From Candidatus Aminicenantes bacterium (GTDB lineage: Bacteria; Acidobacteriota; Aminicenantia; S016-38): 64,000 nucleotides of DNA. Below are positions 1 through 64,000 of this stretch, in pieces. Location of the stretch: positions 524,162-588,161 of the forward strand of contig JAMOUJ010000005.1 of assembly GCA_027068075.1 (NCBI GenBank), read 5' to 3'. Within the stretch, counting starts at the first letter, position 1; each line of letters opens with the position of its first letter. The translations under genes and the position numbers were made by a program. The notes beneath the pieces are model-generated. The model was given only the letters and a program-made list of their open reading frames with translations. It had not been told where the DNA came from and ran no database searches.

Positions 1-291
1 GATGAACGCCACCTCCTTTCCGAAGAGTTCTTCCAGTTCCTCCCTGCTCACCCCGGCGTCCTCCATCACATCGTGGAGGAGTCCCGCGGTTACCGTGGTG
101 GGGTCCGCTCCCCATTGGGCCAGGGTGTAAGCCACCCGGAGGGGATGGGTTAAATAGGGGTCTCCCGAAGCCCTGAATTGGTCCCTGTGGGCCCGGGCGG
201 CGAAAAGCCAGGCCTTCCTCAGTTGCTTTATATCCGCCCGGGGATCGTTCTTTAAGACCAGTTCCTCAAGGTCTTCGTACCTAAGTTGCAA
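1..291 (-). CDS. RelA/SpoT-family HD-domain (p)ppGpp hydrolase, N-terminal part only. The rest of the gene lies beyond coordinate 1. Start is probably TTG near 291.
   Basis: Minus-strand translation reads ...DPYLTHPLRVAYTLAQWGADPTTVTAGLLHDVMEDAGVSREELEELFGKEVAFI. This matches the SpoT/Rel HD motif (LLHDVxED...LFG). It was missing from the ORF track because it runs off the window edge. Confidence 0.7.
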   Translation of the reverse strand, partial: MQLRYEDLEELVLKNDPRADIKQLRKAWLFAARAHRDQFRASGDPYLTHPLRVAYTLAQWGADPTTVTAGLLHDVMEDAGVSREELEELFGKEVAFI

Positions 292-359
292 AATCCCCTC
301 CCATTGGACGATTAATTATATAATAGGACTTTGTGGTAAAATATCCACCGGAGGAAGAA

Positions 360-560
360 ATGAAGTTGATGGAGAATCGCTACCTTTACACCCTTAAGGT
401 GGCCAAGAGGGCCCGTCAGATACTGGAGGGGGCCAAACCCCTTATAGAAACGAAGTTCAGAAATCCTATTAAAATAGCCCACGCGGAGTTTCAGACGGGG
501 AAACTTGACATATCGCTAATCGTTATAAATCCCCTGGAGGATTTTTCCTTTTATAAGTAA
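360..560 (+). CDS. rpoZ: DNA-directed RNA polymerase omega subunit
   Basis: MKLMENRYLYTLKVAKRARQILEGAKP matches the RpoZ signature (NRY/F..L.AKRARQ). GGAGGA lies 4 nt before ATG 360. An alternative GTG start is at 333. Confidence 0.8.
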   Translation: MKLMENRYLYTLKVAKRARQILEGAKPLIETKFRNPIKIAHAEFQTGKLDISLIVINPLEDFSFYK

Positions 561-1418
561 GGCCATTTTCAGGTTGAGGTTCTTTATCTCCTCGGCCAGA
601 TACTCCAGGGTGATGGGTATGTAATCCTTAAAATAAGTTTTTCCCTTCTTTATCTGGAATCCAAAGGTTCCCAGGGCCTTCAGATGTCTTTGAAGGGAAA
701 CCAGGATGTAGTTGGAGGAGTTGAGGTTTTTTTCTAACCTCCGCCTGAGGGTTGGAGTTAGTTTCACATAATTGTCCCGGAGGAGGGAGGCGTAATCGTA
801 TTCCGGGGGTCCCATCATGCAGTCCTGGTAGTCCAGGATTAAAATTTTACCGCCCTTGAGGAAAATGTTTCTGGAGTGAAAATCCCGGTGGTTGGGCACC
901 GCGGTGGAGTAATCTATGCTCTCCACCAGTTCCAGGGCGGCCTCCCGCCATTGTTCTTCCTCCACGGGGTATCTTTCCTCTATGAAGTGACGGAAGGTGA
1001 AGTCCAGTTCCTTCAAAAATCTTTCGCCGTTCAGGGCGCGCCTCCTCACCGGATGGTTCGCCGGAAACAGGCCGGGGCCGTAGTTTTGAAGGACCCTCAG
1101 GAAGTGAAGCAGTTTCCGGTATACGGAATCCACCTTCCGGTTTTTTCTCCAGGCTTCCTCCAGGCTGAGGTCCCCTGCATCCTCCATGAGGAGAGCCCGG
1201 GGAAAGATTTCGTATATTCTGGGCAGGGGCCATAGGGCCGAGAGGAAGCGATGAACCTGGAGTTGAAGGTCAAGACCCTCTCCGGTAAAGACCATTAACA
1301 CGAACCGTTCCCCCTTTTTTTCTACCCGGTAAAATTGACGGGAAGAAGCATCCCCCTGGAGTTTTTCCACCAGGCGAAAACCCCGTTTTTCAAGGAAGGG
1401 GATAAGTTTTTCCGTCAA
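516..1418 (-). CDS. Aminoglycoside-phosphotransferase-fold (APH/choline-kinase/AmgK-like) small-molecule kinase
   Basis: Catalytic HRDFHSRNIF (HxDxxxxN) and an ILDYQD Mg-binding Asp, typical of the APH/ChoK/MurNAc-kinase family. Confidence 0.7.
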   Translation of the reverse strand: MTEKLIPFLEKRGFRLVEKLQGDASSRQFYRVEKKGERFVLMVFTGEGLDLQLQVHRFLSALWPLPRIYEIFPRALLMEDAGDLSLEEAWRKNRKVDSVYRKLLHFLRVLQNYGPGLFPANHPVRRRALNGERFLKELDFTFRHFIEERYPVEEEQWREAALELVESIDYSTAVPNHRDFHSRNIFLKGGKILILDYQDCMMGPPEYDYASLLRDNYVKLTPTLRRRLEKNLNSSNYILVSLQRHLKALGTFGFQIKKGKTYFKDYIPITLEYLAEEIKNLNLKMALLIKGKILQGIYND

Positions 1419-2196
1419 CGAAAATCCCTCCTTTTAGAACCTTACCCGGGGGAACCGTTCCCCGAACCACCACGGAATTCACCACCGCGGCTCCCCTTTC
1501 TACCCTCCCGTCCCTCATTATTATGGAATTTTCCACCAGGGCCATGGGGTGGATCCGGGCTCCTGGTTCTGTCCATACCCCTTCTCCGTGGGCTTTGAAG
1601 TAGGAGGATGGGTTAGTAAATTCCAGGGCTTCCGCCTCCACCGCCCCCACCGGAAACCTTGCGGCAAAGTCCAGGATGAGGTTCCCTGAGGGGGGAAGGT
1701 TTTCCAGGGCTTCCGGGGAGATCACCATGGCACCGCAATAAAAATTTTTGCCCTCCCCTATTTTTAAGCGATTTCCTTCTATTTTCAGGGGAGTGTAGGG
1801 AGGTTTGTGGGGACAGAGGGCCAGGGTTATGGGGTAGGGGCTTGAGCGGTGGTGGTTTATGAGTTTTTCGTAGGGGCCCAGGAGAAGGGTATCGCCATTG
1901 TGGAGGAGAATTTCCTCCTGGATGTTGAAAAGGTTAAGGATTCGCCTGAGGCCCCCGCAGGTTCCGAGGAGGGTGCCCTCCAGGGAAAACCCGAAGTCCA
2001 GCCCCTGCAGGTCCCGCAGGATCTCCTGGGGAAGGTGATGTAGGTTCGCCACCAGTTTGGAGGCGTGGGGAAGGAGGCTTTCCGCGATTCTCCTTATAAT
2101 GGGCGTCCCCTTGAAGGGAAGGGAAGGTTTGGGCCTGGCGGAAGATATGGGAAGCATCCTTTCCCCCCGGCCCGCAGCCAGTACTACTCCCCACAT
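1390..2196 (-). CDS. Sugar-1-phosphate nucleotidyltransferase with a C-terminal left-handed beta-helix (hexapeptide) domain
   Basis: N-terminal GVVLAAGRGERMLP..KP nucleotidyltransferase motif (G-x-G-x-R). The C-terminus carries hexapeptide repeats (VENSIIMRDGRVERGAAVVNSVVVRG). It overlaps the downstream kinase by 29 nt. Confidence 0.75.
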   Translation of the reverse strand: MWGVVLAAGRGERMLPISSARPKPSLPFKGTPIIRRIAESLLPHASKLVANLHHLPQEILRDLQGLDFGFSLEGTLLGTCGGLRRILNLFNIQEEILLHNGDTLLLGPYEKLINHHRSSPYPITLALCPHKPPYTPLKIEGNRLKIGEGKNFYCGAMVISPEALENLPPSGNLILDFAARFPVGAVEAEALEFTNPSSYFKAHGEGVWTEPGARIHPMALVENSIIMRDGRVERGAAVVNSVVVRGTVPPGKVLKGGIFVDGKTYPLP

Positions 2197-2717
2197 GAAA
2201 ACCTGATCTCCTTCAAGCCCGCTTCCAGGGCCATTTCCACATAGGTCTTTTTGATGTAATGGGCAGGGGAAAATCCAAGGCTGCGGGCGATGCTTTCTAT
2301 TTCCTCTGGACTTCCTTCAATCTCAATGAAATTGCCCAGGGGGGTTCTGTCCAGGGAGATCATGGCCTTCCCCAGGCGATAGTTCTTCCTCTCCTTCTCG
2401 TAGTAAAAGGCCACGGAGAACCCCAGGCGTTTCAGGATATCCTCCATGGCCCGGGGATCGTCCACCTCGGTTTGTATTTCCTCCCTTACTTTGTGCTGGG
2501 GATCCCTTATGGGCCTCCCCTTGAAGGTCAGGGTGGTTCTGGGGGGGCATATTCTCAGCCTCAGGGCTTCCCCCCTTTTGAACAGGGTGTTTTCCCGGTC
2601 AAAGAGGTAATTTTTTTCAAAGCATCCCCCCAGGAAAACGGCCCCCAGTTTCCGCACCTTTCTTTCCTCTTCCTCCAGATCGTCCACCTTTATTTTTACT
2701 TCCCGTTCAAATCCCAT
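2184..2717 (-). CDS. CYTH-domain protein (class IV adenylyl cyclase / triphosphatase family)
   Basis: N-terminal EREVKIKV (ExExK) motif with an overall CyaB/ThTPase-like pattern. Length 177 aa. Confidence 0.6.
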   Translation of the reverse strand: MGFEREVKIKVDDLEEEERKVRKLGAVFLGGCFEKNYLFDRENTLFKRGEALRLRICPPRTTLTFKGRPIRDPQHKVREEIQTEVDDPRAMEDILKRLGFSVAFYYEKERKNYRLGKAMISLDRTPLGNFIEIEGSPEEIESIARSLGFSPAHYIKKTYVEMALEAGLKEIRFSCGE

Positions 2718-3654
2718 AGAGACGCCTCAGGTCTGAGTATTCTAAGATGGCTTCCCGCCAGGGAGATGGGGGAAACCTTTTGACCACGGTCCTGGCCTCC
2801 TCCAGGAAGTTTTCCATAACCGAGAGAGCCCTTTCCACGGCCCCGCTTTTTATCACATCGTCCCGGACGGCCTGGAAATCTATGGGTTCCCTGGTAAGGA
2901 AGAATCTCTTTATGTCCTGTGAAAACTTTCCCTCGCCCTCAAGGTAAAAGATGTAGGGGAGCGAGAGTTTTCCCTCCCGCAGGTCGGAAAGGGTGGGCTT
3001 TTTCAGTCTTTTTTTGTCAAGGACCACATCTGCCACATCGTCCAGGATCTGGAAGGCCAAGCCAAATTTTTCCCCGAAGTCCCTCAGTTCCTTCTCCAGG
3101 CTTTCGTCTCCCTTCAGCACCGCCGGCAGGGCTGAACTCAAGGCGAACAACCGGGCGGTTTTTCCGTCTATTATCCTGAAGTATTCATCCTGGCTGAGGT
3201 CAATCCTGTAAAGGTTGAGGCTTTCGTCCATTTCTCCGCTTATCATTCCCTCCACCTCCTCCGCCATGAGATCAATTATCCTCATCTTCCCGAACCTGGC
3301 GGCGATGGAAATGGCCTTGATGTAAAGGAGGTCTCCCAGAATGATGGCCTTGTCCACCCCGAAGACCATGTGGGCTGAAGCCAGGCCCCTTCTCTCCTCC
3401 GCTTCGTCTATGATGTCGTCGTGGAAAAGGGAGGCGGAGTGGATGAGTTCCACGGCCCCTCCCAGTTCTATCAGGGGTTCGTCCTGGCAACCCAGGATTT
3501 TCCCTATGGAAAACAGGAGCAGGGCTCTGACCCTTTTGCCGGATGAACGGGAAAGGTAGTCTATCTGCTCCGGGGGAAGGCCCTTTATTTCCCTGTAACT
3601 GGAGCGCAGGAAGTCCTCCACCCGCTCCCTGACCCTTTTCAAAAAAATCTTCAT
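2707..3654 (-). CDS. Polyprenyl diphosphate synthase (trans-isoprenyl diphosphate synthase family)
   Basis: Two Asp-rich motifs: LFHDDIIDEAEERRG (DDxxD) and FQILDDVADV. Confidence 0.9.
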   Translation of the reverse strand: MKIFLKRVRERVEDFLRSSYREIKGLPPEQIDYLSRSSGKRVRALLLFSIGKILGCQDEPLIELGGAVELIHSASLFHDDIIDEAEERRGLASAHMVFGVDKAIILGDLLYIKAISIAARFGKMRIIDLMAEEVEGMISGEMDESLNLYRIDLSQDEYFRIIDGKTARLFALSSALPAVLKGDESLEKELRDFGEKFGLAFQILDDVADVVLDKKRLKKPTLSDLREGKLSLPYIFYLEGEGKFSQDIKRFFLTREPIDFQAVRDDVIKSGAVERALSVMENFLEEARTVVKRFPPSPWREAILEYSDLRRLYGI

Positions 3655-3721
3655 AACTAATTTTTATCATAAACCAAGGGGGGATTTGCAAATCCTGTAT
3701 TTTTTTTCTAAGATAACTCCG

Positions 3722-5473
3722 ATGATAAAAAGAATAGAAAAATCCTCCATTACCAAGGAGGACCTGAAGAAGTATGTCCAGGAGATAAACCTCTCCCAGA
3801 GGGCCTTCCCGGTAAAGGAGCAGAGGGAAGCCATCGTGGCCCTTCTGAAGGCCTGGGACGAACTGGATGGGGAGCAGAAAATAGTTCTTCTTTCCGAAGA
3901 TTTTGGGGTGGAGTTCCCAAAATTGAAGGTTTACGGGGTGATTTCCCACGATTGGCCCGGGCTGGCCGATACCACCATGGGGCTTTTCCACGAGAAGGGG
4001 TGGAATGTTTACTTCATAAAGGCCTTCAGCATGGAGCACCGGGGGGAGGACCTGGGGGTTATCCTCATCGCCATACGGGTGGAGTCCCCGGAAAAAATGG
4101 AAAAACTCCGCCTGGACGAAGAGGACATTTTGCGGAACATTGAATATGTGATAACCGGTTCCCTCTCCAAGCAATCCCTCATCGCCGAGGAGATAAAGAA
4201 ACTGAAAATTTACGGGAAGATAGTGGAGGAGATAAAAAAGATCTATCAGGGACCTTATTTGAAGGAAATTATAGAGGAGGAGGCGGTGAAATTCGTATCC
4301 GCCCGTTCCAGGGAATACCTGGAGGAGAGGAGGATAGAGGACCTGGCCCGGATGGTGATAGATAACAGAATCCTGGCCACCAAGGTCCTGGAGGAGGACA
4401 AACCCCAGGTGAGGATAAGGGACCTTCCCACCAAGAGAGGGGTTTTCACCGCCATCACCGCCTTTGACAGGATGGAAGACCTTTCCATGGAGGACCTTAT
4501 AAGGATAATCTGGCACATATATCCCGACCACAGAATAATGTTCTACAAGGAGTACAAGCGGAAGGGCGTTACCGTAGCCCATGTGGAGGTGGTGGACGAG
4601 GGCGGTAACCCTCTTCCTCCGGGAATTAAAAAGAAGATAGAAGAGTTTCTCTCCAATCCCTTCCTGATAAAGCAAGCGCGCAGGGCCGGAAGGATCCAGA
4701 AAATAGGAGGTTTTGAACACTACGCCAGGGCCATAATCCCCGTCCTCGTCCGGGAGGCTCAAAATACGGGCCTGCCCCAGGTGTTCTTTTCCGTGGTGGG
4801 CTCCGACGAATTTCACATACACTTCAAACTGATAATAGTCAACAAAACCGAGGTCACCCACAGGATAATAGAGGAACTTCAGAAACTTAAGGGGGTGGAG
4901 ATCCGGGCGGCCAAGATACCTCGGGAGATGGGGAACTGGTTCCACACGGTGATTGACATAAGGGTGGCCCTGGAGTATTTCTCCTCGGTGGAAGAAATAT
5001 ACCATCGGTTGAAGAACACCCTGGAGAGGATAATCGGACGGTTCAGGGATTTTGACAAGGGGATGCGGGAGATGGAAAAGACTAAATTTCAGCACCTCTC
5101 CAGCACCCTCAAGGAAATTCCGGAGAAAATCCTCCGGGAGTTTTACTTCAACCTGGAGGATTTTTACAGGGTCGGGGCTTCCCATCAGGAACTGGAGAAA
5201 CTCATGAGGATGGGGTGGGAGTGTTACTCATCGGATTCCATCCCCTGTTTTAAGGTGGACAGGGTGAATTCCTCCCTGATCCTGGCCCTGAAGGTTCCTC
5301 CGGATCCCCGGATCCTTCCGGAACTGGCCGAAGCCTTTTACTCCTGTACCCCCATTATTTCCAGATCCGAGTTTGGGGAATGGGATATAATCTTCCTTTC
5401 ACTGAGGGAATGCGAGGATGAGGAGGAGGTGAGGAAGAAACTCCTTGCCCTGCTCCACAGAAAGGAACCTTAG
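3722..5473 (+). CDS. Hypothetical protein (584 aa from ATG 3722; ORF open from 3686) with about four repeated ACT-like (ligand-binding regulatory) units
   Basis: Thermophile-like K/E-rich composition, and it fills the otherwise empty interval. Repeated ~55-aa beta-alpha-beta-like segments occur (VYGVISHDWPGLADTTMGLF..., RGVFTAITAFDRMEDLSMEDLIRII..., VFFSVVGSDEFHIHFKLIIV..., SLILALKVPPDPRILPELAEAFY...). The antisense 637-aa ORF (3272..5185) is P/G/H-rich and was rejected. Confidence 0.55.
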   Translation: MIKRIEKSSITKEDLKKYVQEINLSQRAFPVKEQREAIVALLKAWDELDGEQKIVLLSEDFGVEFPKLKVYGVISHDWPGLADTTMGLFHEKGWNVYFIKAFSMEHRGEDLGVILIAIRVESPEKMEKLRLDEEDILRNIEYVITGSLSKQSLIAEEIKKLKIYGKIVEEIKKIYQGPYLKEIIEEEAVKFVSARSREYLEERRIEDLARMVIDNRILATKVLEEDKPQVRIRDLPTKRGVFTAITAFDRMEDLSMEDLIRIIWHIYPDHRIMFYKEYKRKGVTVAHVEVVDEGGNPLPPGIKKKIEEFLSNPFLIKQARRAGRIQKIGGFEHYARAIIPVLVREAQNTGLPQVFFSVVGSDEFHIHFKLIIVNKTEVTHRIIEELQKLKGVEIRAAKIPREMGNWFHTVIDIRVALEYFSSVEEIYHRLKNTLERIIGRFRDFDKGMREMEKTKFQHLSSTLKEIPEKILREFYFNLEDFYRVGASHQELEKLMRMGWECYSSDSIPCFKVDRVNSSLILALKVPPDPRILPELAEAFYSCTPIISRSEFGEWDIIFLSLRECEDEEEVRKKLLALLHRKEP

Positions 5474-5484
5474 TTTGGTTGGTC

Positions 5485-5493
5485 TGTTATAAT
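5485..5493 (+). promoter_or_regulatory. Extended -10 element (TGtTATAAT) upstream of rpmE
   Basis: tgttataat sits 27 nt before the AAGGAGG ribosome-binding site and ATG 5520. Confidence 0.5.
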
Positions 5494-5519
5494 ATTTCGG
5501 TAATACAAAGGAGGAGAGG

Positions 5520-5732
5520 ATGAAGAAAGGGATACATCCAGAATACTACGAATGCGTGGTCACCTGCGCCTGCGGAAATACCTTCGTTACCCGTTCCACC
5601 AAGAAGGAAATCCATGTGGAAGTATGCAATCTATGCCATCCCTTCTTTACCGGAAAACAGAAGATCCTGGATTCCTCCGGTAGGGTTGAGAAGTTCCGCA
5701 GGAAATACGGTGACAACTATGTTAAAAGGTGA
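5520..5732 (+). CDS. rpmE: 50S ribosomal protein L31 (zinc-ribbon type)
   Basis: [10 protein letters not shown]...CACGN...[13 protein letters not shown]. Confidence 0.95.
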
Positions 5733-6802
5733 TGTTTGAGCACCTCCAGGGCCTTGAAGAGAAATTTGAGTCCTTGGAGAGGCAACTTTCAGATCCCGAA
5801 GTCATAAAGGACCCTGCGAGGTTTCGCAGACTCGCCAAGGAAAGGGCAGAACTTCAGCCCATAGTAGATAAATTCCGGGAATACAAAAAGGTTCTTCAGC
5901 AGATAAGGGAAGCCCGGGAGATATTGAAGGAGGGAGACAAAGAACTCCGGGAACTGGCGGAGGAAGAACTGAAAACCCTAAGCGCCAGAAGGGAAGATTT
6001 GGAAAAGGAACTGAAGTTTCTCCTCCTTCCCAAGGACCCCAACGATGCCCGAAATGTTCTCCTGGAGATAAGGGCCGGAGCCGGAGGGGAGGAAGCGGCC
6101 CTTTTCGTGGGGGACCTTTTTCGCATGTATTCCAGATATGCGGAGAGGAAGGGATGGAAGGTGGAGGTTTTGAATTCCCACCCGTCTTCCCTGGGGGGGT
6201 TCAAGGAAATAATTCTTCTCATAAAGGGTCGGGGAGCCTACAGCCGGTTTAAGTTTGAAAGCGGAGTTCATCGGGTTCAGAGGATTCCAGTGACGGAAAC
6301 CGGCGGAAGGATACACACCTCCACCGCCACCGTGGCGGTGCTTCCCGAGGCGGACGACATAGACATAAAAATAGACCCCAAGGACCTGAGGATAGAGGCC
6401 TTCGGAGCCTCTGGCCCCGGGGGGCAGAATGTGAACAGGAACTATACCGCCATAAGAGTTACCCATCTGCCCACGGGCATGGTGGTCTCCTGCCAGGACG
6501 AGAAATCCCAGCACCGGAACAAGGAAAAGGCCCTTAAGATCCTGCGGGCCCGTCTATACGAAATGGAGAGGAAAAAGCAACAGGAGAGCATATCCAGGGA
6601 AAGACGGGCTCAGGTGGGAACGGGGGAGAGGAGCGAAAAGATAAGAACCTATAATTTCCCCCAGAACCGGGTCTCCGACCACAGGATCAACTACACCACC
6701 CACAACCTGGAGGCCGTTCTGGACGGGGAACTGGACGAAATCATAGATAGGTTAATAGCCCACCATCAGGCGGAACGCCTCCGGGAAAGGCAACTGGCGT
6801 GA
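5729..6802 (+). CDS. prfA: Peptide chain release factor 1
   Basis: [20 protein letters not shown] (GGQ motif) and a PxT-type tripeptide region. The ATGA overlap with rpmE indicates translational coupling. Confidence 0.95.
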
Positions 6803-7584
6803 AGGATAAAGACGCTCTCATCTGGGCCAGAAGAAAACTTCTGGAGCGGGTGGAGAACCCTGACCTGGAGGCAGAGGTCCTTCTGAGGTCTCTGCTGGGA
6901 ATTTCCCGGGAGGAACTGTGGACCCGGGATCACGAAGTCTCAGAAGAGAAATTGAAGGAGGTGGTGGAACTCCGGGCGGAGCACTATCCCCTTCAATACA
7001 TAACCGGAGAGGTGGAGTTTTTCTCCAGGAAATTTTTAATGAGGGAAGGGGTTTTTATTCCCAGACCGGAGACCGAAGGGCTGGTGGAGGTGGCCCTGGA
7101 GGTTTTGGAGCCGGGTCAGAGGGTGGTGGAGGTGGGTGTTGGTAGCGGGATCGTCAGTATTACCCTGGCCCTGGAAAGGCCTGGACTCCGTTTATACGCC
7201 GACGACATAAACCCCCTGGCCGTGGACCTGGCCCGGGAAAACGCCCGGCGTCTGGGAACTCGGGTTTCCCTGTTGCTTGGGGATGCCCTTCTGCCCTTTC
7301 AAAGGAAGTTCCATGCCGTGGTGAGCAATCCTCCCTATGTAGCCCCCGGGGAGGAAGTTTCCCCGGAACTCAAATACGAGCCCCGGGAGGCCTACCTTGC
7401 GCCCCCCGATGGGCTTTCCTTTATAAGGCGTCTCCTGGAGCAGGCCCGGGAGGTTCTCCTTCCAGGAGGAAAGGTAGTGGTGGAAATTTCCCCATCCCAG
7501 GGCCCGTTCCTCAGGAAAAATTACGGTGCCAGAATTTTTAAAGACCTCTCCGGAAGGGATAGGGTGGCTTTAATTGTCCTTTGA
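6799..7584 (+). CDS. prmC: Release-factor glutamine N5-methyltransferase
   Basis: NPPYV motif, a GVGSG AdoMet-binding loop, and the position right after prfA. Confidence 0.9.
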
Positions 7585-7635
7585 AATTTTATATAATAGA
7601 AACCCTTTAAAAAGCAAAAGCACTGGAGGTAAGGG

Positions 7636-9837
7636 ATGAACTTTAATTATCTCTTTGTTCTGGCACCCATAGCCGCTGTTCTGGCTTTAGTTTTTGCCTA
7701 CATTTTCTACAGGCAGATTATGAAGGTGGAAGAGGGTACGGAAAAGATGAAGGAAATAGCCCAGGCGGTGAGGGTAGGGGCCAAAGCCTACCTGAGGAGA
7801 CAGTATACGGTGGTGGCCATTTTCTTCGTGGTCACCAGCCTTTTTCTGGTGTTTCTCTCCTTTGTGCTGAAGGTTCAGTCCCGATGGACGGCCTTTGCCT
7901 TCCTCACCGGTGGATTTTTCTCCGCCCTGTCCGGATACCTGGGCATGATGGCCGCCACCAACGCCTCGGCGAGGACCGCCCATTCCGCCCGTCAGTCCCT
8001 GAACTCTGCCCTCCGGGTGGCCTTTCGGGCTGGAGCCATCATGGGCCTCGTGGTGGTGGGTCTGGGCTTGATAGACATCTCCATATGGTTTACCGTGTTG
8101 CACTACCTGGTGGGATACGACCTGAGGCTTACCACCGTTACCCTCCTCTCCTTCGGGATGGGAGCCTCCCTTCAGGCCCTTTTCGCCAGGGTGGGAGGGG
8201 GAATTTACACCAAGGCCGCCGATGTGGGCGCTGACCTGGTGGGAAAGGTGGAAGCCGGAATCCCCGAGGATGACCCCAGAAACCCCGCAGTTATTGCGGA
8301 TAATGTGGGGGATAATGTGGGGGATGTGGCCGGTATGGGCGCCGACCTTTACGAAAGTTATACCGGTTCTATCCTTTCCTCCGCAGCCCTGGGGGCTTCG
8401 GCCTTTTACGCATCCAAATACGCCTTGAATGCCGTCATCCTCCCCATGGTGGTGGCGGCGGTGGGAATGGTGGCCTCCATCCTGGGGATCTTCCTGGTAA
8501 AGGCCCGGGAGGACGCCTCCCAGAAGAACCTTCTTAACGCCCTCAACAGGGGAATTTACGGAGCCTCCCTTCTCATAGTGGTAGCCACATATTTCGTAAT
8601 AAAAGCCTTGCTGCCCAACCACATGGGACTGTTTGGGTCCGTGGTGACCGGACTGATGGTGGGGCTCATCATAGGGAAATCCACCGAATACTACACCAGT
8701 TCTTCCTATTCCCCCACCCGGTTTATCGCCTCCCAATCCCTGACGGGGCCTGCCACCACCATTTTGAGCGGGCTGTCGGTGGGGATGCTTTCTACGGCCA
8801 TCCCGGTCCTGGCGGTGGCCTTCGGCATAATAGTGGCCTTCTGGGCCGCCGGGGGATTTTCCAAGCCGATTCTGGGCCTTTACGGGATAGGAATTGCGGC
8901 GGTAGGTATGCTTTCCACCCTGGGAATTACCCTGGCCACCGACGCCTACGGGCCCGTGGCCGATAACGCCGGGGGCAACGCCCAGATGGCAGAACTTCCC
9001 GAGGAGGTGAGGCGCAGAACCGATGCCCTGGACGCCCTGGGAAACACCACCGCTGCCACGGGTAAGGGGTTTGCCATAGGTTCCGCCGCCCTGACCGCCC
9101 TGGCCCTTCTTGCTGCCTACATAGAGGAAGTCAGGGGTGGGCTGATAAGATTGGTAAACAACGGCTGGTCCTTTCCGGACATTGCCCGGGTGGTGGGCTC
9201 CAGCGAGGCCAAGGCCCTCCTTGACTGGTTACATCATGCTACCATTGCTGATTTTATGAGACTCTTCGCAGTGAACCTGATGAACCCTAAGGTTATCGTG
9301 GGAATATTCTTGGGGGCTATGATGCCCTTCTTCTTCTCCGGCCTGGCCATAAAGGCCGTGGGTAAGGCGGCCTCAGAGATGGTGGAGGAGGTCCGGCGCC
9401 AGTTCAGGGAGATAAAGGGTCTCCTGGAAGGGAAGGCCAAACCCGATTACGCCACCTGCGTGGAGATATCCACCCGGGAGGCTCAAAAGGCCATGGTGTT
9501 GCCTGCCCTTTCGGCGGTGCTGGCCCCCATATTCACAGGGCTCATATTCGGGGTTTCCGGAGTCATGGGGCTGCTTATAGGCGCCCTCAGTTCCGGATTC
9601 ATCCTGGCCATATTTATGGCCAATGCCGGAGGAGCCTGGGATAACGCCAAGAAATTTATAGAGGAAGGCAATTACGGCGGAAAGGGCTCGGAACCCCACA
9701 AGGCGGGGGTGGTGGGGGACACCGTGGGAGATCCGCTGAAGGATACCGCCGGTCCTTCCCTCAACATACTTATAAAACTAATGAGCATGGTTTCCGTGGT
9801 GGTGGCTGGCCTGGTGGTGGCCTACCACCTCTTGTGA
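7636..9837 (+). CDS. hppA: Membrane-bound proton/sodium-translocating pyrophosphatase, K+-dependent subtype
   Basis: 733 aa and polytopic. Conserved [20 protein letters not shown] and DNVGDNVGD motifs. The GNTTAA signature (A rather than K) indicates a K+-dependent enzyme. Confidence 0.95.
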
Positions 9838-9881
9838 TATAATAGGGCAGGAAACCTACAAAACCTATAAGGAGGTTGAAG

Positions 9882-10145
9882 ATGGCCCTTATGATAACCG
9901 AAGAATGCATTAATTGCGGAGCCTGCGAACCTGAATGCCCCAACGAGGCTATTTATCAGGGAGCGGAAATATTTGAAATTGATCCGGAAAAGTGCACCGA
10001 GTGCGTGGGCTTTTACGACGAACCCCAGTGTATAGCCGTTTGTCCCGTGGACTGCATAGTCCCCAATCCTAACTACCAGGAAACCAAGGAACAACTCCTG
10101 GAAAAATTCAAGAAACTTCATCCTGACAAGGAGCCCGTTCTTTAA
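9882..10145 (+). CDS. 2x[4Fe-4S] ferredoxin
   Basis: CINCGACEPECP and CTECVGFYDEPQCIAVCP motifs. GGAGG lies 6 nt upstream of ATG 9882. An extended -10 (TGATATAAT, 9835-9843) overlaps the hppA stop. Confidence 0.9.
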   Translation: MALMITEECINCGACEPECPNEAIYQGAEIFEIDPEKCTECVGFYDEPQCIAVCPVDCIVPNPNYQETKEQLLEKFKKLHPDKEPVL

Positions 10146-10167
10146 AGCATAGAGAAAAAAGGAGGGA

Positions 10168-10192
10168 GGGGGGAGTAATCCCCCCTTTGTTC
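10168..10192 (+). terminator. GC hairpin (GGGGGG-agtaat-CCCCCC) followed by TTTGTT, between the ferredoxin gene and apbC
   Basis: A perfect 6-bp G/C stem with a 6-nt loop and a short T-rich tail, read directly from the sequence. A role as a partial terminator or attenuator is inference. Confidence 0.3.
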
Positions 10193-10198
10193 GCTGAA

Positions 10199-11281
10199 AT
10201 GGAAGATAAAATAAGGGAAGTATTGAAGACTATTCAGTTCCCTGGCTACAGCAGGGACATAGTTTCCTTTGGAATGGTCAAGGGGATAAGGGTAAGGGAC
10301 GGGGAGGTGGAGATAGACCTCCACATAAACACCAAGAACCAGGAAGCCGCCGAACAGGTCAAGAGGGAAGTGGAGGAGAAGGTTTCTTCCCTGGAAGGGG
10401 TTTCCCGGGTTAAGGTTAACCTTACCACCCTTTCCCAGAAGGAACCTCCTAAGCCTAAAGCCCATGTTTCCACCAAATCCAGCCCCTTCGCCGGCCAGCA
10501 AAGGATTGAGGGAGTGAAGTGCGTGGTGGCCGTGGGGTCCGGGAAGGGGGGTGTGGGAAAGACCACCGTGGCGGTTAACCTGGCCCTGGCCCTGGCCAAG
10601 AAGGGATACAGCGTGGGAATAATGGATGCCGATGTTTACGGTCCCAATGTCCCCACCATGATGGGGATAGAAGGGGCCGTGCCCCGGGTGACCGAGGACA
10701 ACAAGATAATCCCGGTGGAAGTGGGCGGCATAAAGGTTATAAGCATAGGTTTCTTCGTGGAGAAGGACCAGCCCGTCATATGGAGAGGTCCCCTGGTTTC
10801 TAAACTTATAGAGCAGTTCCTCAGGGATGTGATGTGGGCTCCCCTGGACATTCTCATCGTGGACCTTCCTCCGGGCACCGGGGATGTCCAACTTTCCCTG
10901 GTTCAAAAGGTCCCCGTGGACGGAGGAATTGTGGTGACAACCCCCCAGGAACTGGCCCTCCAGGATGCCCGCAAGGCCGCAAAGATGTTTGAGGAAGTGG
11001 GGGTTCCGGTCATAGGAATAATTGAAAACATGAGTTATCTCGTTTGTCCCCATTGCGGAGCCCGGATAGACCTGTTTCCCCATGCAGGGGCGAAAAAGGC
11101 CGCCCAGGATATGAATACCAAATATCTCGGGGAGATTCCCTTTGAGCCCCGGGCGGCGGAGGGATCGGATTCCGGAAAGCCGGTGGTTCTATACTATCCC
11201 GATTCCCCCCAGACCAAAGCCTTTCTGGAACTGGCGGATGTGGTGGTGAGGGAAACCAACTGTATTGAGCCGGTTCAGTAA
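10199..11281 (+). CDS. apbC: Fe-S cluster carrier ATPase Mrp/ApbC/NBP35 with an N-terminal DUF59 (MIP18-like) domain
   Basis: Walker A in ParA/Mrp form (VAVGSGKGGVGKTT) and a CPHC pair. ATG at 10199, alternative TTG at 10187. Confidence 0.9.
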   Translation: MEDKIREVLKTIQFPGYSRDIVSFGMVKGIRVRDGEVEIDLHINTKNQEAAEQVKREVEEKVSSLEGVSRVKVNLTTLSQKEPPKPKAHVSTKSSPFAGQQRIEGVKCVVAVGSGKGGVGKTTVAVNLALALAKKGYSVGIMDADVYGPNVPTMMGIEGAVPRVTEDNKIIPVEVGGIKVISIGFFVEKDQPVIWRGPLVSKLIEQFLRDVMWAPLDILIVDLPPGTGDVQLSLVQKVPVDGGIVVTTPQELALQDARKAAKMFEEVGVPVIGIIENMSYLVCPHCGARIDLFPHAGAKKAAQDMNTKYLGEIPFEPRAAEGSDSGKPVVLYYPDSPQTKAFLELADVVVRETNCIEPVQ

Positions 11282-12137
11282 GTTTCCCTGGCTTAATGTT
11301 CTTCTCTTTCTCTTAACCCTTTTTACCACCCTTGCCTGGGGTGCCCTTCACTGGATGGGGTTTTACCATCCCGAGGCTTCCCCCCGGGAGATGCTGGAAG
11401 CCTTTAAAACCCTGCGCTTTTTAAAGATGGGGGCGCCCTTTTCCTTTTCCCTGCTTTTTATTCTCCTGTCCCACGAAATGGGCCATTACCTGGCGGCAAG
11501 GCATTACGGAGTGGATACCACCCTGCCCTACTTCATCCCTGCCCCTAATCTCCTGGGAACCTTCGGTGCAGTTATAAGGATAAAATCCCCGGTTCCATCC
11601 CGGAGGGCCCTCTTTGACATAGGGATAGCAGGGCCTTTAGCGGGTTTTTTCGTTACCCTCCCCTTTTTGCTCTACGGGCTCTCAAAGGCCTTGGTGCTCA
11701 AATCTCCTCCCACGGGGGGAATTTTTCTGGGAGATCCTCTCCTCTTGAAAATCTTATACCGCTTTTATTTTCCGGGGGTTTCTCCGGAGACTGTGGTGAT
11801 TCATCCCGTGGGTCTGGCGGCCTGGGTGGGACTTTTCGTAACCTCCCTTAACCTTCTTCCGGTGGGTCAACTGGACGGGGGTCACATAGCCTATGCAGCC
11901 CTGGGAAGGGAGGCCGACAAACTATCCCTGGCCCTCTTCGCCTTTCTTCTCTACCTGGGAATTTTCAAGTGGGCCGGATGGCTAATCTGGGATCTTCTAC
12001 TGATTTTTCTGGGGATCCGCCATCCCCATTTCCCCTATCCGGACCGACTGGATTTCCGCCGAAAACTTCTGGCCCTGATTGCCCTCGTGGTTTTTCTACT
12101 GACCTTCATTCCGGTTCCCATCAGTTTCAAGGGCTAA
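11265..12137 (+). CDS. M50-family (site-2 protease-like) membrane metalloprotease
   Basis: HEMGHYLAARHYGV (HExxH) inside a polytopic membrane protein with a downstream LDGG motif. Confidence 0.8.
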   Translation: MSRFSKFPWLNVLLFLLTLFTTLAWGALHWMGFYHPEASPREMLEAFKTLRFLKMGAPFSFSLLFILLSHEMGHYLAARHYGVDTTLPYFIPAPNLLGTFGAVIRIKSPVPSRRALFDIGIAGPLAGFFVTLPFLLYGLSKALVLKSPPTGGIFLGDPLLLKILYRFYFPGVSPETVVIHPVGLAAWVGLFVTSLNLLPVGQLDGGHIAYAALGREADKLSLALFAFLLYLGIFKWAGWLIWDLLLIFLGIRHPHFPYPDRLDFRRKLLALIALVVFLLTFIPVPISFKG

Positions 12138-12550
12138 GTTTTGGCCTCCAGGAATTTTCCCCGGGCCTCGGCCAGAATCTTTTCCCCGGACATGAGTCTG
12201 GAACCCGTGTAATATAAATTCCTTCTTTTTTCTTCCACCCATCCTTCCACGGTGTAGGGAACGGCGGGGGAAGTTTTCCTTCTGAACCTCACCGTAATCT
12301 CCACGGTGAAGGCCACCACCCCCTGAAAGAGGAGGGCCTTGGCCATGGCCTCGTCCAGAACCGTGGTCACGATCCCACCGTGTATTATTCCAGGGTATCC
12401 CACATAGTTCTCGTGGAAGACTACCTCTGCCCGAACCAGTTCCCCTTCCTTTTTAAAACTTAATTTCAGGCCCCAGGGATTTTCCTTCCCGCAGGCGAAA
12501 CAGCCCTGCCAATTCAGCCAAGAACTTTCCTGACTTTTTCCATTGCCCAA
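12134..12550 (-). CDS. Hotdog-fold thioesterase (PaaI/YbgC-like)
   Basis: Hotdog core region (GYPGIIHGGIVTTVLDEAMAKALLFQG). Its stop overlaps the convergent M50 gene by 4 nt. Confidence 0.7.
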   Translation of the reverse strand: MGNGKSQESSWLNWQGCFACGKENPWGLKLSFKKEGELVRAEVVFHENYVGYPGIIHGGIVTTVLDEAMAKALLFQGVVAFTVEITVRFRRKTSPAVPYTVEGWVEEKRRNLYYTGSRLMSGEKILAEARGKFLEAKT

Positions 12551-13704
12551 TCTATCTCCTCCTTGGTTATGACCAGAGGTGGGGCGAAGCGGAGAACATA
12601 TTCGTGGGTTTCCTTGCAGAGGAGCCCTTCTTCCATGAGTTTTTCCGCATATTCCCTGGCGGGTTTTTTCAATTCCACTCCGATCAAAAGCCCTCTTCCC
12701 CTGACCTCCACTATATTCGGATTGGAGATGGTTCTAAGACGGTCCATGAAGTATTCTCCCATCCGGGCGGCCCTGCGGGGAAGATCCTCCTCCACTATGA
12801 CATCCAGGGCTGCTATTCCCACGGCGGCTCCCAGCGGGTTTCCCCCGAAGGTGGAACCGTGATCCCCGGGCTTGAAGACGCCCAGGATTTCCCGGGATGA
12901 GGCGAAGGCGGATACGGGAAGAATGCCTCCGCTCAGGGCTTTGCCCAGGATGATCCCGTCGGGCTTTACCCCTTCCCATTCCCAGGCGAACATCTTTCCG
13001 GTTCTGCCGAGACCCGTCTGAACCTCATCCAGGATCAGGAGAACATTGTGTTTTCTGGTTATTTCCCTCACTTTTTTCAAATACCCTTCCGGAGGTATTA
13101 TTATCCCCCCTTCCCCCTGAATGGGCTCCAGAAGGACCGCTACGGTGTTTTCGGTGATGGCCTCCTCTATGGCCCGGGCGTCGCCGTAGGGAACCATTTT
13201 AAATCCCGGGGTAAAGGGAGAAAACCCATCCCTGTATTGGGGTTCCGAGGAAAAGGAGATGATGGTGATGGTTCTTCCGTGGAAGTTCCCTTCGGCGGCT
13301 ATTATTTCTGCCCTGTCCTTTTCCACCCCCTTTACATAATAGCCCCACTTTCTAACGGCCTTCAGGGCAGTTTCTACCGCCTCTGCCCCGGAATTCATGG
13401 GAAGAACCATTTCCATGCCTGTAATCTCAGCCACCTTTTTCAGAAAGAGTGGAAGTTGGTCGTTGTAAAAGGCCCTGGAGGTAAGGGTTAATTTGTCCAG
13501 TTGTTTTTTTGCCGCCTCCACTATTCTGGGATGCCGATGTCCCTGGTTCAGGGCGGAATAGGCTGAAAGCATGTCCATGTACTTTTTGCCCTCTACATCC
13601 CAGACCCATACCCCCTCCCCCCTTTCAATCACTATGGGGAGGGGAAGGTAGTTGTGGGCGCCGTAGGTGGCGTCCATTTCCATTAATATCTGAGTTCTGT
13701 TCAT
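12514..13704 (-). CDS. rocD: Ornithine aminotransferase (class III PLP aminotransferase)
   Basis: YGAHNYLPLPIVIERGEGVWVWDVEGKKYMDMLSAYSALNQGHRHPRIVEAA closely matches the OAT N-terminus. A PLP-lysine region is present. Confidence 0.85.
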   Translation of the reverse strand: MNRTQILMEMDATYGAHNYLPLPIVIERGEGVWVWDVEGKKYMDMLSAYSALNQGHRHPRIVEAAKKQLDKLTLTSRAFYNDQLPLFLKKVAEITGMEMVLPMNSGAEAVETALKAVRKWGYYVKGVEKDRAEIIAAEGNFHGRTITIISFSSEPQYRDGFSPFTPGFKMVPYGDARAIEEAITENTVAVLLEPIQGEGGIIIPPEGYLKKVREITRKHNVLLILDEVQTGLGRTGKMFAWEWEGVKPDGIILGKALSGGILPVSAFASSREILGVFKPGDHGSTFGGNPLGAAVGIAALDVIVEEDLPRRAARMGEYFMDRLRTISNPNIVEVRGRGLLIGVELKKPAREYAEKLMEEGLLCKETHEYVLRFAPPLVITKEEIDWAMEKVRKVLG

Positions 13705-13760
13705 GAATTCCTCCTTTCAGGTGAATTCAGTGAAAAATTATATCAGGGAAATACCCCAAA

Positions 13761-13793
13761 AATAAAAAAAGGGCAGGGGGTTGCCCCCTGCCC
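13761..13793 (-). terminator. Rho-independent terminator downstream of the outer-membrane-protein gene
   Basis: On the minus strand: GGGCAGGGGG-caa-CCCCCTGCCC followed by TTTTTTTATTTTT. Confidence 0.8.
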
Positions 13794-13811
13794 GATTTAG
13801 CGAAAAAACCC

Positions 13812-14327
13812 TCAGATCTTTATGCCGAGTTCCAGGGCACCGTATGGTCCCACTCCGGAATACATGCCCAGGGTAACGCCTCCCACGGTGATCCCGGAGT
13901 TGAGGAATACGGAGAGACCTCCTTCCAGTCCGATCACATACTTGTCGTTGAACATGACCTTATAACCCACACCTCCGGAGACGGAGAAGGTGAGGGAAGA
14001 GGTAGATGCGCCGGCGTATTTTGCGCTGAGCATTCCCAGTCCTCCGTATCCTCCCACATACAGTCCGTGGCCGGTTTTTCCCTCTTCCAGGTATTTTCTC
14101 ATTCCTGCGTTAACGCCCAGACCAAATACGCTCCAGCCGCTGCTGGAATATATGTAGAGGTTACCCCCGACTACCGGGTTCAGACCGTTAGGCCTTATGA
14201 ACTCCACATTGACATTGGGAACCCCAAAGATGATCCCTACGGGATTGACGGCTATGATTTTGGACCCGCTGTAGGCCGGGACGGTAAGCATAGCAAAAAG
14301 AGCGAGAAAAAACAGAGATTTTTTCAT
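13812..14327 (-). CDS. Small glycine-rich outer-membrane beta-barrel protein (OmpW/OmpA-TM-like) with a signal peptide
   Basis: N-terminal MKKSLFFLALFAMLTVPAYSG, then alternating hydrophobic Gly/Tyr-rich beta-strand pattern. Confidence 0.7.
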   Translation of the reverse strand: MKKSLFFLALFAMLTVPAYSGSKIIAVNPVGIIFGVPNVNVEFIRPNGLNPVVGGNLYIYSSSGWSVFGLGVNAGMRKYLEEGKTGHGLYVGGYGGLGMLSAKYAGASTSSLTFSVSGGVGYKVMFNDKYVIGLEGGLSVFLNSGITVGGVTLGMYSGVGPYGALELGIKI

Positions 14328-14372
14328 TTTTACCTCCTGAGATTTGTTTTTCCCTATTATATCACGGGGAAC

Positions 14373-15968
14373 TCAGATTTCGTTCCTGCCTATTTTTTTC
14401 GCCAGTTCCCTCCAGGTGAGTTTTACGATTATGGGTCTGCCGTGGGGACAAACCTCGTGGTTTTCGCTGGCAAAAAGTTCGGCCACGATGTTCTCCATCC
14501 TTTCTATTCCCAGAATTTCTCCCCTTTTCACCGAGGCCCTGCAGGCCACAGTGGCCAGCACGGGGTCCCTTCCCCGGAGGGCATCCAGGAAGACCCTTTC
14601 CACCTTTTCCGGTGAGATCACCGAAGGATGGGATTTTATGGCGATGCTGTTTCCCGAGAGCCACTCAAAATCAAACCCCGCCCCCCGAAGTTCCTCTTCC
14701 TTTTCCCTGAGGAGAAGACTTCCCTCCCCGTCCAGGTCCAGGATGGCGGGTATTAATAGGCTCTGGACAGGGACCTTTCCTCTTTTCAATTTTTCGTAAA
14801 GGGCCCTTTCCATGGCATTGTGCTGATCCACCAGGTATAGCCCGTCGTCCCTTTCCACCAGGATGAAAACTCCTCGGACCTGCCCCACCACCCGAAAATC
14901 CTTCCCCCGGTGGTCCGCCTCAAATTCCAGGTACTGCCTCTGGGTTCCGTATGTGGAAGCCGGGGCTTCCGAAACCCCCATCGGAGGCGAGGGTTCTCTG
15001 GAATAATTTCCCTTCACCGCAAGGTTGAAGAGTCGGTAAAGGAGCGAGGTTTCCTTAAATCGGACCTCCCTTTTGGTGGGATGTATGTTGACATCGTAGG
15101 TTTCCGGGGGAGCCTCCAGGAACAAAACGCCCTCCGGAAGGTTGGGGCTCTGGAGCAGCCCTGAGTAGGCAGTTTTAAGGGCAGAGTAGATTTCCCTGTT
15201 GTGGATGGGCCTGCGGTTTAGGAAAAAGAACTGCTGGGGTCTCGGCCTTCCTCTGCCTGGCAGGGATGAGAAACCGTGGAGTTCCATACCTCCCCATTGG
15301 GCTTTCACCTCCTTTAATCCCTTCAAAAATTCTTCCCCCAGGACCCGGGATATTCTCTCCCTCAAAGTGGTGGGAGGGTAATTAACCACTTCCCTTCCGT
15401 CCCTAAAGAGGATGAAATGAACTTCCGGGTAGGCCAGGGAGTAGGAGGTCAGGACCCGGGAAATTTCCCTTATCGTGGAAGATGGGGAGGGCAGGAATTT
15501 CCTTCTGACCGGAAAATTGAAGAAAAGATCTCTGACCTCCACGGTGGTGCCCCGGGGATGGGGAAATTCCCGGACGGGGCCCACCTGTCCTTCGCTGCAC
15601 TCCACGGAATATCCCGTATCCCCTGCCCTGGAAACTATCCTCATCCTGCTCACCGCGCAGATGCTGGCCAGGGCTTCTCCCCGGAACCCCAGGGTTTTTA
15701 TTCTGAGGAGGTCGGCTTCCGAGGAGAGTTTGCTGGTGGAATGCCTTTCCAGAGCCAGGGGAAGGTCCTCGGGAAGGATTCCCGTCCCGTCGTCGGTGAC
15801 GGAGATTAGGGAAAGCCCCGCCTTCTCTATCCTCACCACCACCCTTTTCGCCCCGGCGTCCAGGGAATTCTCCACCAGTTCCTTCACCACCGAAGCCGGG
15901 GTTTCTATCACCTCTCCGGCGGCTATTTTGGATCTTACCTCGGGGGTTAACCTGTTTATTCTCCCCAT
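14373..15968 (-). CDS. mutL: DNA mismatch repair protein MutL
   Basis: MGRINRLTPEVRSKIAAGEVIETPASVVKELVENSLDAGA is the GHKL ATPase N-terminus of MutL. The true ATG is at 15968; the ORF's 144-aa upstream extension is spurious. Confidence 0.9.
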   Translation of the reverse strand: MGRINRLTPEVRSKIAAGEVIETPASVVKELVENSLDAGAKRVVVRIEKAGLSLISVTDDGTGILPEDLPLALERHSTSKLSSEADLLRIKTLGFRGEALASICAVSRMRIVSRAGDTGYSVECSEGQVGPVREFPHPRGTTVEVRDLFFNFPVRRKFLPSPSSTIREISRVLTSYSLAYPEVHFILFRDGREVVNYPPTTLRERISRVLGEEFLKGLKEVKAQWGGMELHGFSSLPGRGRPRPQQFFFLNRRPIHNREIYSALKTAYSGLLQSPNLPEGVLFLEAPPETYDVNIHPTKREVRFKETSLLYRLFNLAVKGNYSREPSPPMGVSEAPASTYGTQRQYLEFEADHRGKDFRVVGQVRGVFILVERDDGLYLVDQHNAMERALYEKLKRGKVPVQSLLIPAILDLDGEGSLLLREKEEELRGAGFDFEWLSGNSIAIKSHPSVISPEKVERVFLDALRGRDPVLATVACRASVKRGEILGIERMENIVAELFASENHEVCPHGRPIIVKLTWRELAKKIGRNEI

Positions 15969-15989
15969 TTTTTTATTATACTTTATCGG

Positions 15990-16988
15990 ATGAAAAAGTT
16001 GTTTGTCCTGGTGGTTATCCTTACCGCCTTTTGCTCGCCAAAATTTCAACCGGAGAAGTTCGCCTTTCCCCTGGAGGAGGTGGAGAAGGCGGAGGTGAAG
16101 GGGGCTCCGGTTTTTTTTGACGGCAGGGTTTGCATTACCGATGAGGGCTGGAAGGCGGAAATCGGAGAGGATGGAAGGGTTGAAGTTTCCAGGGGAGTTG
16201 TGAAGGTGGCTCCTCGTCCCCAGGAATTCCGGGATGGGGTTCTTAGGGAGGGCGAGGATGAGTACTACGGCACCGCCGACGGTTATGTAATAAGAAAGAG
16301 CCGGGGGAAGGTGAAATGGAAGTGGAAAATAGGGGGAGGCGTGGTGGCAAGGCCCGCTTCCTACGAGGACTTTCTCTTCGTGTCCTCCCTGGACGGACAC
16401 CTCTACGCCTTTAAAAAGAAGACGGGTTCCCTCCTGTGGATAAAAAAACTTCCCGGACGGGGAAAATATCCCCCCCTGGTTTTAGACGAAGTGGTGGTGG
16501 CTCCATCCCTTTCCAGAAAAATAAGAGGGTTTCACCTGAATGGCAAGGTGGCAGGGGATTTTCAACTGGAAGGGGTGCTTAAATTTCCCCTCTTCGTTCT
16601 AAGGGATAAGAAACTGGTGGCGGTGAGTTACGATTGGGAAAACCAGAGGACCGCAATACAGGTCCTGGCCAGGAAACTGGGGGTGGAAATAAAGATTTAT
16701 CCGTCACCTCCGGTTAGCACCAAGGAAGGGGCCGAGATAAAGGCGAAGATCTACGGCTTTTACTCCCCAGAGGTGGTCTTCAAAATAAACGGGAAGGTCC
16801 TTTCCCGGGGGGAGGATACCCGAATCCTCTGGTTCCCCTCCAGGGAGGGTATTTACAAAATAGAAGTTGTGGTAAAGGAAGACCGCGTGGTCAGGTCCCG
16901 GTATGTGGTGGTGGAGGTCAGGGACCCGGAGATGGAGAAGTTCAGGGGGATCATGAAACTGAGGACTTCTTGCTACTGGAAGAAGTAG
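15990..16988 (+). CDS. PQQ-like beta-propeller (BamB-like) secreted/lipoprotein
   Basis: Signal peptide MKKLFVLVVILTAFC. PQQ-like repeat DGHLYAFKKKTGSLLWIK. It is divergent from mutL with only a 21-bp spacer. Confidence 0.6.
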   Translation: MKKLFVLVVILTAFCSPKFQPEKFAFPLEEVEKAEVKGAPVFFDGRVCITDEGWKAEIGEDGRVEVSRGVVKVAPRPQEFRDGVLREGEDEYYGTADGYVIRKSRGKVKWKWKIGGGVVARPASYEDFLFVSSLDGHLYAFKKKTGSLLWIKKLPGRGKYPPLVLDEVVVAPSLSRKIRGFHLNGKVAGDFQLEGVLKFPLFVLRDKKLVAVSYDWENQRTAIQVLARKLGVEIKIYPSPPVSTKEGAEIKAKIYGFYSPEVVFKINGKVLSRGEDTRILWFPSREGIYKIEVVVKEDRVVRSRYVVVEVRDPEMEKFRGIMKLRTSCYWKK

Positions 16989-17005
16989 TTTGTTAGAATA
17001 GCCAG

Positions 17006-19054
17006 ATGAAAACCAGGAGGCTGGAAGCCCTCTTAATTTTCACCCTTCTTCTCGTGGTGCTGGCGGTGAACCTGCCCGTAATAGGGGGAGGGTTTCTCTG
17101 GGACGATTTTTCCCTAATAGTTACCAATGAGAACATAAAATCCCTCTCTCACATCAAGGATTTTTTCACCAAGGGGTTCTGGGAAAACAGCAGCGTGGAG
17201 GGAAAAACGGGGGGATATTACCGGCCCTTAATCCTCCTTTCCTACGCCATTGATTACAAAATCCACGGCCTCAGACCCTGGGGTTATCATCTGACCAACC
17301 TGGTGTTTTTTCTCCTCTCCGTTTTTCTCCTCTACCTTGTTTTGAAGAGGATGGAGGGCAATTACCTGTTTGCCTTCGCGGTGGCGCTGTTTTTTGGACT
17401 TCACCCCATGGCCAAGGAGCCCATGGGGTGGATTGCCGGCAGGACCGACCTTATTTCCGGTTTTTTTCTCCTTATTTCCACCTACCTCTTTTTGAAACAC
17501 ATGGAAAAAAAGAGGACCTGGGCGGCGGGTCTTTCCCTTCTTTCCTTCGTGTTCGCCATGCTGAGCAAGGAGGCCTCCTATATTTTCCCCCTCTTCCTGG
17601 TAGCCCTGGTGCTGTACCGGGCCAGGGATAGGTTCTGGAGTTTTATCCCGGAGTTTTTAGCCTTCGGCTTCACCGCCCTGGGATTCTTTTACCTTTCCGT
17701 AAGAATAAGTTACATACCGGCGGCCTTTTATCCACCCCGGGCGTATTCCTTTCTGAGCAATTCCCTGAAGACCCTGGGCTTTTATTTTTTCAAGGCGGTT
17801 CTGCCTCTGAAGGTTTCCCCGGTGCCGGACTTCGTGAGGATCCTGTCCAGCCACACCTATTTATGGGTGGGAATTGTTTTTCTGGCCCTGCTCTTTCTCT
17901 TTCCCCTGAGGCCGTTTAAGAAACTGGGGTTTTATCCCCTGGCAGGGTTGATTTTTCTTCTTCCGGCCCTGGCTCCCCTCATCCTCACCACCCCCACCCC
18001 CATTGCTAACAGATTCGCTTACATAGGGCTATTTTTCCTTTCGGCGGTCCCCTTCGTTTTTCTGGAAAGGCTCACCGGGAAAACCCTGGCCCTGGCGGCG
18101 GTTCTCGCCCTTTGCCTTCCCGTAGGCCATCTTTCCCTGCAGTTCAGCCGGCTTTACTCCTCCGAGGGGGAATTCTGGACCCGGGCCTATAAGATGTCCC
18201 CCACATCTCCGGTGGTTCACATCAATTACGCCGCCTTCCTGGTGAAGGCCGGCAAATACCGTAAGGCCCTCCAGGTTTTGGAAAGCCTGAGCCAGGGCAA
18301 GAACATCCCGGTAAAACTCATCATGATAAAGGCCCAGGCCGAAGCCAAGGCCTATTTCTTGCTGGGGGAGTTTGAAAAGGGGGAGGAGGTTCTCCTGAAG
18401 GCCATGCAATATCCGTATTTTTATTCCAGGGACGCTTATCTCTACCTTATGAACTTTTACTCCCTTACCAGAAAATTGGATGCCATGGAGAGGATTTCCC
18501 GGGCCCTTCTCAAGGTCAAGGACTATTATCCCTACGAATATCTGGCCTATGTGGAGATTACCCGGGGGAACTACGCAGGGGCGGAAGAATACATGAAGGA
18601 AATGAAGACCCTGGGGGCTCCGGAGAAACACCTGGAGGACCTGAGAAAACTCAGGAGGAAAATGGAAAGGCTTCAGCGCCAGGCGGAAGTCAAACCCCTA
18701 TCCCAGGCCACCCTTCTTTTCCTTCAAGGAAAACTCCAGGAAAGCGAGGACATAGTTAATGCTCTTTTGATGGAGAATCCCCACAATCCCGAAGCCCTTT
18801 TCCTTTACCTCAAGATAGGGCTTATAAAGGGGAGGTTCAAGAACTGGAAGGAACTCATAGATTTCGTGGTGGAGCGGGCAGAGGAGTCTGCGGTGCTTGA
18901 CAAGGTCTTCTCCTATTTCTGGTTTCAGTGGATGGCTCCGGGACCCTCCGCCTATGTCCTGGAGAGGAGCCTTGAGAAATTTCCGCACCAGCCTTATTCT
19001 TCTAAAAAACGAATAATTCTCAACTACATAAAGGAAGAAATTAAGGGAGGATAA
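17006..19054 (+). CDS. Polytopic membrane glycosyltransferase (GT39/GT83 PMT-ArnT-like fold) fused to a C-terminal TPR domain
   Basis: About 11 predicted TM helices in the first ~380 aa with a conserved WDDF-like loop near the N-terminus. The C-terminal 300 aa carry TPR-like helical repeats. Confidence 0.65.
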   Translation: MKTRRLEALLIFTLLLVVLAVNLPVIGGGFLWDDFSLIVTNENIKSLSHIKDFFTKGFWENSSVEGKTGGYYRPLILLSYAIDYKIHGLRPWGYHLTNLVFFLLSVFLLYLVLKRMEGNYLFAFAVALFFGLHPMAKEPMGWIAGRTDLISGFFLLISTYLFLKHMEKKRTWAAGLSLLSFVFAMLSKEASYIFPLFLVALVLYRARDRFWSFIPEFLAFGFTALGFFYLSVRISYIPAAFYPPRAYSFLSNSLKTLGFYFFKAVLPLKVSPVPDFVRILSSHTYLWVGIVFLALLFLFPLRPFKKLGFYPLAGLIFLLPALAPLILTTPTPIANRFAYIGLFFLSAVPFVFLERLTGKTLALAAVLALCLPVGHLSLQFSRLYSSEGEFWTRAYKMSPTSPVVHINYAAFLVKAGKYRKALQVLESLSQGKNIPVKLIMIKAQAEAKAYFLLGEFEKGEEVLLKAMQYPYFYSRDAYLYLMNFYSLTRKLDAMERISRALLKVKDYYPYEYLAYVEITRGNYAGAEEYMKEMKTLGAPEKHLEDLRKLRRKMERLQRQAEVKPLSQATLLFLQGKLQESEDIVNALLMENPHNPEALFLYLKIGLIKGRFKNWKELIDFVVERAEESAVLDKVFSYFWFQWMAPGPSAYVLERSLEKFPHQPYSSKKRIILNYIKEEIKGG

Positions 19055-19057
19055 AAA

Positions 19058-19570
19058 ATGGACCTCAGGAAATTCATAAGGGATGTGCCTGATTTTCCCA
19101 AGAAGGGGATAATTTTCAAGGACATAACACCCCTTCTCTTAAACGGTCAGGCCTTTCGTTTTGCGGTAAAGGAGATGCTGAGGCCTTACGACGGGGAAAG
19201 GATAGACAAAATCCTGGCGGTGGAGGCCAGGGGCTTTATCTTCGGAGCCCCCATGGCCTACGAGCGGGGTTGTGGGCTCATCATAGCCAGAAAGAAGGGG
19301 AAACTTCCCTGGAAAACCGTCCAGGCGAGTTATAGCCTGGAATACGGGGAGGCCTCGGTGGAAATTCATCAGGATTCTATTGGGAAGGGTGATAGAATAT
19401 TGATTGTGGACGACCTCATAGCCACCGGAGGAACTGCCAGGGCCCTGGCTTCCCTGGTGGAGGCCCAGGGCGGCAAGGTGGTGGGCTTTTCCTTCCTGGT
19501 GGAACTCACCTTCCTGAAGGGGAGGGAGGCCTTAGGGAACTACAGGGTTGAGACAATAATAAAATACTAA
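19058..19570 (+). CDS. apt: Adenine phosphoribosyltransferase
   Basis: PDFPKKGIIFKDITPLL and the PRPP-binding motif VDDLIATGGT. Confidence 0.9.
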   Translation: MDLRKFIRDVPDFPKKGIIFKDITPLLLNGQAFRFAVKEMLRPYDGERIDKILAVEARGFIFGAPMAYERGCGLIIARKKGKLPWKTVQASYSLEYGEASVEIHQDSIGKGDRILIVDDLIATGGTARALASLVEAQGGKVVGFSFLVELTFLKGREALGNYRVETIIKY

Positions 19571-19585
19571 TTGCAAGGAGGAAAA

Positions 19586-21658
19586 ATGAGAGACCCTAAA
19601 ACCATAAGAAACATAGCCTTCGTGGGACACGGGCACACCGGTAAGACCACCCTGATCTCAGCCATTCTTTTTTACACCGGTAAAACCAACAGGTTTTTGA
19701 AGGTTGACCAGGGGAACACCATTACCGATTTTGATACGGAGGAGATTGAAAGAAAAATAACCATCTCCACGGCGGTGGCCTTCACCGATTTTGAGAAGCA
19801 CCGCATTAATTTAATAGACACCCCTGGATTCCCCAACTTTTTCTGGGAAGCCGAATCCGCCCTTTACGCCGTGGACGCCGGGGTAGTCCTGGTGGATGCC
19901 GGCTCCGGGGTGGAGGTGCAAACGGAAAGGGTCTGGGAGGTTATGGAGAGGTTGAACCTGCCCAGGGTGGTGGTGATCAACAAACTGGACCGGGAAAATT
20001 CCGATTTCTTCTCCGCCCTTGATTCCCTCAAGGAAGCCTTCGGCAGAAAGATCGTCCCCATAGCCTTTCCCCTGGGGAAAGAAAAGGAATTCAAGGGTGT
20101 AATAGACCTCATAAGGGGTAAATCTTACATTTACAAGACCGACGAGTCTGGAAAATGGGAGGAGGGAGAAATCCCGGCGGAACTTCAGGATAAATACGAG
20201 GAACTCCGGAGCGAAATGGTGGAGATGGTGGCGGAATCCGACGAAGAACTCATGGAAAAATACCTGGAAGACGCCCTCACCGAGGAGGACCTGGCCCGGG
20301 GTTTCAGAAACTCCGTCCTGGCCGGGGATATTTATCCGGTGGTTCCCGCCTCCGCCGCCCTTAACATAGGAACCTGGAACCTCCTCAAAACGGTGGTGGA
20401 CCTCCTTCCCTCCCCCGTGGACAGACCTCCCATAAAGGTGGACGACATAGAGATAAAAGCAGATGTTAACGAACCCCTGGCAGCCCTGGTTTTTAAAACC
20501 CTTTCCGATCCCTTCGCCGGCAGGATAAGCATAATGAGGGTTTTTTCGGGCAGGCTCACACCGGATACCGTGGTGCTAAACGCCAACAAGGAAACCGAGG
20601 AAAAAATATCCAACCTGTTCTACCTCTTCGGCAAGGAGCATGTTTCCGCCGAGGAGGCAGTGGCCGGGGAAATCGTGGCCACGGCCAAACTGAAGAACAC
20701 CTTTACCGGAGACACCCTCTGCTCCAAGGAACGGCCTGTGAAATTGCCCTTTCCGCCCGTCCACGAACCCACCATTTCCTTCGCCATTGAACCCAAGAGC
20801 AAGAAGGACGAGGACAAAATTTCCAACGCCCTTCACAAACTCCACGAGGAGGATCCCAGTTTTCGCGCCGAAAGGGATAGTGAAACCAAGGAATTGATCC
20901 TTTCCGGAAACGGACAACTCCATGTGGAGGTCCTGATGTCAAAACTTAAAAAACAATACGGCGTGGAAGTTATACTCAAGACGCCGAAGATCCCCTACAG
21001 GGAAACCATAAAGGGCACCGCCGATGTTCAGGGCAAGTATAAGAAGCAGACCGGAGGAAGGGGGCAGTACGGGGATGTGAAGATAAAAATGGAGCCTCTG
21101 CCCCGGGGAGAGGATTTTGAATTCGTGGACCAGATCTTCGGAGGGGCCATTCCCAAGAACTTCATCCCGGCGGTGGAGAAGGGAATCCAGGAGGCCAGGA
21201 AGAAGGGGGTTTTGGCGGGATACCCCACGGTGGACTTCCGGGTCATACTTTACGATGGTTCTTATCACCCCGTGGACTCTTCGGACCTGGCCTTCCAGAT
21301 AGCCGCCTCCATGGCCTTCAAGAAGGGAGCAAAGATGGCCAAGCCCACCCTTTTGGAGCCCATAATGAAGGTGGAAATCGTGGTGCCGGAGCAGTACATG
21401 GGGGACATAATGGGAAACCTCAACGGAAGGAGGGGCAGGATCCTGGGCACGGAAATGAAGGGCAAGAAGGCCGTGATTAAGGCCTATGTTCCCATGGCGG
21501 AGATGCTCACCTTTGAACCGGACCTTACCTCTATTACCGGAGGCAGGGGAACTTACAGGATGGAGTTCTCCCATTACGACGAAGTTCCTGCTCAGATCCA
21601 GGAGAAAATAATAGAGCAGGCCCGGGCAGAGGGGAGGATTTCGGCGGAGGAAGAATAA
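19586..21658 (+). CDS. fusA: Elongation factor G paralog (EF-G2-like translational GTPase)
   Basis: Full five-domain EF-G length. The G1 motif is a divergent VGHGHTGKTT rather than the AHIDAGKTT of EF-G1. It is not in a str operon. AAGGAGG lies before ATG 19586. Confidence 0.85.
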   Translation: MRDPKTIRNIAFVGHGHTGKTTLISAILFYTGKTNRFLKVDQGNTITDFDTEEIERKITISTAVAFTDFEKHRINLIDTPGFPNFFWEAESALYAVDAGVVLVDAGSGVEVQTERVWEVMERLNLPRVVVINKLDRENSDFFSALDSLKEAFGRKIVPIAFPLGKEKEFKGVIDLIRGKSYIYKTDESGKWEEGEIPAELQDKYEELRSEMVEMVAESDEELMEKYLEDALTEEDLARGFRNSVLAGDIYPVVPASAALNIGTWNLLKTVVDLLPSPVDRPPIKVDDIEIKADVNEPLAALVFKTLSDPFAGRISIMRVFSGRLTPDTVVLNANKETEEKISNLFYLFGKEHVSAEEAVAGEIVATAKLKNTFTGDTLCSKERPVKLPFPPVHEPTISFAIEPKSKKDEDKISNALHKLHEEDPSFRAERDSETKELILSGNGQLHVEVLMSKLKKQYGVEVILKTPKIPYRETIKGTADVQGKYKKQTGGRGQYGDVKIKMEPLPRGEDFEFVDQIFGGAIPKNFIPAVEKGIQEARKKGVLAGYPTVDFRVILYDGSYHPVDSSDLAFQIAASMAFKKGAKMAKPTLLEPIMKVEIVVPEQYMGDIMGNLNGRRGRILGTEMKGKKAVIKAYVPMAEMLTFEPDLTSITGGRGTYRMEFSHYDEVPAQIQEKIIEQARAEGRISAEEE

Positions 21659-21670
21659 GCGGAAGATTGG

Positions 21671-22123
21671 ATGCTTTTTGACCTGGAGGAGAGGAAAAGA
21701 CGCTGGGAAAGGGTCCCGGCTTCGGTTTATGTGGCGGGTTTTGCCCTGATCCTGGCGGTTTCCCTGGCCCTGGCCTGGGCGGTGCTCCGGGGCAGCGAAA
21801 ACTTCTATCAGGGCCTACTGGGGGCTGGATTAGCCCTGGTCTCCTCCATCTACAGCGTAGTCTTCTTCAGGAGCGAATATTCCAGGGAGGATCTGGTAAA
21901 GACCTTTTTAAACGGTTTGCTTTTGAGCCTGGGGGTTTTTCTGGTCTCCGGATTTCTGGTGATGTTTGCGGTTCTTCTGGGACCTCACATAGCCAGGGGA
22001 TTCAGGATAAAGGCCATGAAGTTGCTGATCACCGGTTTTCAGCAGATAATCACCACTTACCTTCTGGTTTCGCCGGGGTTCCTTGCCTTCTTGAGCCTTT
22101 TAAGAATGGCCTTTAAAAAGTGA
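21671..22123 (+). CDS. Small hypothetical membrane protein (4 predicted TM helices)
   Basis: Hydrophobic segments. Its stop overlaps the priA GTG start (GTGA). Confidence 0.45.
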   Translation: MLFDLEERKRRWERVPASVYVAGFALILAVSLALAWAVLRGSENFYQGLLGAGLALVSSIYSVVFFRSEYSREDLVKTFLNGLLLSLGVFLVSGFLVMFAVLLGPHIARGFRIKAMKLLITGFQQIITTYLLVSPGFLAFLSLLRMAFKK

Positions 22124-24237
22124 AGTTCTATAAGATCGCTCCCTGCGAGAGAATCGCCCGGCTGTTGACCTATTCCAGCCCCCGGGAATTGAGGCGGGGA
22201 CAGGTGGTGGAGGTGGACCTGCGGGGCAGGAGGACGATGGGGGTGGTCTGGAAGGAGACGGAGGCGGGAAATTTTCCCGTCAAAGCCATTCTCAGGGAGT
22301 TTCCCACGGTTCTTCCCGATAACTTCCTGGTTCTGGCGGAGAGGCTTCAGGACAGGTTCCTTCAGCCCCTGGGACTTTACCTCAACCTCATGATCCCCCC
22401 CCGTGAGAGGTCCGGAACCTCGCCCCTTTATACCCCCACGCCGGAGGGCCTTTTTCTGGCCACAGAGGAAGGTCGGGACGGCGAACTTGTGAGATTTCTC
22501 CTGAAGAGGCCCTACACCAAGAGATATCTCAGGAGGGTCCTGGGAAGGTGGGTGGATTACAGGCTTTCCAAACTTAAAAAGAAGGGTTTTCTGCTGGAAG
22601 AATACAGGGAAAGAAGGGCGATCTTTTCCCCCACCGCCGAGCCCTATCTTTTCCCTCAAATTGAAGATGTAAAACTCAGCAAAGAAGGGGAGGATGTGGC
22701 CCGGAACCTCCTTTCCAAACTTCAGGAAGGATTTTCCCTTCACCTGCTTTACGGAATTACGGGGAGCGGAAAAACCTTCGTCCTCCTAAAACTCATTGAA
22801 GAGGCGCTGAAGGAGGGTGGAGGGGTCGTTTACCTGGTTCCGGAAATATCCATGGTGCCCTTTCCCTATCAACTTCTTTCCTCCAGGTTCGGCGGGGTGG
22901 AGGTGGTCCACTCCATGGTGGCTCATGGAAGAAGGGGGGGAGGCTGGAGAAACCTGACGGAGGGAAGGAGCCGCATAGCCCTGGGCGCAAGGTCCGCCAT
23001 CTTCGCCCCGGTGAGGAACCTGAAACTCATAATAGTGGACGAGGAGCACGACCTTTCCTACGATCAGGAAAACACCCCCAGGTACAACGCCGTGGCCGTG
23101 GCAGAGGAGAGGGGGAAGATTGAGGGAGCCATGGTGGTTTTTTCCTCTGCCACCCCCAGCGTAGAAACCTACCACCGGGCCCGGCAGGGGGAAATAGAAC
23201 TTCATGTCCTCAAGAAAAGGCTGGGAGGACTTCCCCTTCCCCGGGTTACCGTGGTGTCCATGAAGGGAAAAAAGGGGTTGATAAGCCGGGAGTTTTCCAC
23301 GGCCCTTCAGGAGGAAAAATCCCGGGGGAAACAGGCCCTGGTCCTGATGAACAGGAGGGGTTTTACCTCCCTTTACCGATGCAAAAACTGCGGATATGTT
23401 CCCCAATGTCCTCACTGCGAACTTCCCCTGACCTACCACCGGGAGGAAAGGGTTTTACAGTGCCATTACTGCGGATATCAGGAGGAACTTCCTTCTTCCT
23501 GTCCGGTTTGCGGCGGCGAGATGGCTCCCACAGGGGCTCCGGGTATTCAAAAATTGGTGGAAGCCTTTCAGAAAAAATTTCCCCAATTAAAGGTGGAAAG
23601 GTTTGATGCGGATGTGGCCAGAAAGAAAAGGCTGGCCCGGGAGGTTCTGAAAAGGTTTTACCAGGGGGAAATTGACCTCCTGGTGGGAACCCAGTTGATA
23701 TCCAAGGGTCATAATTTTCCCGGGGTCACATTGGTGGGGGTGTTCTTCCCTGACCTCCTCCTGAAGTTTCCGGATTTTACATCGGCGGAGAGGACCTTTC
23801 AGTTAATAACCCAGATGGTGGGGAGGGCCGGCAGGGTGGAGTCCGGCAGGGCCTTTATCCAGACGAGGTATCCGGAGCACCACGCCATCCAGGCGGCCTC
23901 TTCCCAGGACTACGAGGCCTTTTTTTCCCGGGAGATGGAATTCCGAAGGAGGCTTCTTTACCCTCCTTTCGTAAAACTGGTGAGGATCCTCGTAGAGGCC
24001 GTGGAGAGAAGGGAACTGGGAGCCAGGTCCAGACATGTTTTTTCCCTTCTCACCGGGTTTAGGAGGAGAGGGCCCGCCCTGGCCCCCTTTCAGAAGATAG
24101 GGGGAAAGTGGAGGGCTCACATCTTCGTGGAATTTGAGAAGGAGGAGGACTGGGAAAGGTTTAAAGGGATTTACTGGGAAAAGATATTTCCCCTCAGGGG
24201 GGTCTCCGTGATAGTGTCCCCCTCCCAGGTTCTCTAA
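22120..24237 (+). CDS. priA: Primosomal protein N' (replication-restart helicase)
   Basis: Walker A GITGSGKTFV, DEEHD, and the Cys4 zinc-binding region CKNCGYVPQCPHC...CHYCGY...CPVCGG. Confidence 0.9.
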   Translation: MKFYKIAPCERIARLLTYSSPRELRRGQVVEVDLRGRRTMGVVWKETEAGNFPVKAILREFPTVLPDNFLVLAERLQDRFLQPLGLYLNLMIPPRERSGTSPLYTPTPEGLFLATEEGRDGELVRFLLKRPYTKRYLRRVLGRWVDYRLSKLKKKGFLLEEYRERRAIFSPTAEPYLFPQIEDVKLSKEGEDVARNLLSKLQEGFSLHLLYGITGSGKTFVLLKLIEEALKEGGGVVYLVPEISMVPFPYQLLSSRFGGVEVVHSMVAHGRRGGGWRNLTEGRSRIALGARSAIFAPVRNLKLIIVDEEHDLSYDQENTPRYNAVAVAEERGKIEGAMVVFSSATPSVETYHRARQGEIELHVLKKRLGGLPLPRVTVVSMKGKKGLISREFSTALQEEKSRGKQALVLMNRRGFTSLYRCKNCGYVPQCPHCELPLTYHREERVLQCHYCGYQEELPSSCPVCGGEMAPTGAPGIQKLVEAFQKKFPQLKVERFDADVARKKRLAREVLKRFYQGEIDLLVGTQLISKGHNFPGVTLVGVFFPDLLLKFPDFTSAERTFQLITQMVGRAGRVESGRAFIQTRYPEHHAIQAASSQDYEAFFSREMEFRRRLLYPPFVKLVRILVEAVERRELGARSRHVFSLLTGFRRRGPALAPFQKIGGKWRAHIFVEFEKEEDWERFKGIYWEKIFPLRGVSVIVSPSQVL

Positions 24238-25118
24238 AATTCCACCAGTTTCTTCAGCCCCTCCAGCCTTTCTTCAACATCCCGGCGGTTAACCCTGGCA
24301 AGCCTGTCCACGGAGAAGGCCTCCACCGTAAAGGAGGAGACGGCGATGGCCACCGCCAGGGCCCTGGGCAGGGATTGCCCCCGGGCCAGGGTCCCCAGGA
24401 ATCCACCGGCAAAACTGTCGCCGGCTCCGGTGGGGTCCACCACCCTTCTGACGGGAAAGGCGGGCAGGGCCGCCGTGCCCCGGGGAGAACACAGGAGAGC
24501 CCCCGCTTCCCCCCTCTTTACCACCACCACCCCCGGGCCCATCTCCATGAGCCTGTGGCAGGCGGGAACGCTGCCGCTCTCCCCGGAAAGCATCTCCGCC
24601 TCACTGCGGTTTACGAAGAGTATGTTTATCCTCTTGAGAAGGGAAAGCAGTTCATTCCTGTGGGATTCTATCCAGTGGTTCATGGTGTCCATGGCGGCTA
24701 TTTCGTGTTCTATTTCCTCCAGGAGGGAAGCCTGGAGGGACGGTGAAAGGTTGCCCAGGTAGAGAATTTTGGCCCTTCGGTAATCGGCGGGAGGGTTGGG
24801 TTGAAACTCGCCGAAGAGGCCCAGTTGGGTCCTCAGAGTTTCGGGGTCTTCCTTTCCCCTTTTGTATATCCCGGCCCACCGGAAGGAGGCTCCCTCCTTT
24901 ATCTCCACCCCAGCCAGGTCGCATCCTCTTTTTTCCAGATCCCGGAGGACCTCCTCCGGAAAGTCCTTCCCCGCCACCCCCACCAGGGCCACTTCTGAGA
25001 ATATGGAGGCCGCGTAGGAAAAATAGATGAGGGATCCTCCTACGGCATTTTCCCTTTTTCCATAAGGGGTTTCTACATCGTCCAGGGCTATGGAACCGAT
25101 GGCCACAATTTCCTTCAT
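24234..25118 (-). CDS. PfkB-family carbohydrate/nucleoside kinase
   Basis: C-terminal [14 protein letters not shown] signature of ribokinase/adenosine-kinase-like enzymes. Confidence 0.8.
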
Positions 25119-25981
25119 AGATACCTCCCCACGATGACCTGGAGTTTCCTTTTAGTATCCTCCGGAATCCTGTCCCTGGAGGTAATGATGGCGTTTTCCA
25201 GGGCCCTGGAGCAGGCACATCCTTCCTCCCGCCGGGGTGGGATGTGGTGGAGGGCAGCCTTTATGACCTTCTGGGCGTTCTTTATGTTTTTTCTCAGGTT
25301 TTCCACCACCAGTTCCACGCTCACCTCCTCCTCTTCCTGGTGCCAGCAGTCGTAGTCGGTGACCATGGCCAGGGTTACATAGCAGATTTCCGCCTCCCTG
25401 GCCAGTTTCGCCTCGGTGGCGTTGGTCATACCGATTACATCAAAGCCCATCTTCCTGTAAAATTCGCTTTCGGCCCGGGTGGAAAACTGTGGACCCTCTA
25501 TGCATACATAGGTTCCTCCCCTGTGGACGGGGACCCCTTCTTCCTCCGCCGCCCTGTGGATGGCTTCCTTGAGCACCGGACATGTGGGGTCGGCGAAGGA
25601 AACATGGGCCGCCAGACCTTCCCCGAAAAAGGTGGCCTCTCTCTTTTTGGTAAGATCAAAGAAATAGTCCGGAAGAACCATGTGGAGGGGAGGATATTCC
25701 TCCTTGAGGGAGCCCACGGCGGAGACGGAGATTATCCTCTGGGCTCCCAGCATTTTCATGGCGTAAATATTGGCCCTGTAGGGCACCTCGCCGGGGAGAA
25801 ACACATGACCCCTCCCGTGGCGGGCCAAAAAGCCCAGCCTTCTCCCTTCAAGTTCGCCTACGATGATTTCGTCGGAGGGCTTGCCGAAGGGGGTTTCGGG
25901 AAACACCCTTTCTATAATCTTCAAACCCTCCATTTCGTAAAAACCGGAACCTCCTATTACCCCTATTTCTACGGTGGTCAT
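25115..25981 (-). CDS. mtnP: S-methyl-5'-thioadenosine phosphorylase (PNP/MTAP family)
   Basis: [12 protein letters not shown]... and [30 protein letters not shown] are typical MTAP motifs. Confidence 0.85.
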
Positions 25982-26085
25982 GTTTCCCTCCTTTAAAGAG
26001 TTCTGAAGGGAAAGTATAACCTATTGGGCCCCATTTTTTAAATCTCTCCGCGGGAACCCGGCCGGGAAGGTATAATATAGGGGAA

Positions 26086-26772
26086 ATGAAAATAGGCTGC
26101 GCTGGTTTTGGAGAGGCAAGGTCCAGGTATTTCAAGGAGTTCAATGTGGTAGAGGTCCAGCAAACCTTTTATTCACCGGTTCCCGTCGCCACGCTCAGGA
26201 AGTGGAGGGAGGAGGCCCCCGGGGATTTTGAGTTTACCGTAAAGGCCCTTCAGGTTATAACCCATCCTCCCCATTCTCCCACCTACCGCAGGTACAAGGG
26301 GCAGAGGCCTTCCCAGGCGGGTTTTTTCAAACCCATAAAACAGGTCTTTGAAGCCTGGGAGGTAACCCTGGAGGAGGCGGCGGCCCTGGAGGCTAAGATT
26401 ATAATATTCCAACTCCCCCCCAGTTTCTGTCCCTCTGCAGACAACCTTGAGAACATGAGGAGGTTTTTCTCCTCCGTAAAAAGGGGGGAACATCTCCTGG
26501 GCCTGGAAGTTAGATGTCGGGAATGGAAGGGAAAAATAGGTCCCCTGTGCCGGGAATTGGACCTTTTTCATGTGGTGGATCCCTTTTCCTGGGAGCGGGA
26601 ATGGGGAGAGGTTAAGTATTTTCGCCTCCACGGCCGGGGAGGCTACAAGTACAGGTTTACCGAAGAGGATTTTTCCTACCTCCAGCGACTGGTGGACCGG
26701 CAGTCCTATGTGATTTTCAACAATGTTTACGCCCTGGAAGATGCGAGAAGATTTAAAGAATTTATTACCTAA
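26086..26772 (+). CDS. DUF72 (YecE-like) family protein
   Basis: MKIGCAGF...RYFKEFNVVEVQQTFY is the N-terminal DUF72 signature. A TATAAT lies at 26066-26071. Confidence 0.7.
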   Translation: MKIGCAGFGEARSRYFKEFNVVEVQQTFYSPVPVATLRKWREEAPGDFEFTVKALQVITHPPHSPTYRRYKGQRPSQAGFFKPIKQVFEAWEVTLEEAAALEAKIIIFQLPPSFCPSADNLENMRRFFSSVKRGEHLLGLEVRCREWKGKIGPLCRELDLFHVVDPFSWEREWGEVKYFRLHGRGGYKYRFTEEDFSYLQRLVDRQSYVIFNNVYALEDARRFKEFIT

Positions 26773-28204
26773 GATTCCCCACCGGGAATTTTTCGTTTCC
26801 CTCTTCGGGGGAGATGTTTTCCTGGTGGGAGGAGGCGTCAGGGACCTTCTTCTGGGAAAGGAACTCAAGGAGATAGACCTCATCGTTTTACACCATCCCA
26901 TAGAGGAGATAGTGGAAAAATTAAAACCCCACGGGAAAATAAGCCTGGTGGGGAAAAGTTTTGCGGTCCTTAAATTCCACTATGGGGGGGGAATTATAGA
27001 GATATCAATTCCGAGAAAGGAAAGGAGGGCTTCCCCCGATTCCTGGTCCCATAAAAATTTCCTGGTCCAGGCGGACCCGGAACTCCCCCTGGAGGAGGAC
27101 CTCAGGAGAAGGGATTTTACCGTAAACAGCATGGCTCTGAATCTTCTTACCGGGGAGTTGGTGGATCCCCTGGGCGGAAGGGAGGACCTGAGGAGGAGGA
27201 TCCTCAGGATGACCAATCCCCGGGCCTTTGCCGACGATCCCCTGAGGGTTATAAGGGCCGCCAGGTTTGCAGCCAAACTTAGTTTTAAGATAGACCCCGA
27301 AATTTACGAGAAGGCCAAGGGGGTGGAATTTTCCGAACTCCCCCGGGAGAGGATCCTGGAGGAAATATTCAAAATCAACCTGACGGAGCACCCGGAGAAG
27401 GCCTGGGAGGAGTTTTTGCCCCTTACGGTGCTGGAAAAGGTTTTCCCCTGCCTTTATCGGCTTACCTTCTGGATTCAGGACGGGGTTTTCCATCCTGAGA
27501 CCGATCCCTTCGGCAACCACACCGTATGGCCCCATGTCCTCCTCACCATCATGCAGGCGGCCAGGCTGGCCGGGGCCTTTTCCCTGGAGGAGCCCCAGAG
27601 ACACGCCCTGCTTTTTGCCGCCCTTCTTCACGATGTGGAAAAACCCTCCTGCAGCCGCTGGGAGTGGAGGGAAGGACGGATGGTGGTCAGGAGCATGGGA
27701 CACGATGTGGAGGGGGAAAAGACGGCGGAGGAGTTCTGCCAGAGGCTGGGAATATACACCTACCGGGGATATCCCCTGAGGGAAAGGATCGTGAAATTGG
27801 TGAGGGTTCACCACCGACCTTCGGAAATTTACAACAACCGGGAAGAGGTAACCCGCCGGGCCTTCAACAGGCTGGCCAAGGAACTGGATGGAGAATACAT
27901 CCTGGCGGTTTTGCTTGACGCCGCCGATAGAAACGCCCGGGGCCAGGCCCCCCTCCAGGATCTGGACGAGGTGGGGAAGTGGCTCCTTGAGAAGTTCAGG
28001 GAGTTCAACGCAGACCAGGCCATAAAGCCCCTGATCATGGGCCGTGATCTTATAGCCCTGGGGTTCAAACCTGGTCCGAAGATGGGAAAGATTCTGAGGA
28101 GGCTTTACGAACTTCAATTGGACGGGGTCTTTACCACCCGGGAGGAGGGGCTTCGCCTCGCTCCCCGGGTAAGCAAAGAACTTTTCGGCAAGGAGAGGGT
28201 ATGA
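26741..28204 (+). CDS. cca: CCA-adding tRNA nucleotidyltransferase with a C-terminal HD domain
   Basis: GGGVRDLLLG, the RRDFTVNSMA polymerase-beta head, and a later LLHDVEKP HD motif. The start probably lies inside the 3' end of the DUF72 gene (overlap). Confidence 0.85.
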   Translation: MREDLKNLLPKIPHREFFVSLFGGDVFLVGGGVRDLLLGKELKEIDLIVLHHPIEEIVEKLKPHGKISLVGKSFAVLKFHYGGGIIEISIPRKERRASPDSWSHKNFLVQADPELPLEEDLRRRDFTVNSMALNLLTGELVDPLGGREDLRRRILRMTNPRAFADDPLRVIRAARFAAKLSFKIDPEIYEKAKGVEFSELPRERILEEIFKINLTEHPEKAWEEFLPLTVLEKVFPCLYRLTFWIQDGVFHPETDPFGNHTVWPHVLLTIMQAARLAGAFSLEEPQRHALLFAALLHDVEKPSCSRWEWREGRMVVRSMGHDVEGEKTAEEFCQRLGIYTYRGYPLRERIVKLVRVHHRPSEIYNNREEVTRRAFNRLAKELDGEYILAVLLDAADRNARGQAPLQDLDEVGKWLLEKFREFNADQAIKPLIMGRDLIALGFKPGPKMGKILRRLYELQLDGVFTTREEGLRLAPRVSKELFGKERV

Positions 28205-29436
28205 TGGAGTTCAGATACGAAATACTTCCCACGGATTTCGGCTCCAGGGTCCTCTTGATTCCCCGGACGGCTCCCCTGGTGAGTTTTCAGATATGGGTAA
28301 GGGCCGGCTCCAAATACGAGAGGCCCGGGATTACGGGCATATCCCACATGCTGGAACACATGATGTTCAAGGGTTCCCGCAACTACGGCCCCCAGGAGCA
28401 CGCCCGTAGGGTTCAGGAAATGGGGGGCGAGTTCAATGCCTTTACCGCCCACGACAAAACCGTATATTTTGAGAACATATCTCCGGAATATCTGGAGGAG
28501 ATAGTAAAAATGGAAGCCGATAGGTTCCTTTATCCCTCCTTTGATCCCCGGGAGTTTTCCAGGGAAAAGGAAGTGGTGATGGAGGAACGGAAACTCAGGA
28601 CCGATAATTCCCCCTACGGTAAGGCGGAGGAGGAACTCTTCGCCCTGGCCTTTCAGGCCCATCCCTATCATTGGCCCATTATAGGATGGGCTTCAGACAT
28701 AGAGAATTTTTCCCGGGAGGCCCTGGTGTCCTATTTCCGCGAGAGATACACCCCGTCCAATTCCTTCTTCGTCCTATGCGGCCAAATTCCCGATAATGCC
28801 CTTCGCCTTGTGGAAAAATATTTTGGAGCGTGGAAGGGGGGTAAACCCCAGGACCCGCCCATGCCCCGGGAACCGGAGCAGAGGGGAAGCAGGAGGTCCG
28901 AGATGATAATGGATGTAAAACTTCCCTTCGTTTTCCTGGGGTTCGTGACCCCAGGCTACTGCCACGGGGATTTCGTTTTGCTATCCCTGATAGACAGGAT
29001 TCTGACCGAAGGGGAGAGTTCAAGGCTGTGGCAGAGCCTGGTCCACAAAGAGGCTCTGGCCTCCAGGGCAGGAGGGGGGATATACCCCATGGGGGACTAC
29101 AGTCTGTTTTTCTTCTACGGGGTTAGCCAGGGGGAAGGGGATGTGGAGGCCCTGGAGGCGGCCCTGGTAAAGGAAATCGTCAATTACGAACTGGAGCCTC
29201 CGGAACTGGAAAAGGCCCGTAATCAGGTTCTGGCGGAGACGGTTTCTTCCCTGGAAAGGTCCTACTACACTGGCATCTCCGCCGGGGAGGGTCTCATAAA
29301 CTGCGGGGAGCCTGGAACCTTCCTCCGGCAACTGGAAAGGATTAAAGGGGCGCGGGTGGAGGATGTTCTGGAGGTCTGGGGCAAATACCTGAAGGAAGAA
29401 AGAAGAAACACCGTTCTAATCAGGGGGAAGGGATGA
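28201..29436 (+). CDS. M16-family zinc peptidase (active subunit)
   Basis: Inverted zinc motif HMLEHMMFKGS (HxxEH). ATGA overlap with the upstream gene. Confidence 0.85.
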   Translation: MMEFRYEILPTDFGSRVLLIPRTAPLVSFQIWVRAGSKYERPGITGISHMLEHMMFKGSRNYGPQEHARRVQEMGGEFNAFTAHDKTVYFENISPEYLEEIVKMEADRFLYPSFDPREFSREKEVVMEERKLRTDNSPYGKAEEELFALAFQAHPYHWPIIGWASDIENFSREALVSYFRERYTPSNSFFVLCGQIPDNALRLVEKYFGAWKGGKPQDPPMPREPEQRGSRRSEMIMDVKLPFVFLGFVTPGYCHGDFVLLSLIDRILTEGESSRLWQSLVHKEALASRAGGGIYPMGDYSLFFFYGVSQGEGDVEALEAALVKEIVNYELEPPELEKARNQVLAETVSSLERSYYTGISAGEGLINCGEPGTFLRQLERIKGARVEDVLEVWGKYLKEERRNTVLIRGKG

Positions 29437-30710
29437 TTTTCAACAGAAAATTTTTAGTAAAGGGAAGGGTAAGAATCGCCGTTCACCTGCGCAACTCGGA
29501 GTCGCTTTCCCTGAGAATCATCACCCGGGGGGGCAGGGCCCTGGACCCCGAGGCCCGGGAGGGCACCACCGGGCTTATGGCCTCCCTTTTCCTCCACGGT
29601 TGCCGGGGAAAGGCCTACGAGGATGTGGTGGAGGAACTGGAGTCCACCGGGACATCCCTTTATTTTTCCCCTTCCCTGGAGGCCATCCAGGCCAGTTTCT
29701 GGTCCCTGAGGGAGTTTGCCCACAAGGTCCTCGGTATCCTTCGGGACTGCCTGGAGGCCCCGGATTTTCCCGCCCAGGAACTTGAAAGGGAAAGGGGCAG
29801 AGCCCTGGCGGAACTCAAGAGGGTATGGGACGAACCCGAGGAGGCCGCCTCCAGGATTTTTTCGGGGAAGGTCTTTGGGCTCCATCCCTATTCCCGGCTG
29901 GAGACCGTTTCCAGCCTCCGGAGGATCACCAGGGAGGATCTCCTGGAGAGGTTTAAAAAATCCTTCCTTTCGGGTTCCACCTACATGGCTCTGGCCGGAA
30001 GAGAGGAGGATGTGGAGGAGGCCCTGGAGGTTTTACTTCCGATCTTTCGGGAGGGCGAGACTCCCCTGGAGTTTCCTGAGCCTTCACCCTTACCCATGAG
30101 AATTTATTTTTACCTCAAGGAGGACGCAGAACAAACTCAGATAAGAATGGGGCATCCTTCCTTTACCAGGGCCTATCCCCATTACGAGGAGGCCCTGGTG
30201 CTCAATTACATTCTGGGGGGTGGTGGATTTTCTTCCAGGCTTATGGAGAGGATAAGGGCCAGGGAAGGATTAACCTATTCCATAAGGTCCTCCTTCCTTC
30301 CCATGCTCCGGGCAGGCCTCTTTTCCATCTCCACCTTTACCAGACCGGAAAACACCTTGAAAACCCTGGAGGCCGTGATAGACGAGGTGAAGAGGACTTT
30401 GAAGGAGGGGGTTACTGGGGAGGAAGTGGAGAAGGCAAAGTCCTATTTTATCGGGCATTTTCCCCTGGGGCTGGAAACCCCTTCTCAGGTGGTTTCCCTC
30501 CTTTCCTCGGTATTGTTTTACGGACTGGGGGAAGATTATCCCGAGAGGTTTCTTGAAAAAATAAGGGCCCTGGGCCCTGAGGATGTAAACCGCATGGCGA
30601 GGGATGTGCTCTTCCCTGAGAAATTTCAGGTGGTGGTGGTGGGCAACGAAGAGGCCTTGAAGGAAGTGGAGGGGATGGGAAAAGTTGAAAGGGTTTTTCC
30701 AGAGTATTAA
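29433..30710 (+). CDS. M16-family peptidase partner subunit (no HxxEH motif)
   Basis: M16 C-terminal-like fold directly coupled (ATGA) to the active M16 gene. Confidence 0.75.
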   Translation: MIFNRKFLVKGRVRIAVHLRNSESLSLRIITRGGRALDPEAREGTTGLMASLFLHGCRGKAYEDVVEELESTGTSLYFSPSLEAIQASFWSLREFAHKVLGILRDCLEAPDFPAQELERERGRALAELKRVWDEPEEAASRIFSGKVFGLHPYSRLETVSSLRRITREDLLERFKKSFLSGSTYMALAGREEDVEEALEVLLPIFREGETPLEFPEPSPLPMRIYFYLKEDAEQTQIRMGHPSFTRAYPHYEEALVLNYILGGGGFSSRLMERIRAREGLTYSIRSSFLPMLRAGLFSISTFTRPENTLKTLEAVIDEVKRTLKEGVTGEEVEKAKSYFIGHFPLGLETPSQVVSLLSSVLFYGLGEDYPERFLEKIRALGPEDVNRMARDVLFPEKFQVVVVGNEEALKEVEGMGKVERVFPEY

Positions 30711-30727
30711 AATAAAGGTGGAGATTT

Positions 30728-31849
30728 TTGGGAGGTCAGGAAATGGGGAGAGTTCTGGTTTTGGGAGGAGGCAAGCAGGGAGGTTTCATCGCCTTCAAAC
30801 TGAGGGATCGGGGACATGAGGTGGTGGTATGGGATGTGAAGCGGGAGGTGGAAGACAGCCTGGGCGAAGGTAGCGTAGAGTTTCACAGGAAAAACCTATT
30901 TTTGCTGGAAGACCCGGAGGGTGAACTTTCTCCCTACGACCTGGTGGTGGATGCCCTTCCCGGAGAGGTGGGGTTTAAGGCTCTGGAAAAACTGGTGGAA
31001 TTGGGAAGGAAGGTGGTAAGCATATCCTTCGGGAAGGAGGATTATCTTCTCCTCCACAAGAGGGCAGAGGCCACCGGGGCCGTGGTGGTGCCCGATGCGG
31101 GCATAGCCCCGGGACTCACCAACCTTCTGGCGGGGTTTGCCTTTTTCAAGATGGGGAAGGCCGATAGTTTAAAAATATGGCTGGGAGGTATCCCTAAGGA
31201 TCCCCTTCCTCCCTTTTATCACAACCTCACCTGGTCGGTGGAGGATTTTCTGGAGGAATACACCAGGCCTGCCAAAGTTAAAGAATACGGAATTTTGAAA
31301 AACCTTGTGCCGCTGAACCACATAAGAGACGAGTTTGGCTTTCCCATCAAACCCCTGGCTTCCTTTCCCACCGACGGACTCCGAAGCCTCCTTTACACCC
31401 TCCCCATTCCCAACATGGAAGAGAGGACCCTGCGATACAGGGAACACCTTATGGCCATGAAGACCCTTTACTCCTGGGGATTTCTGGACGAAAGCCTATC
31501 CCTGGACTTCGCCAATTTCTCAATACCGGTAAAGACCCTTACCGGAAGGGTTCTGGAGGAAAAATTCTCGTCCTTTCCTCCGGAAGATGTAGTAATAGGC
31601 AGGGTAGAGGTCGTGGGGAGCAAGAAATTCGTTTATAAAATTTACGCTGAATACGATTACGAAAAGGGAATAACGGCCATGGCCCGAAGCACTGGGACGG
31701 TGGCCGTGTGCTTTGCGGAGGAGGCTTTGAGGGGGTTTACGGAGAAGGGCGGCATTTATCCTCCGGAGATCTTTGGAAAGCGTCCGACCCTGGTGGCCAG
31801 AATTTTGAAGTCTTTGGCCACGGAGGGAATAAGGGTAACCAGCCTCTAA
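30728..31849 (+). CDS. Saccharopine-dehydrogenase-family NAD(P)-dependent oxidoreductase
   Basis: N-terminal Rossmann VLVLGGGKQGG and a Sacchrp_dh-like C-terminal region. Substrate unknown. Confidence 0.65.
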   Translation: MGGQEMGRVLVLGGGKQGGFIAFKLRDRGHEVVVWDVKREVEDSLGEGSVEFHRKNLFLLEDPEGELSPYDLVVDALPGEVGFKALEKLVELGRKVVSISFGKEDYLLLHKRAEATGAVVVPDAGIAPGLTNLLAGFAFFKMGKADSLKIWLGGIPKDPLPPFYHNLTWSVEDFLEEYTRPAKVKEYGILKNLVPLNHIRDEFGFPIKPLASFPTDGLRSLLYTLPIPNMEERTLRYREHLMAMKTLYSWGFLDESLSLDFANFSIPVKTLTGRVLEEKFSSFPPEDVVIGRVEVVGSKKFVYKIYAEYDYEKGITAMARSTGTVAVCFAEEALRGFTEKGGIYPPEIFGKRPTLVARILKSLATEGIRVTSL

Positions 31850-31850
31850 C

Positions 31851-33089
31851 TCACAGGGCTGACAGGGGATAGGGAACTCCCTTTCCCCGGGAGGCCTTCT
31901 GGGCCTCCTCCTTGGAAGGGAATACTCCGTAGCAGATTCTATAGCACATCCTGTTGCCTTTCCTATAAGGAACCGCAAAATACATTCTTCCTCCCCGCTT
32001 TAAATTCAATAGGGCGTATTCCTCCACGCAATTCAACTGCTTCAAGACGGTGTATCCCCTGGTTGATCTGGCCCAATCCCTCCACAGAAGGGCTGCCCTT
32101 TTAAGTTTTCCGGCCTTTACATATTTCCAGGGTCCCTGGGGTGGAAGGGCGGTTGAGGTTTTTTTCACCGTCTTTTTTTCACCGGAACTTCCGGTCTTTT
32201 GTGAAACTTTACGGGGGCTTTCGGGGGGATTCTCTATTACCCTTTGCGTTTCCCCTGTCTTCTGTTGGGTTTCGGGGCCGGAGGAACTTAATTTAAGGTA
32301 GAGAAAAAAAACTGCCCCGGCTAAGATCACCAGAAGCAAACTTATAAGCAGAACCTTCCGGCCGAAGGAACTTTCCTCTTCGTAGGGATTCAGGTTGGAT
32401 GTTTTCCGGTATTCTTCTATTTCCTCCAGGGACTCTTCTGCTATGTAGGGCTTCAGGAATCCGAAGATGTAGAGGATGGAAATGAGTTTGAGGGTGGGAA
32501 ATTCTCCCCATGGGCTTTTCCTTACCACCTCCCAAACATCCCTGCCTCCGGCGAATTCCCTCAAAAGTTTTTTCTCCCTTTCGGTGGGTTTTCCCGGGAA
32601 GGAGGCGGTCACCAGTCTGGCTCCCAGAGGAAAAAGCCTTTTAAAAAACCTCCGGTCCTTCATGGAGGTTATGGCCTCCTTGAGGGCCTCCAAGAGGTCC
32701 ACCGGCGGAAGTTCGCAGTTGACTTCCCATTCCTGGAAGGAGATTTCAGGTTCCAGCCACTCCAGAACATCCCTTAAGGCTTCCACCACCCTTTTTCTGT
32801 TTCCCCGATGGGTTTCGCTGAGGGTGAGCAATCCCTTTTCCACCAGAAATTCCACCGGAGTTTTCCTCGCCTCCAAGGCCCTGGCCAGGAAGTCCTCCGG
32901 AACCTCAAACTCCGTCCTGAGCAGTTCTTCCAGGGATTCCTCCGGTCTATTGGAAAGAAGATCGCAGATTTTCCCCTTTTTTATCAGGAAACTCTTGAAC
33001 ATTCCCCCCCAATTTATGCTCAGGATTCCAGATATCTTCTGTTTCCCTATGGACGCCAGAAGGAAGGCCAGGTTTTCCCGAGTTCTCAT
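31851..33089 (-). CDS. DUF4388-domain / single-TM / C-terminal SPOR-like (septal peptidoglycan-binding) protein
   Basis: The N-terminus (NLAFLLASIGKQKISGILSI) resembles DUF4388. One TM helix (VLLISLLLVILAGAVFFLYL). The C-terminus (...MYFAVPYRKGNRMCYRICYGVFPSKEEAQKA) resembles the SPOR consensus. Its ATG immediately abuts the nuoN stop. Confidence 0.55.
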   Translation of the reverse strand: MRTRENLAFLLASIGKQKISGILSINWGGMFKSFLIKKGKICDLLSNRPEESLEELLRTEFEVPEDFLARALEARKTPVEFLVEKGLLTLSETHRGNRKRVVEALRDVLEWLEPEISFQEWEVNCELPPVDLLEALKEAITSMKDRRFFKRLFPLGARLVTASFPGKPTEREKKLLREFAGGRDVWEVVRKSPWGEFPTLKLISILYIFGFLKPYIAEESLEEIEEYRKTSNLNPYEEESSFGRKVLLISLLLVILAGAVFFLYLKLSSSGPETQQKTGETQRVIENPPESPRKVSQKTGSSGEKKTVKKTSTALPPQGPWKYVKAGKLKRAALLWRDWARSTRGYTVLKQLNCVEEYALLNLKRGGRMYFAVPYRKGNRMCYRICYGVFPSKEEAQKASRGKGVPYPLSAL

Positions 33090-34445
33090 TTAACCCACAA
33101 AGTATTTAAGAAAAACCAGGAGGGTGGAAGGAAAAATTCCGAGTTCCAGGACCAGGAAGGTTGAGGTGAACATGGCGAGGATGCCTGTGGAGTAATAATA
33201 GCCGATGCCGGGTCCCTCCTTCATGTAAGAAACCAGTACCACCCGCAAATAATAATAAACGCTTACCAGAGTCGTCAGGACCGCCACCACCACCAGGGGC
33301 CAGAATCCGGCATCCCCCACCTCTGCGAATAGGAGGAATTTCGCCAGAAAGCCGGCGGTGGGGGGAAATCCTGCCAGGGAGACCATGAAGAAGGCCAGGA
33401 AGGCCGAAAGGTAGGGGTATTTTCTGGAAAGCCCCTGAAAATCCTTAAGGGAATTTTTCTCCAGGAAGGAGGAGATAACGGCGAAGGCCCCCAGGTTCAT
33501 GAATCCGTAGGCGGCCAGGTAAAAAAGAAGCGCCCAGGCCCCGGCCTTTCCCAGGAGGAGGCCCATGGCCATGTAACCTGCGTGGGATATGCTGGAATAG
33601 GCCATTAACCTTTTGATGTTTTCCTGCTTAAGGGCCACCAGGTTTCCGTAGAGCATGGAGAGGACGCTGGAGCCCAGGATAAACCACTTTACGCCGGGGT
33701 GTATCACGAAGTCCGAGATTCTCAGAAGCATAAGGAAGCCTGCGGTTTTGGTTACCACCGAGAAGAAGGCAGTGACCGGCGTGGGACTCCCCTGATAGAC
33801 ATCCGGGGTCCAGAAGTGAAAGGGGAAAAGGGAGACCTTGAACATGAGGGAGGAAAGAAGCAGGAGACCGGCGCCCAGGGCCAGGGGGGATGGATTGGCT
33901 GCCACCCGGGGGTCCAGAAAGAAACTTCCCCCGGCTGCGTAGTAAAAGGCCATTCCCATTACGAAGAAGACCGAGGCCATCACCCCCAGGATGGCGTATT
34001 TCACCGAGGCTTCCCGGGATAGTTCATCCTTCCTCATCCCTGCCAGGGCATAATTGGCCACCGATAGGATTTCCATGCCAAGAAAGGCCACCAGGAGGTG
34101 GCGGGTGGTTACCATAACGAGGGCTCCGGCGGTGGAAAGGGCCAGAAGGATGTAAATTTCCCCTTCCCTTATGTTTAATTTCAGGTCGTAACCGTCGGTT
34201 ATAAGAAGGGTCAGAAGGGCAAAAATGAGGATTAGCACCCCTGCCACAATTCCCATGCTGTCCTGGACCAGGAGTCCTCCCATGTAGGTTCCCCTTCTTC
34301 CCCACATGAAGAACTCCGCTGCCAGGGCGGCCGCCATTCCGGCGTAGGATGCAAATTTAGCCCACCGCCTTCCCGCCCACAAGTCCAGAAGGAGGGCCGA
34401 TAGAGAGAAGGAAACCAGAATGGCCAGAGGAAGCACGCCTATCAC
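33090..34445 (-). CDS. nuoN: NADH-quinone oxidoreductase subunit N
   Basis: 14-TM antiporter-like subunit, last in the J-K-L-M-N order. Confidence 0.9.
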   Translation of the reverse strand: MIGVLPLAILVSFSLSALLLDLWAGRRWAKFASYAGMAAALAAEFFMWGRRGTYMGGLLVQDSMGIVAGVLILIFALLTLLITDGYDLKLNIREGEIYILLALSTAGALVMVTTRHLLVAFLGMEILSVANYALAGMRKDELSREASVKYAILGVMASVFFVMGMAFYYAAGGSFFLDPRVAANPSPLALGAGLLLLSSLMFKVSLFPFHFWTPDVYQGSPTPVTAFFSVVTKTAGFLMLLRISDFVIHPGVKWFILGSSVLSMLYGNLVALKQENIKRLMAYSSISHAGYMAMGLLLGKAGAWALLFYLAAYGFMNLGAFAVISSFLEKNSLKDFQGLSRKYPYLSAFLAFFMVSLAGFPPTAGFLAKFLLFAEVGDAGFWPLVVVAVLTTLVSVYYYLRVVLVSYMKEGPGIGYYYSTGILAMFTSTFLVLELGIFPSTLLVFLKYFVG

Positions 34446-35938
34446 CTTTCACCCCCATTTTCAAAGAGGTAAAGGGTTTTGTATTTCTGCTGGGTTATTT
34501 CCATCATGAGCCTGGCGGATTTTTCAAATTTTTTCAAGAAGAAATTTGGGGAAAGTCCCATCCACAGGAAAAGAATGACCAGGGGGACCATGATGAGAAC
34601 CTCCCTCAGGTTCATGTCGGGAAGTTTCAGGAAAACTTCGTTTTTCACCCTTCCCTGCATAACCCTCTGATACATTCGCAGAAGATAAACCGCCGAAAGA
34701 ATTACCCCCAGGGCAGCCAGGGCTGCGGCGGTTTTGTTCACCTCAAAACTTCCCAGAAACACGAGAAATTCTCCCACGAAGCCGTTGAGTCCGGGGAGTC
34801 CAATGGAGGAAAACACCGTTATCATAAGGAAGGCCGCCAGCACCGGAAGAGGCCTGGCCAATCCCCCCAGTTTTTTCATGTCCCTGGTATGGGTTCTTTC
34901 GTAAAGCATGCCGATAAGGAGAAAGAGGGCCCCGGTGGAAAGCCCGTGGTTGAGCATCTGATATATCCCTCCCATGTAGGACCTCAGGGAGAGGAGGAAA
35001 ATTCCCAGCATTACCACCCCCAGGTGGCTCACGCTGGAATAGGCTACGAGCCGCTTGGCGTCTTCCTGGACGAAGGCCATGGCCGCTCCGTAAATTATGC
35101 TTATCACGGCCAGGGCCAGGAGGTAGGGGAGGAAAAATTTGAAGGCCTGGGGGAAAAGGGGCATGGCCAGCCGTAGAAATCCGTACCCCCCCATTTTCAG
35201 CAGAACCCCTGCCAGGAGTACGGAACCGGCGGTGGGGGCCTCCGTGTGGGCGTCCGGCAACCATGTGTGGAAGGGAAAGAGGGGAACCTTTATGGCAAAG
35301 GCCAGGGCAAAGGCCAGAAACAGGAGAATCTGGCTCCCCCATGGGATACTTAGGGAGTAAAGTTGATAAAAATAGAGGGAATGGTGGGGAGAGTGTTTCC
35401 AGAGGTAAAAAATTCCCACCAGCATGAGGAGACTTCCCACCATGGTGTAGAGGACAAATTTAACCGTGGCGTAGAGCCTTCTCTCCCCTCCCCACATGCC
35501 GATGAGGAAATACATGGGGATAAGCATGGCTTCCCAGAAGATGTAGAAAAGAAAGAGGTTCTGGGCCACGAATACCCCCAGCATCCCGGTCTCCAGGAGC
35601 AAAATCATTATGTAGAACTCCTTTTCCCGCTCCTTTATGTACCGGAAGGACGAGGCCAGCGCCAGAGGAGAAAGGAGGGCGGTAAGAACTACCAGAACCA
35701 AACTTATTCCATCCATGCCCACATGGTAATTCAGACCGAAGCCTATCCACCTGGCTCTCTCCACGAACTGGGGGAAAGGATAATAGGGGTTGAAGTTCAG
35801 AAAGAACCACATTGAGAAAAAGAACACTGCGGATGAAACCCCCAGGGCGAAGTATTTTACGAAGTCGGTTTTTTCCCGCGGAACGAAGAGAAGAAGAATC
35901 GCCCCGGCCACGGGAAGGAATATCATGACGCTAGTCAT
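34442..35938 (-). CDS. nuoM: NADH-quinone oxidoreductase subunit M
   Basis: Antiporter-like subunit. The true ATG at 35938 overlaps the nuoL stop (ATGA). Confidence 0.9.
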   Translation of the reverse strand: MTSVMIFLPVAGAILLLFVPREKTDFVKYFALGVSSAVFFFSMWFFLNFNPYYPFPQFVERARWIGFGLNYHVGMDGISLVLVVLTALLSPLALASSFRYIKEREKEFYIMILLLETGMLGVFVAQNLFLFYIFWEAMLIPMYFLIGMWGGERRLYATVKFVLYTMVGSLLMLVGIFYLWKHSPHHSLYFYQLYSLSIPWGSQILLFLAFALAFAIKVPLFPFHTWLPDAHTEAPTAGSVLLAGVLLKMGGYGFLRLAMPLFPQAFKFFLPYLLALAVISIIYGAAMAFVQEDAKRLVAYSSVSHLGVVMLGIFLLSLRSYMGGIYQMLNHGLSTGALFLLIGMLYERTHTRDMKKLGGLARPLPVLAAFLMITVFSSIGLPGLNGFVGEFLVFLGSFEVNKTAAALAALGVILSAVYLLRMYQRVMQGRVKNEVFLKLPDMNLREVLIMVPLVILFLWMGLSPNFFLKKFEKSARLMMEITQQKYKTLYLFENGGER

Positions 35939-37761
35939 AACAACCCCCTGAGCGCTACGAATAGGGCTATTACGATGCCCGCCGCCATCCACAGGGCGTA
36001 ATCCTTCAGAAGACCTGTCTGGAGAAAAGATAAGAGTCGTCCCCCTTCCAGGGTGAGTTTTCCGCTGCCCAGGACGGCCCGATCTATCACCCCGGCGTCA
36101 AAATACCGGCTTACCGCCCTGGCACCCTCCCTGTAGGGAACCACGAAGAGGGCCTCGTATATTTCGTCCACATAATATTTATTGGTCAGAAGGGTATAAA
36201 GGAACCCCGTGCGAAGTCCCCGTTTCCTCTTTAAGTATATCCACCAGGCCAGGACGATGGCCGCCAGGGCCAGACCCACGCTCACTCCCATGAGGATCAA
36301 TTCCCTTTCGTGGGCGAGTTCCTCCAGGTGGATGTATCCCAGGGGTTTTAGCCATTGGTGAAAGGAAGAGAAGAACCATCCTGAAATTACCGAAAGAAGG
36401 GCCAGAATTTCCATGGGGATGGCCATAACCGGCGGTGATTCGTGGGCGTGTTTCCAGCCCCTGGGTTCTCCGTAGAAGGTCATGAAAATAAGCCTGAACA
36501 TGTAAAAGGCCGTAAGGCCTGCGGTGATAACGCCCACGGTCCAGAGGGTTTTGCTGTGAAGGTAAGCCTGGGCCAGGATCTGGTCCTTGCTGAAAAAGCC
36601 TGCAAATCCCGGGATCCCTGAAATGGCCAGGGCTCCTATGGTGAAAACCCAGAAGGTTATGGGCATTTTCCTGCGCAGGCCTCCCATTTCGCGCATGTCC
36701 TGGGTCCCTACGGCGTGAATAACGGAACCCGCCGCGAGAAAGAGAAGGCTCTTAAAAAAAGCGTGGGTGAAGAGGTGAAACATACCCGCGGATACAGCCC
36801 CCACCCCCACCCCGGTAAACATGTAGCCTATCTGGCTGATGGTGGAGTAGGCCAGAACCTTTTTGATGTCGTTCTGGACCAGGGCAATGGTGGCGGCCAG
36901 GGCCGCGGTAATTATTCCCACCCATGCCACGACCTCCAGGGCCAGGCCCGAGCGGGCGAAAAGGGGAAACAATCGGCTCACCATGTAAACCCCGGCGGTT
37001 ACCATGGTGGCGGCGTGGATGAGGGCGGAAACAGGAGTAGGGCCCTCCATGGCGTCGGGAAGCCAGATGTATAGAGGAATTTGGGCCGATTTTCCCGTGG
37101 CACCCAGAAAGAGAAGGAGGGCTGCCGCCGTGGCCGCCGTGGTCGGCAGGGAGGCGGCCCGGGAATTGATGTATTGAAAATCAAGGTTTCCCAGGAGGGT
37201 GAAGAGAAGGAATATTCCCAGGAGAAAGCCGAAGTCTCCCACCCGGTTTACTATGAAGGCCTTTTTTCCGGCGTCGGCGGCAGTATCGCGGTCAAACCAG
37301 AATCCTATGAGGAGATAACTGCACAAACCCACCCCTTCCCATCCTACGAACATCATGGGGAGGTTCGGGGCCAGGACCAGAAGAAGCATGGAGAAGGTGA
37401 AGAGGTTAAGGTAAGCAAAATACCTTCTGAAACCGGGATCTTCCCCCATGTATCCCACCGAATAAATGTGGATCAGGAAGGATACCCCGGAAACGGTGAG
37501 GGCCATGATGGAGGAAAGGGGATCCCAGAGAAGCGAAAAGTCCACATGGAATTTTCCCACGGAAATCCACGGGAAAAGATAAAAAACCGAGGGATGGTTT
37601 TTAAAGGTTGTGAAGGCTATTAAAGATGCCAGAAAGGATATTCCCACGGTGGCCGGAGAAAACCAGAAGACGGCCCTTTTTCCCAGAAATCTTCCCAGGA
37701 GGATGAGGACCAGGGCTCCCAGGGCAGGAGCCAGAACTATTAGTGCAAGAAGGAAACTCAT
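35935..37761 (-). CDS. nuoL: NADH-quinone oxidoreductase subunit L
   Basis: 608 aa, antiporter-like, with the long C-terminal extension typical of NuoL. Confidence 0.9.
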   Translation of the reverse strand: MSFLLALIVLAPALGALVLILLGRFLGKRAVFWFSPATVGISFLASLIAFTTFKNHPSVFYLFPWISVGKFHVDFSLLWDPLSSIMALTVSGVSFLIHIYSVGYMGEDPGFRRYFAYLNLFTFSMLLLVLAPNLPMMFVGWEGVGLCSYLLIGFWFDRDTAADAGKKAFIVNRVGDFGFLLGIFLLFTLLGNLDFQYINSRAASLPTTAATAAALLLFLGATGKSAQIPLYIWLPDAMEGPTPVSALIHAATMVTAGVYMVSRLFPLFARSGLALEVVAWVGIITAALAATIALVQNDIKKVLAYSTISQIGYMFTGVGVGAVSAGMFHLFTHAFFKSLLFLAAGSVIHAVGTQDMREMGGLRRKMPITFWVFTIGALAISGIPGFAGFFSKDQILAQAYLHSKTLWTVGVITAGLTAFYMFRLIFMTFYGEPRGWKHAHESPPVMAIPMEILALLSVISGWFFSSFHQWLKPLGYIHLEELAHERELILMGVSVGLALAAIVLAWWIYLKRKRGLRTGFLYTLLTNKYYVDEIYEALFVVPYREGARAVSRYFDAGVIDRAVLGSGKLTLEGGRLLSFLQTGLLKDYALWMAAGIVIALFVALRGLL

Positions 37762-38057
37762 CCCTTCATCTCCGATGCTATGTCTTCGGTGGCCTTCCCC
37801 TTATCCCTTATGGCTACGGCTATGGCCGCCAGGGCCACCGCCACCTCCGCCGCCGCCACCGTAAGTATGGCAATTACCGCCGCCTGGGCCTCGGTGGGTG
37901 AAGACCTTGTGGCGAAGACTAAAAGAGCGAGGTTGGCCCCGGAAAGAGCCACTTCCCCGGAAAGCAGCATGGTCAGCAGGTCTTTCCTTACGAAAAATCC
38001 GGCTATTCCGGCGGATATTAAAAGGGCCGAGAGAAGGAAGAGGGCCGTGGAACTCAT
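37758..38057 (-). CDS. nuoK: NADH-quinone oxidoreductase subunit K
   Basis: 99-aa three-TM protein with a conserved Glu in the TM helix. 4-nt overlaps on both sides. Confidence 0.85.
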   Translation of the reverse strand: MSSTALFLLSALLISAGIAGFFVRKDLLTMLLSGEVALSGANLALLVFATRSSPTEAQAAVIAILTVAAAEVAVALAAIAVAIRDKGKATEDIASEMKG

Positions 38058-38521
38058 GACCTCCTCCTCATGAGGACCAGGGAAGAGACCACCGCCGTCA
38101 AAATCAGCAGGGAGGTGAGTTCAAACACATAGAGGTATTTACCCAAAAACAACTCTCCGAGGGCGGATACCGAGGTGGAAACCCTTCGGAAGACAGAACG
38201 ACTTCCCAGGAAAATAAGGCTCAACTCCGTACCCAGCGAGATAAAAATGAGGAAGAAGGCCCATTTGATGCTCCTGCCTTCCCGGGACCTTCCGGAGACC
38301 AGCCACGCCACCATGAGGAAGGCTACCACCACCGCTCCGGCGTAAAGGAGAACATAGATCCCCCCCAGGAAGGTATAGCCCATTAGGGCGAAAACTCCCC
38401 CCAGGGCGGAAAAAACCGCCACCAGGGAAACCACGGACTTATCTTCCTCCGATGCAAAGAGGAAAATCCCAAGGCCTGCGGCGATTAAAAGGAAAAGAAG
38501 CCAGAAGGCCAGGTCCAACAT
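38054..38521 (-). CDS. nuoJ: NADH-quinone oxidoreductase subunit J
   Basis: 155-aa five-TM protein in the position preceding nuoK. Confidence 0.8.
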   Translation of the reverse strand: MLDLAFWLLFLLIAAGLGIFLFASEEDKSVVSLVAVFSALGGVFALMGYTFLGGIYVLLYAGAVVVAFLMVAWLVSGRSREGRSIKWAFFLIFISLGTELSLIFLGSRSVFRRVSTSVSALGELFLGKYLYVFELTSLLILTAVVSSLVLMRRRS

Positions 38522-38556
38522 AACACGGGGATTATATCAGGGTATAGAGTTTCAAA

Positions 38557-40035
38557 TCAAATTTCGGGTTTTTCGGAGGATGCCCTCACCGCCCTGTCGT
38601 GGGCCCAACTGCGGATTTTCTTTACCTGCTCCGCCATGGTGGTGGACAGGGGAACGGTATTGGTGAATATTTTGTAGAGGTCGTCCTCCTCCACGGGTCT
38701 CCCCTGGTTGAAGGCCTCGTACATGGCGGATATTATCGCCTGCTCTATTTCCGCCCCGGACCATCCCTTTGTAATCTGGGCCAGTTGAGGGATGTTGAAC
38801 TTGTCCGGGTCAATCCCCCTCTTTTTGAAGTGAACCCGAAAAATTTCCTCCCTTTCCTTTCGGGAGGGAAGGTCCACGAAGAAAATCTGGTCAAACCTCC
38901 CCCGGCGGAGGAGTTCCGCCGGTAGCATGTCAATCCTGTTGGCGGTAGCCCCCACGAACACCCCCTCTTTGTGCTCCTGCATCCAGGTCAGAAAATAGCC
39001 CAAAATCCGGGCGGTGGAATCGGCGGTGTATTTGTCCGTGATTCCGCTTTCAATCTCGTCCAGCCATAGAACCGCAGGGGATGCGGATTCCACCACCTTC
39101 AGGGCCCTGATAAAGGCCTCCTCAGGAAGGCCTGCGATCCCCGAGTAAACGAGGTTCATGTCCAGTCTGAAGAGGGGAAGTTCCCATAGGGTGGATACCG
39201 CCTTTATTATTATGCTCTTTCCGCACCCCGTTATCCCCATGACCAGAAGGCCCCGGGGCACATCCAGTCCGTATTTCCGGGCCTCGGGAGAAAAGGCCCG
39301 TTTCCTCTTTATCAACCATTGTTTAAGGTTATCCAGCCCTCCGATGTCCTCCAGTCGCAGTTTTTCCGTAATGTATTCCAGGACCCCCTCCTTCCTCATT
39401 ATCTGCCGTTTTTCCTCCTTTAGGGCCTCAATTATGCCCGCATCCAGACTTTTCCTCTGGTGGGTGACCCTCCTCAGGGCGAAGGTGGCTTCGTCCACGG
39501 TGAAGCCTTGCAGGGCCACGGCCATCTGGTTGACATCCTCCCGGCTGAGGTTTATTTTCGTTCCCTTTTCTCCCCTCTCCTTTAGAAAAGAGACCACCAG
39601 GGAAAGCATTTCCTGGAATTCAGGAAGGGGGTAATCCACCACCGCCACATGCCTCTTCAGTTCCTCCGGTAGTTTGAAAATAGGGGATAGGAGAAAAACC
39701 CTTTTGGGCTTTCCCCTGATGGAGAAATAGGTATCCCTGAACTTCCGTATGACCTCCGGATTCTGAAAAAGGTGGTGCACATCCTTGAGGATGAAGAACC
39801 CCTTTTCCTGCTGAACTATGAAGTCCAGGGCCTGGATGAGGGAGCGGGTTTCCTCCTCCGGGTTTCCATCCCTTTTAAAACCCCCGGTGTTGGTCCACAC
39901 GAAGGGGGAAGTCCCCAGGGCAGAGGAGGAAAACTCTTCCAGGACTTCCTCCACCCTGTTTTCCTCCCAGGAGACTATGTAAATAAAGGGATAGCCCGCT
40001 GAGATTAATTCCCTCAGTTCCTCCCTTACCTTCAT
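38557..40035 (-). CDS. Classical-clade AAA+ ATPase with an uncharacterised ~230-aa N-terminal domain
   Basis: Unusual Walker A LVMGITGCGKS, Walker B VLWLDEIES, and a second-region-of-homology/arginine finger GATANRIDMLPAELLRRGRFDQIFFVDLP that closely matches the FtsH/katanin clade. The N-terminal half has no P-loop. Confidence 0.75.
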   Translation of the reverse strand: MKVREELRELISAGYPFIYIVSWEENRVEEVLEEFSSSALGTSPFVWTNTGGFKRDGNPEEETRSLIQALDFIVQQEKGFFILKDVHHLFQNPEVIRKFRDTYFSIRGKPKRVFLLSPIFKLPEELKRHVAVVDYPLPEFQEMLSLVVSFLKERGEKGTKINLSREDVNQMAVALQGFTVDEATFALRRVTHQRKSLDAGIIEALKEEKRQIMRKEGVLEYITEKLRLEDIGGLDNLKQWLIKRKRAFSPEARKYGLDVPRGLLVMGITGCGKSIIIKAVSTLWELPLFRLDMNLVYSGIAGLPEEAFIRALKVVESASPAVLWLDEIESGITDKYTADSTARILGYFLTWMQEHKEGVFVGATANRIDMLPAELLRRGRFDQIFFVDLPSRKEREEIFRVHFKKRGIDPDKFNIPQLAQITKGWSGAEIEQAIISAMYEAFNQGRPVEEDDLYKIFTNTVPLSTTMAEQVKKIRSWAHDRAVRASSEKPEI

Positions 40036-40052
40036 GGGCTTATTTTAACATC

Positions 40053-40080
40053 TTGTTTTGGTTCTTTAAATTTATATAAT
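40053..40080 (+). promoter_or_regulatory. Sigma70-like promoter for the cNMP/FHA gene in an AT-rich divergent region shared with the AAA gene
   Basis: TTGTTT, 16 nt, TATAAT (40075-40080), then GGAGG and ATG 40113. The opposite strand has TTGAAG, 17 nt, TAAATT for the AAA gene. Confidence 0.45.
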
Positions 40081-40112
40081 AGATTTAAGGCCTTCAACGG
40101 AGGTAAAAACAT

Positions 40113-40847
40113 ATGAAAGGCTTGGAAAGCGAAGTTATAAAGGTCCCCAAGGGGGTGGTGATCTTCAGGGAAGGAGAGGACGGTAATTTCATGTACCTCA
40201 TTTTGAAGGGGAAGGTGAAGATCTTCAGGAGGGGGGAGGAGATAGCCACCCTGGGAAGGGGGGATTTCTTCGGAGACCTGGGTCTCCTCACCGGCTTGCC
40301 CCGGGTGGCGGATGCCATTTCGGAGGAGGATTGTGAACTGGTGCTCATAGACGAAAACAGTTTTGACAGAATAATAAAATCAGACCCCAACCTCAGCATC
40401 AGGATTTTGAGGAAACTGGCCCACCGGCTAAGGGATATGTACAAACTCATGGATAAAATGGAAAGGGAGGAGACGGCCATAGAGGTGGAAAACGAACCCC
40501 TTCCGCCCAACATAAAGGCCTGGTTTGAACTGGAAGAGGAAGGTGAGGTTTTTCCCCTGGAGCAGAGGATTACCTTTCTGGGGAGGAAAGACCTTTCCAG
40601 TTCCTTCGTTCCCCATGTGGACCTTTCTCCATACGATAGAAATAGGTACATTTCCAGGAGGCACGCCCGGGTGATATTCCGCAACGGAAAATTTTACATA
40701 AAGGAAGAGGTGGGGGTATTGAACGGTACTTTCCTGGACAACAGGAGAATTAAACCGGGCTTTCTCTACGACCTCAAAGACGGCACCCGGGTAACCCTGG
40801 GGAGGCTTACCCTGACCTTCCACACCAGGGTGAAGCAGGATCAATAA
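40113..40847 (+). CDS. Cyclic-nucleotide-binding (CAP-family) domain fused to a C-terminal FHA phosphothreonine-recognition domain
   Basis: N-terminal cNMP-binding beta-barrel (FGDLGLLTGLPRVADAIS with the Gly/Arg of the phosphate-binding cassette). C-terminal FHA motifs (GR..., SRRHARV, NGTFLDNRRI, DGTRVTLG). Confidence 0.8.
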   Translation: MKGLESEVIKVPKGVVIFREGEDGNFMYLILKGKVKIFRRGEEIATLGRGDFFGDLGLLTGLPRVADAISEEDCELVLIDENSFDRIIKSDPNLSIRILRKLAHRLRDMYKLMDKMEREETAIEVENEPLPPNIKAWFELEEEGEVFPLEQRITFLGRKDLSSSFVPHVDLSPYDRNRYISRRHARVIFRNGKFYIKEEVGVLNGTFLDNRRIKPGFLYDLKDGTRVTLGRLTLTFHTRVKQDQ

Positions 40848-41590
40848 CCTTCCAGAAGCCTTTCCCCCAGGACCTCCGGAAGTCCCTCCTTGACGATCCT
40901 CCTTTTAGCCTTTTCCGCCGGGTATGAGAAGCGGTAGAACTTCACCGCCTCCTCCTGATCGTCGTAGATAAGGAAGGTTCCCCGGGGGTTTCTGTCCCTG
41001 GGTTGACCTATGGAGCCCGGGTTTACGGCATAGAGAAAATCTTTTTTCAATTTTATGTGGGTTCTTCCTTCTTCCAGGGGATGGTAAATGGCCACAAAGT
41101 CCTTCTCCGGCGGAAATTCGTAGACCGCCGGTACATGGGTATGGCCGAAAAAGCATATCCTTTCCCCGGAAAACTCCACGGCCTCCAGGGCGTCGGCGGG
41201 GGTGAATATGTAATAGTCCTCGTCAAAGGGGGCTCCGTGGCAGATGCAAACGCCTTCCTTGAGCCTCAGGGGACCCCTCTTCATGCTCTTTAGAAAATTA
41301 AGGGAGAATTCGTTGAGTTTTTTCTTCGTCCAGTCCAGGGCCTCGGCGGCCACGGGATTGAAGAGCATGGAGGTTTCCAGCCCCAGGGCCACCTTGTCGT
41401 GGTTCCCCATCACGGCCACCAGGTTGGGCAGGGCAGCCAGGGCTTCCACCACTTCGTTGGGATTGGCCCCGTAGCCCACGGCATCACCCAGGAAGACATA
41501 GGTGTCGGGCTTAAGCCTCCGGGCCTTTTTGAGGAAACTCTGGAAGGCTTCCCAGTTAGAGTGAATGTCCGAGAAGATTAAGTGCTTCAC
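40841..41590 (-). CDS. Calcineurin-like metallophosphoesterase (PPP/ApaH-like signature set)
   Basis: Motifs FSDIHSN (D-x-H), FLGDAVGYG (GDxxDRG-like), GNHD and GHTH. The likely GTG start at 41590 overlaps the lipA 3' end by 35 nt. Confidence 0.75.
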   Translation of the reverse strand: MKHLIFSDIHSNWEAFQSFLKKARRLKPDTYVFLGDAVGYGANPNEVVEALAALPNLVAVMGNHDKVALGLETSMLFNPVAAEALDWTKKKLNEFSLNFLKSMKRGPLRLKEGVCICHGAPFDEDYYIFTPADALEAVEFSGERICFFGHTHVPAVYEFPPEKDFVAIYHPLEEGRTHIKLKKDFLYAVNPGSIGQPRDRNPRGTFLIYDDQEEAVKFYRFSYPAEKAKRRIVKEGLPEVLGERLLEGY

Positions 41591-42428
41591 TATACAGATC
41601 CTCTGCCTTGTAGGAACTCCTGACCAGGGGACCGGCCTCCACCGCCAGGAAACCCATCCGCCGGGCCAGGTCCTTGAGTTCCTGGAATTCCTGAGGATAA
41701 TAATATCGCTCCACCGGCAGGTTTTCAAATCCTGGCCTGAGGTATTGCCCCACGGTGAGAATTTTAACGCCGGCGTTGATTAGGTCCTTCAGGGTGGTTT
41801 CAATGTCTTCCTTTTCCTCTCCCAGTCCCACCATAAGCCCGGATTTGGTGAGCATCCCCTTCCCGGCGTAGAATTCCAGGACCCTCAGGCTCCTGCCGTA
41901 GAAGTTTTTGGGCCTACCTATTTTCGTGTAGAGTTTCCGGGGTACCTCTATGTTGTGATTGATGACGGAGGGGGGATTTTCCAGCAGAACCTTCAGGTTG
42001 TCTTCCCTGCCCTGGAAGTCCGGGATGAGGACCTCCACCCCTGCCCGGGGAAGGAGTTTCTTTATCTCCTCCACGGTCTTCAAAAAATGGTGGGCTCCTC
42101 CGTCGGGGAGGTCGTCCCTGGTGACGGAGGTTACAACCACATAGGAGAGACCCATTTCCCTGGCAGCCTCTGCCACCTTCCGGGGTTCCTCCGGGTCCAG
42201 GGGAGCCGGTTTCCCGTGGTTTACCGCACAGAACCCGCATCGGCGGGTACATATGTCTCCCATAATCATGAAGGTGGCGGTTCCCCCTCCCCAGCATGTG
42301 GAGATGTTGGGGCAGCGGGCCTCTTCACAGACGGTGTGGAGACCCCTTTTACGCAGGATTTTTCTTATGCGGAAGTAGGTTTCCCCACCCGGGAGTTTTC
42401 TTCTTACCCAGGGGGGAACCCGCTCCAA
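41556..42428 (-). CDS. lipA: Lipoyl synthase
   Basis: CEEARCPN auxiliary-cluster motif and CTRRCGFC radical-SAM CxxxCxxC. Confidence 0.95.
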   Translation of the reverse strand: MERVPPWVRRKLPGGETYFRIRKILRKRGLHTVCEEARCPNISTCWGGGTATFMIMGDICTRRCGFCAVNHGKPAPLDPEEPRKVAEAAREMGLSYVVVTSVTRDDLPDGGAHHFLKTVEEIKKLLPRAGVEVLIPDFQGREDNLKVLLENPPSVINHNIEVPRKLYTKIGRPKNFYGRSLRVLEFYAGKGMLTKSGLMVGLGEEKEDIETTLKDLINAGVKILTVGQYLRPGFENLPVERYYYPQEFQELKDLARRMGFLAVEAGPLVRSSYKAEDLYSEALNLLGHSL

Positions 42429-42429
42429 A

Positions 42430-42642
42430 TCAAACTCCTCCTCTTTCCCTTCTCTGCTTCTTCCTTATCCTTTTGAGGGCCTGAAGTTTTTTCAGCCTCC
42501 GCCTTACTCCGGGCTTGAGGTACACCGAGTGCTTCTTAATTTCGCTGATGATGGCTTCTTGCTGGACCTTTCTCTTGAATCTCTTAAGAGCGGACTCAAA
42601 GGACTCGCCTTCTTGAACCACTACATAGGCCAAAGTAATCAC
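42430..42642 (-). CDS. rpsU: 30S ribosomal protein S21
   Basis: VVVQEGESFESALKRFKRKVQ...KPGVRRRLKK is the S21 signature. Confidence 0.9.
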   Translation of the reverse strand: MITLAYVVVQEGESFESALKRFKRKVQQEAIISEIKKHSVYLKPGVRRRLKKLQALKRIRKKQRRERGGV

Positions 42643-42681
42643 CTCCCTGTGGTTTTTTCAGATAGTATTTTAACATCCCCC

Positions 42682-43755
42682 TCAAGCCCCCGGCGAAAAT
42701 TCCCGGGAAAGCCTCCTGAGGGCTTTCAATTTGTCCCGGTCCCCGAGTTTTGAACTCTTTATGGCCCTTTCAAGCACCTCTATGGTTTTTTCGTAAACCT
42801 CAAAGTCCACCGGGTAAGGGATTCTGTCCTTTCCACCGTGGGCGAAGGAATACAGGGCCGGGTCCTCGTAACTGGGGGGTGCCCCGTAAACTATGTCGGC
42901 CACCAGGGACAGGGCCCTTACGAACTTGGCTCCTATTCCCTTTATCGTGAGCAATTGAAGAAGGTCTTCCGGGGCCCTTTCGTAGGTTTTGGCCATGGCC
43001 CTGAGGAGGTTTTTGGGCTTCATGTCCGAGGAGACCAGGGCATGTCTTCGGGGCATGTTCAAAATCCGGGTGAATTCCCGGGTTATTTTACCGGGGTTTT
43101 CCCTGGAGAGTTGAACCACGAGTTCCGTGTTTTCAGCGGATTTTCGGGAAGTAAGGTCCAGGACCAAATTTTCCCTCCTCATGGAGGAGATGCCGGTGTG
43201 GGGTTCCCGGGTAAGGTCCTCGGCTTCCCAGGAGAGGTAGTGATACCTCCTTGCCAGCCTCAATTCTTCCTTCATCCCCTGCTGAATTACGGCCCACTTC
43301 TTATCCGGGGTGAAGAAAATGGTGTGGTGGTAGATGGAGTAGCCGTCCTGGAGGAGGACGGAATCCACCTTGGCAGTGATGCGGCTGGCCCTTATTATGG
43401 GCTGTGGATCAAAGGCGAACCTTTCGGCCAGGGATTCCACCTCCTCCGGGGTCCTCCTGGCAGTCGCTCCCTTTCCCCCCGCCGCCATTATCAAGGGGGT
43501 GGAGATCTCGGCCAGGGCTTCCTTCAGGGCGGCGGTGGTGGTGGTAGTAAGCCCCGAGGAATGCCAGTCAAAACCCAGAACACAGCCCAGGGCCTGAAAC
43601 CATCCGGGATGGGAAAGCCTCCTCAAAAACTCCTCCGGAGGAAATTCCTCCAACATGGCTTCGGCCATGGCCCGGGCCAGTTTTACCATCCTGGAAAAGA
43701 GCCAGCGGGGTGCCCTTCCCCTGTGAAGGGGCAGATTGGCGATTCCTTTCCTCAC
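42682..43755 (-). CDS. DUF763-family protein (function unknown; family mostly archaeal)
   Basis: The N-terminus (IANLPLHRGRAPRWLF) is, as far as I recall, characteristic of DUF763. 357 aa. Confidence 0.5.
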   Translation of the reverse strand: MRKGIANLPLHRGRAPRWLFSRMVKLARAMAEAMLEEFPPEEFLRRLSHPGWFQALGCVLGFDWHSSGLTTTTTAALKEALAEISTPLIMAAGGKGATARRTPEEVESLAERFAFDPQPIIRASRITAKVDSVLLQDGYSIYHHTIFFTPDKKWAVIQQGMKEELRLARRYHYLSWEAEDLTREPHTGISSMRRENLVLDLTSRKSAENTELVVQLSRENPGKITREFTRILNMPRRHALVSSDMKPKNLLRAMAKTYERAPEDLLQLLTIKGIGAKFVRALSLVADIVYGAPPSYEDPALYSFAHGGKDRIPYPVDFEVYEKTIEVLERAIKSSKLGDRDKLKALRRLSREFSPGA

Positions 43756-43866
43756 AGCCTACATTATAAGGCAAATTCACGGTTTTTCCCAGGAGGAGCC
43801 AGGTTTTTTCCTTGCCCATTTTCGCTAATTGAGATACAATTGGCGGGCCTTTAGTTTGCTCTGAGG

Positions 43867-43895
43867 TTGACAAAAACGGCTTTTTGCTGTAAATT
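43867..43895 (+). promoter_or_regulatory. Canonical sigma70 promoter of the rplM-rpsI operon
   Basis: TTGACA (43867-43872), a 17-nt spacer, TAAATT (43890-43895), then AAGGAG and ATG 43926. Confidence 0.75.
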
Positions 43896-43925
43896 ATTAT
43901 GCCGACCAAAGCGAAGGAGTGTGAA

Positions 43926-44360
43926 ATGAAGACTTATCTCCCAAAGGAAAAGGAGATCACCAGGAAGTGGTGGCTGGTGGATGCCCAGGGAGTAACCCTG
44001 GGAAAACTGGCGACGGAGGTGGCCAGATTGCTCAGGGGAAAACACAAACCCATGTTCACCCCACATCTGGATACCGGGGACTTCGTGGTAGTAATAAACG
44101 CAGAGAAAGTAAGGGTCACCGGAAGGAAGATGGACCAGAAACTTTACAGGTCCCATTCCGGTTACCTCGGAAACCTCAGGGAATTTACCCTGAGGGAGAT
44201 GCTCAAGCGTCATCCCGAAAAGGTTATAGAGGATGCGGTCTGGGGAATGCTTCCCAAAAACCGCCTGGGAAGAAGGCTTTACAAAAAACTTAAAGTCTAC
44301 CGGGGGGGCGACCATCCCCACCAGGCGCAGAAACCTGAAAAATACGAAATTAAGGAGTGA
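43926..44360 (+). CDS. rplM: 50S ribosomal protein L13
   Basis: [52 protein letters not shown] matches L13. Confidence 0.95.
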
Positions 44361-44364
44361 GTAA

Positions 44365-44793
44365 ATGGAAGACAAGGAAAAGAGAAGCGCCAAAATCCCC
44401 TATCCGTGGGGAACCGGCAGAAGGAAAACCGCCGTTGCCCGGGTGTTTCTTCTGGAGGGCACCGATAAAATCAAACTTTTCGTAAACAACACCACCAGGG
44501 ATTTCAACACCTATTTTCCCTCCGAAAGGATGAGGGCCAGGATAAAGGCCCCCCTTTATCTTACCGGAACCCTGGAAAAATTTGGGCTCTACATAACCGT
44601 TAAGGGCTCCGGAGTCTCCGCCCAGGCCGACGCCATAAGGCTGGGCATAGCCAGAGCCCTGGTGGCCTACAACTCGGAGTTTCACCGGGTGCTTAAGGAA
44701 AAGGGAATGCTAACCAGGGATCCCAGGGAAAAGGAAAGAAGGAAATACGGTCTCCACAAGGCCCGCAAGGCCCATCAGTACCACAAGAGGTGA
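44365..44793 (+). CDS. rpsI: 30S ribosomal protein S9
   Basis: C-terminal ...KARKAHQYHKR, conserved core, and the position after rplM. Confidence 0.95.
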   Translation: MEDKEKRSAKIPYPWGTGRRKTAVARVFLLEGTDKIKLFVNNTTRDFNTYFPSERMRARIKAPLYLTGTLEKFGLYITVKGSGVSAQADAIRLGIARALVAYNSEFHRVLKEKGMLTRDPREKERRKYGLHKARKAHQYHKR

Positions 44794-44796
44794 GTT

Positions 44797-45591
44797 ATGG
44801 TGGATGTAACCATGAAGGAACTCCTGGAGGCCGGGGTCCATTTCGGTCATCAGACCAGAAAGTGGAATCCAAAAATGGCCCCTTATATTTACGGGAAGAG
44901 GAACGGGATCCACATCATAGACCTTCAGAGGACCGTGGAGGACTTCAAGACCGCCCTGGCCTTCCTGAAGGAAGTGGCGGCCTCCGGCGGTGACATCCTC
45001 TTCGTGGGAACGAAAAAACAGGCCACGGAGATAGTCAAGGAGGAGGCCACCCGCTGCGGCATGCCCTATGTGAACCATCGCTGGCTCGGCGGGACCCTCA
45101 CCAATTTCAAAATGATAAGGAAAAGCGTGGAGAAGTACATAGAACTGGAAGAACTCAGAAATTCCGGCGAATGGGAGTTGCTCTCCAAAAAGGAGCAGAG
45201 CCGACTGGAGAAGAGGCTGAAGAAGATGCAGAAGAACCTGGAGGGGATCAAGGAGATGGTGGAACTTCCCAAGGCCCTTTTCGTCATAGATTCCGTCCAC
45301 GAGGACATAGCCATAAAGGAAGCCCGCAAACTCGGGATACCCATCGTGGCGGTGGTGGATACCAACGGTGATCCCGATCTGGTGGATTACCCCATCGCCG
45401 GGAACGACGATGCCATAAGGGCCATAAAACTCTTCTGTTCCAAGGTGGCCGATGCCATCCTTGAGGGCAAGGAAGAGGCCGAGAGGAGGGAACTGGAGAG
45501 GATGAAGGTGGAAAGCCAGGAAGAAGAGGGTGAAGAAGAAGTGCCCCAGGAAGAGGAGAAAAGCGAATCCGAAGGAGGAGAAAATGAGTGA
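44797..45591 (+). CDS. rpsB: 30S ribosomal protein S2
   Basis: [31 protein letters not shown], with an acidic C-terminal tail. Confidence 0.95.
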
Positions 45592-46183
45592 AGTAACCAT
45601 GGAAAAAATAAAGAGGCTCAGGGAAAGAACAGGCCTGGGCGTAATGGACATCAAGAAGGCCCTTCAGGAGGCCGGTGGCGACGAGGAGAAGGCCATAGAG
45701 ATCTTGAGGAAAAAAGGACTTGCCACCGCCGCCAAAAAGGCCACCCGGACGGTGAAGGACGGGTTTATAGGCTCCTACATTCACTTCAACGGGAAGATAG
45801 GGGTTCTGGTGGAAATAAACACGGAGACGGACTTCGTGGCGAGAAATCAGGAGTTCAGGGAATTCGCTAAAAACATAGCCATGCACATAGCCACTACGGC
45901 TCCCCAGTATGTGTCACCGGAGGACATTCCCCAGGAGGTCATAGAGAAGGAAAAGGAAATATACAGGGAGCAGTTGAAGGCCCAGGGGAAGCCCGAGCAG
46001 GTTATTGAGAGGATCCTGGAGGGTAAACTCAAGAAGTTCTACGAGGATGTTTGTCTTCTGGAACAGGCCTACATAAAGAACCCTGAGATTAAGGTCAGGG
46101 AATACCTCACCGAGCAGATAGCCAAGTTCGGTGAGAACATAGTTATAAGGAGATTTGCCCGGCTGGCGGTGGGGGAAGATTAA
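45584..46183 (+). CDS. tsf: Elongation factor Ts
   Basis: [22 protein letters not shown]-like N-terminus. Two in-frame ATGs (45584, 45599), the first overlapping the rpsB stop. Confidence 0.9.
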
Positions 46184-46197
46184 CATTAACCCAGAAA

Positions 46198-46917
46198 ATG
46201 GGATTAAAATATAAAAGGGTTCTCCTGAAAATCAGCGGGGAGGCCCTTCTCGGTGATAAACCATCGGGGATTGACCCCGCCGTTCTTTCCTTTATAGCGG
46301 AGGAAGTTAAGGAGGCCAGGGACCTGGGGGCGGAGATAGCCCTGGTGGTGGGAGGAGGAAATTTTTTCCGGGGTATCAATTCCTCGGAACTGGGGATAGA
46401 GAGGATCTGGGGAGATTACATGGGAATGCTGGCCACCCTCCTCAACGGCATAGCCCTTCAAAATTTCTTGGAGAGAAGCGGAGTTTCCACCCGTCTGGTT
46501 TCGGCCCTGGAGATAAGGGCCATTGCGGAGCCCTTTATTCCCAAAAGGGCTTTGAGGCATCTTGAAAAGGGGAGGGTGGTAATTTTCGCCTCCGGAACAG
46601 GAAATCCATTTTTCTCCACCGATACTGCGGCGGCCCTCCGGGCGGTGGAAATGAGGGCAGAGGTGTTGCTCAAGGCCACCAAGGTGGACGGTGTGTTTTC
46701 CGCCGATCCGGCCAAGGATCAGGGGGCGAAGATTTTTCAGGAGATATCCTATTTTCAGGTTCTGGAGAAGAACCTGAGGGTTATGGACCCCACGGCCATA
46801 ACCCTTTGCATGGAGAACGAATTGCCCATAATAGTCTTCAACATAAGGGGAAAAGGGAACCTCAGAAAAATAATCCTTGGGGAGAGGGTGGGGACCATAG
46901 TAAAAAAGGAGGTGTGA
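46198..46917 (+). CDS. pyrH: UMP kinase
   Basis: KRVLLKISGEAL... and GGGNFFRG motifs. Confidence 0.95.
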   Translation: MGLKYKRVLLKISGEALLGDKPSGIDPAVLSFIAEEVKEARDLGAEIALVVGGGNFFRGINSSELGIERIWGDYMGMLATLLNGIALQNFLERSGVSTRLVSALEIRAIAEPFIPKRALRHLEKGRVVIFASGTGNPFFSTDTAAALRAVEMRAEVLLKATKVDGVFSADPAKDQGAKIFQEISYFQVLEKNLRVMDPTAITLCMENELPIIVFNIRGKGNLRKIILGERVGTIVKKEV

Positions 46918-46918
46918 G

Positions 46919-47473
46919 ATGGAAAGGGTCTTTAAGGAAACCAGGAAAAAAATGGAGGCTTCGGTGGAGCACTTCAAGAGGGAAATAGCCAAAATAAGAA
47001 CGGGCAGGGCTTCTGCATCCCTCTTTGAGGAGATAAAGGTGGATTACTACGGAACCCTTACCCCCATTACCCAGTTGGCCACCGTGAGCGTAGTCAACCC
47101 TGAACTGGTGGTGATCCAGCCCTGGGACAAAAATATCCTCGCGGAAATTGAGAAGGCCATCGTGAGAAGCAACCTGGGATTCAACCCCGTCAACGACGGC
47201 ACCAACATAAAGGTTCCCATTCCACCCCTGGACGAAGAGAGGAGGAAGGAACTGGTTAAACTCCTCCACAGAATACTGGAAGAGACCAAGGCGGCCATCC
47301 GCAACATCCGGAGGGAGGCCAGGGAGGAGATCAAGGAACTGGAGGAAGCCAAGGAAATTTCCGAGGACGATAAATACAGGGCCTTTGACGAGATTCAGAA
47401 GATCCACGACGAATACATAAAAAAGGCGGAGGAGACCGCCAAAAAGAAGGAGAAGGAGATCCTGGAAATTTAG
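46919..47473 (+). CDS. frr: Ribosome recycling factor
   Basis: 184 aa with a conserved RRF pattern (IRTGRASASLFEEIKVDYYG). Confidence 0.95.
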   Translation: MERVFKETRKKMEASVEHFKREIAKIRTGRASASLFEEIKVDYYGTLTPITQLATVSVVNPELVVIQPWDKNILAEIEKAIVRSNLGFNPVNDGTNIKVPIPPLDEERRKELVKLLHRILEETKAAIRNIRREAREEIKELEEAKEISEDDKYRAFDEIQKIHDEYIKKAEETAKKKEKEILEI

Positions 47474-48531
47474 CGGGGGTGGAGGAAATAGGGGGGGAGG
47501 TTAAAGACCGGGGCAGTTTTAAAAAGCGGAGATTTTACCTGTTTGCGGTACTCCTCCAGGGCCGGGGCGCTGGAGTTTATCCTCAGGTCTGAAAAACTCC
47601 CATCCCCGTTCTCCCATCTTTCGTGCCACCACGAAATGGCCTTTATTTCGGGGAATTCCTTTATAAAATCAAAGGCCTGTCTTATCCAGGACGGTTTCCT
47701 GGGGTCCTCAATAACGCCGAACTCCAGAACCGCCAGGGGTTTCCGGGGGGCCACCCTTCTCAACTCCAGGTAGGCCTTTAAAAACCTTTCTTTGAACCCA
47801 AGGGATTCCCAATCCTGCCTTTCTTCGGGGAAAATGGGCCCGTAGACGCTCACCCCCACCCAGTCTATGTAATCGTTCTCCGGATAATAATTCCCAGGTC
47901 TGTTCCAGGCTGTTCGGGGAAAACTTTCCGCATTGGCGTGGAAGAACCAGGTTATGTTGTGGGCCCCTTCCCGACGAAAAACCTCTATTATGTGACGGTA
48001 GGCGTCCCTGAACCTTTCCGGCCCGTCGGGGAGGTGGGGGTCCCCGTAACCTGTGGTTTCCCCGGCTCCGTTCCAGTATCCGGACCAGGGGAACCAGTCG
48101 CCGTTCATCTCCACCCCGAATTCCACCAGCAGAGGGCCTCCGTATTTCCTGGCCTGCCGGGCCCACTCCCTCAGGGGGCGGTCAAATTTTCCCTGGATTA
48201 TGTTCTGGAGGGTGTAAACCGGATCGGGGCCAAAATTGAAGGAGGAGCGGGCCATGAGCCTCACGAAGGGAAGGGCTCCACAGCGGGAAATTTCACGGAC
48301 GCTTTTTTCCGGAAACCTTATGCCCTGGAGCCAGTTGTTGGAGAAAAAGGCCCACACGATTTTTTTGCCGGCCAGGCGCTCAAACTCCCTTATCCTGGCG
48401 CAGGTTACCCGGTCTTCGGGGCCACCGAAGTCAGGGAAGGCCGAGTGGTAAATTCCACCGGGGTGGGGCATGAGTTTAATTCCCCCGAAGGACGGAAGGA
48501 AAAAGAGGAAGAGGAACCACGCCTTTTTCAA
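47470..48531 (-). CDS. Secreted glycoside hydrolase family 26 (beta-mannanase-like)
   Basis: Signal peptide MKKAWFLFLFFLPSFG. The GH26 catalytic-region signature (LVEFGVEMNGDWFPWSGYW) and a second Glu region (AVLEFGV). Confidence 0.7.
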   Translation of the reverse strand: MKKAWFLFLFFLPSFGGIKLMPHPGGIYHSAFPDFGGPEDRVTCARIREFERLAGKKIVWAFFSNNWLQGIRFPEKSVREISRCGALPFVRLMARSSFNFGPDPVYTLQNIIQGKFDRPLREWARQARKYGGPLLVEFGVEMNGDWFPWSGYWNGAGETTGYGDPHLPDGPERFRDAYRHIIEVFRREGAHNITWFFHANAESFPRTAWNRPGNYYPENDYIDWVGVSVYGPIFPEERQDWESLGFKERFLKAYLELRRVAPRKPLAVLEFGVIEDPRKPSWIRQAFDFIKEFPEIKAISWWHERWENGDGSFSDLRINSSAPALEEYRKQVKSPLFKTAPVFNLPPYFLHPR

Positions 48532-48559
48532 AATTTTCTCCTTTCACGGAAATTATATC

Positions 48560-50374
48560 CTAATCCAGGATTCCTTCCACCAGGCCGTAATTTTCTCCTG
48601 GAACCACCAGGAGAATCCCGGGAACCATTTTCCTGGCCTCCCGGTATATTTCCCGGGCTATTTTTACCCCCTCCCTTTTCCCCTCCTTCCCCCTCTTGCC
48701 CTCCATCCTCTTGAGAACCCATGGGGGGAGGTGGATTCCCGGAACCTCGTAATGGAGGTACTCGGCGTTTTTCCATCCCAGCAGAACCATCACCGTCACC
48801 ACCACCGGAACCCCCAGGGTCTCCAGTTTTTTCAGCAAACCCTCCAGATAAGCGGGGTCAAAAACCGGCTGGGTCACCAGAAACCGGGCGCCGGCCCCTA
48901 TCTTGGCCCGGGCCCTCTCCAGTTCCCCCTGGTCTATCCGGTTCAGGTTAAGGGACGCCCCCACCAGGAAGTTCGTCCTTGCCCCCAGGGGGTTTCCCAG
49001 AAAGCCCCTGCCCGAGTTCATGGAGTTTATGATTTCTATAAGTCCCAGGGAATCCAGGTCGTAAACTCCTGTGGCGAAGGGGTAATCCCCCAGGGAGGGA
49101 GGGTCTCCGGTGAGGGCCAGGATGTTTTCTATCCCCATGGCGGAGGCTCCCAGGAGGTCCGATTGGATGGCCAGGAGGTTCCTGTCCCGGCATGTCATGT
49201 GAACGATGGTTTCCAGGGGGAGGGTTTCTTTTATTATCTTCGCAAAGGAAAAGGGATTCATCCTCACCCTGGCCATGGGGGAGTCGGAAATGTTCAGGGC
49301 GTTTACCTCCGTGGCCTTCCACCGCTCCAGACCCTTCAGGATTTCTGAGAAATCCGGATTCCTGGGGGGTTCCACCTCCACGGAAAGGAGTTTTCCTTCC
49401 TTCAGAAGTTTTCCAACCCTGGTTTCCACCCGGGCCGGGCCCCTATCCTCCGATTCCCCCTTCTCCCTGAGAACCACCCTTTTCACCTTTCTCTTGACCC
49501 TTTTCCCCCGGAGCCTTTGAGAAAGCACCCTTATGTGCTCCGGGGTGGTTCCGCAGCATCCCCCTATGAATTTGGCCCCCATTTTTGCGGTTTTTTCCCC
49601 GTAATAGGCGAAGTACTCCGGGTTGTGGGGATAGAGGAATTTCCCGTGGATAAACCTGGCCTGGCCGGCGTTGGGCATGTATAGGACCGGTTTCGGAGTG
49701 AGGGAGAGGATTATCCTCACCGCCTCGTGAACCCCCTGGGGACCGGGGCCGCAATTGGCCCCCACGGCATCCACCGGGAGGTTCTCCACCTTTTCCATTA
49801 TGTCCGTTATCTTCTCCCCAAAGATGGTCTTCAGTTGATTGGGAAATGTGAAGGATGCGATGATGGGGGTCTGGGGGGAGAGGGAACGGGCCACCTTGAT
49901 CCCCACCTCCATTTCCTCCACGCAGTTGTAGGTTTCAAAGAGAAGGAGGTCCACCCCTCCCTCTAAGAGGGACTCTATCTGCTCGCGGAATATTTCCTCC
50001 AGTTCCGCGGAGGAAAGCGTCCTCCTGCGGTCGTGGGGTCGGGACACAGGCCCTATGGAACCCGCCACGAAGGCCTCCGTCCGGGCCACTTCCCTGGCCA
50101 GGCGGGCTCCCATGTAGTTTATTTCCCGGGTTTTGTCCCCTATCCCGAAAAACTCCTCTAAGACGAAGCGGTTGGCTCCGAAGGTGTTGGTTTCTATGAT
50201 TTCTGCCCCGGCATTCAGGTATTCCCGGTGGATTTCCTTCACCAGTTGGGGCATGGTGAGGTTCACCTCGTCGTAACAGAATCCCCGGGGAACCCCCTTC
50301 TGATAAAGGTAGGTCCCCATGGCCCCGTCCAGGATCACCACATGGGGGTCTTCAAACCTTTCCCTTATGTCCAC
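48560..50374 (-). CDS. Bifunctional homocysteine S-methyltransferase / 5,10-methylenetetrahydrofolate reductase (YitJ-like fusion)
   Basis: The N-terminal Hcy-binding domain ends in GGCCGTTPEHI. The C-terminal MetF-like domain contains ...ARFLVTQPVFDPAYLEGL. Confidence 0.8.
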   Translation of the reverse strand: MDIRERFEDPHVVILDGAMGTYLYQKGVPRGFCYDEVNLTMPQLVKEIHREYLNAGAEIIETNTFGANRFVLEEFFGIGDKTREINYMGARLAREVARTEAFVAGSIGPVSRPHDRRRTLSSAELEEIFREQIESLLEGGVDLLLFETYNCVEEMEVGIKVARSLSPQTPIIASFTFPNQLKTIFGEKITDIMEKVENLPVDAVGANCGPGPQGVHEAVRIILSLTPKPVLYMPNAGQARFIHGKFLYPHNPEYFAYYGEKTAKMGAKFIGGCCGTTPEHIRVLSQRLRGKRVKRKVKRVVLREKGESEDRGPARVETRVGKLLKEGKLLSVEVEPPRNPDFSEILKGLERWKATEVNALNISDSPMARVRMNPFSFAKIIKETLPLETIVHMTCRDRNLLAIQSDLLGASAMGIENILALTGDPPSLGDYPFATGVYDLDSLGLIEIINSMNSGRGFLGNPLGARTNFLVGASLNLNRIDQGELERARAKIGAGARFLVTQPVFDPAYLEGLLKKLETLGVPVVVTVMVLLGWKNAEYLHYEVPGIHLPPWVLKRMEGKRGKEGKREGVKIAREIYREARKMVPGILLVVPGENYGLVEGILD

Positions 50375-52745
50375 CTTCCAGGGCCTCCTTCAATTTGTTC
50401 AGCCCATCCACAGCGTCCTTGGCGTAAATGTCCGCCCCGAATTCCTTCACCAGCCTGGGGCTTACCGTGGCTCCCCCGAGGACCACCAGAACCTCCGGCC
50501 ACCTTTTCTTGATTTCCCTGGTGGCCCTTTCCATTTCGTCCAGGGATGTGGTCATGAGGCAGGAAAGACCTACCGCATGGGGTTTTTCCCTGGAGATGGC
50601 CTCCAGAAGGTCCTCCAGAGGTACATTTTTTCCCAGGTCCACCACCTCAAAGCCAAAATTGGAAAAAACCGCCTTGGCTATGTTTTTCCCTATGTCGTGG
50701 AGATCCCCCTTCACCGTGGCCATAACCACCTTCCATTTTTTCTGGCCCTCGCCCTTAAGCCTTTCCTCAATGAGGGAAGAGGCCCTTTTCATGGCCTCCG
50801 CCGAGGCGATGAGTTGGGGGAGGAAGTAAACCTTCCTTTCGTAGAGTTCCCCCACCTCCTTCATGGCGGGGATGAGGATTTTGTTCATTATTTCCATGGG
50901 CTCCATCTTTTCCAGGAGTTCCAGCACCAGGGTGTGGGCCTGGGCTTTATTGCCGTCGGTTATGGCGTATCTCAGGGCTTCCTCGGGGGAGGTTGGGGAT
51001 GGCCTTGCGGAAGATAGGGGCTGAGGGCCCCTGGAGAGGAGGTCCATGAACCTGCTGGCCTTGCCTATGAGGAGTTCGGAAGCCATGGCGGTCTTGCGGT
51101 TCTCTTCCCCCAGGGACATTATGGCGGCGTCGGCCCCCCGCTCTATGGCCATGGCCAGGAAGGCCCGGTTCAGAGTCCTTCTCCCCGGCATCCCGTAGGA
51201 GACATTGGAAAGGCCCAGGATTATGGGAACCGGAAAGTTTCTCTTCACCTCCTCTATGGCCCGGAGGGTTTCCCGGATCCCCCGGGAGCCTGTGGAGAGG
51301 GAAAGAACCACGGGGTCAAAAATTATGTCCAGGGGAGAAAGCCCCGTTTCTTCCGCCTTCCTGAGGAATTTTTCCAGGGCCCGGAGTTTCTTTTCAGAGG
51401 TTTCCGCCACTCCCTCCTCGTCTATGGCTATGGCCACCACCGCGGCCCGGTATCTTTTTACCAGAGGCAGGACCTCCTCCATCCTTCCTTCCTCGGCGGT
51501 GCAGGAGTTCAAAGCCGCCCTTCCCGGGGTGGTTTTCAGGGCTGTTTCGGCGGACTTAAGGTTCTTCACATCTACGAAAATCGGGATTTTCACCCGGGTG
51601 GTTATTTCCCTGAGAACGGCGGAAAAGAATTCCGGGGATGTTTCCCCTTCACGGCCGAGGTTAACATCCAAGGCTTCGGCCCCCTGCCTTTCCTGTTGAA
51701 CGGCGGCCTGGGCAATGGCTTCAATGTCCCGGGTTTCTATCAGGGGCTTCAGTTTTTTGCTTCCGAAGGGATTTATCCTCTCGCCCACCATCCGGAAGGG
51801 AAACCCCGTTCCTGTGGGCAGCAGATTCGTCCTTGAGGCCAGGAAGAAAAAGCGGGAGGGAGACCCTTCTCGGCGGGGGGATTTTCCCTTGAGTTTTTGG
51901 GCCAGGGCCCTTATGTGTTCCGGGGTGGTCCCGCAACATCCGCCCACTATGGAGGCTCCCTGGCGGTAAAATTTTTCTCCGTATTCTGAAAATTCCCCGG
52001 GGGCCATGGGGTAAAGGAGGGTTTCTCCCTTTTTAATTGGAAGGCCGGCGTTGGGGTAAATGGCAAAGGGTTTTCCCGTCCGGGAAAGGACCCCGGCTAT
52101 CTCAAGAAATTCCTCCACCTCCCTCCCGCAGTTGGCCGAGAGCACCTCCGCGTGGGTTCTGGAAAGCACGGCGAAGGCGGTTTCAGGATCCGAGCCGGTT
52201 ACGGTTCTTCCATCCTCGGTAAAGGTCATGGACAGTATCATGGGGATGTTCGGGGCGGCTTCCTCGGCGGCCATGGCTGCTATTTTGGCCTCCTCCAGAT
52301 CCACCATGGTCTCGGCCTGGATGATGTCCACCCCCTCCCGGGCCATGGTGGAAAAGACCTCGTGGTAGGCTTCGTAGGCCTGCTCCCAGGAAAGTTCTCC
52401 CAGGGGCTGGAGAAGTTTTCCCAGGGGTCCCACGGACCCGGAGACGAAGACCCCGTCCCCGGCGGCCTTCCTGGCCAGGAATATTCCCCTTTTCAGCAGG
52501 TCCAGAAAATCCCCTTCCAGACCCGCCTCCTCGGCTTTTATCCTGTTAAGGGAAAAGGTATTGGTTTCTATTATGTCCGCTCCGGCCTCAATGTAGTCCC
52601 TGTGTATGGACAGGATTAACCCGGGGCGCTGGCGGTTCAAAATCTCCACCAGGGGGAGTTTTCCCCCGTATCTACGGACCACCTCGGTGCCCATGGCACC
52701 GTCCAGAATTAAAACCCTGCGCTCTAAGGACTCCAGGAGGTTCAT
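50352..52745 (-). CDS. metH: Cobalamin-dependent methionine synthase, short form (Hcy + pterin + B12 domains, no AdoMet reactivation domain)
   Basis: GGCCGTTPEHI (Hcy domain), a pterin-binding TIM region, the B12-binding DxHxxG motif (GDLHDIGKNI), and an ending ...LKEALEGGHKGKV. The true ATG is at 52745 (MNLLESLERRVLILDGAMGT); the upstream 67-aa ORF extension is spurious. Confidence 0.85.
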   Translation of the reverse strand: MNLLESLERRVLILDGAMGTEVVRRYGGKLPLVEILNRQRPGLILSIHRDYIEAGADIIETNTFSLNRIKAEEAGLEGDFLDLLKRGIFLARKAAGDGVFVSGSVGPLGKLLQPLGELSWEQAYEAYHEVFSTMAREGVDIIQAETMVDLEEAKIAAMAAEEAAPNIPMILSMTFTEDGRTVTGSDPETAFAVLSRTHAEVLSANCGREVEEFLEIAGVLSRTGKPFAIYPNAGLPIKKGETLLYPMAPGEFSEYGEKFYRQGASIVGGCCGTTPEHIRALAQKLKGKSPRREGSPSRFFFLASRTNLLPTGTGFPFRMVGERINPFGSKKLKPLIETRDIEAIAQAAVQQERQGAEALDVNLGREGETSPEFFSAVLREITTRVKIPIFVDVKNLKSAETALKTTPGRAALNSCTAEEGRMEEVLPLVKRYRAAVVAIAIDEEGVAETSEKKLRALEKFLRKAEETGLSPLDIIFDPVVLSLSTGSRGIRETLRAIEEVKRNFPVPIILGLSNVSYGMPGRRTLNRAFLAMAIERGADAAIMSLGEENRKTAMASELLIGKASRFMDLLSRGPQPLSSARPSPTSPEEALRYAITDGNKAQAHTLVLELLEKMEPMEIMNKILIPAMKEVGELYERKVYFLPQLIASAEAMKRASSLIEERLKGEGQKKWKVVMATVKGDLHDIGKNIAKAVFSNFGFEVVDLGKNVPLEDLLEAISREKPHAVGLSCLMTTSLDEMERATREIKKRWPEVLVVLGGATVSPRLVKEFGADIYAKDAVDGLNKLKEALEGGHKGKV

Positions 52746-52764
52746 AGGGAAAATTCTAACACAA

Positions 52765-53601
52765 TCACCGGGCAGAAAAGATGGCCAGCGCCCTGTTGCC
52801 CAGGCCGGGCAGGTTGGAGACCAGCCAGAGGGGAGGAAGAAGGAGGCGGTACAGGGCTCTGTGAGGGATTTCCACCGTTCTGGACTTTTCCCATATCTCC
52901 CCCCAGGGGGAGGGCAAGGTTTTGACCCTGAGAAGGCGGAAGCCAAATCTTTCCAGTTCTTTAAAGGTCCTTCTGGAGAACCTGAAAAGATGGTCCCCGG
53001 GGGAAAGGCCGAGAAGTTTTATCCTCCCACCGCTTATCAAATAACCAAGTCTGGAGAGCCGGTGGAACAAGGCCTCCTGAACGGGGGTTTCAATGACCAG
53101 AAGCCCCCCGGGTTTTAGAACCCTCCTGGCTTCCCTCAGAAAGGCCGCCGGGGAGGGGAGGTGTTCTATCAGATTAAAGGCAAATACGAAATCAAAGTGG
53201 GAGGAGGGGTAGTTTTCGTCCAGGGTTCCCATTCTGGCCTTTAGCCCCTTATTCCTTGCCACCTGAACTGCCCGGGGGGAGGTATCGCAGCCCTCTATTT
53301 CAAAGCCGGCCTCAGCGGCCACCTCCAGGAATGTTCCGGTGCTGGAGCCCACCTCCAGGCCTATGCCCGGGGGAGCAAATTGGAGGATAAACTTCAACAT
53401 CCTCTTAAACCTTCTCCGGAGCCTTTCCTCCACCTTGAGGTAGATTTCGTCGGCCCAATATCCCCTTGAGGTTAATTTGACCCGATCCACCCACAAAAGT
53501 CCGCACTTAGGACAGCGGAGAACTTCAAATCCATCCCCTTCTGCCCACCTTTTTCCAGGTTCCCCGCATATATCACAGAGGTAGCGATCGGTAGAGTTCA
53601 A
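52765..53601 (-). CDS. Class I SAM-dependent methyltransferase with an N-terminal Cys4 zinc ribbon
   Basis: CDICG...CPKCG ribbon, a GLEVGSSTG AdoMet motif, and LKPGGLLVIETP. Confidence 0.7.
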   Translation of the reverse strand: MNSTDRYLCDICGEPGKRWAEGDGFEVLRCPKCGLLWVDRVKLTSRGYWADEIYLKVEERLRRRFKRMLKFILQFAPPGIGLEVGSSTGTFLEVAAEAGFEIEGCDTSPRAVQVARNKGLKARMGTLDENYPSSHFDFVFAFNLIEHLPSPAAFLREARRVLKPGGLLVIETPVQEALFHRLSRLGYLISGGRIKLLGLSPGDHLFRFSRRTFKELERFGFRLLRVKTLPSPWGEIWEKSRTVEIPHRALYRLLLPPLWLVSNLPGLGNRALAIFSAR

Positions 53602-54631
53602 GGAGGCCCTCCTTCATTTTTTCCAGGGTGTATCTGGAAAGGTAGATTTCCCGTCCCTTCATTCCCATGTCCCTCCGGAGGGAAGGATTCTCCAGGAGAA
53701 CCCTGAGTTTTTCCCGAAGAACCGCGGGGTTTTGGGGAGGGACCAGGAAGCCGCTTACCCCGTCCACCACCAGTTCTTCCAGCCCGCCCACCCGGGTGGC
53801 CACCACCGGCAGGGCTGACCTCATGGCCTCAATCACGGAAATGGGCAATCCCTCCCACCTGGAAGAGAGGACGAAAACCCCTGCCCGGGAAAGGATTTCC
53901 TCAATGTTCCGGCGAAATCCCATGAATTTAACCCTACGGGAAACTCCCATTTCTTCGGCCATCTTCCGGACGGTTTCCAGAAGAGGGCCTTCTCCCACCA
54001 GCCAGGCCTCTGCCCCGGGGAGGCCTGCCAGGGCCCTCAGCAGGGTCCGGTGGTCCTTCTGGGGGCTGAATCGGGCCACGGAGACGATCACGGGACTCAG
54101 GGCCGGATCCGATATGGTTTCCACATCCCCTATCCCGTTGGGAATGTAGGCGAGTTTTGACCTTTTTATCCCTGCATCCAGGGCCAACCGGAGGTCAAAC
54201 AGGGAAACGCATATTATTTTCCAGGAAAAACGAGCGGCTATCTTCTCCAGGAACTTGCAGGCCCTATTGCGGGCTCCCGGGGTGAAACACCACCCGTGGG
54301 CGGTGAAAATCTTCACCCCGGGGACGGCGGGATTTCTGGAAAGGAGTCCTGCCTTGGTGGAGTGGGAGTGGAGGACCTGGAAGCCTTCCTTCTTCACCAA
54401 TTCCCTTAGGGCTAAAAGGCTCTTCAGATCCGACAGAGGAGAGATTTTCCTCTTCATCCTTAGGGGGTAAAAGGTTATTTTTTCGCCCCCGGCCCTTTCC
54501 TCCAGTTCTCCCCCGGGGGAGGAGGAAAGGGCTACCCGGTAGCCCGAATCCCTTAAAATCCTGGAGTAATCCAGGGCTATTCTCTGGGCTCCGCCCCATT
54601 GGGAAAGGGTAACCACCTGCAAAATCTTCAT
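53573..54631 (-). CDS. Glycosyltransferase family 4 (GT-B)
   Basis: MKILQVVTLSQWGGAQR N-terminus and a C-terminal EGLPISVIEAM motif. The true ATG is at 54631. Confidence 0.8.
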   Translation of the reverse strand: MKILQVVTLSQWGGAQRIALDYSRILRDSGYRVALSSSPGGELEERAGGEKITFYPLRMKRKISPLSDLKSLLALRELVKKEGFQVLHSHSTKAGLLSRNPAVPGVKIFTAHGWCFTPGARNRACKFLEKIAARFSWKIICVSLFDLRLALDAGIKRSKLAYIPNGIGDVETISDPALSPVIVSVARFSPQKDHRTLLRALAGLPGAEAWLVGEGPLLETVRKMAEEMGVSRRVKFMGFRRNIEEILSRAGVFVLSSRWEGLPISVIEAMRSALPVVATRVGGLEELVVDGVSGFLVPPQNPAVLREKLRVLLENPSLRRDMGMKGREIYLSRYTLEKMKEGLLELYRSLPL

Positions 54632-55773
54632 TCCTTCATTCCCATTCCCAGGAAAATTCCGGCCAACTGGGAGCCCAGGGAGAATCCCCCCACCACGAAG
54701 GTGGTGAAAAAGGACAGGACGAGTAGGGAGGGTAGAAGAGGAAGAAGGAGTTCCCTCTTCCAGGATTTTTCCCTGAAGACCAGCGCCAGGGTGTAGAGGA
54801 ACATGACCGCGTAGAGGATAAGGCCCACCAGGCCGAACATGAGGCCCACATCCAGAAAGGTGTTGTGGGCACTTCCCCATTTTATTCCCGTGGCGGCGAA
54901 TATTTTTTCCACCCCCATACCCCATCCGCTCACGGGGAAGTCCTTTATCAGTTCCCAGGCCAGGGGCCATATGGCCTCCCTGCCGGTCATGCCTTTGCTT
55001 ATTTGAAGAAAACGGGGCAAAAGAAACAGCGCCATTGCGCCGGGGAGGATGAAGAGAAGGGCCCGGGTTCCCCTTCGGTTTATCAGATACACCGCAAGGA
55101 AAACACCCAGGGCCAGGTACCCTGCCCGGGAAAATGAGAGGACGATTCCCAGGAGATTAAGGGAGGTGTGAAGAAGGTAAATCCTCTCTCCAGAATTGAA
55201 CAGATAAAGGGAAAGGGCAAAACCCATCAGGGCCAGAATGGAAAAATAATTGGGACCGAAAACCAGAGACCTTATGGGGTGAATTCCGAGATAAGGGATC
55301 TTCATCCCGGACATTACGGCGAAGTTCCGCATCCCGAAAAGGTCCAGGGCCAGGAAAAACAGCCCCGCAGCGGAAAAGAAAGAAAGGAAATTGGCCAGGA
55401 TTTTCAGGCCCCTCTCTTCCCCCAGAACCCTTCCCATGATGACCACCGAAGTATAGGCTCCCAGGAAATATCCCGCCGTCTTGAGGGCGAAAACGCCCTG
55501 GGATGAGCCCGAGAGAAAATAGGCCAGGGGAAGGTAGGATAGGTAGAGCAAAAGCGGCAAGTGCCTTCTGGAGGGGAGAAGGCCCTTCCAGGTCCCCACC
55601 AGGGCCACCGTCAGGAGAATAAGGCCTGATGCCATGTAGAAGGGGGGCTGTCCCTTGAAAAACACCAGGTAGGGAAGGGAGGAGACGGCCACGGAAAGGA
55701 GGGAAAGTTTAAACAACAAGGGAGAGCCTCCTGTATAGTTTTTCCGCCAGGACCCCCAGGTCCCTTTCCTCAA
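54628..55773 (-). CDS. O-antigen ligase / Wzy_C-family polytopic membrane protein
   Basis: About 10 TM helices with a large loop carrying conserved His/Arg (FSRAGYLALG). The start is uncertain: the ORF ATG 55773 overlaps the upstream GT4 gene by 65 nt, and the next ATG is 55635. Confidence 0.65.
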   Translation of the reverse strand: MRKGTWGSWRKNYTGGSPLLFKLSLLSVAVSSLPYLVFFKGQPPFYMASGLILLTVALVGTWKGLLPSRRHLPLLLYLSYLPLAYFLSGSSQGVFALKTAGYFLGAYTSVVIMGRVLGEERGLKILANFLSFFSAAGLFFLALDLFGMRNFAVMSGMKIPYLGIHPIRSLVFGPNYFSILALMGFALSLYLFNSGERIYLLHTSLNLLGIVLSFSRAGYLALGVFLAVYLINRRGTRALLFILPGAMALFLLPRFLQISKGMTGREAIWPLAWELIKDFPVSGWGMGVEKIFAATGIKWGSAHNTFLDVGLMFGLVGLILYAVMFLYTLALVFREKSWKRELLLPLLPSLLVLSFFTTFVVGGFSLGSQLAGIFLGMGMKE

Positions 55774-56881
55774 CGAGAACTTCCCTGGCTTTGTCCAGGG
55801 GTAGGCCCTCCAGTCCCTGAAGGGCTTCGGAGAAGCATCGGGGATCCCAGGGACAAACGCTTCCGCCTCCGGTTTTTCTTATAATTTCCTCCGAATCCGG
55901 CACCTGGCTTGAAACCACCGGTCTTTTCATCATTATAAATTCCATGGGTTTTATGGGGGAATTGTGGACTAGGACCGGGTTGGGAGGAAAGGGGGATATG
56001 CCGGCCCAGGAGGCCCTGATGAGGGCGTAAACCTCTTCCCGGGGAAGGAAGCCCAGGAATTTCACCCGGCCATCCAGGCCCATCCTCCGGGCCCTGTTCA
56101 GGAGTTTTTCCGTATACCCCGGGTCCCTTTCCCAACCTGCTATGGCCAGGACATAGTTCCGGGGAAGCAGGGATAGGACCTCCAGGAGAAATTCGCTCCG
56201 GCGAAACCTTGAAAGCACCCCTATGTAGGACACGATCCTTTCCCCTCCCGGGGCTATTTTTCCTTTCCATCGGTGGGCTGCGGAATCGTAATCCTCGGGA
56301 TTAATCCCGCCGTCCACCCCTTCGGGAAGGAGAAAGGTGCTGTTTAAATTTAACCGCTTTCGGAAGTAGTGCTCCATTTTGGAACTTATGGGGATAACCA
56401 AATCTGCCCTTTTCAAAAAGAAATCCCTCATTAGCCTTCCGGTCTTCCCCCGCAGCCAGTTGGGGAGGCGGGGGCCCAGACCCATCCTGGAGTAAAGGAG
56501 GCTTTCCTCCTCCTTCAGGTGGGAGATTCTGTAGAAAAAGGGGATTTTTCTTTCCCTGGCCAGTTTATACCCCACCCAGGCCATGACGGGGTTGTCCCTG
56601 ACCCAGACCCCGTCCAGGTGCTCCCCTGAAATTTGATTTAAGGCCCTCTGGAGGAGGGAGCGGAGCCTCAGGGGATACAGGGGATGAAGGGATGAGATTT
56701 TCGGAAAGAGTATCAGGGGATTTTCCTTCCAGGTTGATGTGTATATCTTTCGGGTTTTTCTGCTCGGCATAACCCATAGGGTTTGAATTCCCTTAGCCCG
56801 CAGGTAGTGGTTAAAAATCAGGTCCAGGGAAAGATATGGATTTGGGAATTCCTCTCCGCTGAGGAAAAGAAGTTTCTTCAT
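55709..56881 (-). CDS. Glycosyltransferase family 4 (GT-B)
   Basis: C-terminal GT1/GT4 motifs (GFLPREEVYALIRASWAGISP..., PVVSSQVP). The true ATG is at 56881 (MKKLLFLSGEEF). Confidence 0.8.
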   Translation of the reverse strand: MKKLLFLSGEEFPNPYLSLDLIFNHYLRAKGIQTLWVMPSRKTRKIYTSTWKENPLILFPKISSLHPLYPLRLRSLLQRALNQISGEHLDGVWVRDNPVMAWVGYKLARERKIPFFYRISHLKEEESLLYSRMGLGPRLPNWLRGKTGRLMRDFFLKRADLVIPISSKMEHYFRKRLNLNSTFLLPEGVDGGINPEDYDSAAHRWKGKIAPGGERIVSYIGVLSRFRRSEFLLEVLSLLPRNYVLAIAGWERDPGYTEKLLNRARRMGLDGRVKFLGFLPREEVYALIRASWAGISPFPPNPVLVHNSPIKPMEFIMMKRPVVSSQVPDSEEIIRKTGGGSVCPWDPRCFSEALQGLEGLPLDKAREVLVEERDLGVLAEKLYRRLSLVV

Positions 56882-57630
56882 GCCCGCCTGACGATGTAGT
56901 CCCCCTCTATTCTCAGGTCGTGAAAAACCGAAGGGGCCTTTTCCTGAAGTATCCTCAAAACCTCCACCGCCATCCTCCTTATTTCCCATTGGGCGTGTCT
57001 GGAGCCCCGGAGTTCTAAGATGTGTCTCCACTCCCGGAAGTTGGCGGTTATTACGATTTCAGAAAAGACCGCGTTGGGAAGGACGAAGCGGGCGTCCTCC
57101 TTTTTTATCTTTAAACCCCTTAGCCTGGCGTAAACCCTCCTGGCTTCTTCCATGAACTCCCGATAAACCTTAAGGGCTTCGGGGTTCCCTTCAATGGAAG
57201 GTGGGGTTACGAAGTGAAAATTCTCCTCGTTCACATACCTCTGGGATTGCTGGGTAAAGGAGGCCATGCGGTGGCGAACCAGTTGGTGGGTGAAACTCCG
57301 GGAGCCTCCCCTTATGCGGAAACTGGCGGAGGCGTGTTCCAGGACAGAGAGGTGGCCGCTCCTTATAAGCATTTTTATGAATTTTTCCGCGGAGTTTTCC
57401 CATCTTTCCTCCACTAAAAATTCCTTTCCCTCCAGTTTTACCCTATCTCCCACCCGGGCTTTTTCCAGTTCGGGATGGTTCTCCGTGTATAGAAGTTGCC
57501 TTCTTCCGGAGAGTCTCAAAATGGGCTTCGGAGTAAACCTGTCAAAGGAAAGGTATGCGGTCCTTCCCGCTTCCTCTATGACCCTTTCGGCCTCCGGGGT
57601 TATGGCGATTAATTCAACCTTCAAGGACAT
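56878..57630 (-). CDS. thyX: Flavin-dependent thymidylate synthase
   Basis: ThyX signature THQLVRHRMASFTQQSQRY (RHRx7-8S). Confidence 0.9.
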   Translation of the reverse strand: MSLKVELIAITPEAERVIEEAGRTAYLSFDRFTPKPILRLSGRRQLLYTENHPELEKARVGDRVKLEGKEFLVEERWENSAEKFIKMLIRSGHLSVLEHASASFRIRGGSRSFTHQLVRHRMASFTQQSQRYVNEENFHFVTPPSIEGNPEALKVYREFMEEARRVYARLRGLKIKKEDARFVLPNAVFSEIVITANFREWRHILELRGSRHAQWEIRRMAVEVLRILQEKAPSVFHDLRIEGDYIVRRA

Positions 57631-59134
57631 TTTTCAGAAACTCCTCGCTTAAAAATTCCTTCATCCTTTCCAGCAGGGGGGAAAGGGGGCGGTCCTCCTC
57701 CACGAAGGGTATGGTCCTTCTGATGAGGGCCAGGGCCCTTCCCGTAACCCTTCCCGGCCTTCCACCCACGAGGATGGACCTTAACTCCATCCCCTGGGCG
57801 GCGGCCATGATTTCTCCGCTCAGGACATAATGGGTGTTTTCCCCTATCTTTAAAGCCCTCCTTGCCCCCAGGGGAGCCATGCTCACATGGTCCTCCTGAT
57901 TGGCGGAGGTGGGTATTGAGTCCACCGAGGCGGGATGGGCCAGGGCCTTGTTTTCACTCACCAGGGAGGCCGCCGTGTATTGGACGATCATGAATCCGCT
58001 GTTGAGTCCCGGATTTTTGGAGAGAAAGGGCGGAAGACCGTTGTTCAGTTTGCGGTCAAGCAATCGGAAGAGCCTCCTTTCGGAGATGGATGAAAGGTAG
58101 GTCAGGGCCAGGGAGATGTTGTCCGAGGCCAGGGCCACCGGCTGGGCGTGGAAGTTTCCCCCGGAAAATACCCCCTCCTCAAAAACCAGGGGGTTGTCGG
58201 TGACGGAGTTAACTTCCCCCTCCAGTATTCTCCGGGCAAACTTCAGGGCTTCCCCCGCCGCCCCGGCCACCTGGGGATAGCATCTTAAGGAATAGGGAGC
58301 CTGGACCTCCCCCGAGGTCCCCACCAGGGAGGATCCCCGTACCATCTCCGCCACATTCTTTGCCCGGAGGGCCTGTTCCGGGATCCTTCTCAGCCGATGG
58401 ATGCCCTCAAACAGGAAGGAATCCGGAGAACCCAGGGCTTCCATGCTCATGGCCTCTGCCAGGTCCGAAAGCCGCAGGAGGTATTCCCCCCTCAACAGGG
58501 CAAATAGGGCCAGGGCCGAAGAGAAGGGAGTTCCGTTTATCAGGGAAAGGGCCTCCTTGGCCCTGAGGGGGATGGGATGGAAGCCGGTTTTTCTCACCGC
58601 TTCGTCGCCCCTCGTCCTTTTCCACTCTCCTTCCCAGAGGAAGACTTCCACCTCCTCCGGAAAACTCAGGGAGAGGGCGAAGGAAGCCAGGGGGGCCAAA
58701 TCTCCGCTGGCGCCCACGGAGCCGTATTCCTTCATGCAGGGGGAAAGGCCGCGGTTAAGGTAATCGGCCACCGCCAGGGCCAATTCCGGTCTAATTCCCG
58801 AAAACCCCGTGGTAAGGGTGTGAAGCCGTATCAAAACGGCGGCCCGGGCCACCTGGGGGGGCACAGGTTCCCCCACGCCGGCGTGATGGCTTTTTATCAG
58901 GTTTTCCTGTAATTTTTCCACATCTTCCCGGGATATTTTAAGCGAGGCCAGTTCCCCAAAGCCCGTGTTTACTCCGTATATCCTTTCCTCCATCCTGGCT
59001 TCCAGGCGTTGCCTTCCCCGGCGGATCCTTTCCAGCGTTTGTGGGCAGAGTTCCACCTTCGTCCAGGGATTTAAGGCAAAATTTCGGATTTCTTCCAGGG
59101 AAAGGTCCTGGCCGCAGAGGATGAGTTTACTCAA
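57614..59134 (-). CDS. Aromatic amino-acid ammonia-lyase (HAL/PAL/TAL) family enzyme with an MIO-forming Ala-Ser-Gly
   Basis: GSVGASGDLAPLASFAL (ASG triad) and 506 aa. Substrate not determinable; no hutU/hutI nearby. Confidence 0.85.
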   Translation of the reverse strand: MSKLILCGQDLSLEEIRNFALNPWTKVELCPQTLERIRRGRQRLEARMEERIYGVNTGFGELASLKISREDVEKLQENLIKSHHAGVGEPVPPQVARAAVLIRLHTLTTGFSGIRPELALAVADYLNRGLSPCMKEYGSVGASGDLAPLASFALSLSFPEEVEVFLWEGEWKRTRGDEAVRKTGFHPIPLRAKEALSLINGTPFSSALALFALLRGEYLLRLSDLAEAMSMEALGSPDSFLFEGIHRLRRIPEQALRAKNVAEMVRGSSLVGTSGEVQAPYSLRCYPQVAGAAGEALKFARRILEGEVNSVTDNPLVFEEGVFSGGNFHAQPVALASDNISLALTYLSSISERRLFRLLDRKLNNGLPPFLSKNPGLNSGFMIVQYTAASLVSENKALAHPASVDSIPTSANQEDHVSMAPLGARRALKIGENTHYVLSGEIMAAAQGMELRSILVGGRPGRVTGRALALIRRTIPFVEEDRPLSPLLERMKEFLSEEFLKNVLEG

Positions 59135-60044
59135 GATGCCTCCTCATGGTTTCCGCTGCCCTTTCGGGTGCCACGATGTTCACCGGAACTTCGGCTCCCC
59201 ACTCAAAGCCCGCCGGTTTCGTAAGTCTCGGCACGATTTCCATCCTCCAGTGGTAATCGGAATTCACAGAAAAGGGCTTGCTTCTTAAAATCATGTTGTA
59301 ACTGGGAAAGTCCACGGCCCGGTCCAGGGCGGCCATGGTTTTGCGGTAAACTTCGGCCAGTTCCTCCAGGATCTCATCGGAACTCTCTTCAAAACTGAGG
59401 AGGTGTTTCCTGGGGAGAATCCAGGTTTCAAAGGGAAAGGCAGAGAAGGAGGGGCAGAGGACCGTGAAGTTTTCGCTGGCAAGAACCAGGTTGGGCTTTT
59501 TCCCCTCCCTTTCAAGGAGAAGGCACACCGGACATCTCCCTTCGTAAACCTTCAATTCCCTCTGGACGGCATCCGGGACCATCCTGAGGGCTATCAACTG
59601 GGAGTGGGGATGGGAGAGGGAGGCTCCTCCCTCAGGGCCGCGGTTTTTGAAAACCAGGGCAAAGGGAAATTTTCCCTTCAGGCTGAGTAGCCTTTCCCTG
59701 TATGTTTTCAGGATCAGAAGAACCTGCTCCCGGGACATGGTACCCACGGTGGCATAGTGGTCCGGAGTCTCAATGATGACCCAGTGAACCCCATCCTGAC
59801 CTTCCACTATGGGGTATTTGTTGGGAACCACCCTCACCTTCCATCCCGTTTCCCCTTCCTCTCCGGGAATAGAGAAGACCTCCGGAGGGGTTTCTCCTTC
59901 GTTTCCGGGACAGAAGGGACAGGATGTGGGATTTCCCCGGGGGCGGTATTTAAGGTCTTCGGAGAACTGAAGGGGTCTTTCGCCCCGGTGGGGGGCTAAG
60001 ATCACCCATCTTTCCTTTACATAATCCCTTCTGAATTCACTCAT
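59127..60044 (-). CDS. GalT-like HIT-superfamily nucleotidyltransferase (galactose-1-phosphate uridylyltransferase / ADP-glucose phosphorylase type)
   Basis: N-terminal CPFCPGNE zinc motif and the SHPHSQLIA (HxHxQ) active site. Confidence 0.8.
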   Translation of the reverse strand: MSEFRRDYVKERWVILAPHRGERPLQFSEDLKYRPRGNPTSCPFCPGNEGETPPEVFSIPGEEGETGWKVRVVPNKYPIVEGQDGVHWVIIETPDHYATVGTMSREQVLLILKTYRERLLSLKGKFPFALVFKNRGPEGGASLSHPHSQLIALRMVPDAVQRELKVYEGRCPVCLLLEREGKKPNLVLASENFTVLCPSFSAFPFETWILPRKHLLSFEESSDEILEELAEVYRKTMAALDRAVDFPSYNMILRSKPFSVNSDYHWRMEIVPRLTKPAGFEWGAEVPVNIVAPERAAETMRRHLE

Positions 60045-60403
60045 ATGAATATGTTTTCGTAGTGGTTTATTTTTAGGGAGTTGCCTTCCCTGACCAGGGT
60101 TATTACATCAAACCTGCATGGAGCCAGGTCAAGGCCCCGGGAGAGGAGATAGACCTCCGCCGCCCTCCTCAGACTCCTTCTTTTTTTGGGGGTGATGGAA
60201 AAGATGGGGTCCATGAAATCGTCCCTTTCCCTGGTCCTCACCTCCACGAAAACGATCTCCCCGTCCTTTTCCGCCACCAGGTCCAGTTCTCCCCCCTTGA
60301 TGCGGAAATTTCTATCCAGAATTCTGTAACCCTTTTTCTTCAGGTATTTTTCCGCTTCCCGTTCTCCCTTTCTGCCCAGTTCTATTCTTTTATTTTTTTC
60401 CAT
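60041..60403 (-). CDS. yraN: YraN/UPF0102-family putative endonuclease
   Basis: GRKGEREAEKYLKKKGYRILDRNFR...ELDLVA...VFVEVRTR matches UPF0102. Confidence 0.85.
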   Translation of the reverse strand: MEKNKRIELGRKGEREAEKYLKKKGYRILDRNFRIKGGELDLVAEKDGEIVFVEVRTRERDDFMDPIFSITPKKRRSLRRAAEVYLLSRGLDLAPCRFDVITLVREGNSLKINHYENIFI

Positions 60404-61791
60404 CGGGTTCCTTCTTTAGTGTCCTCAAGGATTATTCCCCGCTTGAAGAGTTCGTCCCTGATTCTATCTGCGGTGGCGTAGTCCTTTCTTTTCCTCGCCT
60501 CCTCCCTTTCCTTTATCATCCTCATTATTTCCTCGGGTAGTTCCTCCACCACCCTTTCGGGAAGCACCGCCAGAACCCTGTCCAGGTCGTAGAGGAGGTT
60601 CCTGGCCCTTTGGGCGTCTCCCCTGAGGAGTTTCCCCTCCTCCATCGCCCTGTTCCCCCACCTTATAAGTTCAAAGATGGCTGCCATCCCGCCGGAGATG
60701 TTCAGGTCGTCGGCCAGGGCGGCGGTGAAATTCCTCCGGCACTCTTCAATTTTCTCCGCGGCCTCTTTCGTTTCTCCTTCGGGGAATTTTCTGGTTTCCA
60801 GTTCGTAGAGGAAATCCGTAATTCTCTTGAGGGAAGTGGTGGCCTGGTAAAGGGCCTCAAAGGTGAAGTTCAGGGTCTTGCGGTAATGGGTGGTCAGAAG
60901 AAGATACCTTATGGCCCTGGGGGAGAATCCCATGGCCAGAAGGTCCCTCAGGGTGTAAAAATTGCCCCGGGACTTGCTCATCTTTTCCCCGTCCACTATC
61001 AAGTGCTGAACATGGAACCAGTAGCGGACAAAGGGCTTTCCGGTGTAGGCTTCCGATTGGGCTATTTCGTTTTCGTGGTGGGGGAATATGTTGTCCACCC
61101 CGCCGGCGTGTATGTCCAGGGTTTCTCCCAGGTATTTCATGCTCATGGCGGAGCATTCTATGTGCCATCCGGGCCTTCCCTCGCCGAAGGGAGAGGGCCA
61201 GGAGGGTTCTCCCTCCTTTTTGGCCTTCCAAAGGGCGAAGTCCCTTACATCCTCCTTGGTGTATTCGTCCGCCTCCACCCTTACGCCGGCCTTGAGTTCT
61301 TCGGGTTTTATTTTGGAGAGTTTTCCGTATTCTGGGAAGGAGGATATCCTGAAGTAGACGGAGCCTTCCTTTATGTAGGCGTGCCCCTTTTCCAAAAGCC
61401 CCTGGATTATTTTTATCATGTCCGGGATGTGCTCCGTGGCGCGGGGGTAATAGTCGGCCCGGTCCAGTTTCAGGGTGTCTATGTCTTCAAAGAAGGCCTT
61501 TTCGTATTTTCTGGTGAACTCCCGCAGGGTTACGCCCTCCTCCCGGGCTCCCTTTATGGTCTTGTCGTCCACATCGGTTATGTTCATCACATGAATAACT
61601 TTGTATCCCAGAAACTTCAGAAACCTTTTGAGTAGGTCCTCCGCCACATAACTCCTGAAGTTTCCTATGTGGGCGTAATCGTAAACGGTGGGACCACATG
61701 TGTAAAGCCGCACTACCCCCTCCTCCAGGGGAACGAATTCCTCCACCTTTCCGGAAAGGGTGTTGTAGAGTTTAAGGGTGGTCTTTTCCAT
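60382..61791 (-). CDS. cysS: Cysteinyl-tRNA synthetase
   Basis: HIGN (HIGH variant) and KMSKS motifs. The zinc-binding Cys pattern is present. Confidence 0.95.
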   Translation of the reverse strand: MEKTTLKLYNTLSGKVEEFVPLEEGVVRLYTCGPTVYDYAHIGNFRSYVAEDLLKRFLKFLGYKVIHVMNITDVDDKTIKGAREEGVTLREFTRKYEKAFFEDIDTLKLDRADYYPRATEHIPDMIKIIQGLLEKGHAYIKEGSVYFRISSFPEYGKLSKIKPEELKAGVRVEADEYTKEDVRDFALWKAKKEGEPSWPSPFGEGRPGWHIECSAMSMKYLGETLDIHAGGVDNIFPHHENEIAQSEAYTGKPFVRYWFHVQHLIVDGEKMSKSRGNFYTLRDLLAMGFSPRAIRYLLLTTHYRKTLNFTFEALYQATTSLKRITDFLYELETRKFPEGETKEAAEKIEECRRNFTAALADDLNISGGMAAIFELIRWGNRAMEEGKLLRGDAQRARNLLYDLDRVLAVLPERVVEELPEEIMRMIKEREEARKRKDYATADRIRDELFKRGIILEDTKEGTRWKKIKE

Positions 61792-61803
61792 AAGCCCCCC
61801 TCC

Positions 61804-62274
61804 TCAGAGTTTGCTCAGTATTTCCTGTAGTTTGATTATGTGTTTCCTCTCCTCCACAATTATCTCCCGGAGTATGTCGGCGTGTTCCCTTTCCACCGAA
61901 TCCCAGAGGGAGTAGAAAAAGAGCAGGGTCTGTTTTTCAAACTCAAGGGCCTTCTTCACGGCTTCCTTGATGTCCATCTCAGGGATTTTTTCAAAATCCC
62001 ACCCGGTGGGCTTGAATATTTCGGCTTCGGCCAGGGCCTTGAGCAGGGTCTGGGCCTCTTCCCCCAGGTTCACCGGGCGTTCCCTTTTTTCGTATTCCTG
62101 TTTCAATTTCGTGTATTTCACCAGGTGTTTAGCCTCCTCCCCCCTCAGCCAGTTGAAGAAGTCCTTCAACTCTTTATCCCTGGCGTAGTCCGCCAGTTTG
62201 CCGTAAAATTCAATCCCCAATTTTTCGGTTTCTATGGCCGTTTCCAGGGCTTCAATCATAGAGAATTTTTCCAT
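61804..62274 (-). CDS. Rubrerythrin/ferritin-like four-helix-bundle diiron-type protein (no rubredoxin domain)
   Basis: Paired E...E..H helices (EFYGKLADYARDKELKDFFNWLRGEEAKH and EFEKQTLLFFYSL...EREHADILREIIVEERKH). GGAGGT lies 6 nt before ATG 62274. Confidence 0.6.
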   Translation of the reverse strand: MEKFSMIEALETAIETEKLGIEFYGKLADYARDKELKDFFNWLRGEEAKHLVKYTKLKQEYEKRERPVNLGEEAQTLLKALAEAEIFKPTGWDFEKIPEMDIKEAVKKALEFEKQTLLFFYSLWDSVEREHADILREIIVEERKHIIKLQEILSKL

Positions 62275-62295
62275 GACAATACCTCCCATCCCTTT

Positions 62296-62324
62296 ATTTT
62301 ACCCGTTTTGCGGCGGTCTCTCAA
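62296..62324 (-). promoter_or_regulatory. Canonical sigma70 promoter for the rubrerythrin-like / cysS / ... gene string
   Basis: On the minus strand: TTGAGA, a 17-nt spacer, TAAAAT, ending about 7 nt before 62289. Confidence 0.6.
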
Positions 62325-62379
62325 CTTTTAAAACTTAAAAAGTTTGACTTTTTCTCCACACCCTTAGTATGCTATTGGC

Positions 62380-63468
62380 ATGGATAAGATACTGCTTGTG
62401 GACGACGACCCTGAGGTGTCGAGCGTCCTGGGGGAGTTTTTGGAGAGGGAAGGATATCAGGTGGAGGTGGCCCACAGCGCCGAGGAGGGGGAGAGCAAAC
62501 TTAGGAAGGGCAAATTCGCCCTACTTCTTACGGACATTAGGATGGGGGGAAAATCCGGCCTTGACCTGGCCAGGGTGGCCAAGACCATAAATCCCCACAT
62601 AGAGGTTATAGTTATCTCCGCCATAAAGGACATCACCATGGCCATAGAGGCCATGAAGGCCGGAGCCTTCTCTTATTTGCTAAAGCCCTTTTACCTGGAG
62701 GAAGTGCTCTCAAGCGTAAAAAACGCCCTGGAGAGAAGGAGGCTCAGACTTCAGAACATAGAGTACAGACAACATCTGGAAATGTTAGTGGAGGAAAGGA
62801 CCAAAAAATTAAAATACGCCCTCCAGGCCCTGAGGAATTCCTACCTTGAGATCCTGAAGGTTCTGGTTACCACCCTGGACGCCCGGGATGTGGAGACCGA
62901 GGGTCATTCCGAAAGGGTGGTGGACCTGTCTCTGAAGATTGCGGAGAAAATGGGAATTACGGATCGGGACTTTCTAAGAGACCTTCGTCTGGGAGCCCTT
63001 CTCCACGACATAGGCAAGATAGGTATTCCCGACAAAATTCTGCGTAAGGAGGGAAAATTGAGCCCCTCCGAATGGGAAATTATGAAGGAGCATGTACTCA
63101 TAGGATATAAGATCGTCTCCATGGTGGACTTTCTCAAGGGGGCTTCGGAGATAGTCCTCTACCACCACGAAAGGTGGGATGGAAAGGGATATCCCCAGGG
63201 TCTGAAGGAGGAGCAGATTCCCCTGGGGGCCAGGATATTCGCCGTGGCGGATTCCTTTGACGCCATGATTCACAACAGGGTTTACCGCAGGGCCATCTCC
63301 ATAGAAGATGCCCGGGAAGAAATTCGGAGAAACAGCAGAACCCAGTTTGATCCCAGGGTGGTGGAGGCCTTTCTTTCTATTCCTCCGGAGAGGCTGGAAA
63401 GTTTCGGTGCGAAGGCGGCGCCTAAGAATATCTGGGACATACCGGAATTTATTTTAGATATGGCCTGA
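62380..63468 (+). CDS. Response regulator with an HD-GYP (c-di-GMP phosphodiesterase-type) output domain
   Basis: The REC domain has an LLLTDIRMGG phospho-acceptor Asp. HD-GYP motifs: HSERV, LLHDIGKIGIPDKIL, HHERWDGKGYPQGL. Confidence 0.9.
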   Translation: MDKILLVDDDPEVSSVLGEFLEREGYQVEVAHSAEEGESKLRKGKFALLLTDIRMGGKSGLDLARVAKTINPHIEVIVISAIKDITMAIEAMKAGAFSYLLKPFYLEEVLSSVKNALERRRLRLQNIEYRQHLEMLVEERTKKLKYALQALRNSYLEILKVLVTTLDARDVETEGHSERVVDLSLKIAEKMGITDRDFLRDLRLGALLHDIGKIGIPDKILRKEGKLSPSEWEIMKEHVLIGYKIVSMVDFLKGASEIVLYHHERWDGKGYPQGLKEEQIPLGARIFAVADSFDAMIHNRVYRRAISIEDAREEIRRNSRTQFDPRVVEAFLSIPPERLESFGAKAAPKNIWDIPEFILDMA

Positions 63469-64000
63469 TGGGCTTGCCCGAAAGGACCTCCTCCATTTCC
63501 GGTGTGTAAATCCCCTTCCTTTTCATGGGAAAGGTGTAAACTCGCCCCCTGCCCTTCCCTTTTTTAAGCAAATACATGAGGAAGCGCTCCTTCCCGTCCT
63601 CGGTGATCCTCACCACCTCCTCCATACCGAAGCCTGCCCTGTTGGCCCGGATGGAGAACTCCTCCGCTTCGGTTCCCACTATAAAATAGGCCGGGGCTCC
63701 ATCCTTGAGGTTTTCAAAGGCCGCCCTTAAAAAGTCTTCCAGGGAAGCCAGAATTTCCCATTTGCTCACCGCCACCTCCCTCCGGGGACTTATCCGGAAC
63801 CTTTTCGGGCTCAAATAGGGAGGGTTGGAAAACACGAGGTCAAATTTTTTCCCGAGGGGGGGCTTTTTCACATCGCCCAGGACCGGGTAAATCCCGGAAA
63901 AACCGTTGATTTCAATGCTCTGGCGGAGAAGGCCGAGGTAATCTTCCTGGATGTCCAGGGCGAGGATTTTTACATCAGGAAGCCTTGATTTTACCATGAG
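63449..64000 (-). CDS. SAM-dependent N6-adenine/N5-glutamine-type methyltransferase (NPPY motif; TrmN6/YfiC-like), truncated at the window end
   Basis: FDLVFSNPPYL. The expected GxGxG AdoMet-binding region must lie beyond 64000. Confidence 0.6.
   Translation of the reverse strand, partial: LMVKSRLPDVKILALDIQEDYLGLLRQSIEINGFSGIYPVLGDVKKPPLGKKFDLVFSNPPYLSPKRFRISPRREVAVSKWEILASLEDFLRAAFENLKDGAPAYFIVGTEAEEFSIRANRAGFGMEEVVRITEDGKERFLMYLLKKGKGRGRVYTFPMKRKGIYTPEMEEVLSGKPIRPYLK

Follow-up and report, generated by a model that had tools for sequence, protein, structure and literature searches.

A probable split complex I operon in a Candidatus Aminicenantes bacterium: nuoJKLMN with its own predicted promoter, a neighbouring AAA+ ATPase gene and a clade-specific passenger

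Introduction

The nqo cluster of Paracoccus denitrificans contains URFs (extra, unrelated reading frames), and SPOR domains are found in division-site proteins. Split or scattered nuo/ndh sets are known from cyanobacteria (ndh) and from the Ignavibacteriae, where multiple scattered nuo clusters were described for one genome (PMC7509429). The locus analysed here resembles these sets in that its NuoJ-N are bona fide and keep every channel residue, translation is coupled within the cluster, and it lies apart from the Q- and N-module genes. It differs in a leaderless-type promoter directly at nuoJ and in an extra clade-specific 3' gene, and its partner locus would have to lie elsewhere. As with the Paracoccus URFs, nuo genes here would share a transcript with a gene that has no recognised part in complex I, and the related locus L089 offers a further example in a GH57 gene; in the present locus, however, this gene codes for a bitopic protein of PATAN-TM-SPOR-like layout, an architecture of which we know no earlier description.

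Compared with the SPOR proteins FtsN, DamX, RlpA and CwlC, the SPOR-like domain of this protein falls below the Pfam gathering threshold, has the conserved cysteines C354 and C382, and is fused to a cytoplasmic PATAN domain, whereas theirs usually follow short N-terminal anchors. With the PATAN regulators PatA of Anabaena and PixG, TaxP1 and LsiR of Synechocystis it shares an N-terminal PF14332 domain above the cut-off but, unlike them, it lacks a CheY receiver domain, is membrane-anchored and has a periplasmic domain. The product of the AAA+ gene upstream of nuoJ is comparable to Ycf46, a cyanobacterial and plastid AAA protein of ~490-500 aa, in its length and in an AAA module in the C-terminal half. 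Orthology is putative, and such Ycf46 functional reports as are drawn on here (KaiC interaction, carbon-concentrating mechanism) come from phototrophs. In contrast to classical-clade AAA+ proteins of type II in which one ring is inactive (Cdc48/p97, VAT, NVL and Pex1/6), it has no double-psi-barrel substrate-binding N-domain, no P-loop of any kind in the first module and no aromatic residue in pore loop 1. Taken as a whole, the locus is judged to be a split nuo operon of ordinary kind whose one clade-specific passenger is of mild interest.

Organisation of the locus

The window, meaning the whole stretch of DNA analysed, comprises 64,000 nt of contig JAMOUJ010000005.1 from assembly GCA_027068075.1 (Candidatus Aminicenantes bacterium). 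A sequence-only reading had reported a run of seven minus-strand genes at 31851-40035, in the order AAA+, nuoJ, K, L, M, N and PATAN(DUF4388)-TM-SPOR-like. Their ORFs, coordinates and Pfam/NCBIfam identities were confirmed, and two promoters were predicted by consensus scan:

40042..40070, minus strand: predicted AAA-gene promoter, TTTAAA-17-(TG)TAAAAT
38557..40035, minus strand: AAA+ ATPase gene, 492 aa; Pfam AAA PF00004 plus lid
38531..38560, minus strand: predicted nuoJ promoter, TTGATT-18-(TG)TATAAT
38054..38521, minus strand: nuoJ, 155 aa; Pfam PF00499, 65 bits
37758..38057, minus strand: nuoK, 99 aa; Pfam PF00420, 63 bits
35935..37761, minus strand: nuoL, 608 aa, including the C-terminal lateral-helix region; NCBIfam NF005141
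34442..35938, minus strand: nuoM, 498 aa, ATG at 35938; NCBIfam TIGR01972
33090..34445, minus strand: nuoN, 451 aa, GTG start; NCBIfam TIGR01770
31851..33089, minus strand: PATAN-TM-SPOR-like gene, 412 aa, bitopic membrane protein; PF14332

The junctions described earlier were likewise found in the sequence. Overlaps of 4 nt run throughout nuoJ-N (ATGA at J/K, K/L and L/M, GTGA at M/N), the AAA stop (38557) and the nuoJ ATG (38521) are 35 nt apart, and the ATG of the PATAN-TM-SPOR-like gene abuts the nuoN TAA (TAAATG). The start of nuoM was placed at 35938 rather than at the longest-ORF GTG at 35992, with which the gene call in L086 concurs. Genes internal to the nuoJ-N operon combine these overlaps with GGAGG-like SDs and would be translated by coupling. 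The AAA gene is bordered on its 5' side by a divergent cNMP-binding/FHA gene (40113-40847, plus strand), and the seven-gene run on its 3' side by a convergent saccharopine-dehydrogenase-like gene.

NuoJ-N as the probable distal half of a split complex I gene set

The best matches of NuoL, NuoM and NuoN exceeded the curated NCBIfam cut-offs (NF005141 equivalog, 737 bits against 556; TIGR01972, 590 against 264; TIGR01770, 354 against 333, respectively). In Pfam, NuoL matched PF00361, PF00662 and PF06455 (NADH5_C, 28.4 bits against a cut-off of 28.2), while NuoM and NuoN both matched PF00361. Comparison with E. coli revealed that equivalents of Y59/G61/V65 in NuoJ, E36 and E72 in NuoK, E144, D178, K229, H254, K342, K399 and D400 in NuoL, E144, K234, K265, H348 and E407 in NuoM, and E133, K217, K247 and K395 in NuoN are all kept. 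With the canonical proton-channel residues all intact, the five proteins look like working complex I subunits.

A non-canonical use of the JKLMN module had also been proposed, for which no positive evidence emerged beyond adjacency. The module would then work without NuoA-I, either as an Mrp-like cation/proton antiporter or docked to another redox module, with the PATAN-SPOR protein as a specific accessory subunit. Both the intact residue pattern and the NCBIfam scores argue against this: Mrp models scored far below their own cut-offs on the NuoL/M/N-type proteins, and no MrpB/E/F/G-like ORFs were present in the cluster.

That no nuoA-I accompany the cluster held up on searching. With the NuoA, B, CD, EF, G, H and I sequences of an outgroup's canonical operon as queries, tblastn gave no match in the whole window, Pfam scans of the window's other large ORFs yielded no nuo gene, and nuoA-I were absent within 10 kb of the nuoJKLMN loci of clade relatives. 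This absence would suit a module acting without NuoA-I, as would a cluster forming a self-contained transcription unit and a clade-specific membrane protein encoded with it in 8/8 contexts. However, among the nearest NuoL relatives, 49 metagenome loci had 2.5 kb or more of upstream sequence, and 12 of these also showed the JKLMN-only layout. The upstream neighbours of these JKLMN-only clusters, about a quarter of the loci, were unrelated housekeeping genes, which fits ordinary operon splitting. Two further points weigh against the module acting without NuoA-I: sequence change in the PATAN-SPOR protein far outpaces that in the Nuo subunits (25-33% identity, compared with 64-70% for NuoL), and L089 tolerates the unrelated GH57 gene in the same operon. 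This alternative is considered very improbable.

Based on the intact residues and the frequency of such splits, the locus would represent the distal, proton-pumping half of an NADH:quinone oxidoreductase-type complex I gene set divided over at least two chromosomal sites, with nuoA-I residing elsewhere in the genome. The genes nuoJ-K-L-M-N and the clade-specific PATAN-TM-SPOR-like gene would form one operon under its own sigma-70-type promoter. Overall, a split complex I operon with its own nuoJ promoter, the AAA gene as a separate neighbour and the PATAN-TM-SPOR-like gene as a passenger is the best explanation, and probably the correct one.

A conserved predicted promoter directly before nuoJ

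The predicted nuoJ promoter was the top promoter-like site in an 8.9-kb region by consensus scan (10/12 matches plus the TG). Its -10 element ends 9 nt before the nuoJ ATG, no SD is present, and the AAA stop codon TGA falls within the -35 hexamer; the promoter would thus lie tight against the end of the gene before it. The same pair at a constant 9-nt distance was found in L081, L084, L089, L093, L113, L178 and L179. The layout shared by the window and these seven loci is TTGAYT or TTGACA, 17 or 18 nt, TATAAT, 9 nt and ATG, again with no SD, while the spacers before nuoJ otherwise vary in sequence and in length (35-135 nt). In L093 and L113 the promoter is kept even though the upstream gene is a divergent BNR/sortilin gene and not AAA.

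Because the promoter is conserved, including in these two loci without AAA, nuoJKLMN is predicted to form a transcription unit of its own, with a near-leaderless transcript that would start 0-3 nt before the nuoJ ATG. Both promoter and transcription start are motif-only predictions. The sequence-only reading had the cluster headed by the AAA gene, a description that this arrangement does not support. Leaderless-type starts recur at other first genes in the window (17006, 26086, 42682-43755, 62380 and the AAA gene), where TATAAT lies 6-9 nt ahead of the start codon; internal operon genes, by contrast, bear SDs.

The AAA+ ATPase gene

The C-terminal module of the AAA protein (residues 263-449 of 492) is a classical-clade AAA domain plus lid in Pfam. 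It carries the Walker A motif GITGCGKS (267-274), Walker B (D326/E327) and RRGRFD (377-382), so that the earlier-reported Walker A and RRGRFDQ are indeed present. The protein had been called atypical, with an unknown N-domain. Instead, it is unexceptional within a huge family of ~495-aa proteins, and the N-terminal module (~residues 1-215) is AAA-like, degenerate and devoid of a Walker A. Family members would consist of a pseudo-AAA module followed by an active one, and would have a general role not bound to complex I. JGI labels homologues with the broad COG-style ‘SpoVK/Ycf46/Vps4 family’. Full-length homologues at ~40% identity occur in Melainabacteria, and the taxa found to have the family include some, such as Romboutsia and gut Melainabacteria, in which complex I is generally missing.

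The predicted AAA promoter stops 6 nt short of the AAA ATG and no SD follows it, a leaderless-type layout that L081 shares. In L088 and L089, by contrast, an SD-bearing leader precedes the gene, and in L084, L178 and L180 it has a 4-nt overlap with an upstream HU gene. The expression signals of AAA thus fall into three types across lineages, while the nuoJ promoter stays constant. In the window, AAA would be a separate gene expressed from its own leaderless-type promoter.

A dedicated assembly or quality-control role had been suggested for the AAA protein, with adjacency as the sole positive evidence. Such a factor would extract or remodel NuoJ-N of the clade's complex I membrane arm, and the adjacency would be under selection. 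The AAA to nuoJ order, co-oriented, was kept in six sampled lineages (AAA 69-100% identity) although the gene upstream of AAA changes (cNMP-FHA, HU or M24 peptidase), a persistence beyond that of most non-operonic adjacencies. The protein also retains its ATPase motifs. No terminator-like hairpin was detected between the AAA gene and nuoJ, which leaves room for read-through from the AAA promoter. A lead also comes from cyanobacterial Ycf46, a putative homologue of similar size that is reported to affect the carbon-concentrating mechanism, a process for which NDH-1 complexes containing NuoL/M paralogues are needed (bioRxiv 10.1101/2025.07.21.665879, citing Jiang et al. 2015).

Against this role, nuoJ has its own conserved promoter, and a read-through transcript would give poor translation from its leaderless-type start. 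Pore loop 1 is YSGxAG, without the aromatic-hydrophobic-Gly motif of threading unfoldases, and the family extends to the taxa named above in which complex I is generally missing. The synteny is also limited. In L088, the AAA orthologue (74% identity) adjoins DUF362 and radical-SAM genes rather than nuo, and the same sample holds nuoJKLMN-PATAN without AAA (L093), with an unchanged nuoJ promoter and a NuoL 83% identical to that of L089, which has AAA. Across 80 loci of AAA homologues in other phyla (38-62% identity), neither nuoJ-N nor the PATAN or cNMP-FHA gene turned up within 10 kb, and no neighbour family was common to more than 12 of the 80. As an outgroup control, a class II aaRS gene was found upstream of nuoJ throughout a clade with 68-85% NuoL identity, a range equal to the 64-84% of the AAA clade. 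Since this gene, with no functional link, persists before nuoJ at equal divergence, conserved adjacency alone means little. The dedicated role is regarded as quite unlikely; AAA looks like an independent neighbour of nuoJ rather than an operon leader, having probably become its upstream neighbour in the ancestor of a small clade and mostly stayed.

The PATAN-TM-SPOR-like protein

The product of the last gene consists of a cytoplasmic PATAN/DUF4388 domain (~1-215), an acidic linker, a TM helix (~241-268), a K/P/S-rich disordered linker and a SPOR-like domain (~320-412). The DUF4388/TM/SPOR-like assignment made earlier was upheld. DUF4388 passed its Pfam cut-off (PatA_N PF14332, 28.1 bits against 25); the C-terminal domain is SPOR-like by fold, its Pfam score not reaching the cut-off. 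To our knowledge, neither PATAN nor SPOR domains have a link to respiration, whereas PATAN domains are described in pilus-motor and cell-polarity regulators (10.1101/2021.06.11.447907). The PATAN part would be a cytoplasmic protein-interaction domain and the SPOR-like part a periplasmic peptidoglycan-binding domain. Most likely, the protein would be a cell-envelope or division-site protein riding on the operon tail.

Alternatively, the protein could be functionally tied to complex I, as a tether or regulator of its membrane arm at the peptidoglycan of the septum or the poles. Consistent with this, the gene lies downstream of nuoN and co-oriented in all eight contexts, down to 64% NuoL identity. 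The coupling proposed earlier is supported: at least the window, L081, L094/L095 and L179 have junctions of the coupling type, either TAAATG or a 1-nt overlap. In addition, the gene appears clade-restricted, with no family member found outside the clade in 5.8 billion proteins at the search sensitivity used. On the other hand, 47-122 nt precede the gene in L084, L180 and L093, with an SD of its own in L084, where this was examined. The very rapid divergence and the domains' lack of a known respiratory link also speak against such a tie, which is considered unlikely. L089 likewise weighs against it: there the GH57 gene separates nuoN from the PATAN gene and overlaps each of them by 4 nt, so unrelated cargo is tolerated at the tail of the operon.

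Composition of the nuoJKLMN cluster

Direct ORF reading of the region 31851-40035 revealed seven co-oriented ORFs on the minus strand, in agreement with the sequence-only reading of this DNA:

38557-40035, minus strand: 492-aa classical-clade AAA+ ATPase gene (AAA)
from 38521, minus strand: nuoJ, nuoK, nuoL, nuoM and nuoN
31851-33089, minus strand: PATAN(DUF4388)-TM-SPOR-like gene encoding a 412-aa bitopic protein, directly 3' of nuoN (PATAN gene)

The junctions previously described were also found in the sequence. These were the 4-nt overlaps (ATGA at J/K, K/L and L/M; GTGA at M/N), the 35 nt separating AAA from nuoJ, and the direct contact between the nuoN stop and the start of the last gene (TAAATG). 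The cluster was bounded by a divergent cNMP-binding/FHA gene upstream of AAA and a convergent saccharopine-dehydrogenase-like gene downstream of the last gene.

All five Nuo proteins were matched by Pfam: NuoJ to PF00499, NuoK to PF00420, and NuoL, M and N to PF00361 plus subunit-specific N- or C-terminal domains. The curated NCBIfam cut-offs were exceeded by NuoL (737 vs 556), NuoM (590 vs 264) and NuoN (354 vs 333), while NuoJ and NuoK scored above the Pfam cut-offs but below the NCBIfam equivalog cut-offs. NuoL measured 608 aa, compared to 613 aa in E. coli, and carried the lateral-helix C-terminal extension as a marginal match to PF06455 (NADH5_C, residues 420-600, 28.4 vs 28.2 bits). All five proteins were then inspected at the canonical charged and polar proton-channel positions, using E. 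coli numbering and an alignment to the E. coli locus (L176). The residues kept were E144, D178, K229, H254, K342, K399 and D400 of NuoL; E144, K234, K265, H348 and E407 of NuoM; E133, K217, K247 and K395 of NuoN; E36 and E72 of NuoK; and Y59, G61 and V65 of NuoJ. Since every one of these positions was conserved, NuoJ-N look like working complex I subunits rather than decayed or repurposed copies.

As the antiporter-like subunits could also belong to an Mrp-type cation/proton antiporter, the Mrp models were scored on the cluster. They reached only 300-325 bits against cut-offs of 937-1117, with the NuoL equivalog model passing instead. Neither an MrpA-type fusion nor MrpB, E, F or G was present, every ORF of the JKLMN stretch being accounted for as NuoJ-N, and the Mrp identity was rejected on both model scores and gene content.

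The proximal nuo genes

The absence of nuoA-I upstream, as first reported, held throughout the 64-kb window. NuoA, B, CD, EF, G, H and I of a canonical outgroup operon had no tblastn match in the window, and Pfam scans of its remaining large ORFs gave no further nuo gene. Genes for NuoA, B, C, D, H and I were likewise absent from the 10-kb flanks of the relatives' loci. Scattered nuo clusters have been documented in another genome (PMC7509429). The best-supported description of the locus is the distal half, with its own predicted promoter, of an ordinary, putatively split complex I gene set.

JKLMN-only clusters were not confined to loci with AAA. Among the matches listed, the 49 metagenome loci chosen were those with the highest NuoL similarity and sufficient sequence upstream, and 12 of these were JKLMN-only, with unrelated housekeeping genes as upstream neighbours. 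In five of the 12, the gene immediately upstream and co-oriented encoded a class II aminoacyl-tRNA synthetase (aaRS) of the Asp/Asn/Lys type:

L120, L121, L123, L131 and L140: outgroup aaRS-nuoJKLMN loci, aaRS approximately 0.85-2.2 kb upstream of nuoL

NuoL identity was 68-85% among these five loci, compared to 64-84% in the clade carrying AAA. The persistence of a co-oriented neighbour at such divergence is not evidence of function, because the aaRS adjacency was kept equally well over the same range of NuoL divergence.

A conserved promoter-like site in front of nuoJ

Of the promoter-like sites in the region, the best one, TTGATT-18-TGaTATAAT, occupied the 35-nt AAA-nuoJ gap and ended 9 nt short of the nuoJ ATG. 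Its -35 hexamer contains the AAA stop codon, and nuoJ has no Shine-Dalgarno (SD) sequence. The -35/-10 pair at 9 nt was found in all readable relatives, giving eight loci including the window. The layout was a -35 of TTGAYT or TTGACA, a spacer of 17 or 18 nt, a perfect TATAAT, exactly 9 nt and then the ATG. It was present with AAA upstream in five loci of relatives (L081, L084, L089, L178 and L179), where the AAA-nuoJ spacer otherwise varied in sequence and measured 101 nt in L089. It was also kept in L093 and L113, though there the upstream gene was a divergent BNR/sortilin gene rather than AAA.

The conserved -35/-10 pair, the fixed 9-nt distance and the lack of an SD are the features expected of a gene that opens its own transcription unit with no leader or almost none. 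This leaderless-type promoter is sharply conserved and predicts a transcription start that can be tested directly. The claim that AAA heads the unit was therefore not borne out, as the predicted promoter lies 9 nt before nuoJ in all eight loci. A terminator-like hairpin was sought between AAA and nuoJ and none was found, so that read-through from AAA to nuoJ is possible; on any such transcript nuoJ would be without an SD.

Similar starts were seen elsewhere in the window. The first genes of apparent operons starting at 17006(+), 26086(+) and 62380(+) lack an SD and have a TATAAT-like hexamer ending 6-9 nt ahead of the start codon, as do the GTG-start DUF763 gene 42682-43755(-), AAA (40035, minus) and nuoJ (38521, minus). 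Operon-internal genes of the window had GGAGG-type SDs. This arrangement suggests that leaderless mRNAs are frequent in this organism or lineage.

AAA as a probable independent neighbour

The start signals of AAA differed by lineage, while the nuoJ promoter remained constant. A leaderless-type promoter preceded AAA in the window and in L081, an SD-bearing leader was found in L089 and L088, and in L084, L178 and L180 the gene overlapped an HU gene by 4 nt. Within the close clade, the AAA-nuoJ loci had three different genes upstream of AAA.

Synteny of AAA with nuoJ was upheld in part: six close lineages retain it, in another it is broken, and none of 80 distant loci shows it. The lineages that kept it (AAA identity in brackets) were the window, L081-83 (86%), L179, L178 (72%), L089/90 (71%) and L084/85/L180 (69%). 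The break was seen at L088, where a 74% AAA orthologue adjoins DUF362 and radical-SAM genes; the same sample contained nuoJKLMN-PATAN without AAA (L093), and AAA was also missing from L113. NuoL of L093 was 83% identical to that of the AAA-bearing L089. The contig of L177 (AAA 81% identity) ends 146 nt past AAA inside an IS200-like ORF and is therefore uninformative on the adjacency. IS200/Y1-transposase-like ORFs adjoin the locus in two relatives (L177, 11477-11622; L179, 8126-8986).

The distant set consisted of 80 genome loci with AAA homologues of 38-62% identity from many phyla, among the matches listed. Neither nuoJ-N nor the PATAN or cNMP-FHA genes lay within 10 kb of the AAA homologue in any of these. 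ORF clustering of the same 80 loci, a noisy result, gave no neighbour family in more than 12 loci. An M24 peptidase gene, divergent to nuoJ in L115 and to AAA in L089, was considered as an ancestral neighbour; this was rejected, as no orthology could be detected between the M24 proteins of the two loci.

A single AAA-nuoJKLMN operon was not supported, given the predicted conserved internal promoter and an adjacency that is not universal. The best-supported reading is that AAA is an independent neighbour drawn from a very common family. More than 6000 word-sharing homologues were retrieved. In the exhaustive representative search, 3999 representatives matched at E <= 1e-30, and the full-length matches of 36-47% identity represented at least 150 clusters at the 50%-identity level. 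Among the matches listed, the nearest named homologues were from Aminicenantia and Acidobacteriota, at no more than 57% identity.

Features of the AAA protein

The Walker A motif GITGCGKS was located at residues 267-274. It was invariant in 36 homologues, as were D326/E327, N366 and R377/R378/R380, and the protein has the Walker A and B, sensor 1 and second-region-of-homology arginines of classical-clade AAA+ ATPases. Pfam assigned PF00004 (76 bits) plus a lid domain within the 492 aa, and PDB sequence matches covered the C-terminal module only. The AlphaFold model had a pLDDT of 82.5, with residues 1-215 above 90. The N-domain, earlier termed unknown, appears in this model as an alpha/beta sandwich with a helical lid, an AAA-like module without a P-loop.

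The aromatic-hydrophobic-Gly pore loop 1 of unfoldases was not found in the family, whose consensus is VYSGxAG. Within this loop (residues 297-302), position 300 was variable and A301 and G302 were conserved; on alignment to VAT the stretch falls opposite KYYG. A simple unfoldase model for this family of ~495 aa is less certain, being weakened by the combination of a P-loop-less first module and an active module with a non-aromatic pore loop.

In size and layout the family resembles Ycf46 and is possibly Ycf46-like, with orthology only a lead. The ten representatives nearest to the Melainabacteria homologues included no cyanobacterial name (Elusimicrobia, Armatimonadota and a COG label). Ycf46 itself is reported to be an ATPase which interacts with KaiC and has an effect on the carbon-concentrating mechanism (bioRxiv 10.1101/2025.07.21.665879).

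The PATAN-TM-SPOR-like protein

The last gene had been read as DUF4388/TM/SPOR. The first two elements and a SPOR-like fold were recovered, with the SPOR score itself falling below the Pfam threshold. PATAN/DUF4388 (PF14332) matched residues 7-139 above the gathering threshold (28.1 vs 25 bits), and most homologues carried the precomputed PF14332 assignment. After the PATAN region, an acidic linker leads to a single TM helix, and a disordered, K/P/S-rich linker then joins this helix to a C-terminal domain of ~90 aa. This domain missed the threshold of SPOR PF05036 (14-19 vs 21 bits), yet SPOR was the top Pfam match for all five diverged C-domains (E-values 0.0017-0.064), and the label ‘SPOR-like’ is reasonable at the level of fold. 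Structure prediction, using seven of nine aligned sequences, gave an RNP-like fold of beta-alpha-beta-beta-alpha-beta order, similar to that of SPOR domains with solved structures. Among residues 354, 382 and 386 of the domain, C354 and C382 were invariant in all nine homologues and could form a periplasmic disulfide.

Homologues of the protein numbered 8-10 at the search sensitivity used, all within the clade, and in every known context (8/8) the gene lay 3' of nuoN. The junction was of the coupling type in the window, L094/L095, L179 and L081; in L081, the ATG that directly follows the nuoN stop codon is the true PATAN start. Gaps of 47-122 nt were found in L093, L084 and L180; the L084 gap, the only one of the three that was read, contained an SD for the PATAN gene. 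In L089 (17009-18904), and also in L090, a GH57 glycoside-hydrolase gene was inserted between the two with 4-nt overlaps on both sides, an unrelated cargo in the nuo operon tail. The protein evolves much faster than the Nuo subunits, with 25-33% identity where NuoL has 64-70%. The best explanation is that the operon tail carries this gene as a passenger or accessory specific to the clade. To our knowledge the PATAN-TM-SPOR architecture is undescribed; it is apparently new and strictly linked to nuoN.

Possible relation to complex I

The tidy seven-gene ‘unit’ resolves into an independent gene, a self-promoted complex I half-operon and a clade-specific passenger. A more elaborate reading, which we consider improbable, is that the membrane arm gained two lineage-specific partners in this uncultured, thermophile-like clade. 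The PATAN-TM-SPOR protein would tether the proton-pumping arm at the peptidoglycan of septum or pole, or regulate it there, and the Ycf46-like pseudo-AAA/AAA ATPase kept beside nuoJ would assemble or police it. Such a role for AAA would echo the effect on NDH-1-dependent CO2 uptake reported for cyanobacterial Ycf46. A stronger form would have JKLMN operating without NuoA-I. The evidence that links either accessory protein to complex I is gene neighbourhood. There is a small residual chance that one of the two truly acts on it; such a protein would then represent a new type of accessory factor for bacterial complex I.

Other features of the window

Two further genes lie in a region ~27-30 kb from the nuo cluster, one encoding a membrane H+-pyrophosphatase (7636-9837, plus strand) and the other an Mrp/NBP35/NUBPL-type Fe-S cluster carrier ATPase (10187-11281, plus strand). 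In eukaryotes, the NUBPL homologue acts in the assembly of complex I. Long ORFs overlap on opposite strands at 3272-5185(-) (637 aa) and 3686-5473(+) (595 aa), and the plus-strand ORF had no Pfam match. An Rfam scan of the 64 kb gave no family at gathering score, tRNA included. A homocysteine S-methyltransferase-MTHFR domain fusion was found directly downstream of a MetH-like gene:

48560-50374, minus strand: S-methyltransferase-MTHFR fusion
50352-52946, minus strand: MetH-like B12-dependent methionine synthase gene

Follow-up and report, generated by a model that had tools for sequence, protein, structure and literature searches.

The protein joining a cNMP-binding (CNB) domain to an FHA domain (cNMP-FHA) that is encoded in the window, by which we mean the whole 64-kb stretch of DNA analysed here, is best read as a stand-alone adaptor in which a cyclic nucleotide would control docking onto phospho-threonine (pThr), and as a member of a vertically inherited Acidobacteriota family. 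We give this reading a probability of roughly 0.55. Both of its domains are textbook, and the fusion has already been machine-annotated in public data (Pfam), where an identical copy of the 244-residue protein also exists on a 771-kb contig. A search of the literature for a characterised protein combining the two domains found none, and no experimental precedent was located.

The gene starts with an ATG, with a GGAGG ribosome-binding site 8 nt upstream, and is apparently monocistronic. Pfam cNMP_binding (PF00027) matches residues 10-91 of the product with an E-value of 1e-21 and 77.1 bits (cut-off 27.5), and Pfam FHA (PF00498) matches residues 157-230 with an E-value of 2e-11 and 44.6 bits (cut-off 20.7). 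When the PDB sequences were searched, the protein matched the CNB domains of PKG, PKA-R, Epac and CRP. We then modelled it with AlphaFold2 (AF2) using 12 family sequences, which gave a mean pLDDT of 83 and a pTM of 0.51. The model consists of a CRP-like barrel (strands in residues 8-79), a helix (92-120), a linker (about 121-133) and an FHA sandwich (134-240); the FHA strands have pLDDT values of 80-95, and residues 111-130 values of 54-61. The best Foldseek matches of the model are M. tuberculosis CRP, GlxR and CAP (E-value 1e-9, about 30% identity over about 120 residues). Foldseek also pairs the barrel with the SthK CNB domain, and the matched set includes cAMP-bound CRP, GlxR and SthK.

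On the CNB side the protein hence shows an above-threshold profile and an eight-stranded beta-barrel fold, with the cassette Arg in place and with Gly-Asp and Arg-Val where Gly-Glu and Arg-Ser/Thr/Ala are usual. On the FHA side it shows an above-threshold profile, a beta-sandwich fold and the five signature residues of the pThr pocket. The sequence-only reading of this DNA had described a CAP-type CNB barrel with a C-terminal FHA domain, and Pfam, the PDB search, AF2 and Foldseek all bear this out. Both folds are present, and the three families for which it had proposed HMM searches (cNMP_binding, FHA and, in the convergent neighbour, Metallophos) were all found. The features of the locus are collected in Table 1.

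Table 1. Features of the cNMP-FHA locus, with positions in the window and the basis of each assignment.
Feature	Positions	Strand	Basis
Gene for cNMP-binding + FHA protein, 244 aa	40113..40847	+	ORF, Pfam, related loci
CNB beta-barrel, residues 8-91	40134..40385	+	Pfam PF00027, AF2, Foldseek
Phosphate-binding cassette GDFFGDLGLLTGLPRVADA, residues 50-68	40260..40316	+	Family alignment
Long C-helix, residues 92-120, counterpart of the CRP dimerisation/lid helix	40386..40472	+	AF2; Foldseek span of about 119 residues, past the barrel
Acidic linker, residues 121-133, low model confidence	40473..40511	+	AF2, family alignment
FHA beta-sandwich, residues 134-240, signature G157 R158 S181 H184 N204	40512..40832	+	Pfam PF00498, AF2, alignment
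Divergent AT-rich spacer between AAA+ and cNMP-FHA genes, 77 bp	40036..40112	.	Promoter-like hexamers on both strands
Ycf46/SpoVK-type AAA+ ATPase, first gene before nuoJKLMN; adjacent, not linked	38557..40035	-	
SapH/3rqz-type metallophosphoesterase (MPE), last gene of rpsU-lipA-MPE; adjacent, not linked	40841..41590	-	

The CRP model is also the best NCBIfam match of the protein, at 45.7 bits against a cut-off of 266 and covering residues 7-111. We considered a CRP/FNR transcription regulator and rejected it: there is no HTH_Crp match and the C-terminal half is an FHA domain. Since it carries this domain in place of a C-terminal helix-turn-helix, cNMP-FHA is not a DNA-binding transcription factor. 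Like the members of the CRP/FNR family (E. coli CAP, M. tuberculosis CRP, C. glutamicum GlxR) it has an N-terminal CNB barrel followed by a long C-helix. It differs from them in that a flexible linker and an FHA domain stand where CRP has its helix-turn-helix, and in that Asp replaces Glu and Val replaces Ser in the cassette of the window protein. The protein likewise resembles known pairings of a CNB sensor with one output domain, and has domain-level matches to Bd1971 (cNMP-EAL), mycobacterial Pat (cNMP-GNAT), the SthK/MloK1 channels and the Pycsar effectors (CNB-TIR). In those systems the output is an enzyme, a channel or a toxin, whereas in cNMP-FHA it is a phosphopeptide-recognition domain. 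A role in anti-phage defence was tried as well (PADLOC Pycsar and Iet) and rejected, the matches being at the level of domains (CNB against PycTIR 49 bits, the AAA domain of the neighbouring gene against IetA 58 bits, none for the MPE) and the surrounding genes being housekeeping.

The family to which the protein belongs is large. A scan of one genome per species returned at least 600 candidate stretches, and at least 519 species-genome stretches encode a cNMP-FHA relative. The best 80 of these relatives, which we took for comparison, are nearly all from Acidobacteriota (Aminicenantes, Vicinamibacteria, Thermoanaerobaculia and Holophagales), the closest being two loci at 82-89% identity (L001 and L002) from Candidatus Aminicenantes MAGs. 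When 1.84 billion representatives, each standing for a 50%-identity cluster, were searched with a profile, 1077 reached E<=1e-30, multi-CNB proteins among them; of the top 150, roughly 90 are full-length single-copy proteins of 240-370 aa. Vertical inheritance across Acidobacteriota is the best reading of this family.

In order to examine gene context, we compared 13 window proteins with the best 80 loci by tblastn and grouped every ORF lying up to 5 kb from the cNMP-FHA gene into clusters. The commonest neighbours over these loci are an LD-carboxypeptidase, RecG, TrpS, ScpA, HolB and an RmlD-like protein, all of them housekeeping and all lineage-specific. LD-carboxypeptidase (LdcA), RecG, TrpS and ScpA accompany the gene in Thermoanaerobaculia-type loci. 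In Vicinamibacteria-type loci it is accompanied by HolB and an RmlD-like reductase, and by an unannotated protein of 473-626 aa that lies upstream of cNMP-FHA in 19 of them and has no homologue in the window. Orthologues at 64-66% identity from other Aminicenantes (P0004, P0006 and P0007) lie between a divergent Fe-alcohol dehydrogenase gene and a convergent TPR gene. No recurring kinase, phosphatase or cyclase was seen beside cNMP-FHA among the neighbourhoods of the best 80 loci and the orthologues compared.

We next consider the two binding sites, using an alignment of the window protein with the best 80 of the at least 519 relatives (81 sequences). The window cassette reads GDFFGDLGLLTGLPRVADA, with Arg64 kept and Val65 in place of the usual Ser/Thr (the motif PRVAD), just as the sequence-only reading had it, and additionally with Asp55 in place of the usual Glu. 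GDFFG and Arg64 are present in all 81 sequences. At position 55, 77 have Glu and four have Asp; at position 65, 42 have Thr, 24 Ser, eight Ala, three Val, two Asn and the remaining two another residue. Thr, Ser or Ala hence follows the cassette Arg in 74 of the 81, and Ser or Thr in 66. Asp55 and Val65 are confined to the clade of the window protein; in the 81 sequences this clade is represented by that protein and L001-L003, and in the protein alignment by P0001-P0008. With Glu at 77/81 and Ser/Thr at 66/81, the ancestral cassette of the family appears to be of the textbook cNMP form, FGE...PR[ST]A[ST]A, and PRVAD appears to be derived in one Aminicenantes clade.

The cassette Glu contacts the ribose 2'-OH of the nucleotide and the cassette Arg its cyclic phosphate. 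The presence of both Asp55 and Val65 in the clade of the window protein weighs against the adaptor model, and nucleotide affinity or specificity may have been changed or lost there. An alternative is that the CNB domain of this clade no longer senses cAMP or cGMP, and either takes another ligand (a cyclic or pyrimidine nucleotide) or serves as a mere dimerisation scaffold presenting two FHA domains constitutively. The restriction of Glu55Asp and Ser/Thr65Val to this clade (L001 has Ile at position 65) is in its favour, as is a match of the CNB domain to the cCMP/cUMP-sensing domains of Pycsar effectors (E-value 1e-13), although PKG, PKA and CRP are matched at least as strongly. Arg64, GDFFG and the rest of the cassette are, however, invariant in the clade, which argues for a retained phosphate-binding site, and Ala occupies position 65 in eight other members of the alignment. 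PKA RI-alpha and Epac are bona fide cAMP binders with Ala at the equivalent of position 65, the phosphate being contacted via the backbone, and Epac also tolerates a non-Glu residue at the position of the cassette Glu. We consider a changed or abandoned ligand unlikely on this balance.

In the FHA domain, G157, R158, D160, S181, R182, R183, H184, N204 and T206 are found in all 81 sequences. Both predicted ligand sites of the family thus appear to be under strict purifying selection. Because Arg64 and the five FHA signature residues are invariant, it would be reasonable to read the protein itself as a sensor coupled to a pThr reader.

This output half invites comparison with the actinobacterial proteins GarA/OdhI and FhaB/FipA, which like cNMP-FHA are small and soluble, with a single FHA output that has a complete pThr signature and with an N-terminal regulator. 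Regulation of GarA/OdhI relies on an N-terminal motif that can be phosphorylated and that folds back onto the FHA domain, whereas cNMP-FHA has a whole CNB domain in this place. By analogy, the FHA domain could act independently of phosphorylation, in the manner of GarA/OdhI, binding some housekeeping enzyme or complex directly and regulating it; the cyclic nucleotide would then be the sole input, without any kinase. The housekeeping character of the neighbouring genes and the lack of a kinase or phosphatase conserved next to the gene in any lineage compared are consistent with this, as are weak matches of the FHA region to the OdhI and FhaB/FipA models (24-30 bits against cut-offs of 125-200). 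The five pThr signature residues, on the other hand, would be explained most simply by retained phosphopeptide binding, and Acidobacteriota genomes are generally rich in Hanks-type kinases. Phosphorylation-independent action is in our judgement quite improbable. A GarA-style autoinhibitory phospho-Thr in the linker was also considered and rejected, as the single Thr there (EETAIE) is not conserved in the orthologues at 64-66% identity.

The adaptor model that we prefer would work as follows. The N-terminal CRP-like sensor, consisting of the barrel with its cassette and then the long C-helix, would take up a cyclic nucleotide, for which cAMP is the default candidate. The C-helix of CRP is both dimer interface and lid, and in cNMP-FHA nucleotide binding would shift this helix so that the availability or the pairing of the FHA domains is altered. 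The FHA domains could then dock on pThr sites produced by Hanks-type kinases whose genes lie elsewhere in the genome, and the outcome would be a joining of second-messenger signalling to Ser/Thr-phosphorylation signalling.

Two further observations count against this model. The segment from residue 108 to residue 135, which includes the linker, is 28-65 residues long in the family, and the median identity of the linker is 10%. A linker so long, variable and low in model confidence, together with the pTM of 0.51, speaks against a rigid CRP-style hinge. In addition, a pattern search of all ORFs of the 64-kb window for the Hanks-kinase motif (HRDxKxxN) found none.

The genes on either side of cNMP-FHA belong to other transcription units, AAA+-nuoJKLMN and rpsU-lipA-MPE. 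The AAA+ protein, of about 495 aa, belongs to the SpoVK/Ycf46/Vps4 type; its AAA domain is CDC48-D2-like, and it has more than 6000 relatives. Its gene precedes nuoJKLMN in the window, and the same holds for a 71% orthologue (assembly GCA_027006605.1), beside which a peptidase M24 gene is divergently oriented. That assembly has the AAA+-nuoJKLM unit on one contig and cNMP-FHA on another, each with other neighbours. The AT-rich divergent spacer from which co-regulation with the AAA+ gene had been suggested does exist, with promoter-like hexamers on both strands, but among close relatives only the part adjoining the AAA+ start is conserved. The co-regulation itself is not supported: the AAA+ neighbour is lost at 64-66% identity, and the AAA+ gene keeps its own nuo operon. 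No Rfam match was found anywhere in the 64-kb window, spacer included.

On the other side, the stop codons of cNMP-FHA and the MPE gene overlap by 7 bp (tcaataa) in convergent orientation, confirming the overlap noted earlier. The 249-aa reading of the MPE from a GTG at 41590 is an exact match to a called public protein (P0169), and this GTG lies 35 nt inside lipA, giving an overlap of 35 nt. The order rpsU-lipA-MPE is kept in orthologues at 63%, 51% and 47% identity, and the gene convergent to the MPE varies, being a sulfatase/TPR gene in one orthologue and DUF1848 in the others.

The MPE matches Pfam Metallophos_2 (6e-17) and Metallophos (7e-16), and its motifs (SDIHSN, LGDAVGYG, GNHD, CHGAP and GHTH) form the generic calcineurin-like set. 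The signatures of PPP phosphatases are GDxHG, GDxVDRG and GNHE. These are absent from the MPE, which rules out a PPP Ser/Thr phosphatase, and the NCBIfam profiles for ApaH symmetrical Ap4A hydrolase (NF001204) and, over the whole protein, for YfcE/MJ0936 phosphodiesterase (TIGR00040) both score below their curated thresholds. The PPP-family or ApaH-like motif set previously ascribed to this protein is to be corrected accordingly. Fold comparison gave the highest values for 3rqz (31.8), 1nnw from Pyrococcus (26.5) and 3qfm (24.9; SapH, an asymmetric Ap4A hydrolase/phosphodiesterase), followed by YfcE (16.4), Vps29 (16.1) and MJ0936 (15.5), and by calcineurin, PP5, ApaH and lambda PP (12.9-14.6). 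With full-length sequence and fold similarity to the 3rqz/1nnw/SapH subgroup and a complete dimetal site, the MPE is predicted to be of the SapH/3rqz type and not a PPP phosphatase. Within this subgroup of 3rqz, PF1291 (1nnw) and SapH (3qfm), only SapH has a deposited functional description, and the MPE is 22% identical to it.

The sequence-only reading had combined these genes into a second-messenger-gated phospho-signalling module. The AAA+ and MPE genes both flank cNMP-FHA only in L001 and L002 among the best 80 loci, both above 80% identity, and the adjacency is gone in the orthologues at 64-66% identity and in each of the 77 loci that are more distant among the best 80; on this co-occurrence (2/80) and the separate contigs in GCA_027006605.1 we rejected a conserved module. 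It had also been said that the idea would fail if the phosphoesterase grouped with YfcE/MJ0936-type enzymes and did not co-occur with the FHA gene in other genomes. Our results come close to this on both counts, with YfcE and MJ0936 among the second-nearest folds and co-occurrence only in the two loci just named. That cNMP-FHA, the MPE (as a protein phosphatase) and the AAA+ protein form one co-regulated, second-messenger-gated unit is highly improbable, given also that the MPE and lipA reading frames overlap within an operon kept to 47-51% identity while the gene convergent to the MPE changes, that 3rqz, 1nnw and the Ap4A hydrolase SapH are closest to the MPE in structure, and that convergent genes share no promoter. 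The AAA+ and MPE genes have contexts of their own and the contigs are separate; we therefore see three independent units joined in one lineage, and a local rearrangement in one Aminicenantes lineage that set the MPE and AAA+ genes beside cNMP-FHA is the best reading. The apparent three-gene module arose by chance from the order of the genes, and we advise against passing it on as a functional association.

For the cNMP-FHA family as a whole, we suggest tentatively, and with less assurance than the adaptor reading, that it is an Acidobacteriota-wide junction between cyclic nucleotides and pThr that is without characterised precedent, with a pocket that may have been retuned to a different nucleotide in a thermophilic Aminicenantes clade (FGD...PRVAD against FGE...PR[ST]A). 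If the two halves of the protein are coupled, a single small adaptor would link cyclic-nucleotide levels to Ser/Thr phospho-signalling in one phylum, providing a simple model of crosstalk. Acidobacteriota are abundant and poorly studied, and since both binding sites are strictly conserved, the protein probably has an important role in them.

In Aminicenantes, the metallophosphoesterase gene that in the window lies beside cNMP-FHA, the gene joining a cyclic-nucleotide-binding (CNB) domain to an FHA domain, belongs to a conserved operon in which rpsU, the lipoyl synthase gene lipA and a SapH/3rqz-type metallophosphoesterase are retained down to 47% identity between the phosphoesterase orthologue and the window protein. 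In the window and in the three orthologous loci (L088, L089 and L090) the lipA stop is overlapped or abutted by the metallophosphoesterase start, the overlap in the window being 35 nt. A gene for a DUF763 protein (E 2e-121) lies immediately upstream of the operon, and occupies the same place in L088 and in a close Aminicenantes relative (L002).

Gene clusters and neighbouring features in the window and in related loci
Feature	Position	Strand	Also found in
AAA+ ATPase and nuoJ, K, L, M, N	33090-40035	(-)	L002, L091 (locus with an AAA+ orthologue)
CNB domain of cNMP-FHA	40113-40460	(+)	
rpsU (S21)-lipA-metallophosphoesterase operon	40841-42642	(-)	L088, L089, L090 (same set)
DUF763 protein gene	42682-43755	(-)	L002, L088
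Unannotated conserved protein	L015:6491-7912	(+)	18 other Vicinamibacteria-type loci

The AAA+ ATPase is of the Ycf46/SpoVK type (492 aa), its N-terminal 220 residues being without a Pfam match, and a partial complex I set starts 35 bp downstream on the same strand. This order is kept with an AAA+ orthologue of 71% identity; with one of 52%, aconitase is next instead of the nuo genes and the arrangement is not kept. No Rfam family reached gathering score anywhere in the window (1-64000), so the 64 kb yielded no tRNA, rRNA or riboswitch despite several ribosomal-protein operons.

In PADLOC the CNB domain is matched to PycTIR (E 1e-13), in the part of these Pycsar TIR effectors that senses nucleotides. 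The match probably reflects generic CNB similarity, yet it brings pyrimidine cyclic nucleotides to mind as possible ligands.

Among the best 80 of at least 519 cNMP-FHA relatives, the order LD-carboxypeptidase, cNMP-FHA, RecG, TrpS, ScpA recurs in Thermoanaerobaculia/Holophagales-type loci (L022-L080). In 27 loci the LD-carboxypeptidase gene shares the strand of cNMP-FHA and ends around 53 bp upstream of it, a hint that cNMP-FHA is co-transcribed there with this cell-wall recycling enzyme. The sole unannotated recurrent neighbour within the same 80 is a protein of 473-626 aa in Vicinamibacteria-type loci, which has no Pfam match and no homologue in the window. Its gene is upstream of cNMP-FHA on the same strand; of six loci inspected, three have it directly upstream (gap around 40-50 bp). 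The protein is possibly a lineage-specific partner of cNMP-FHA.
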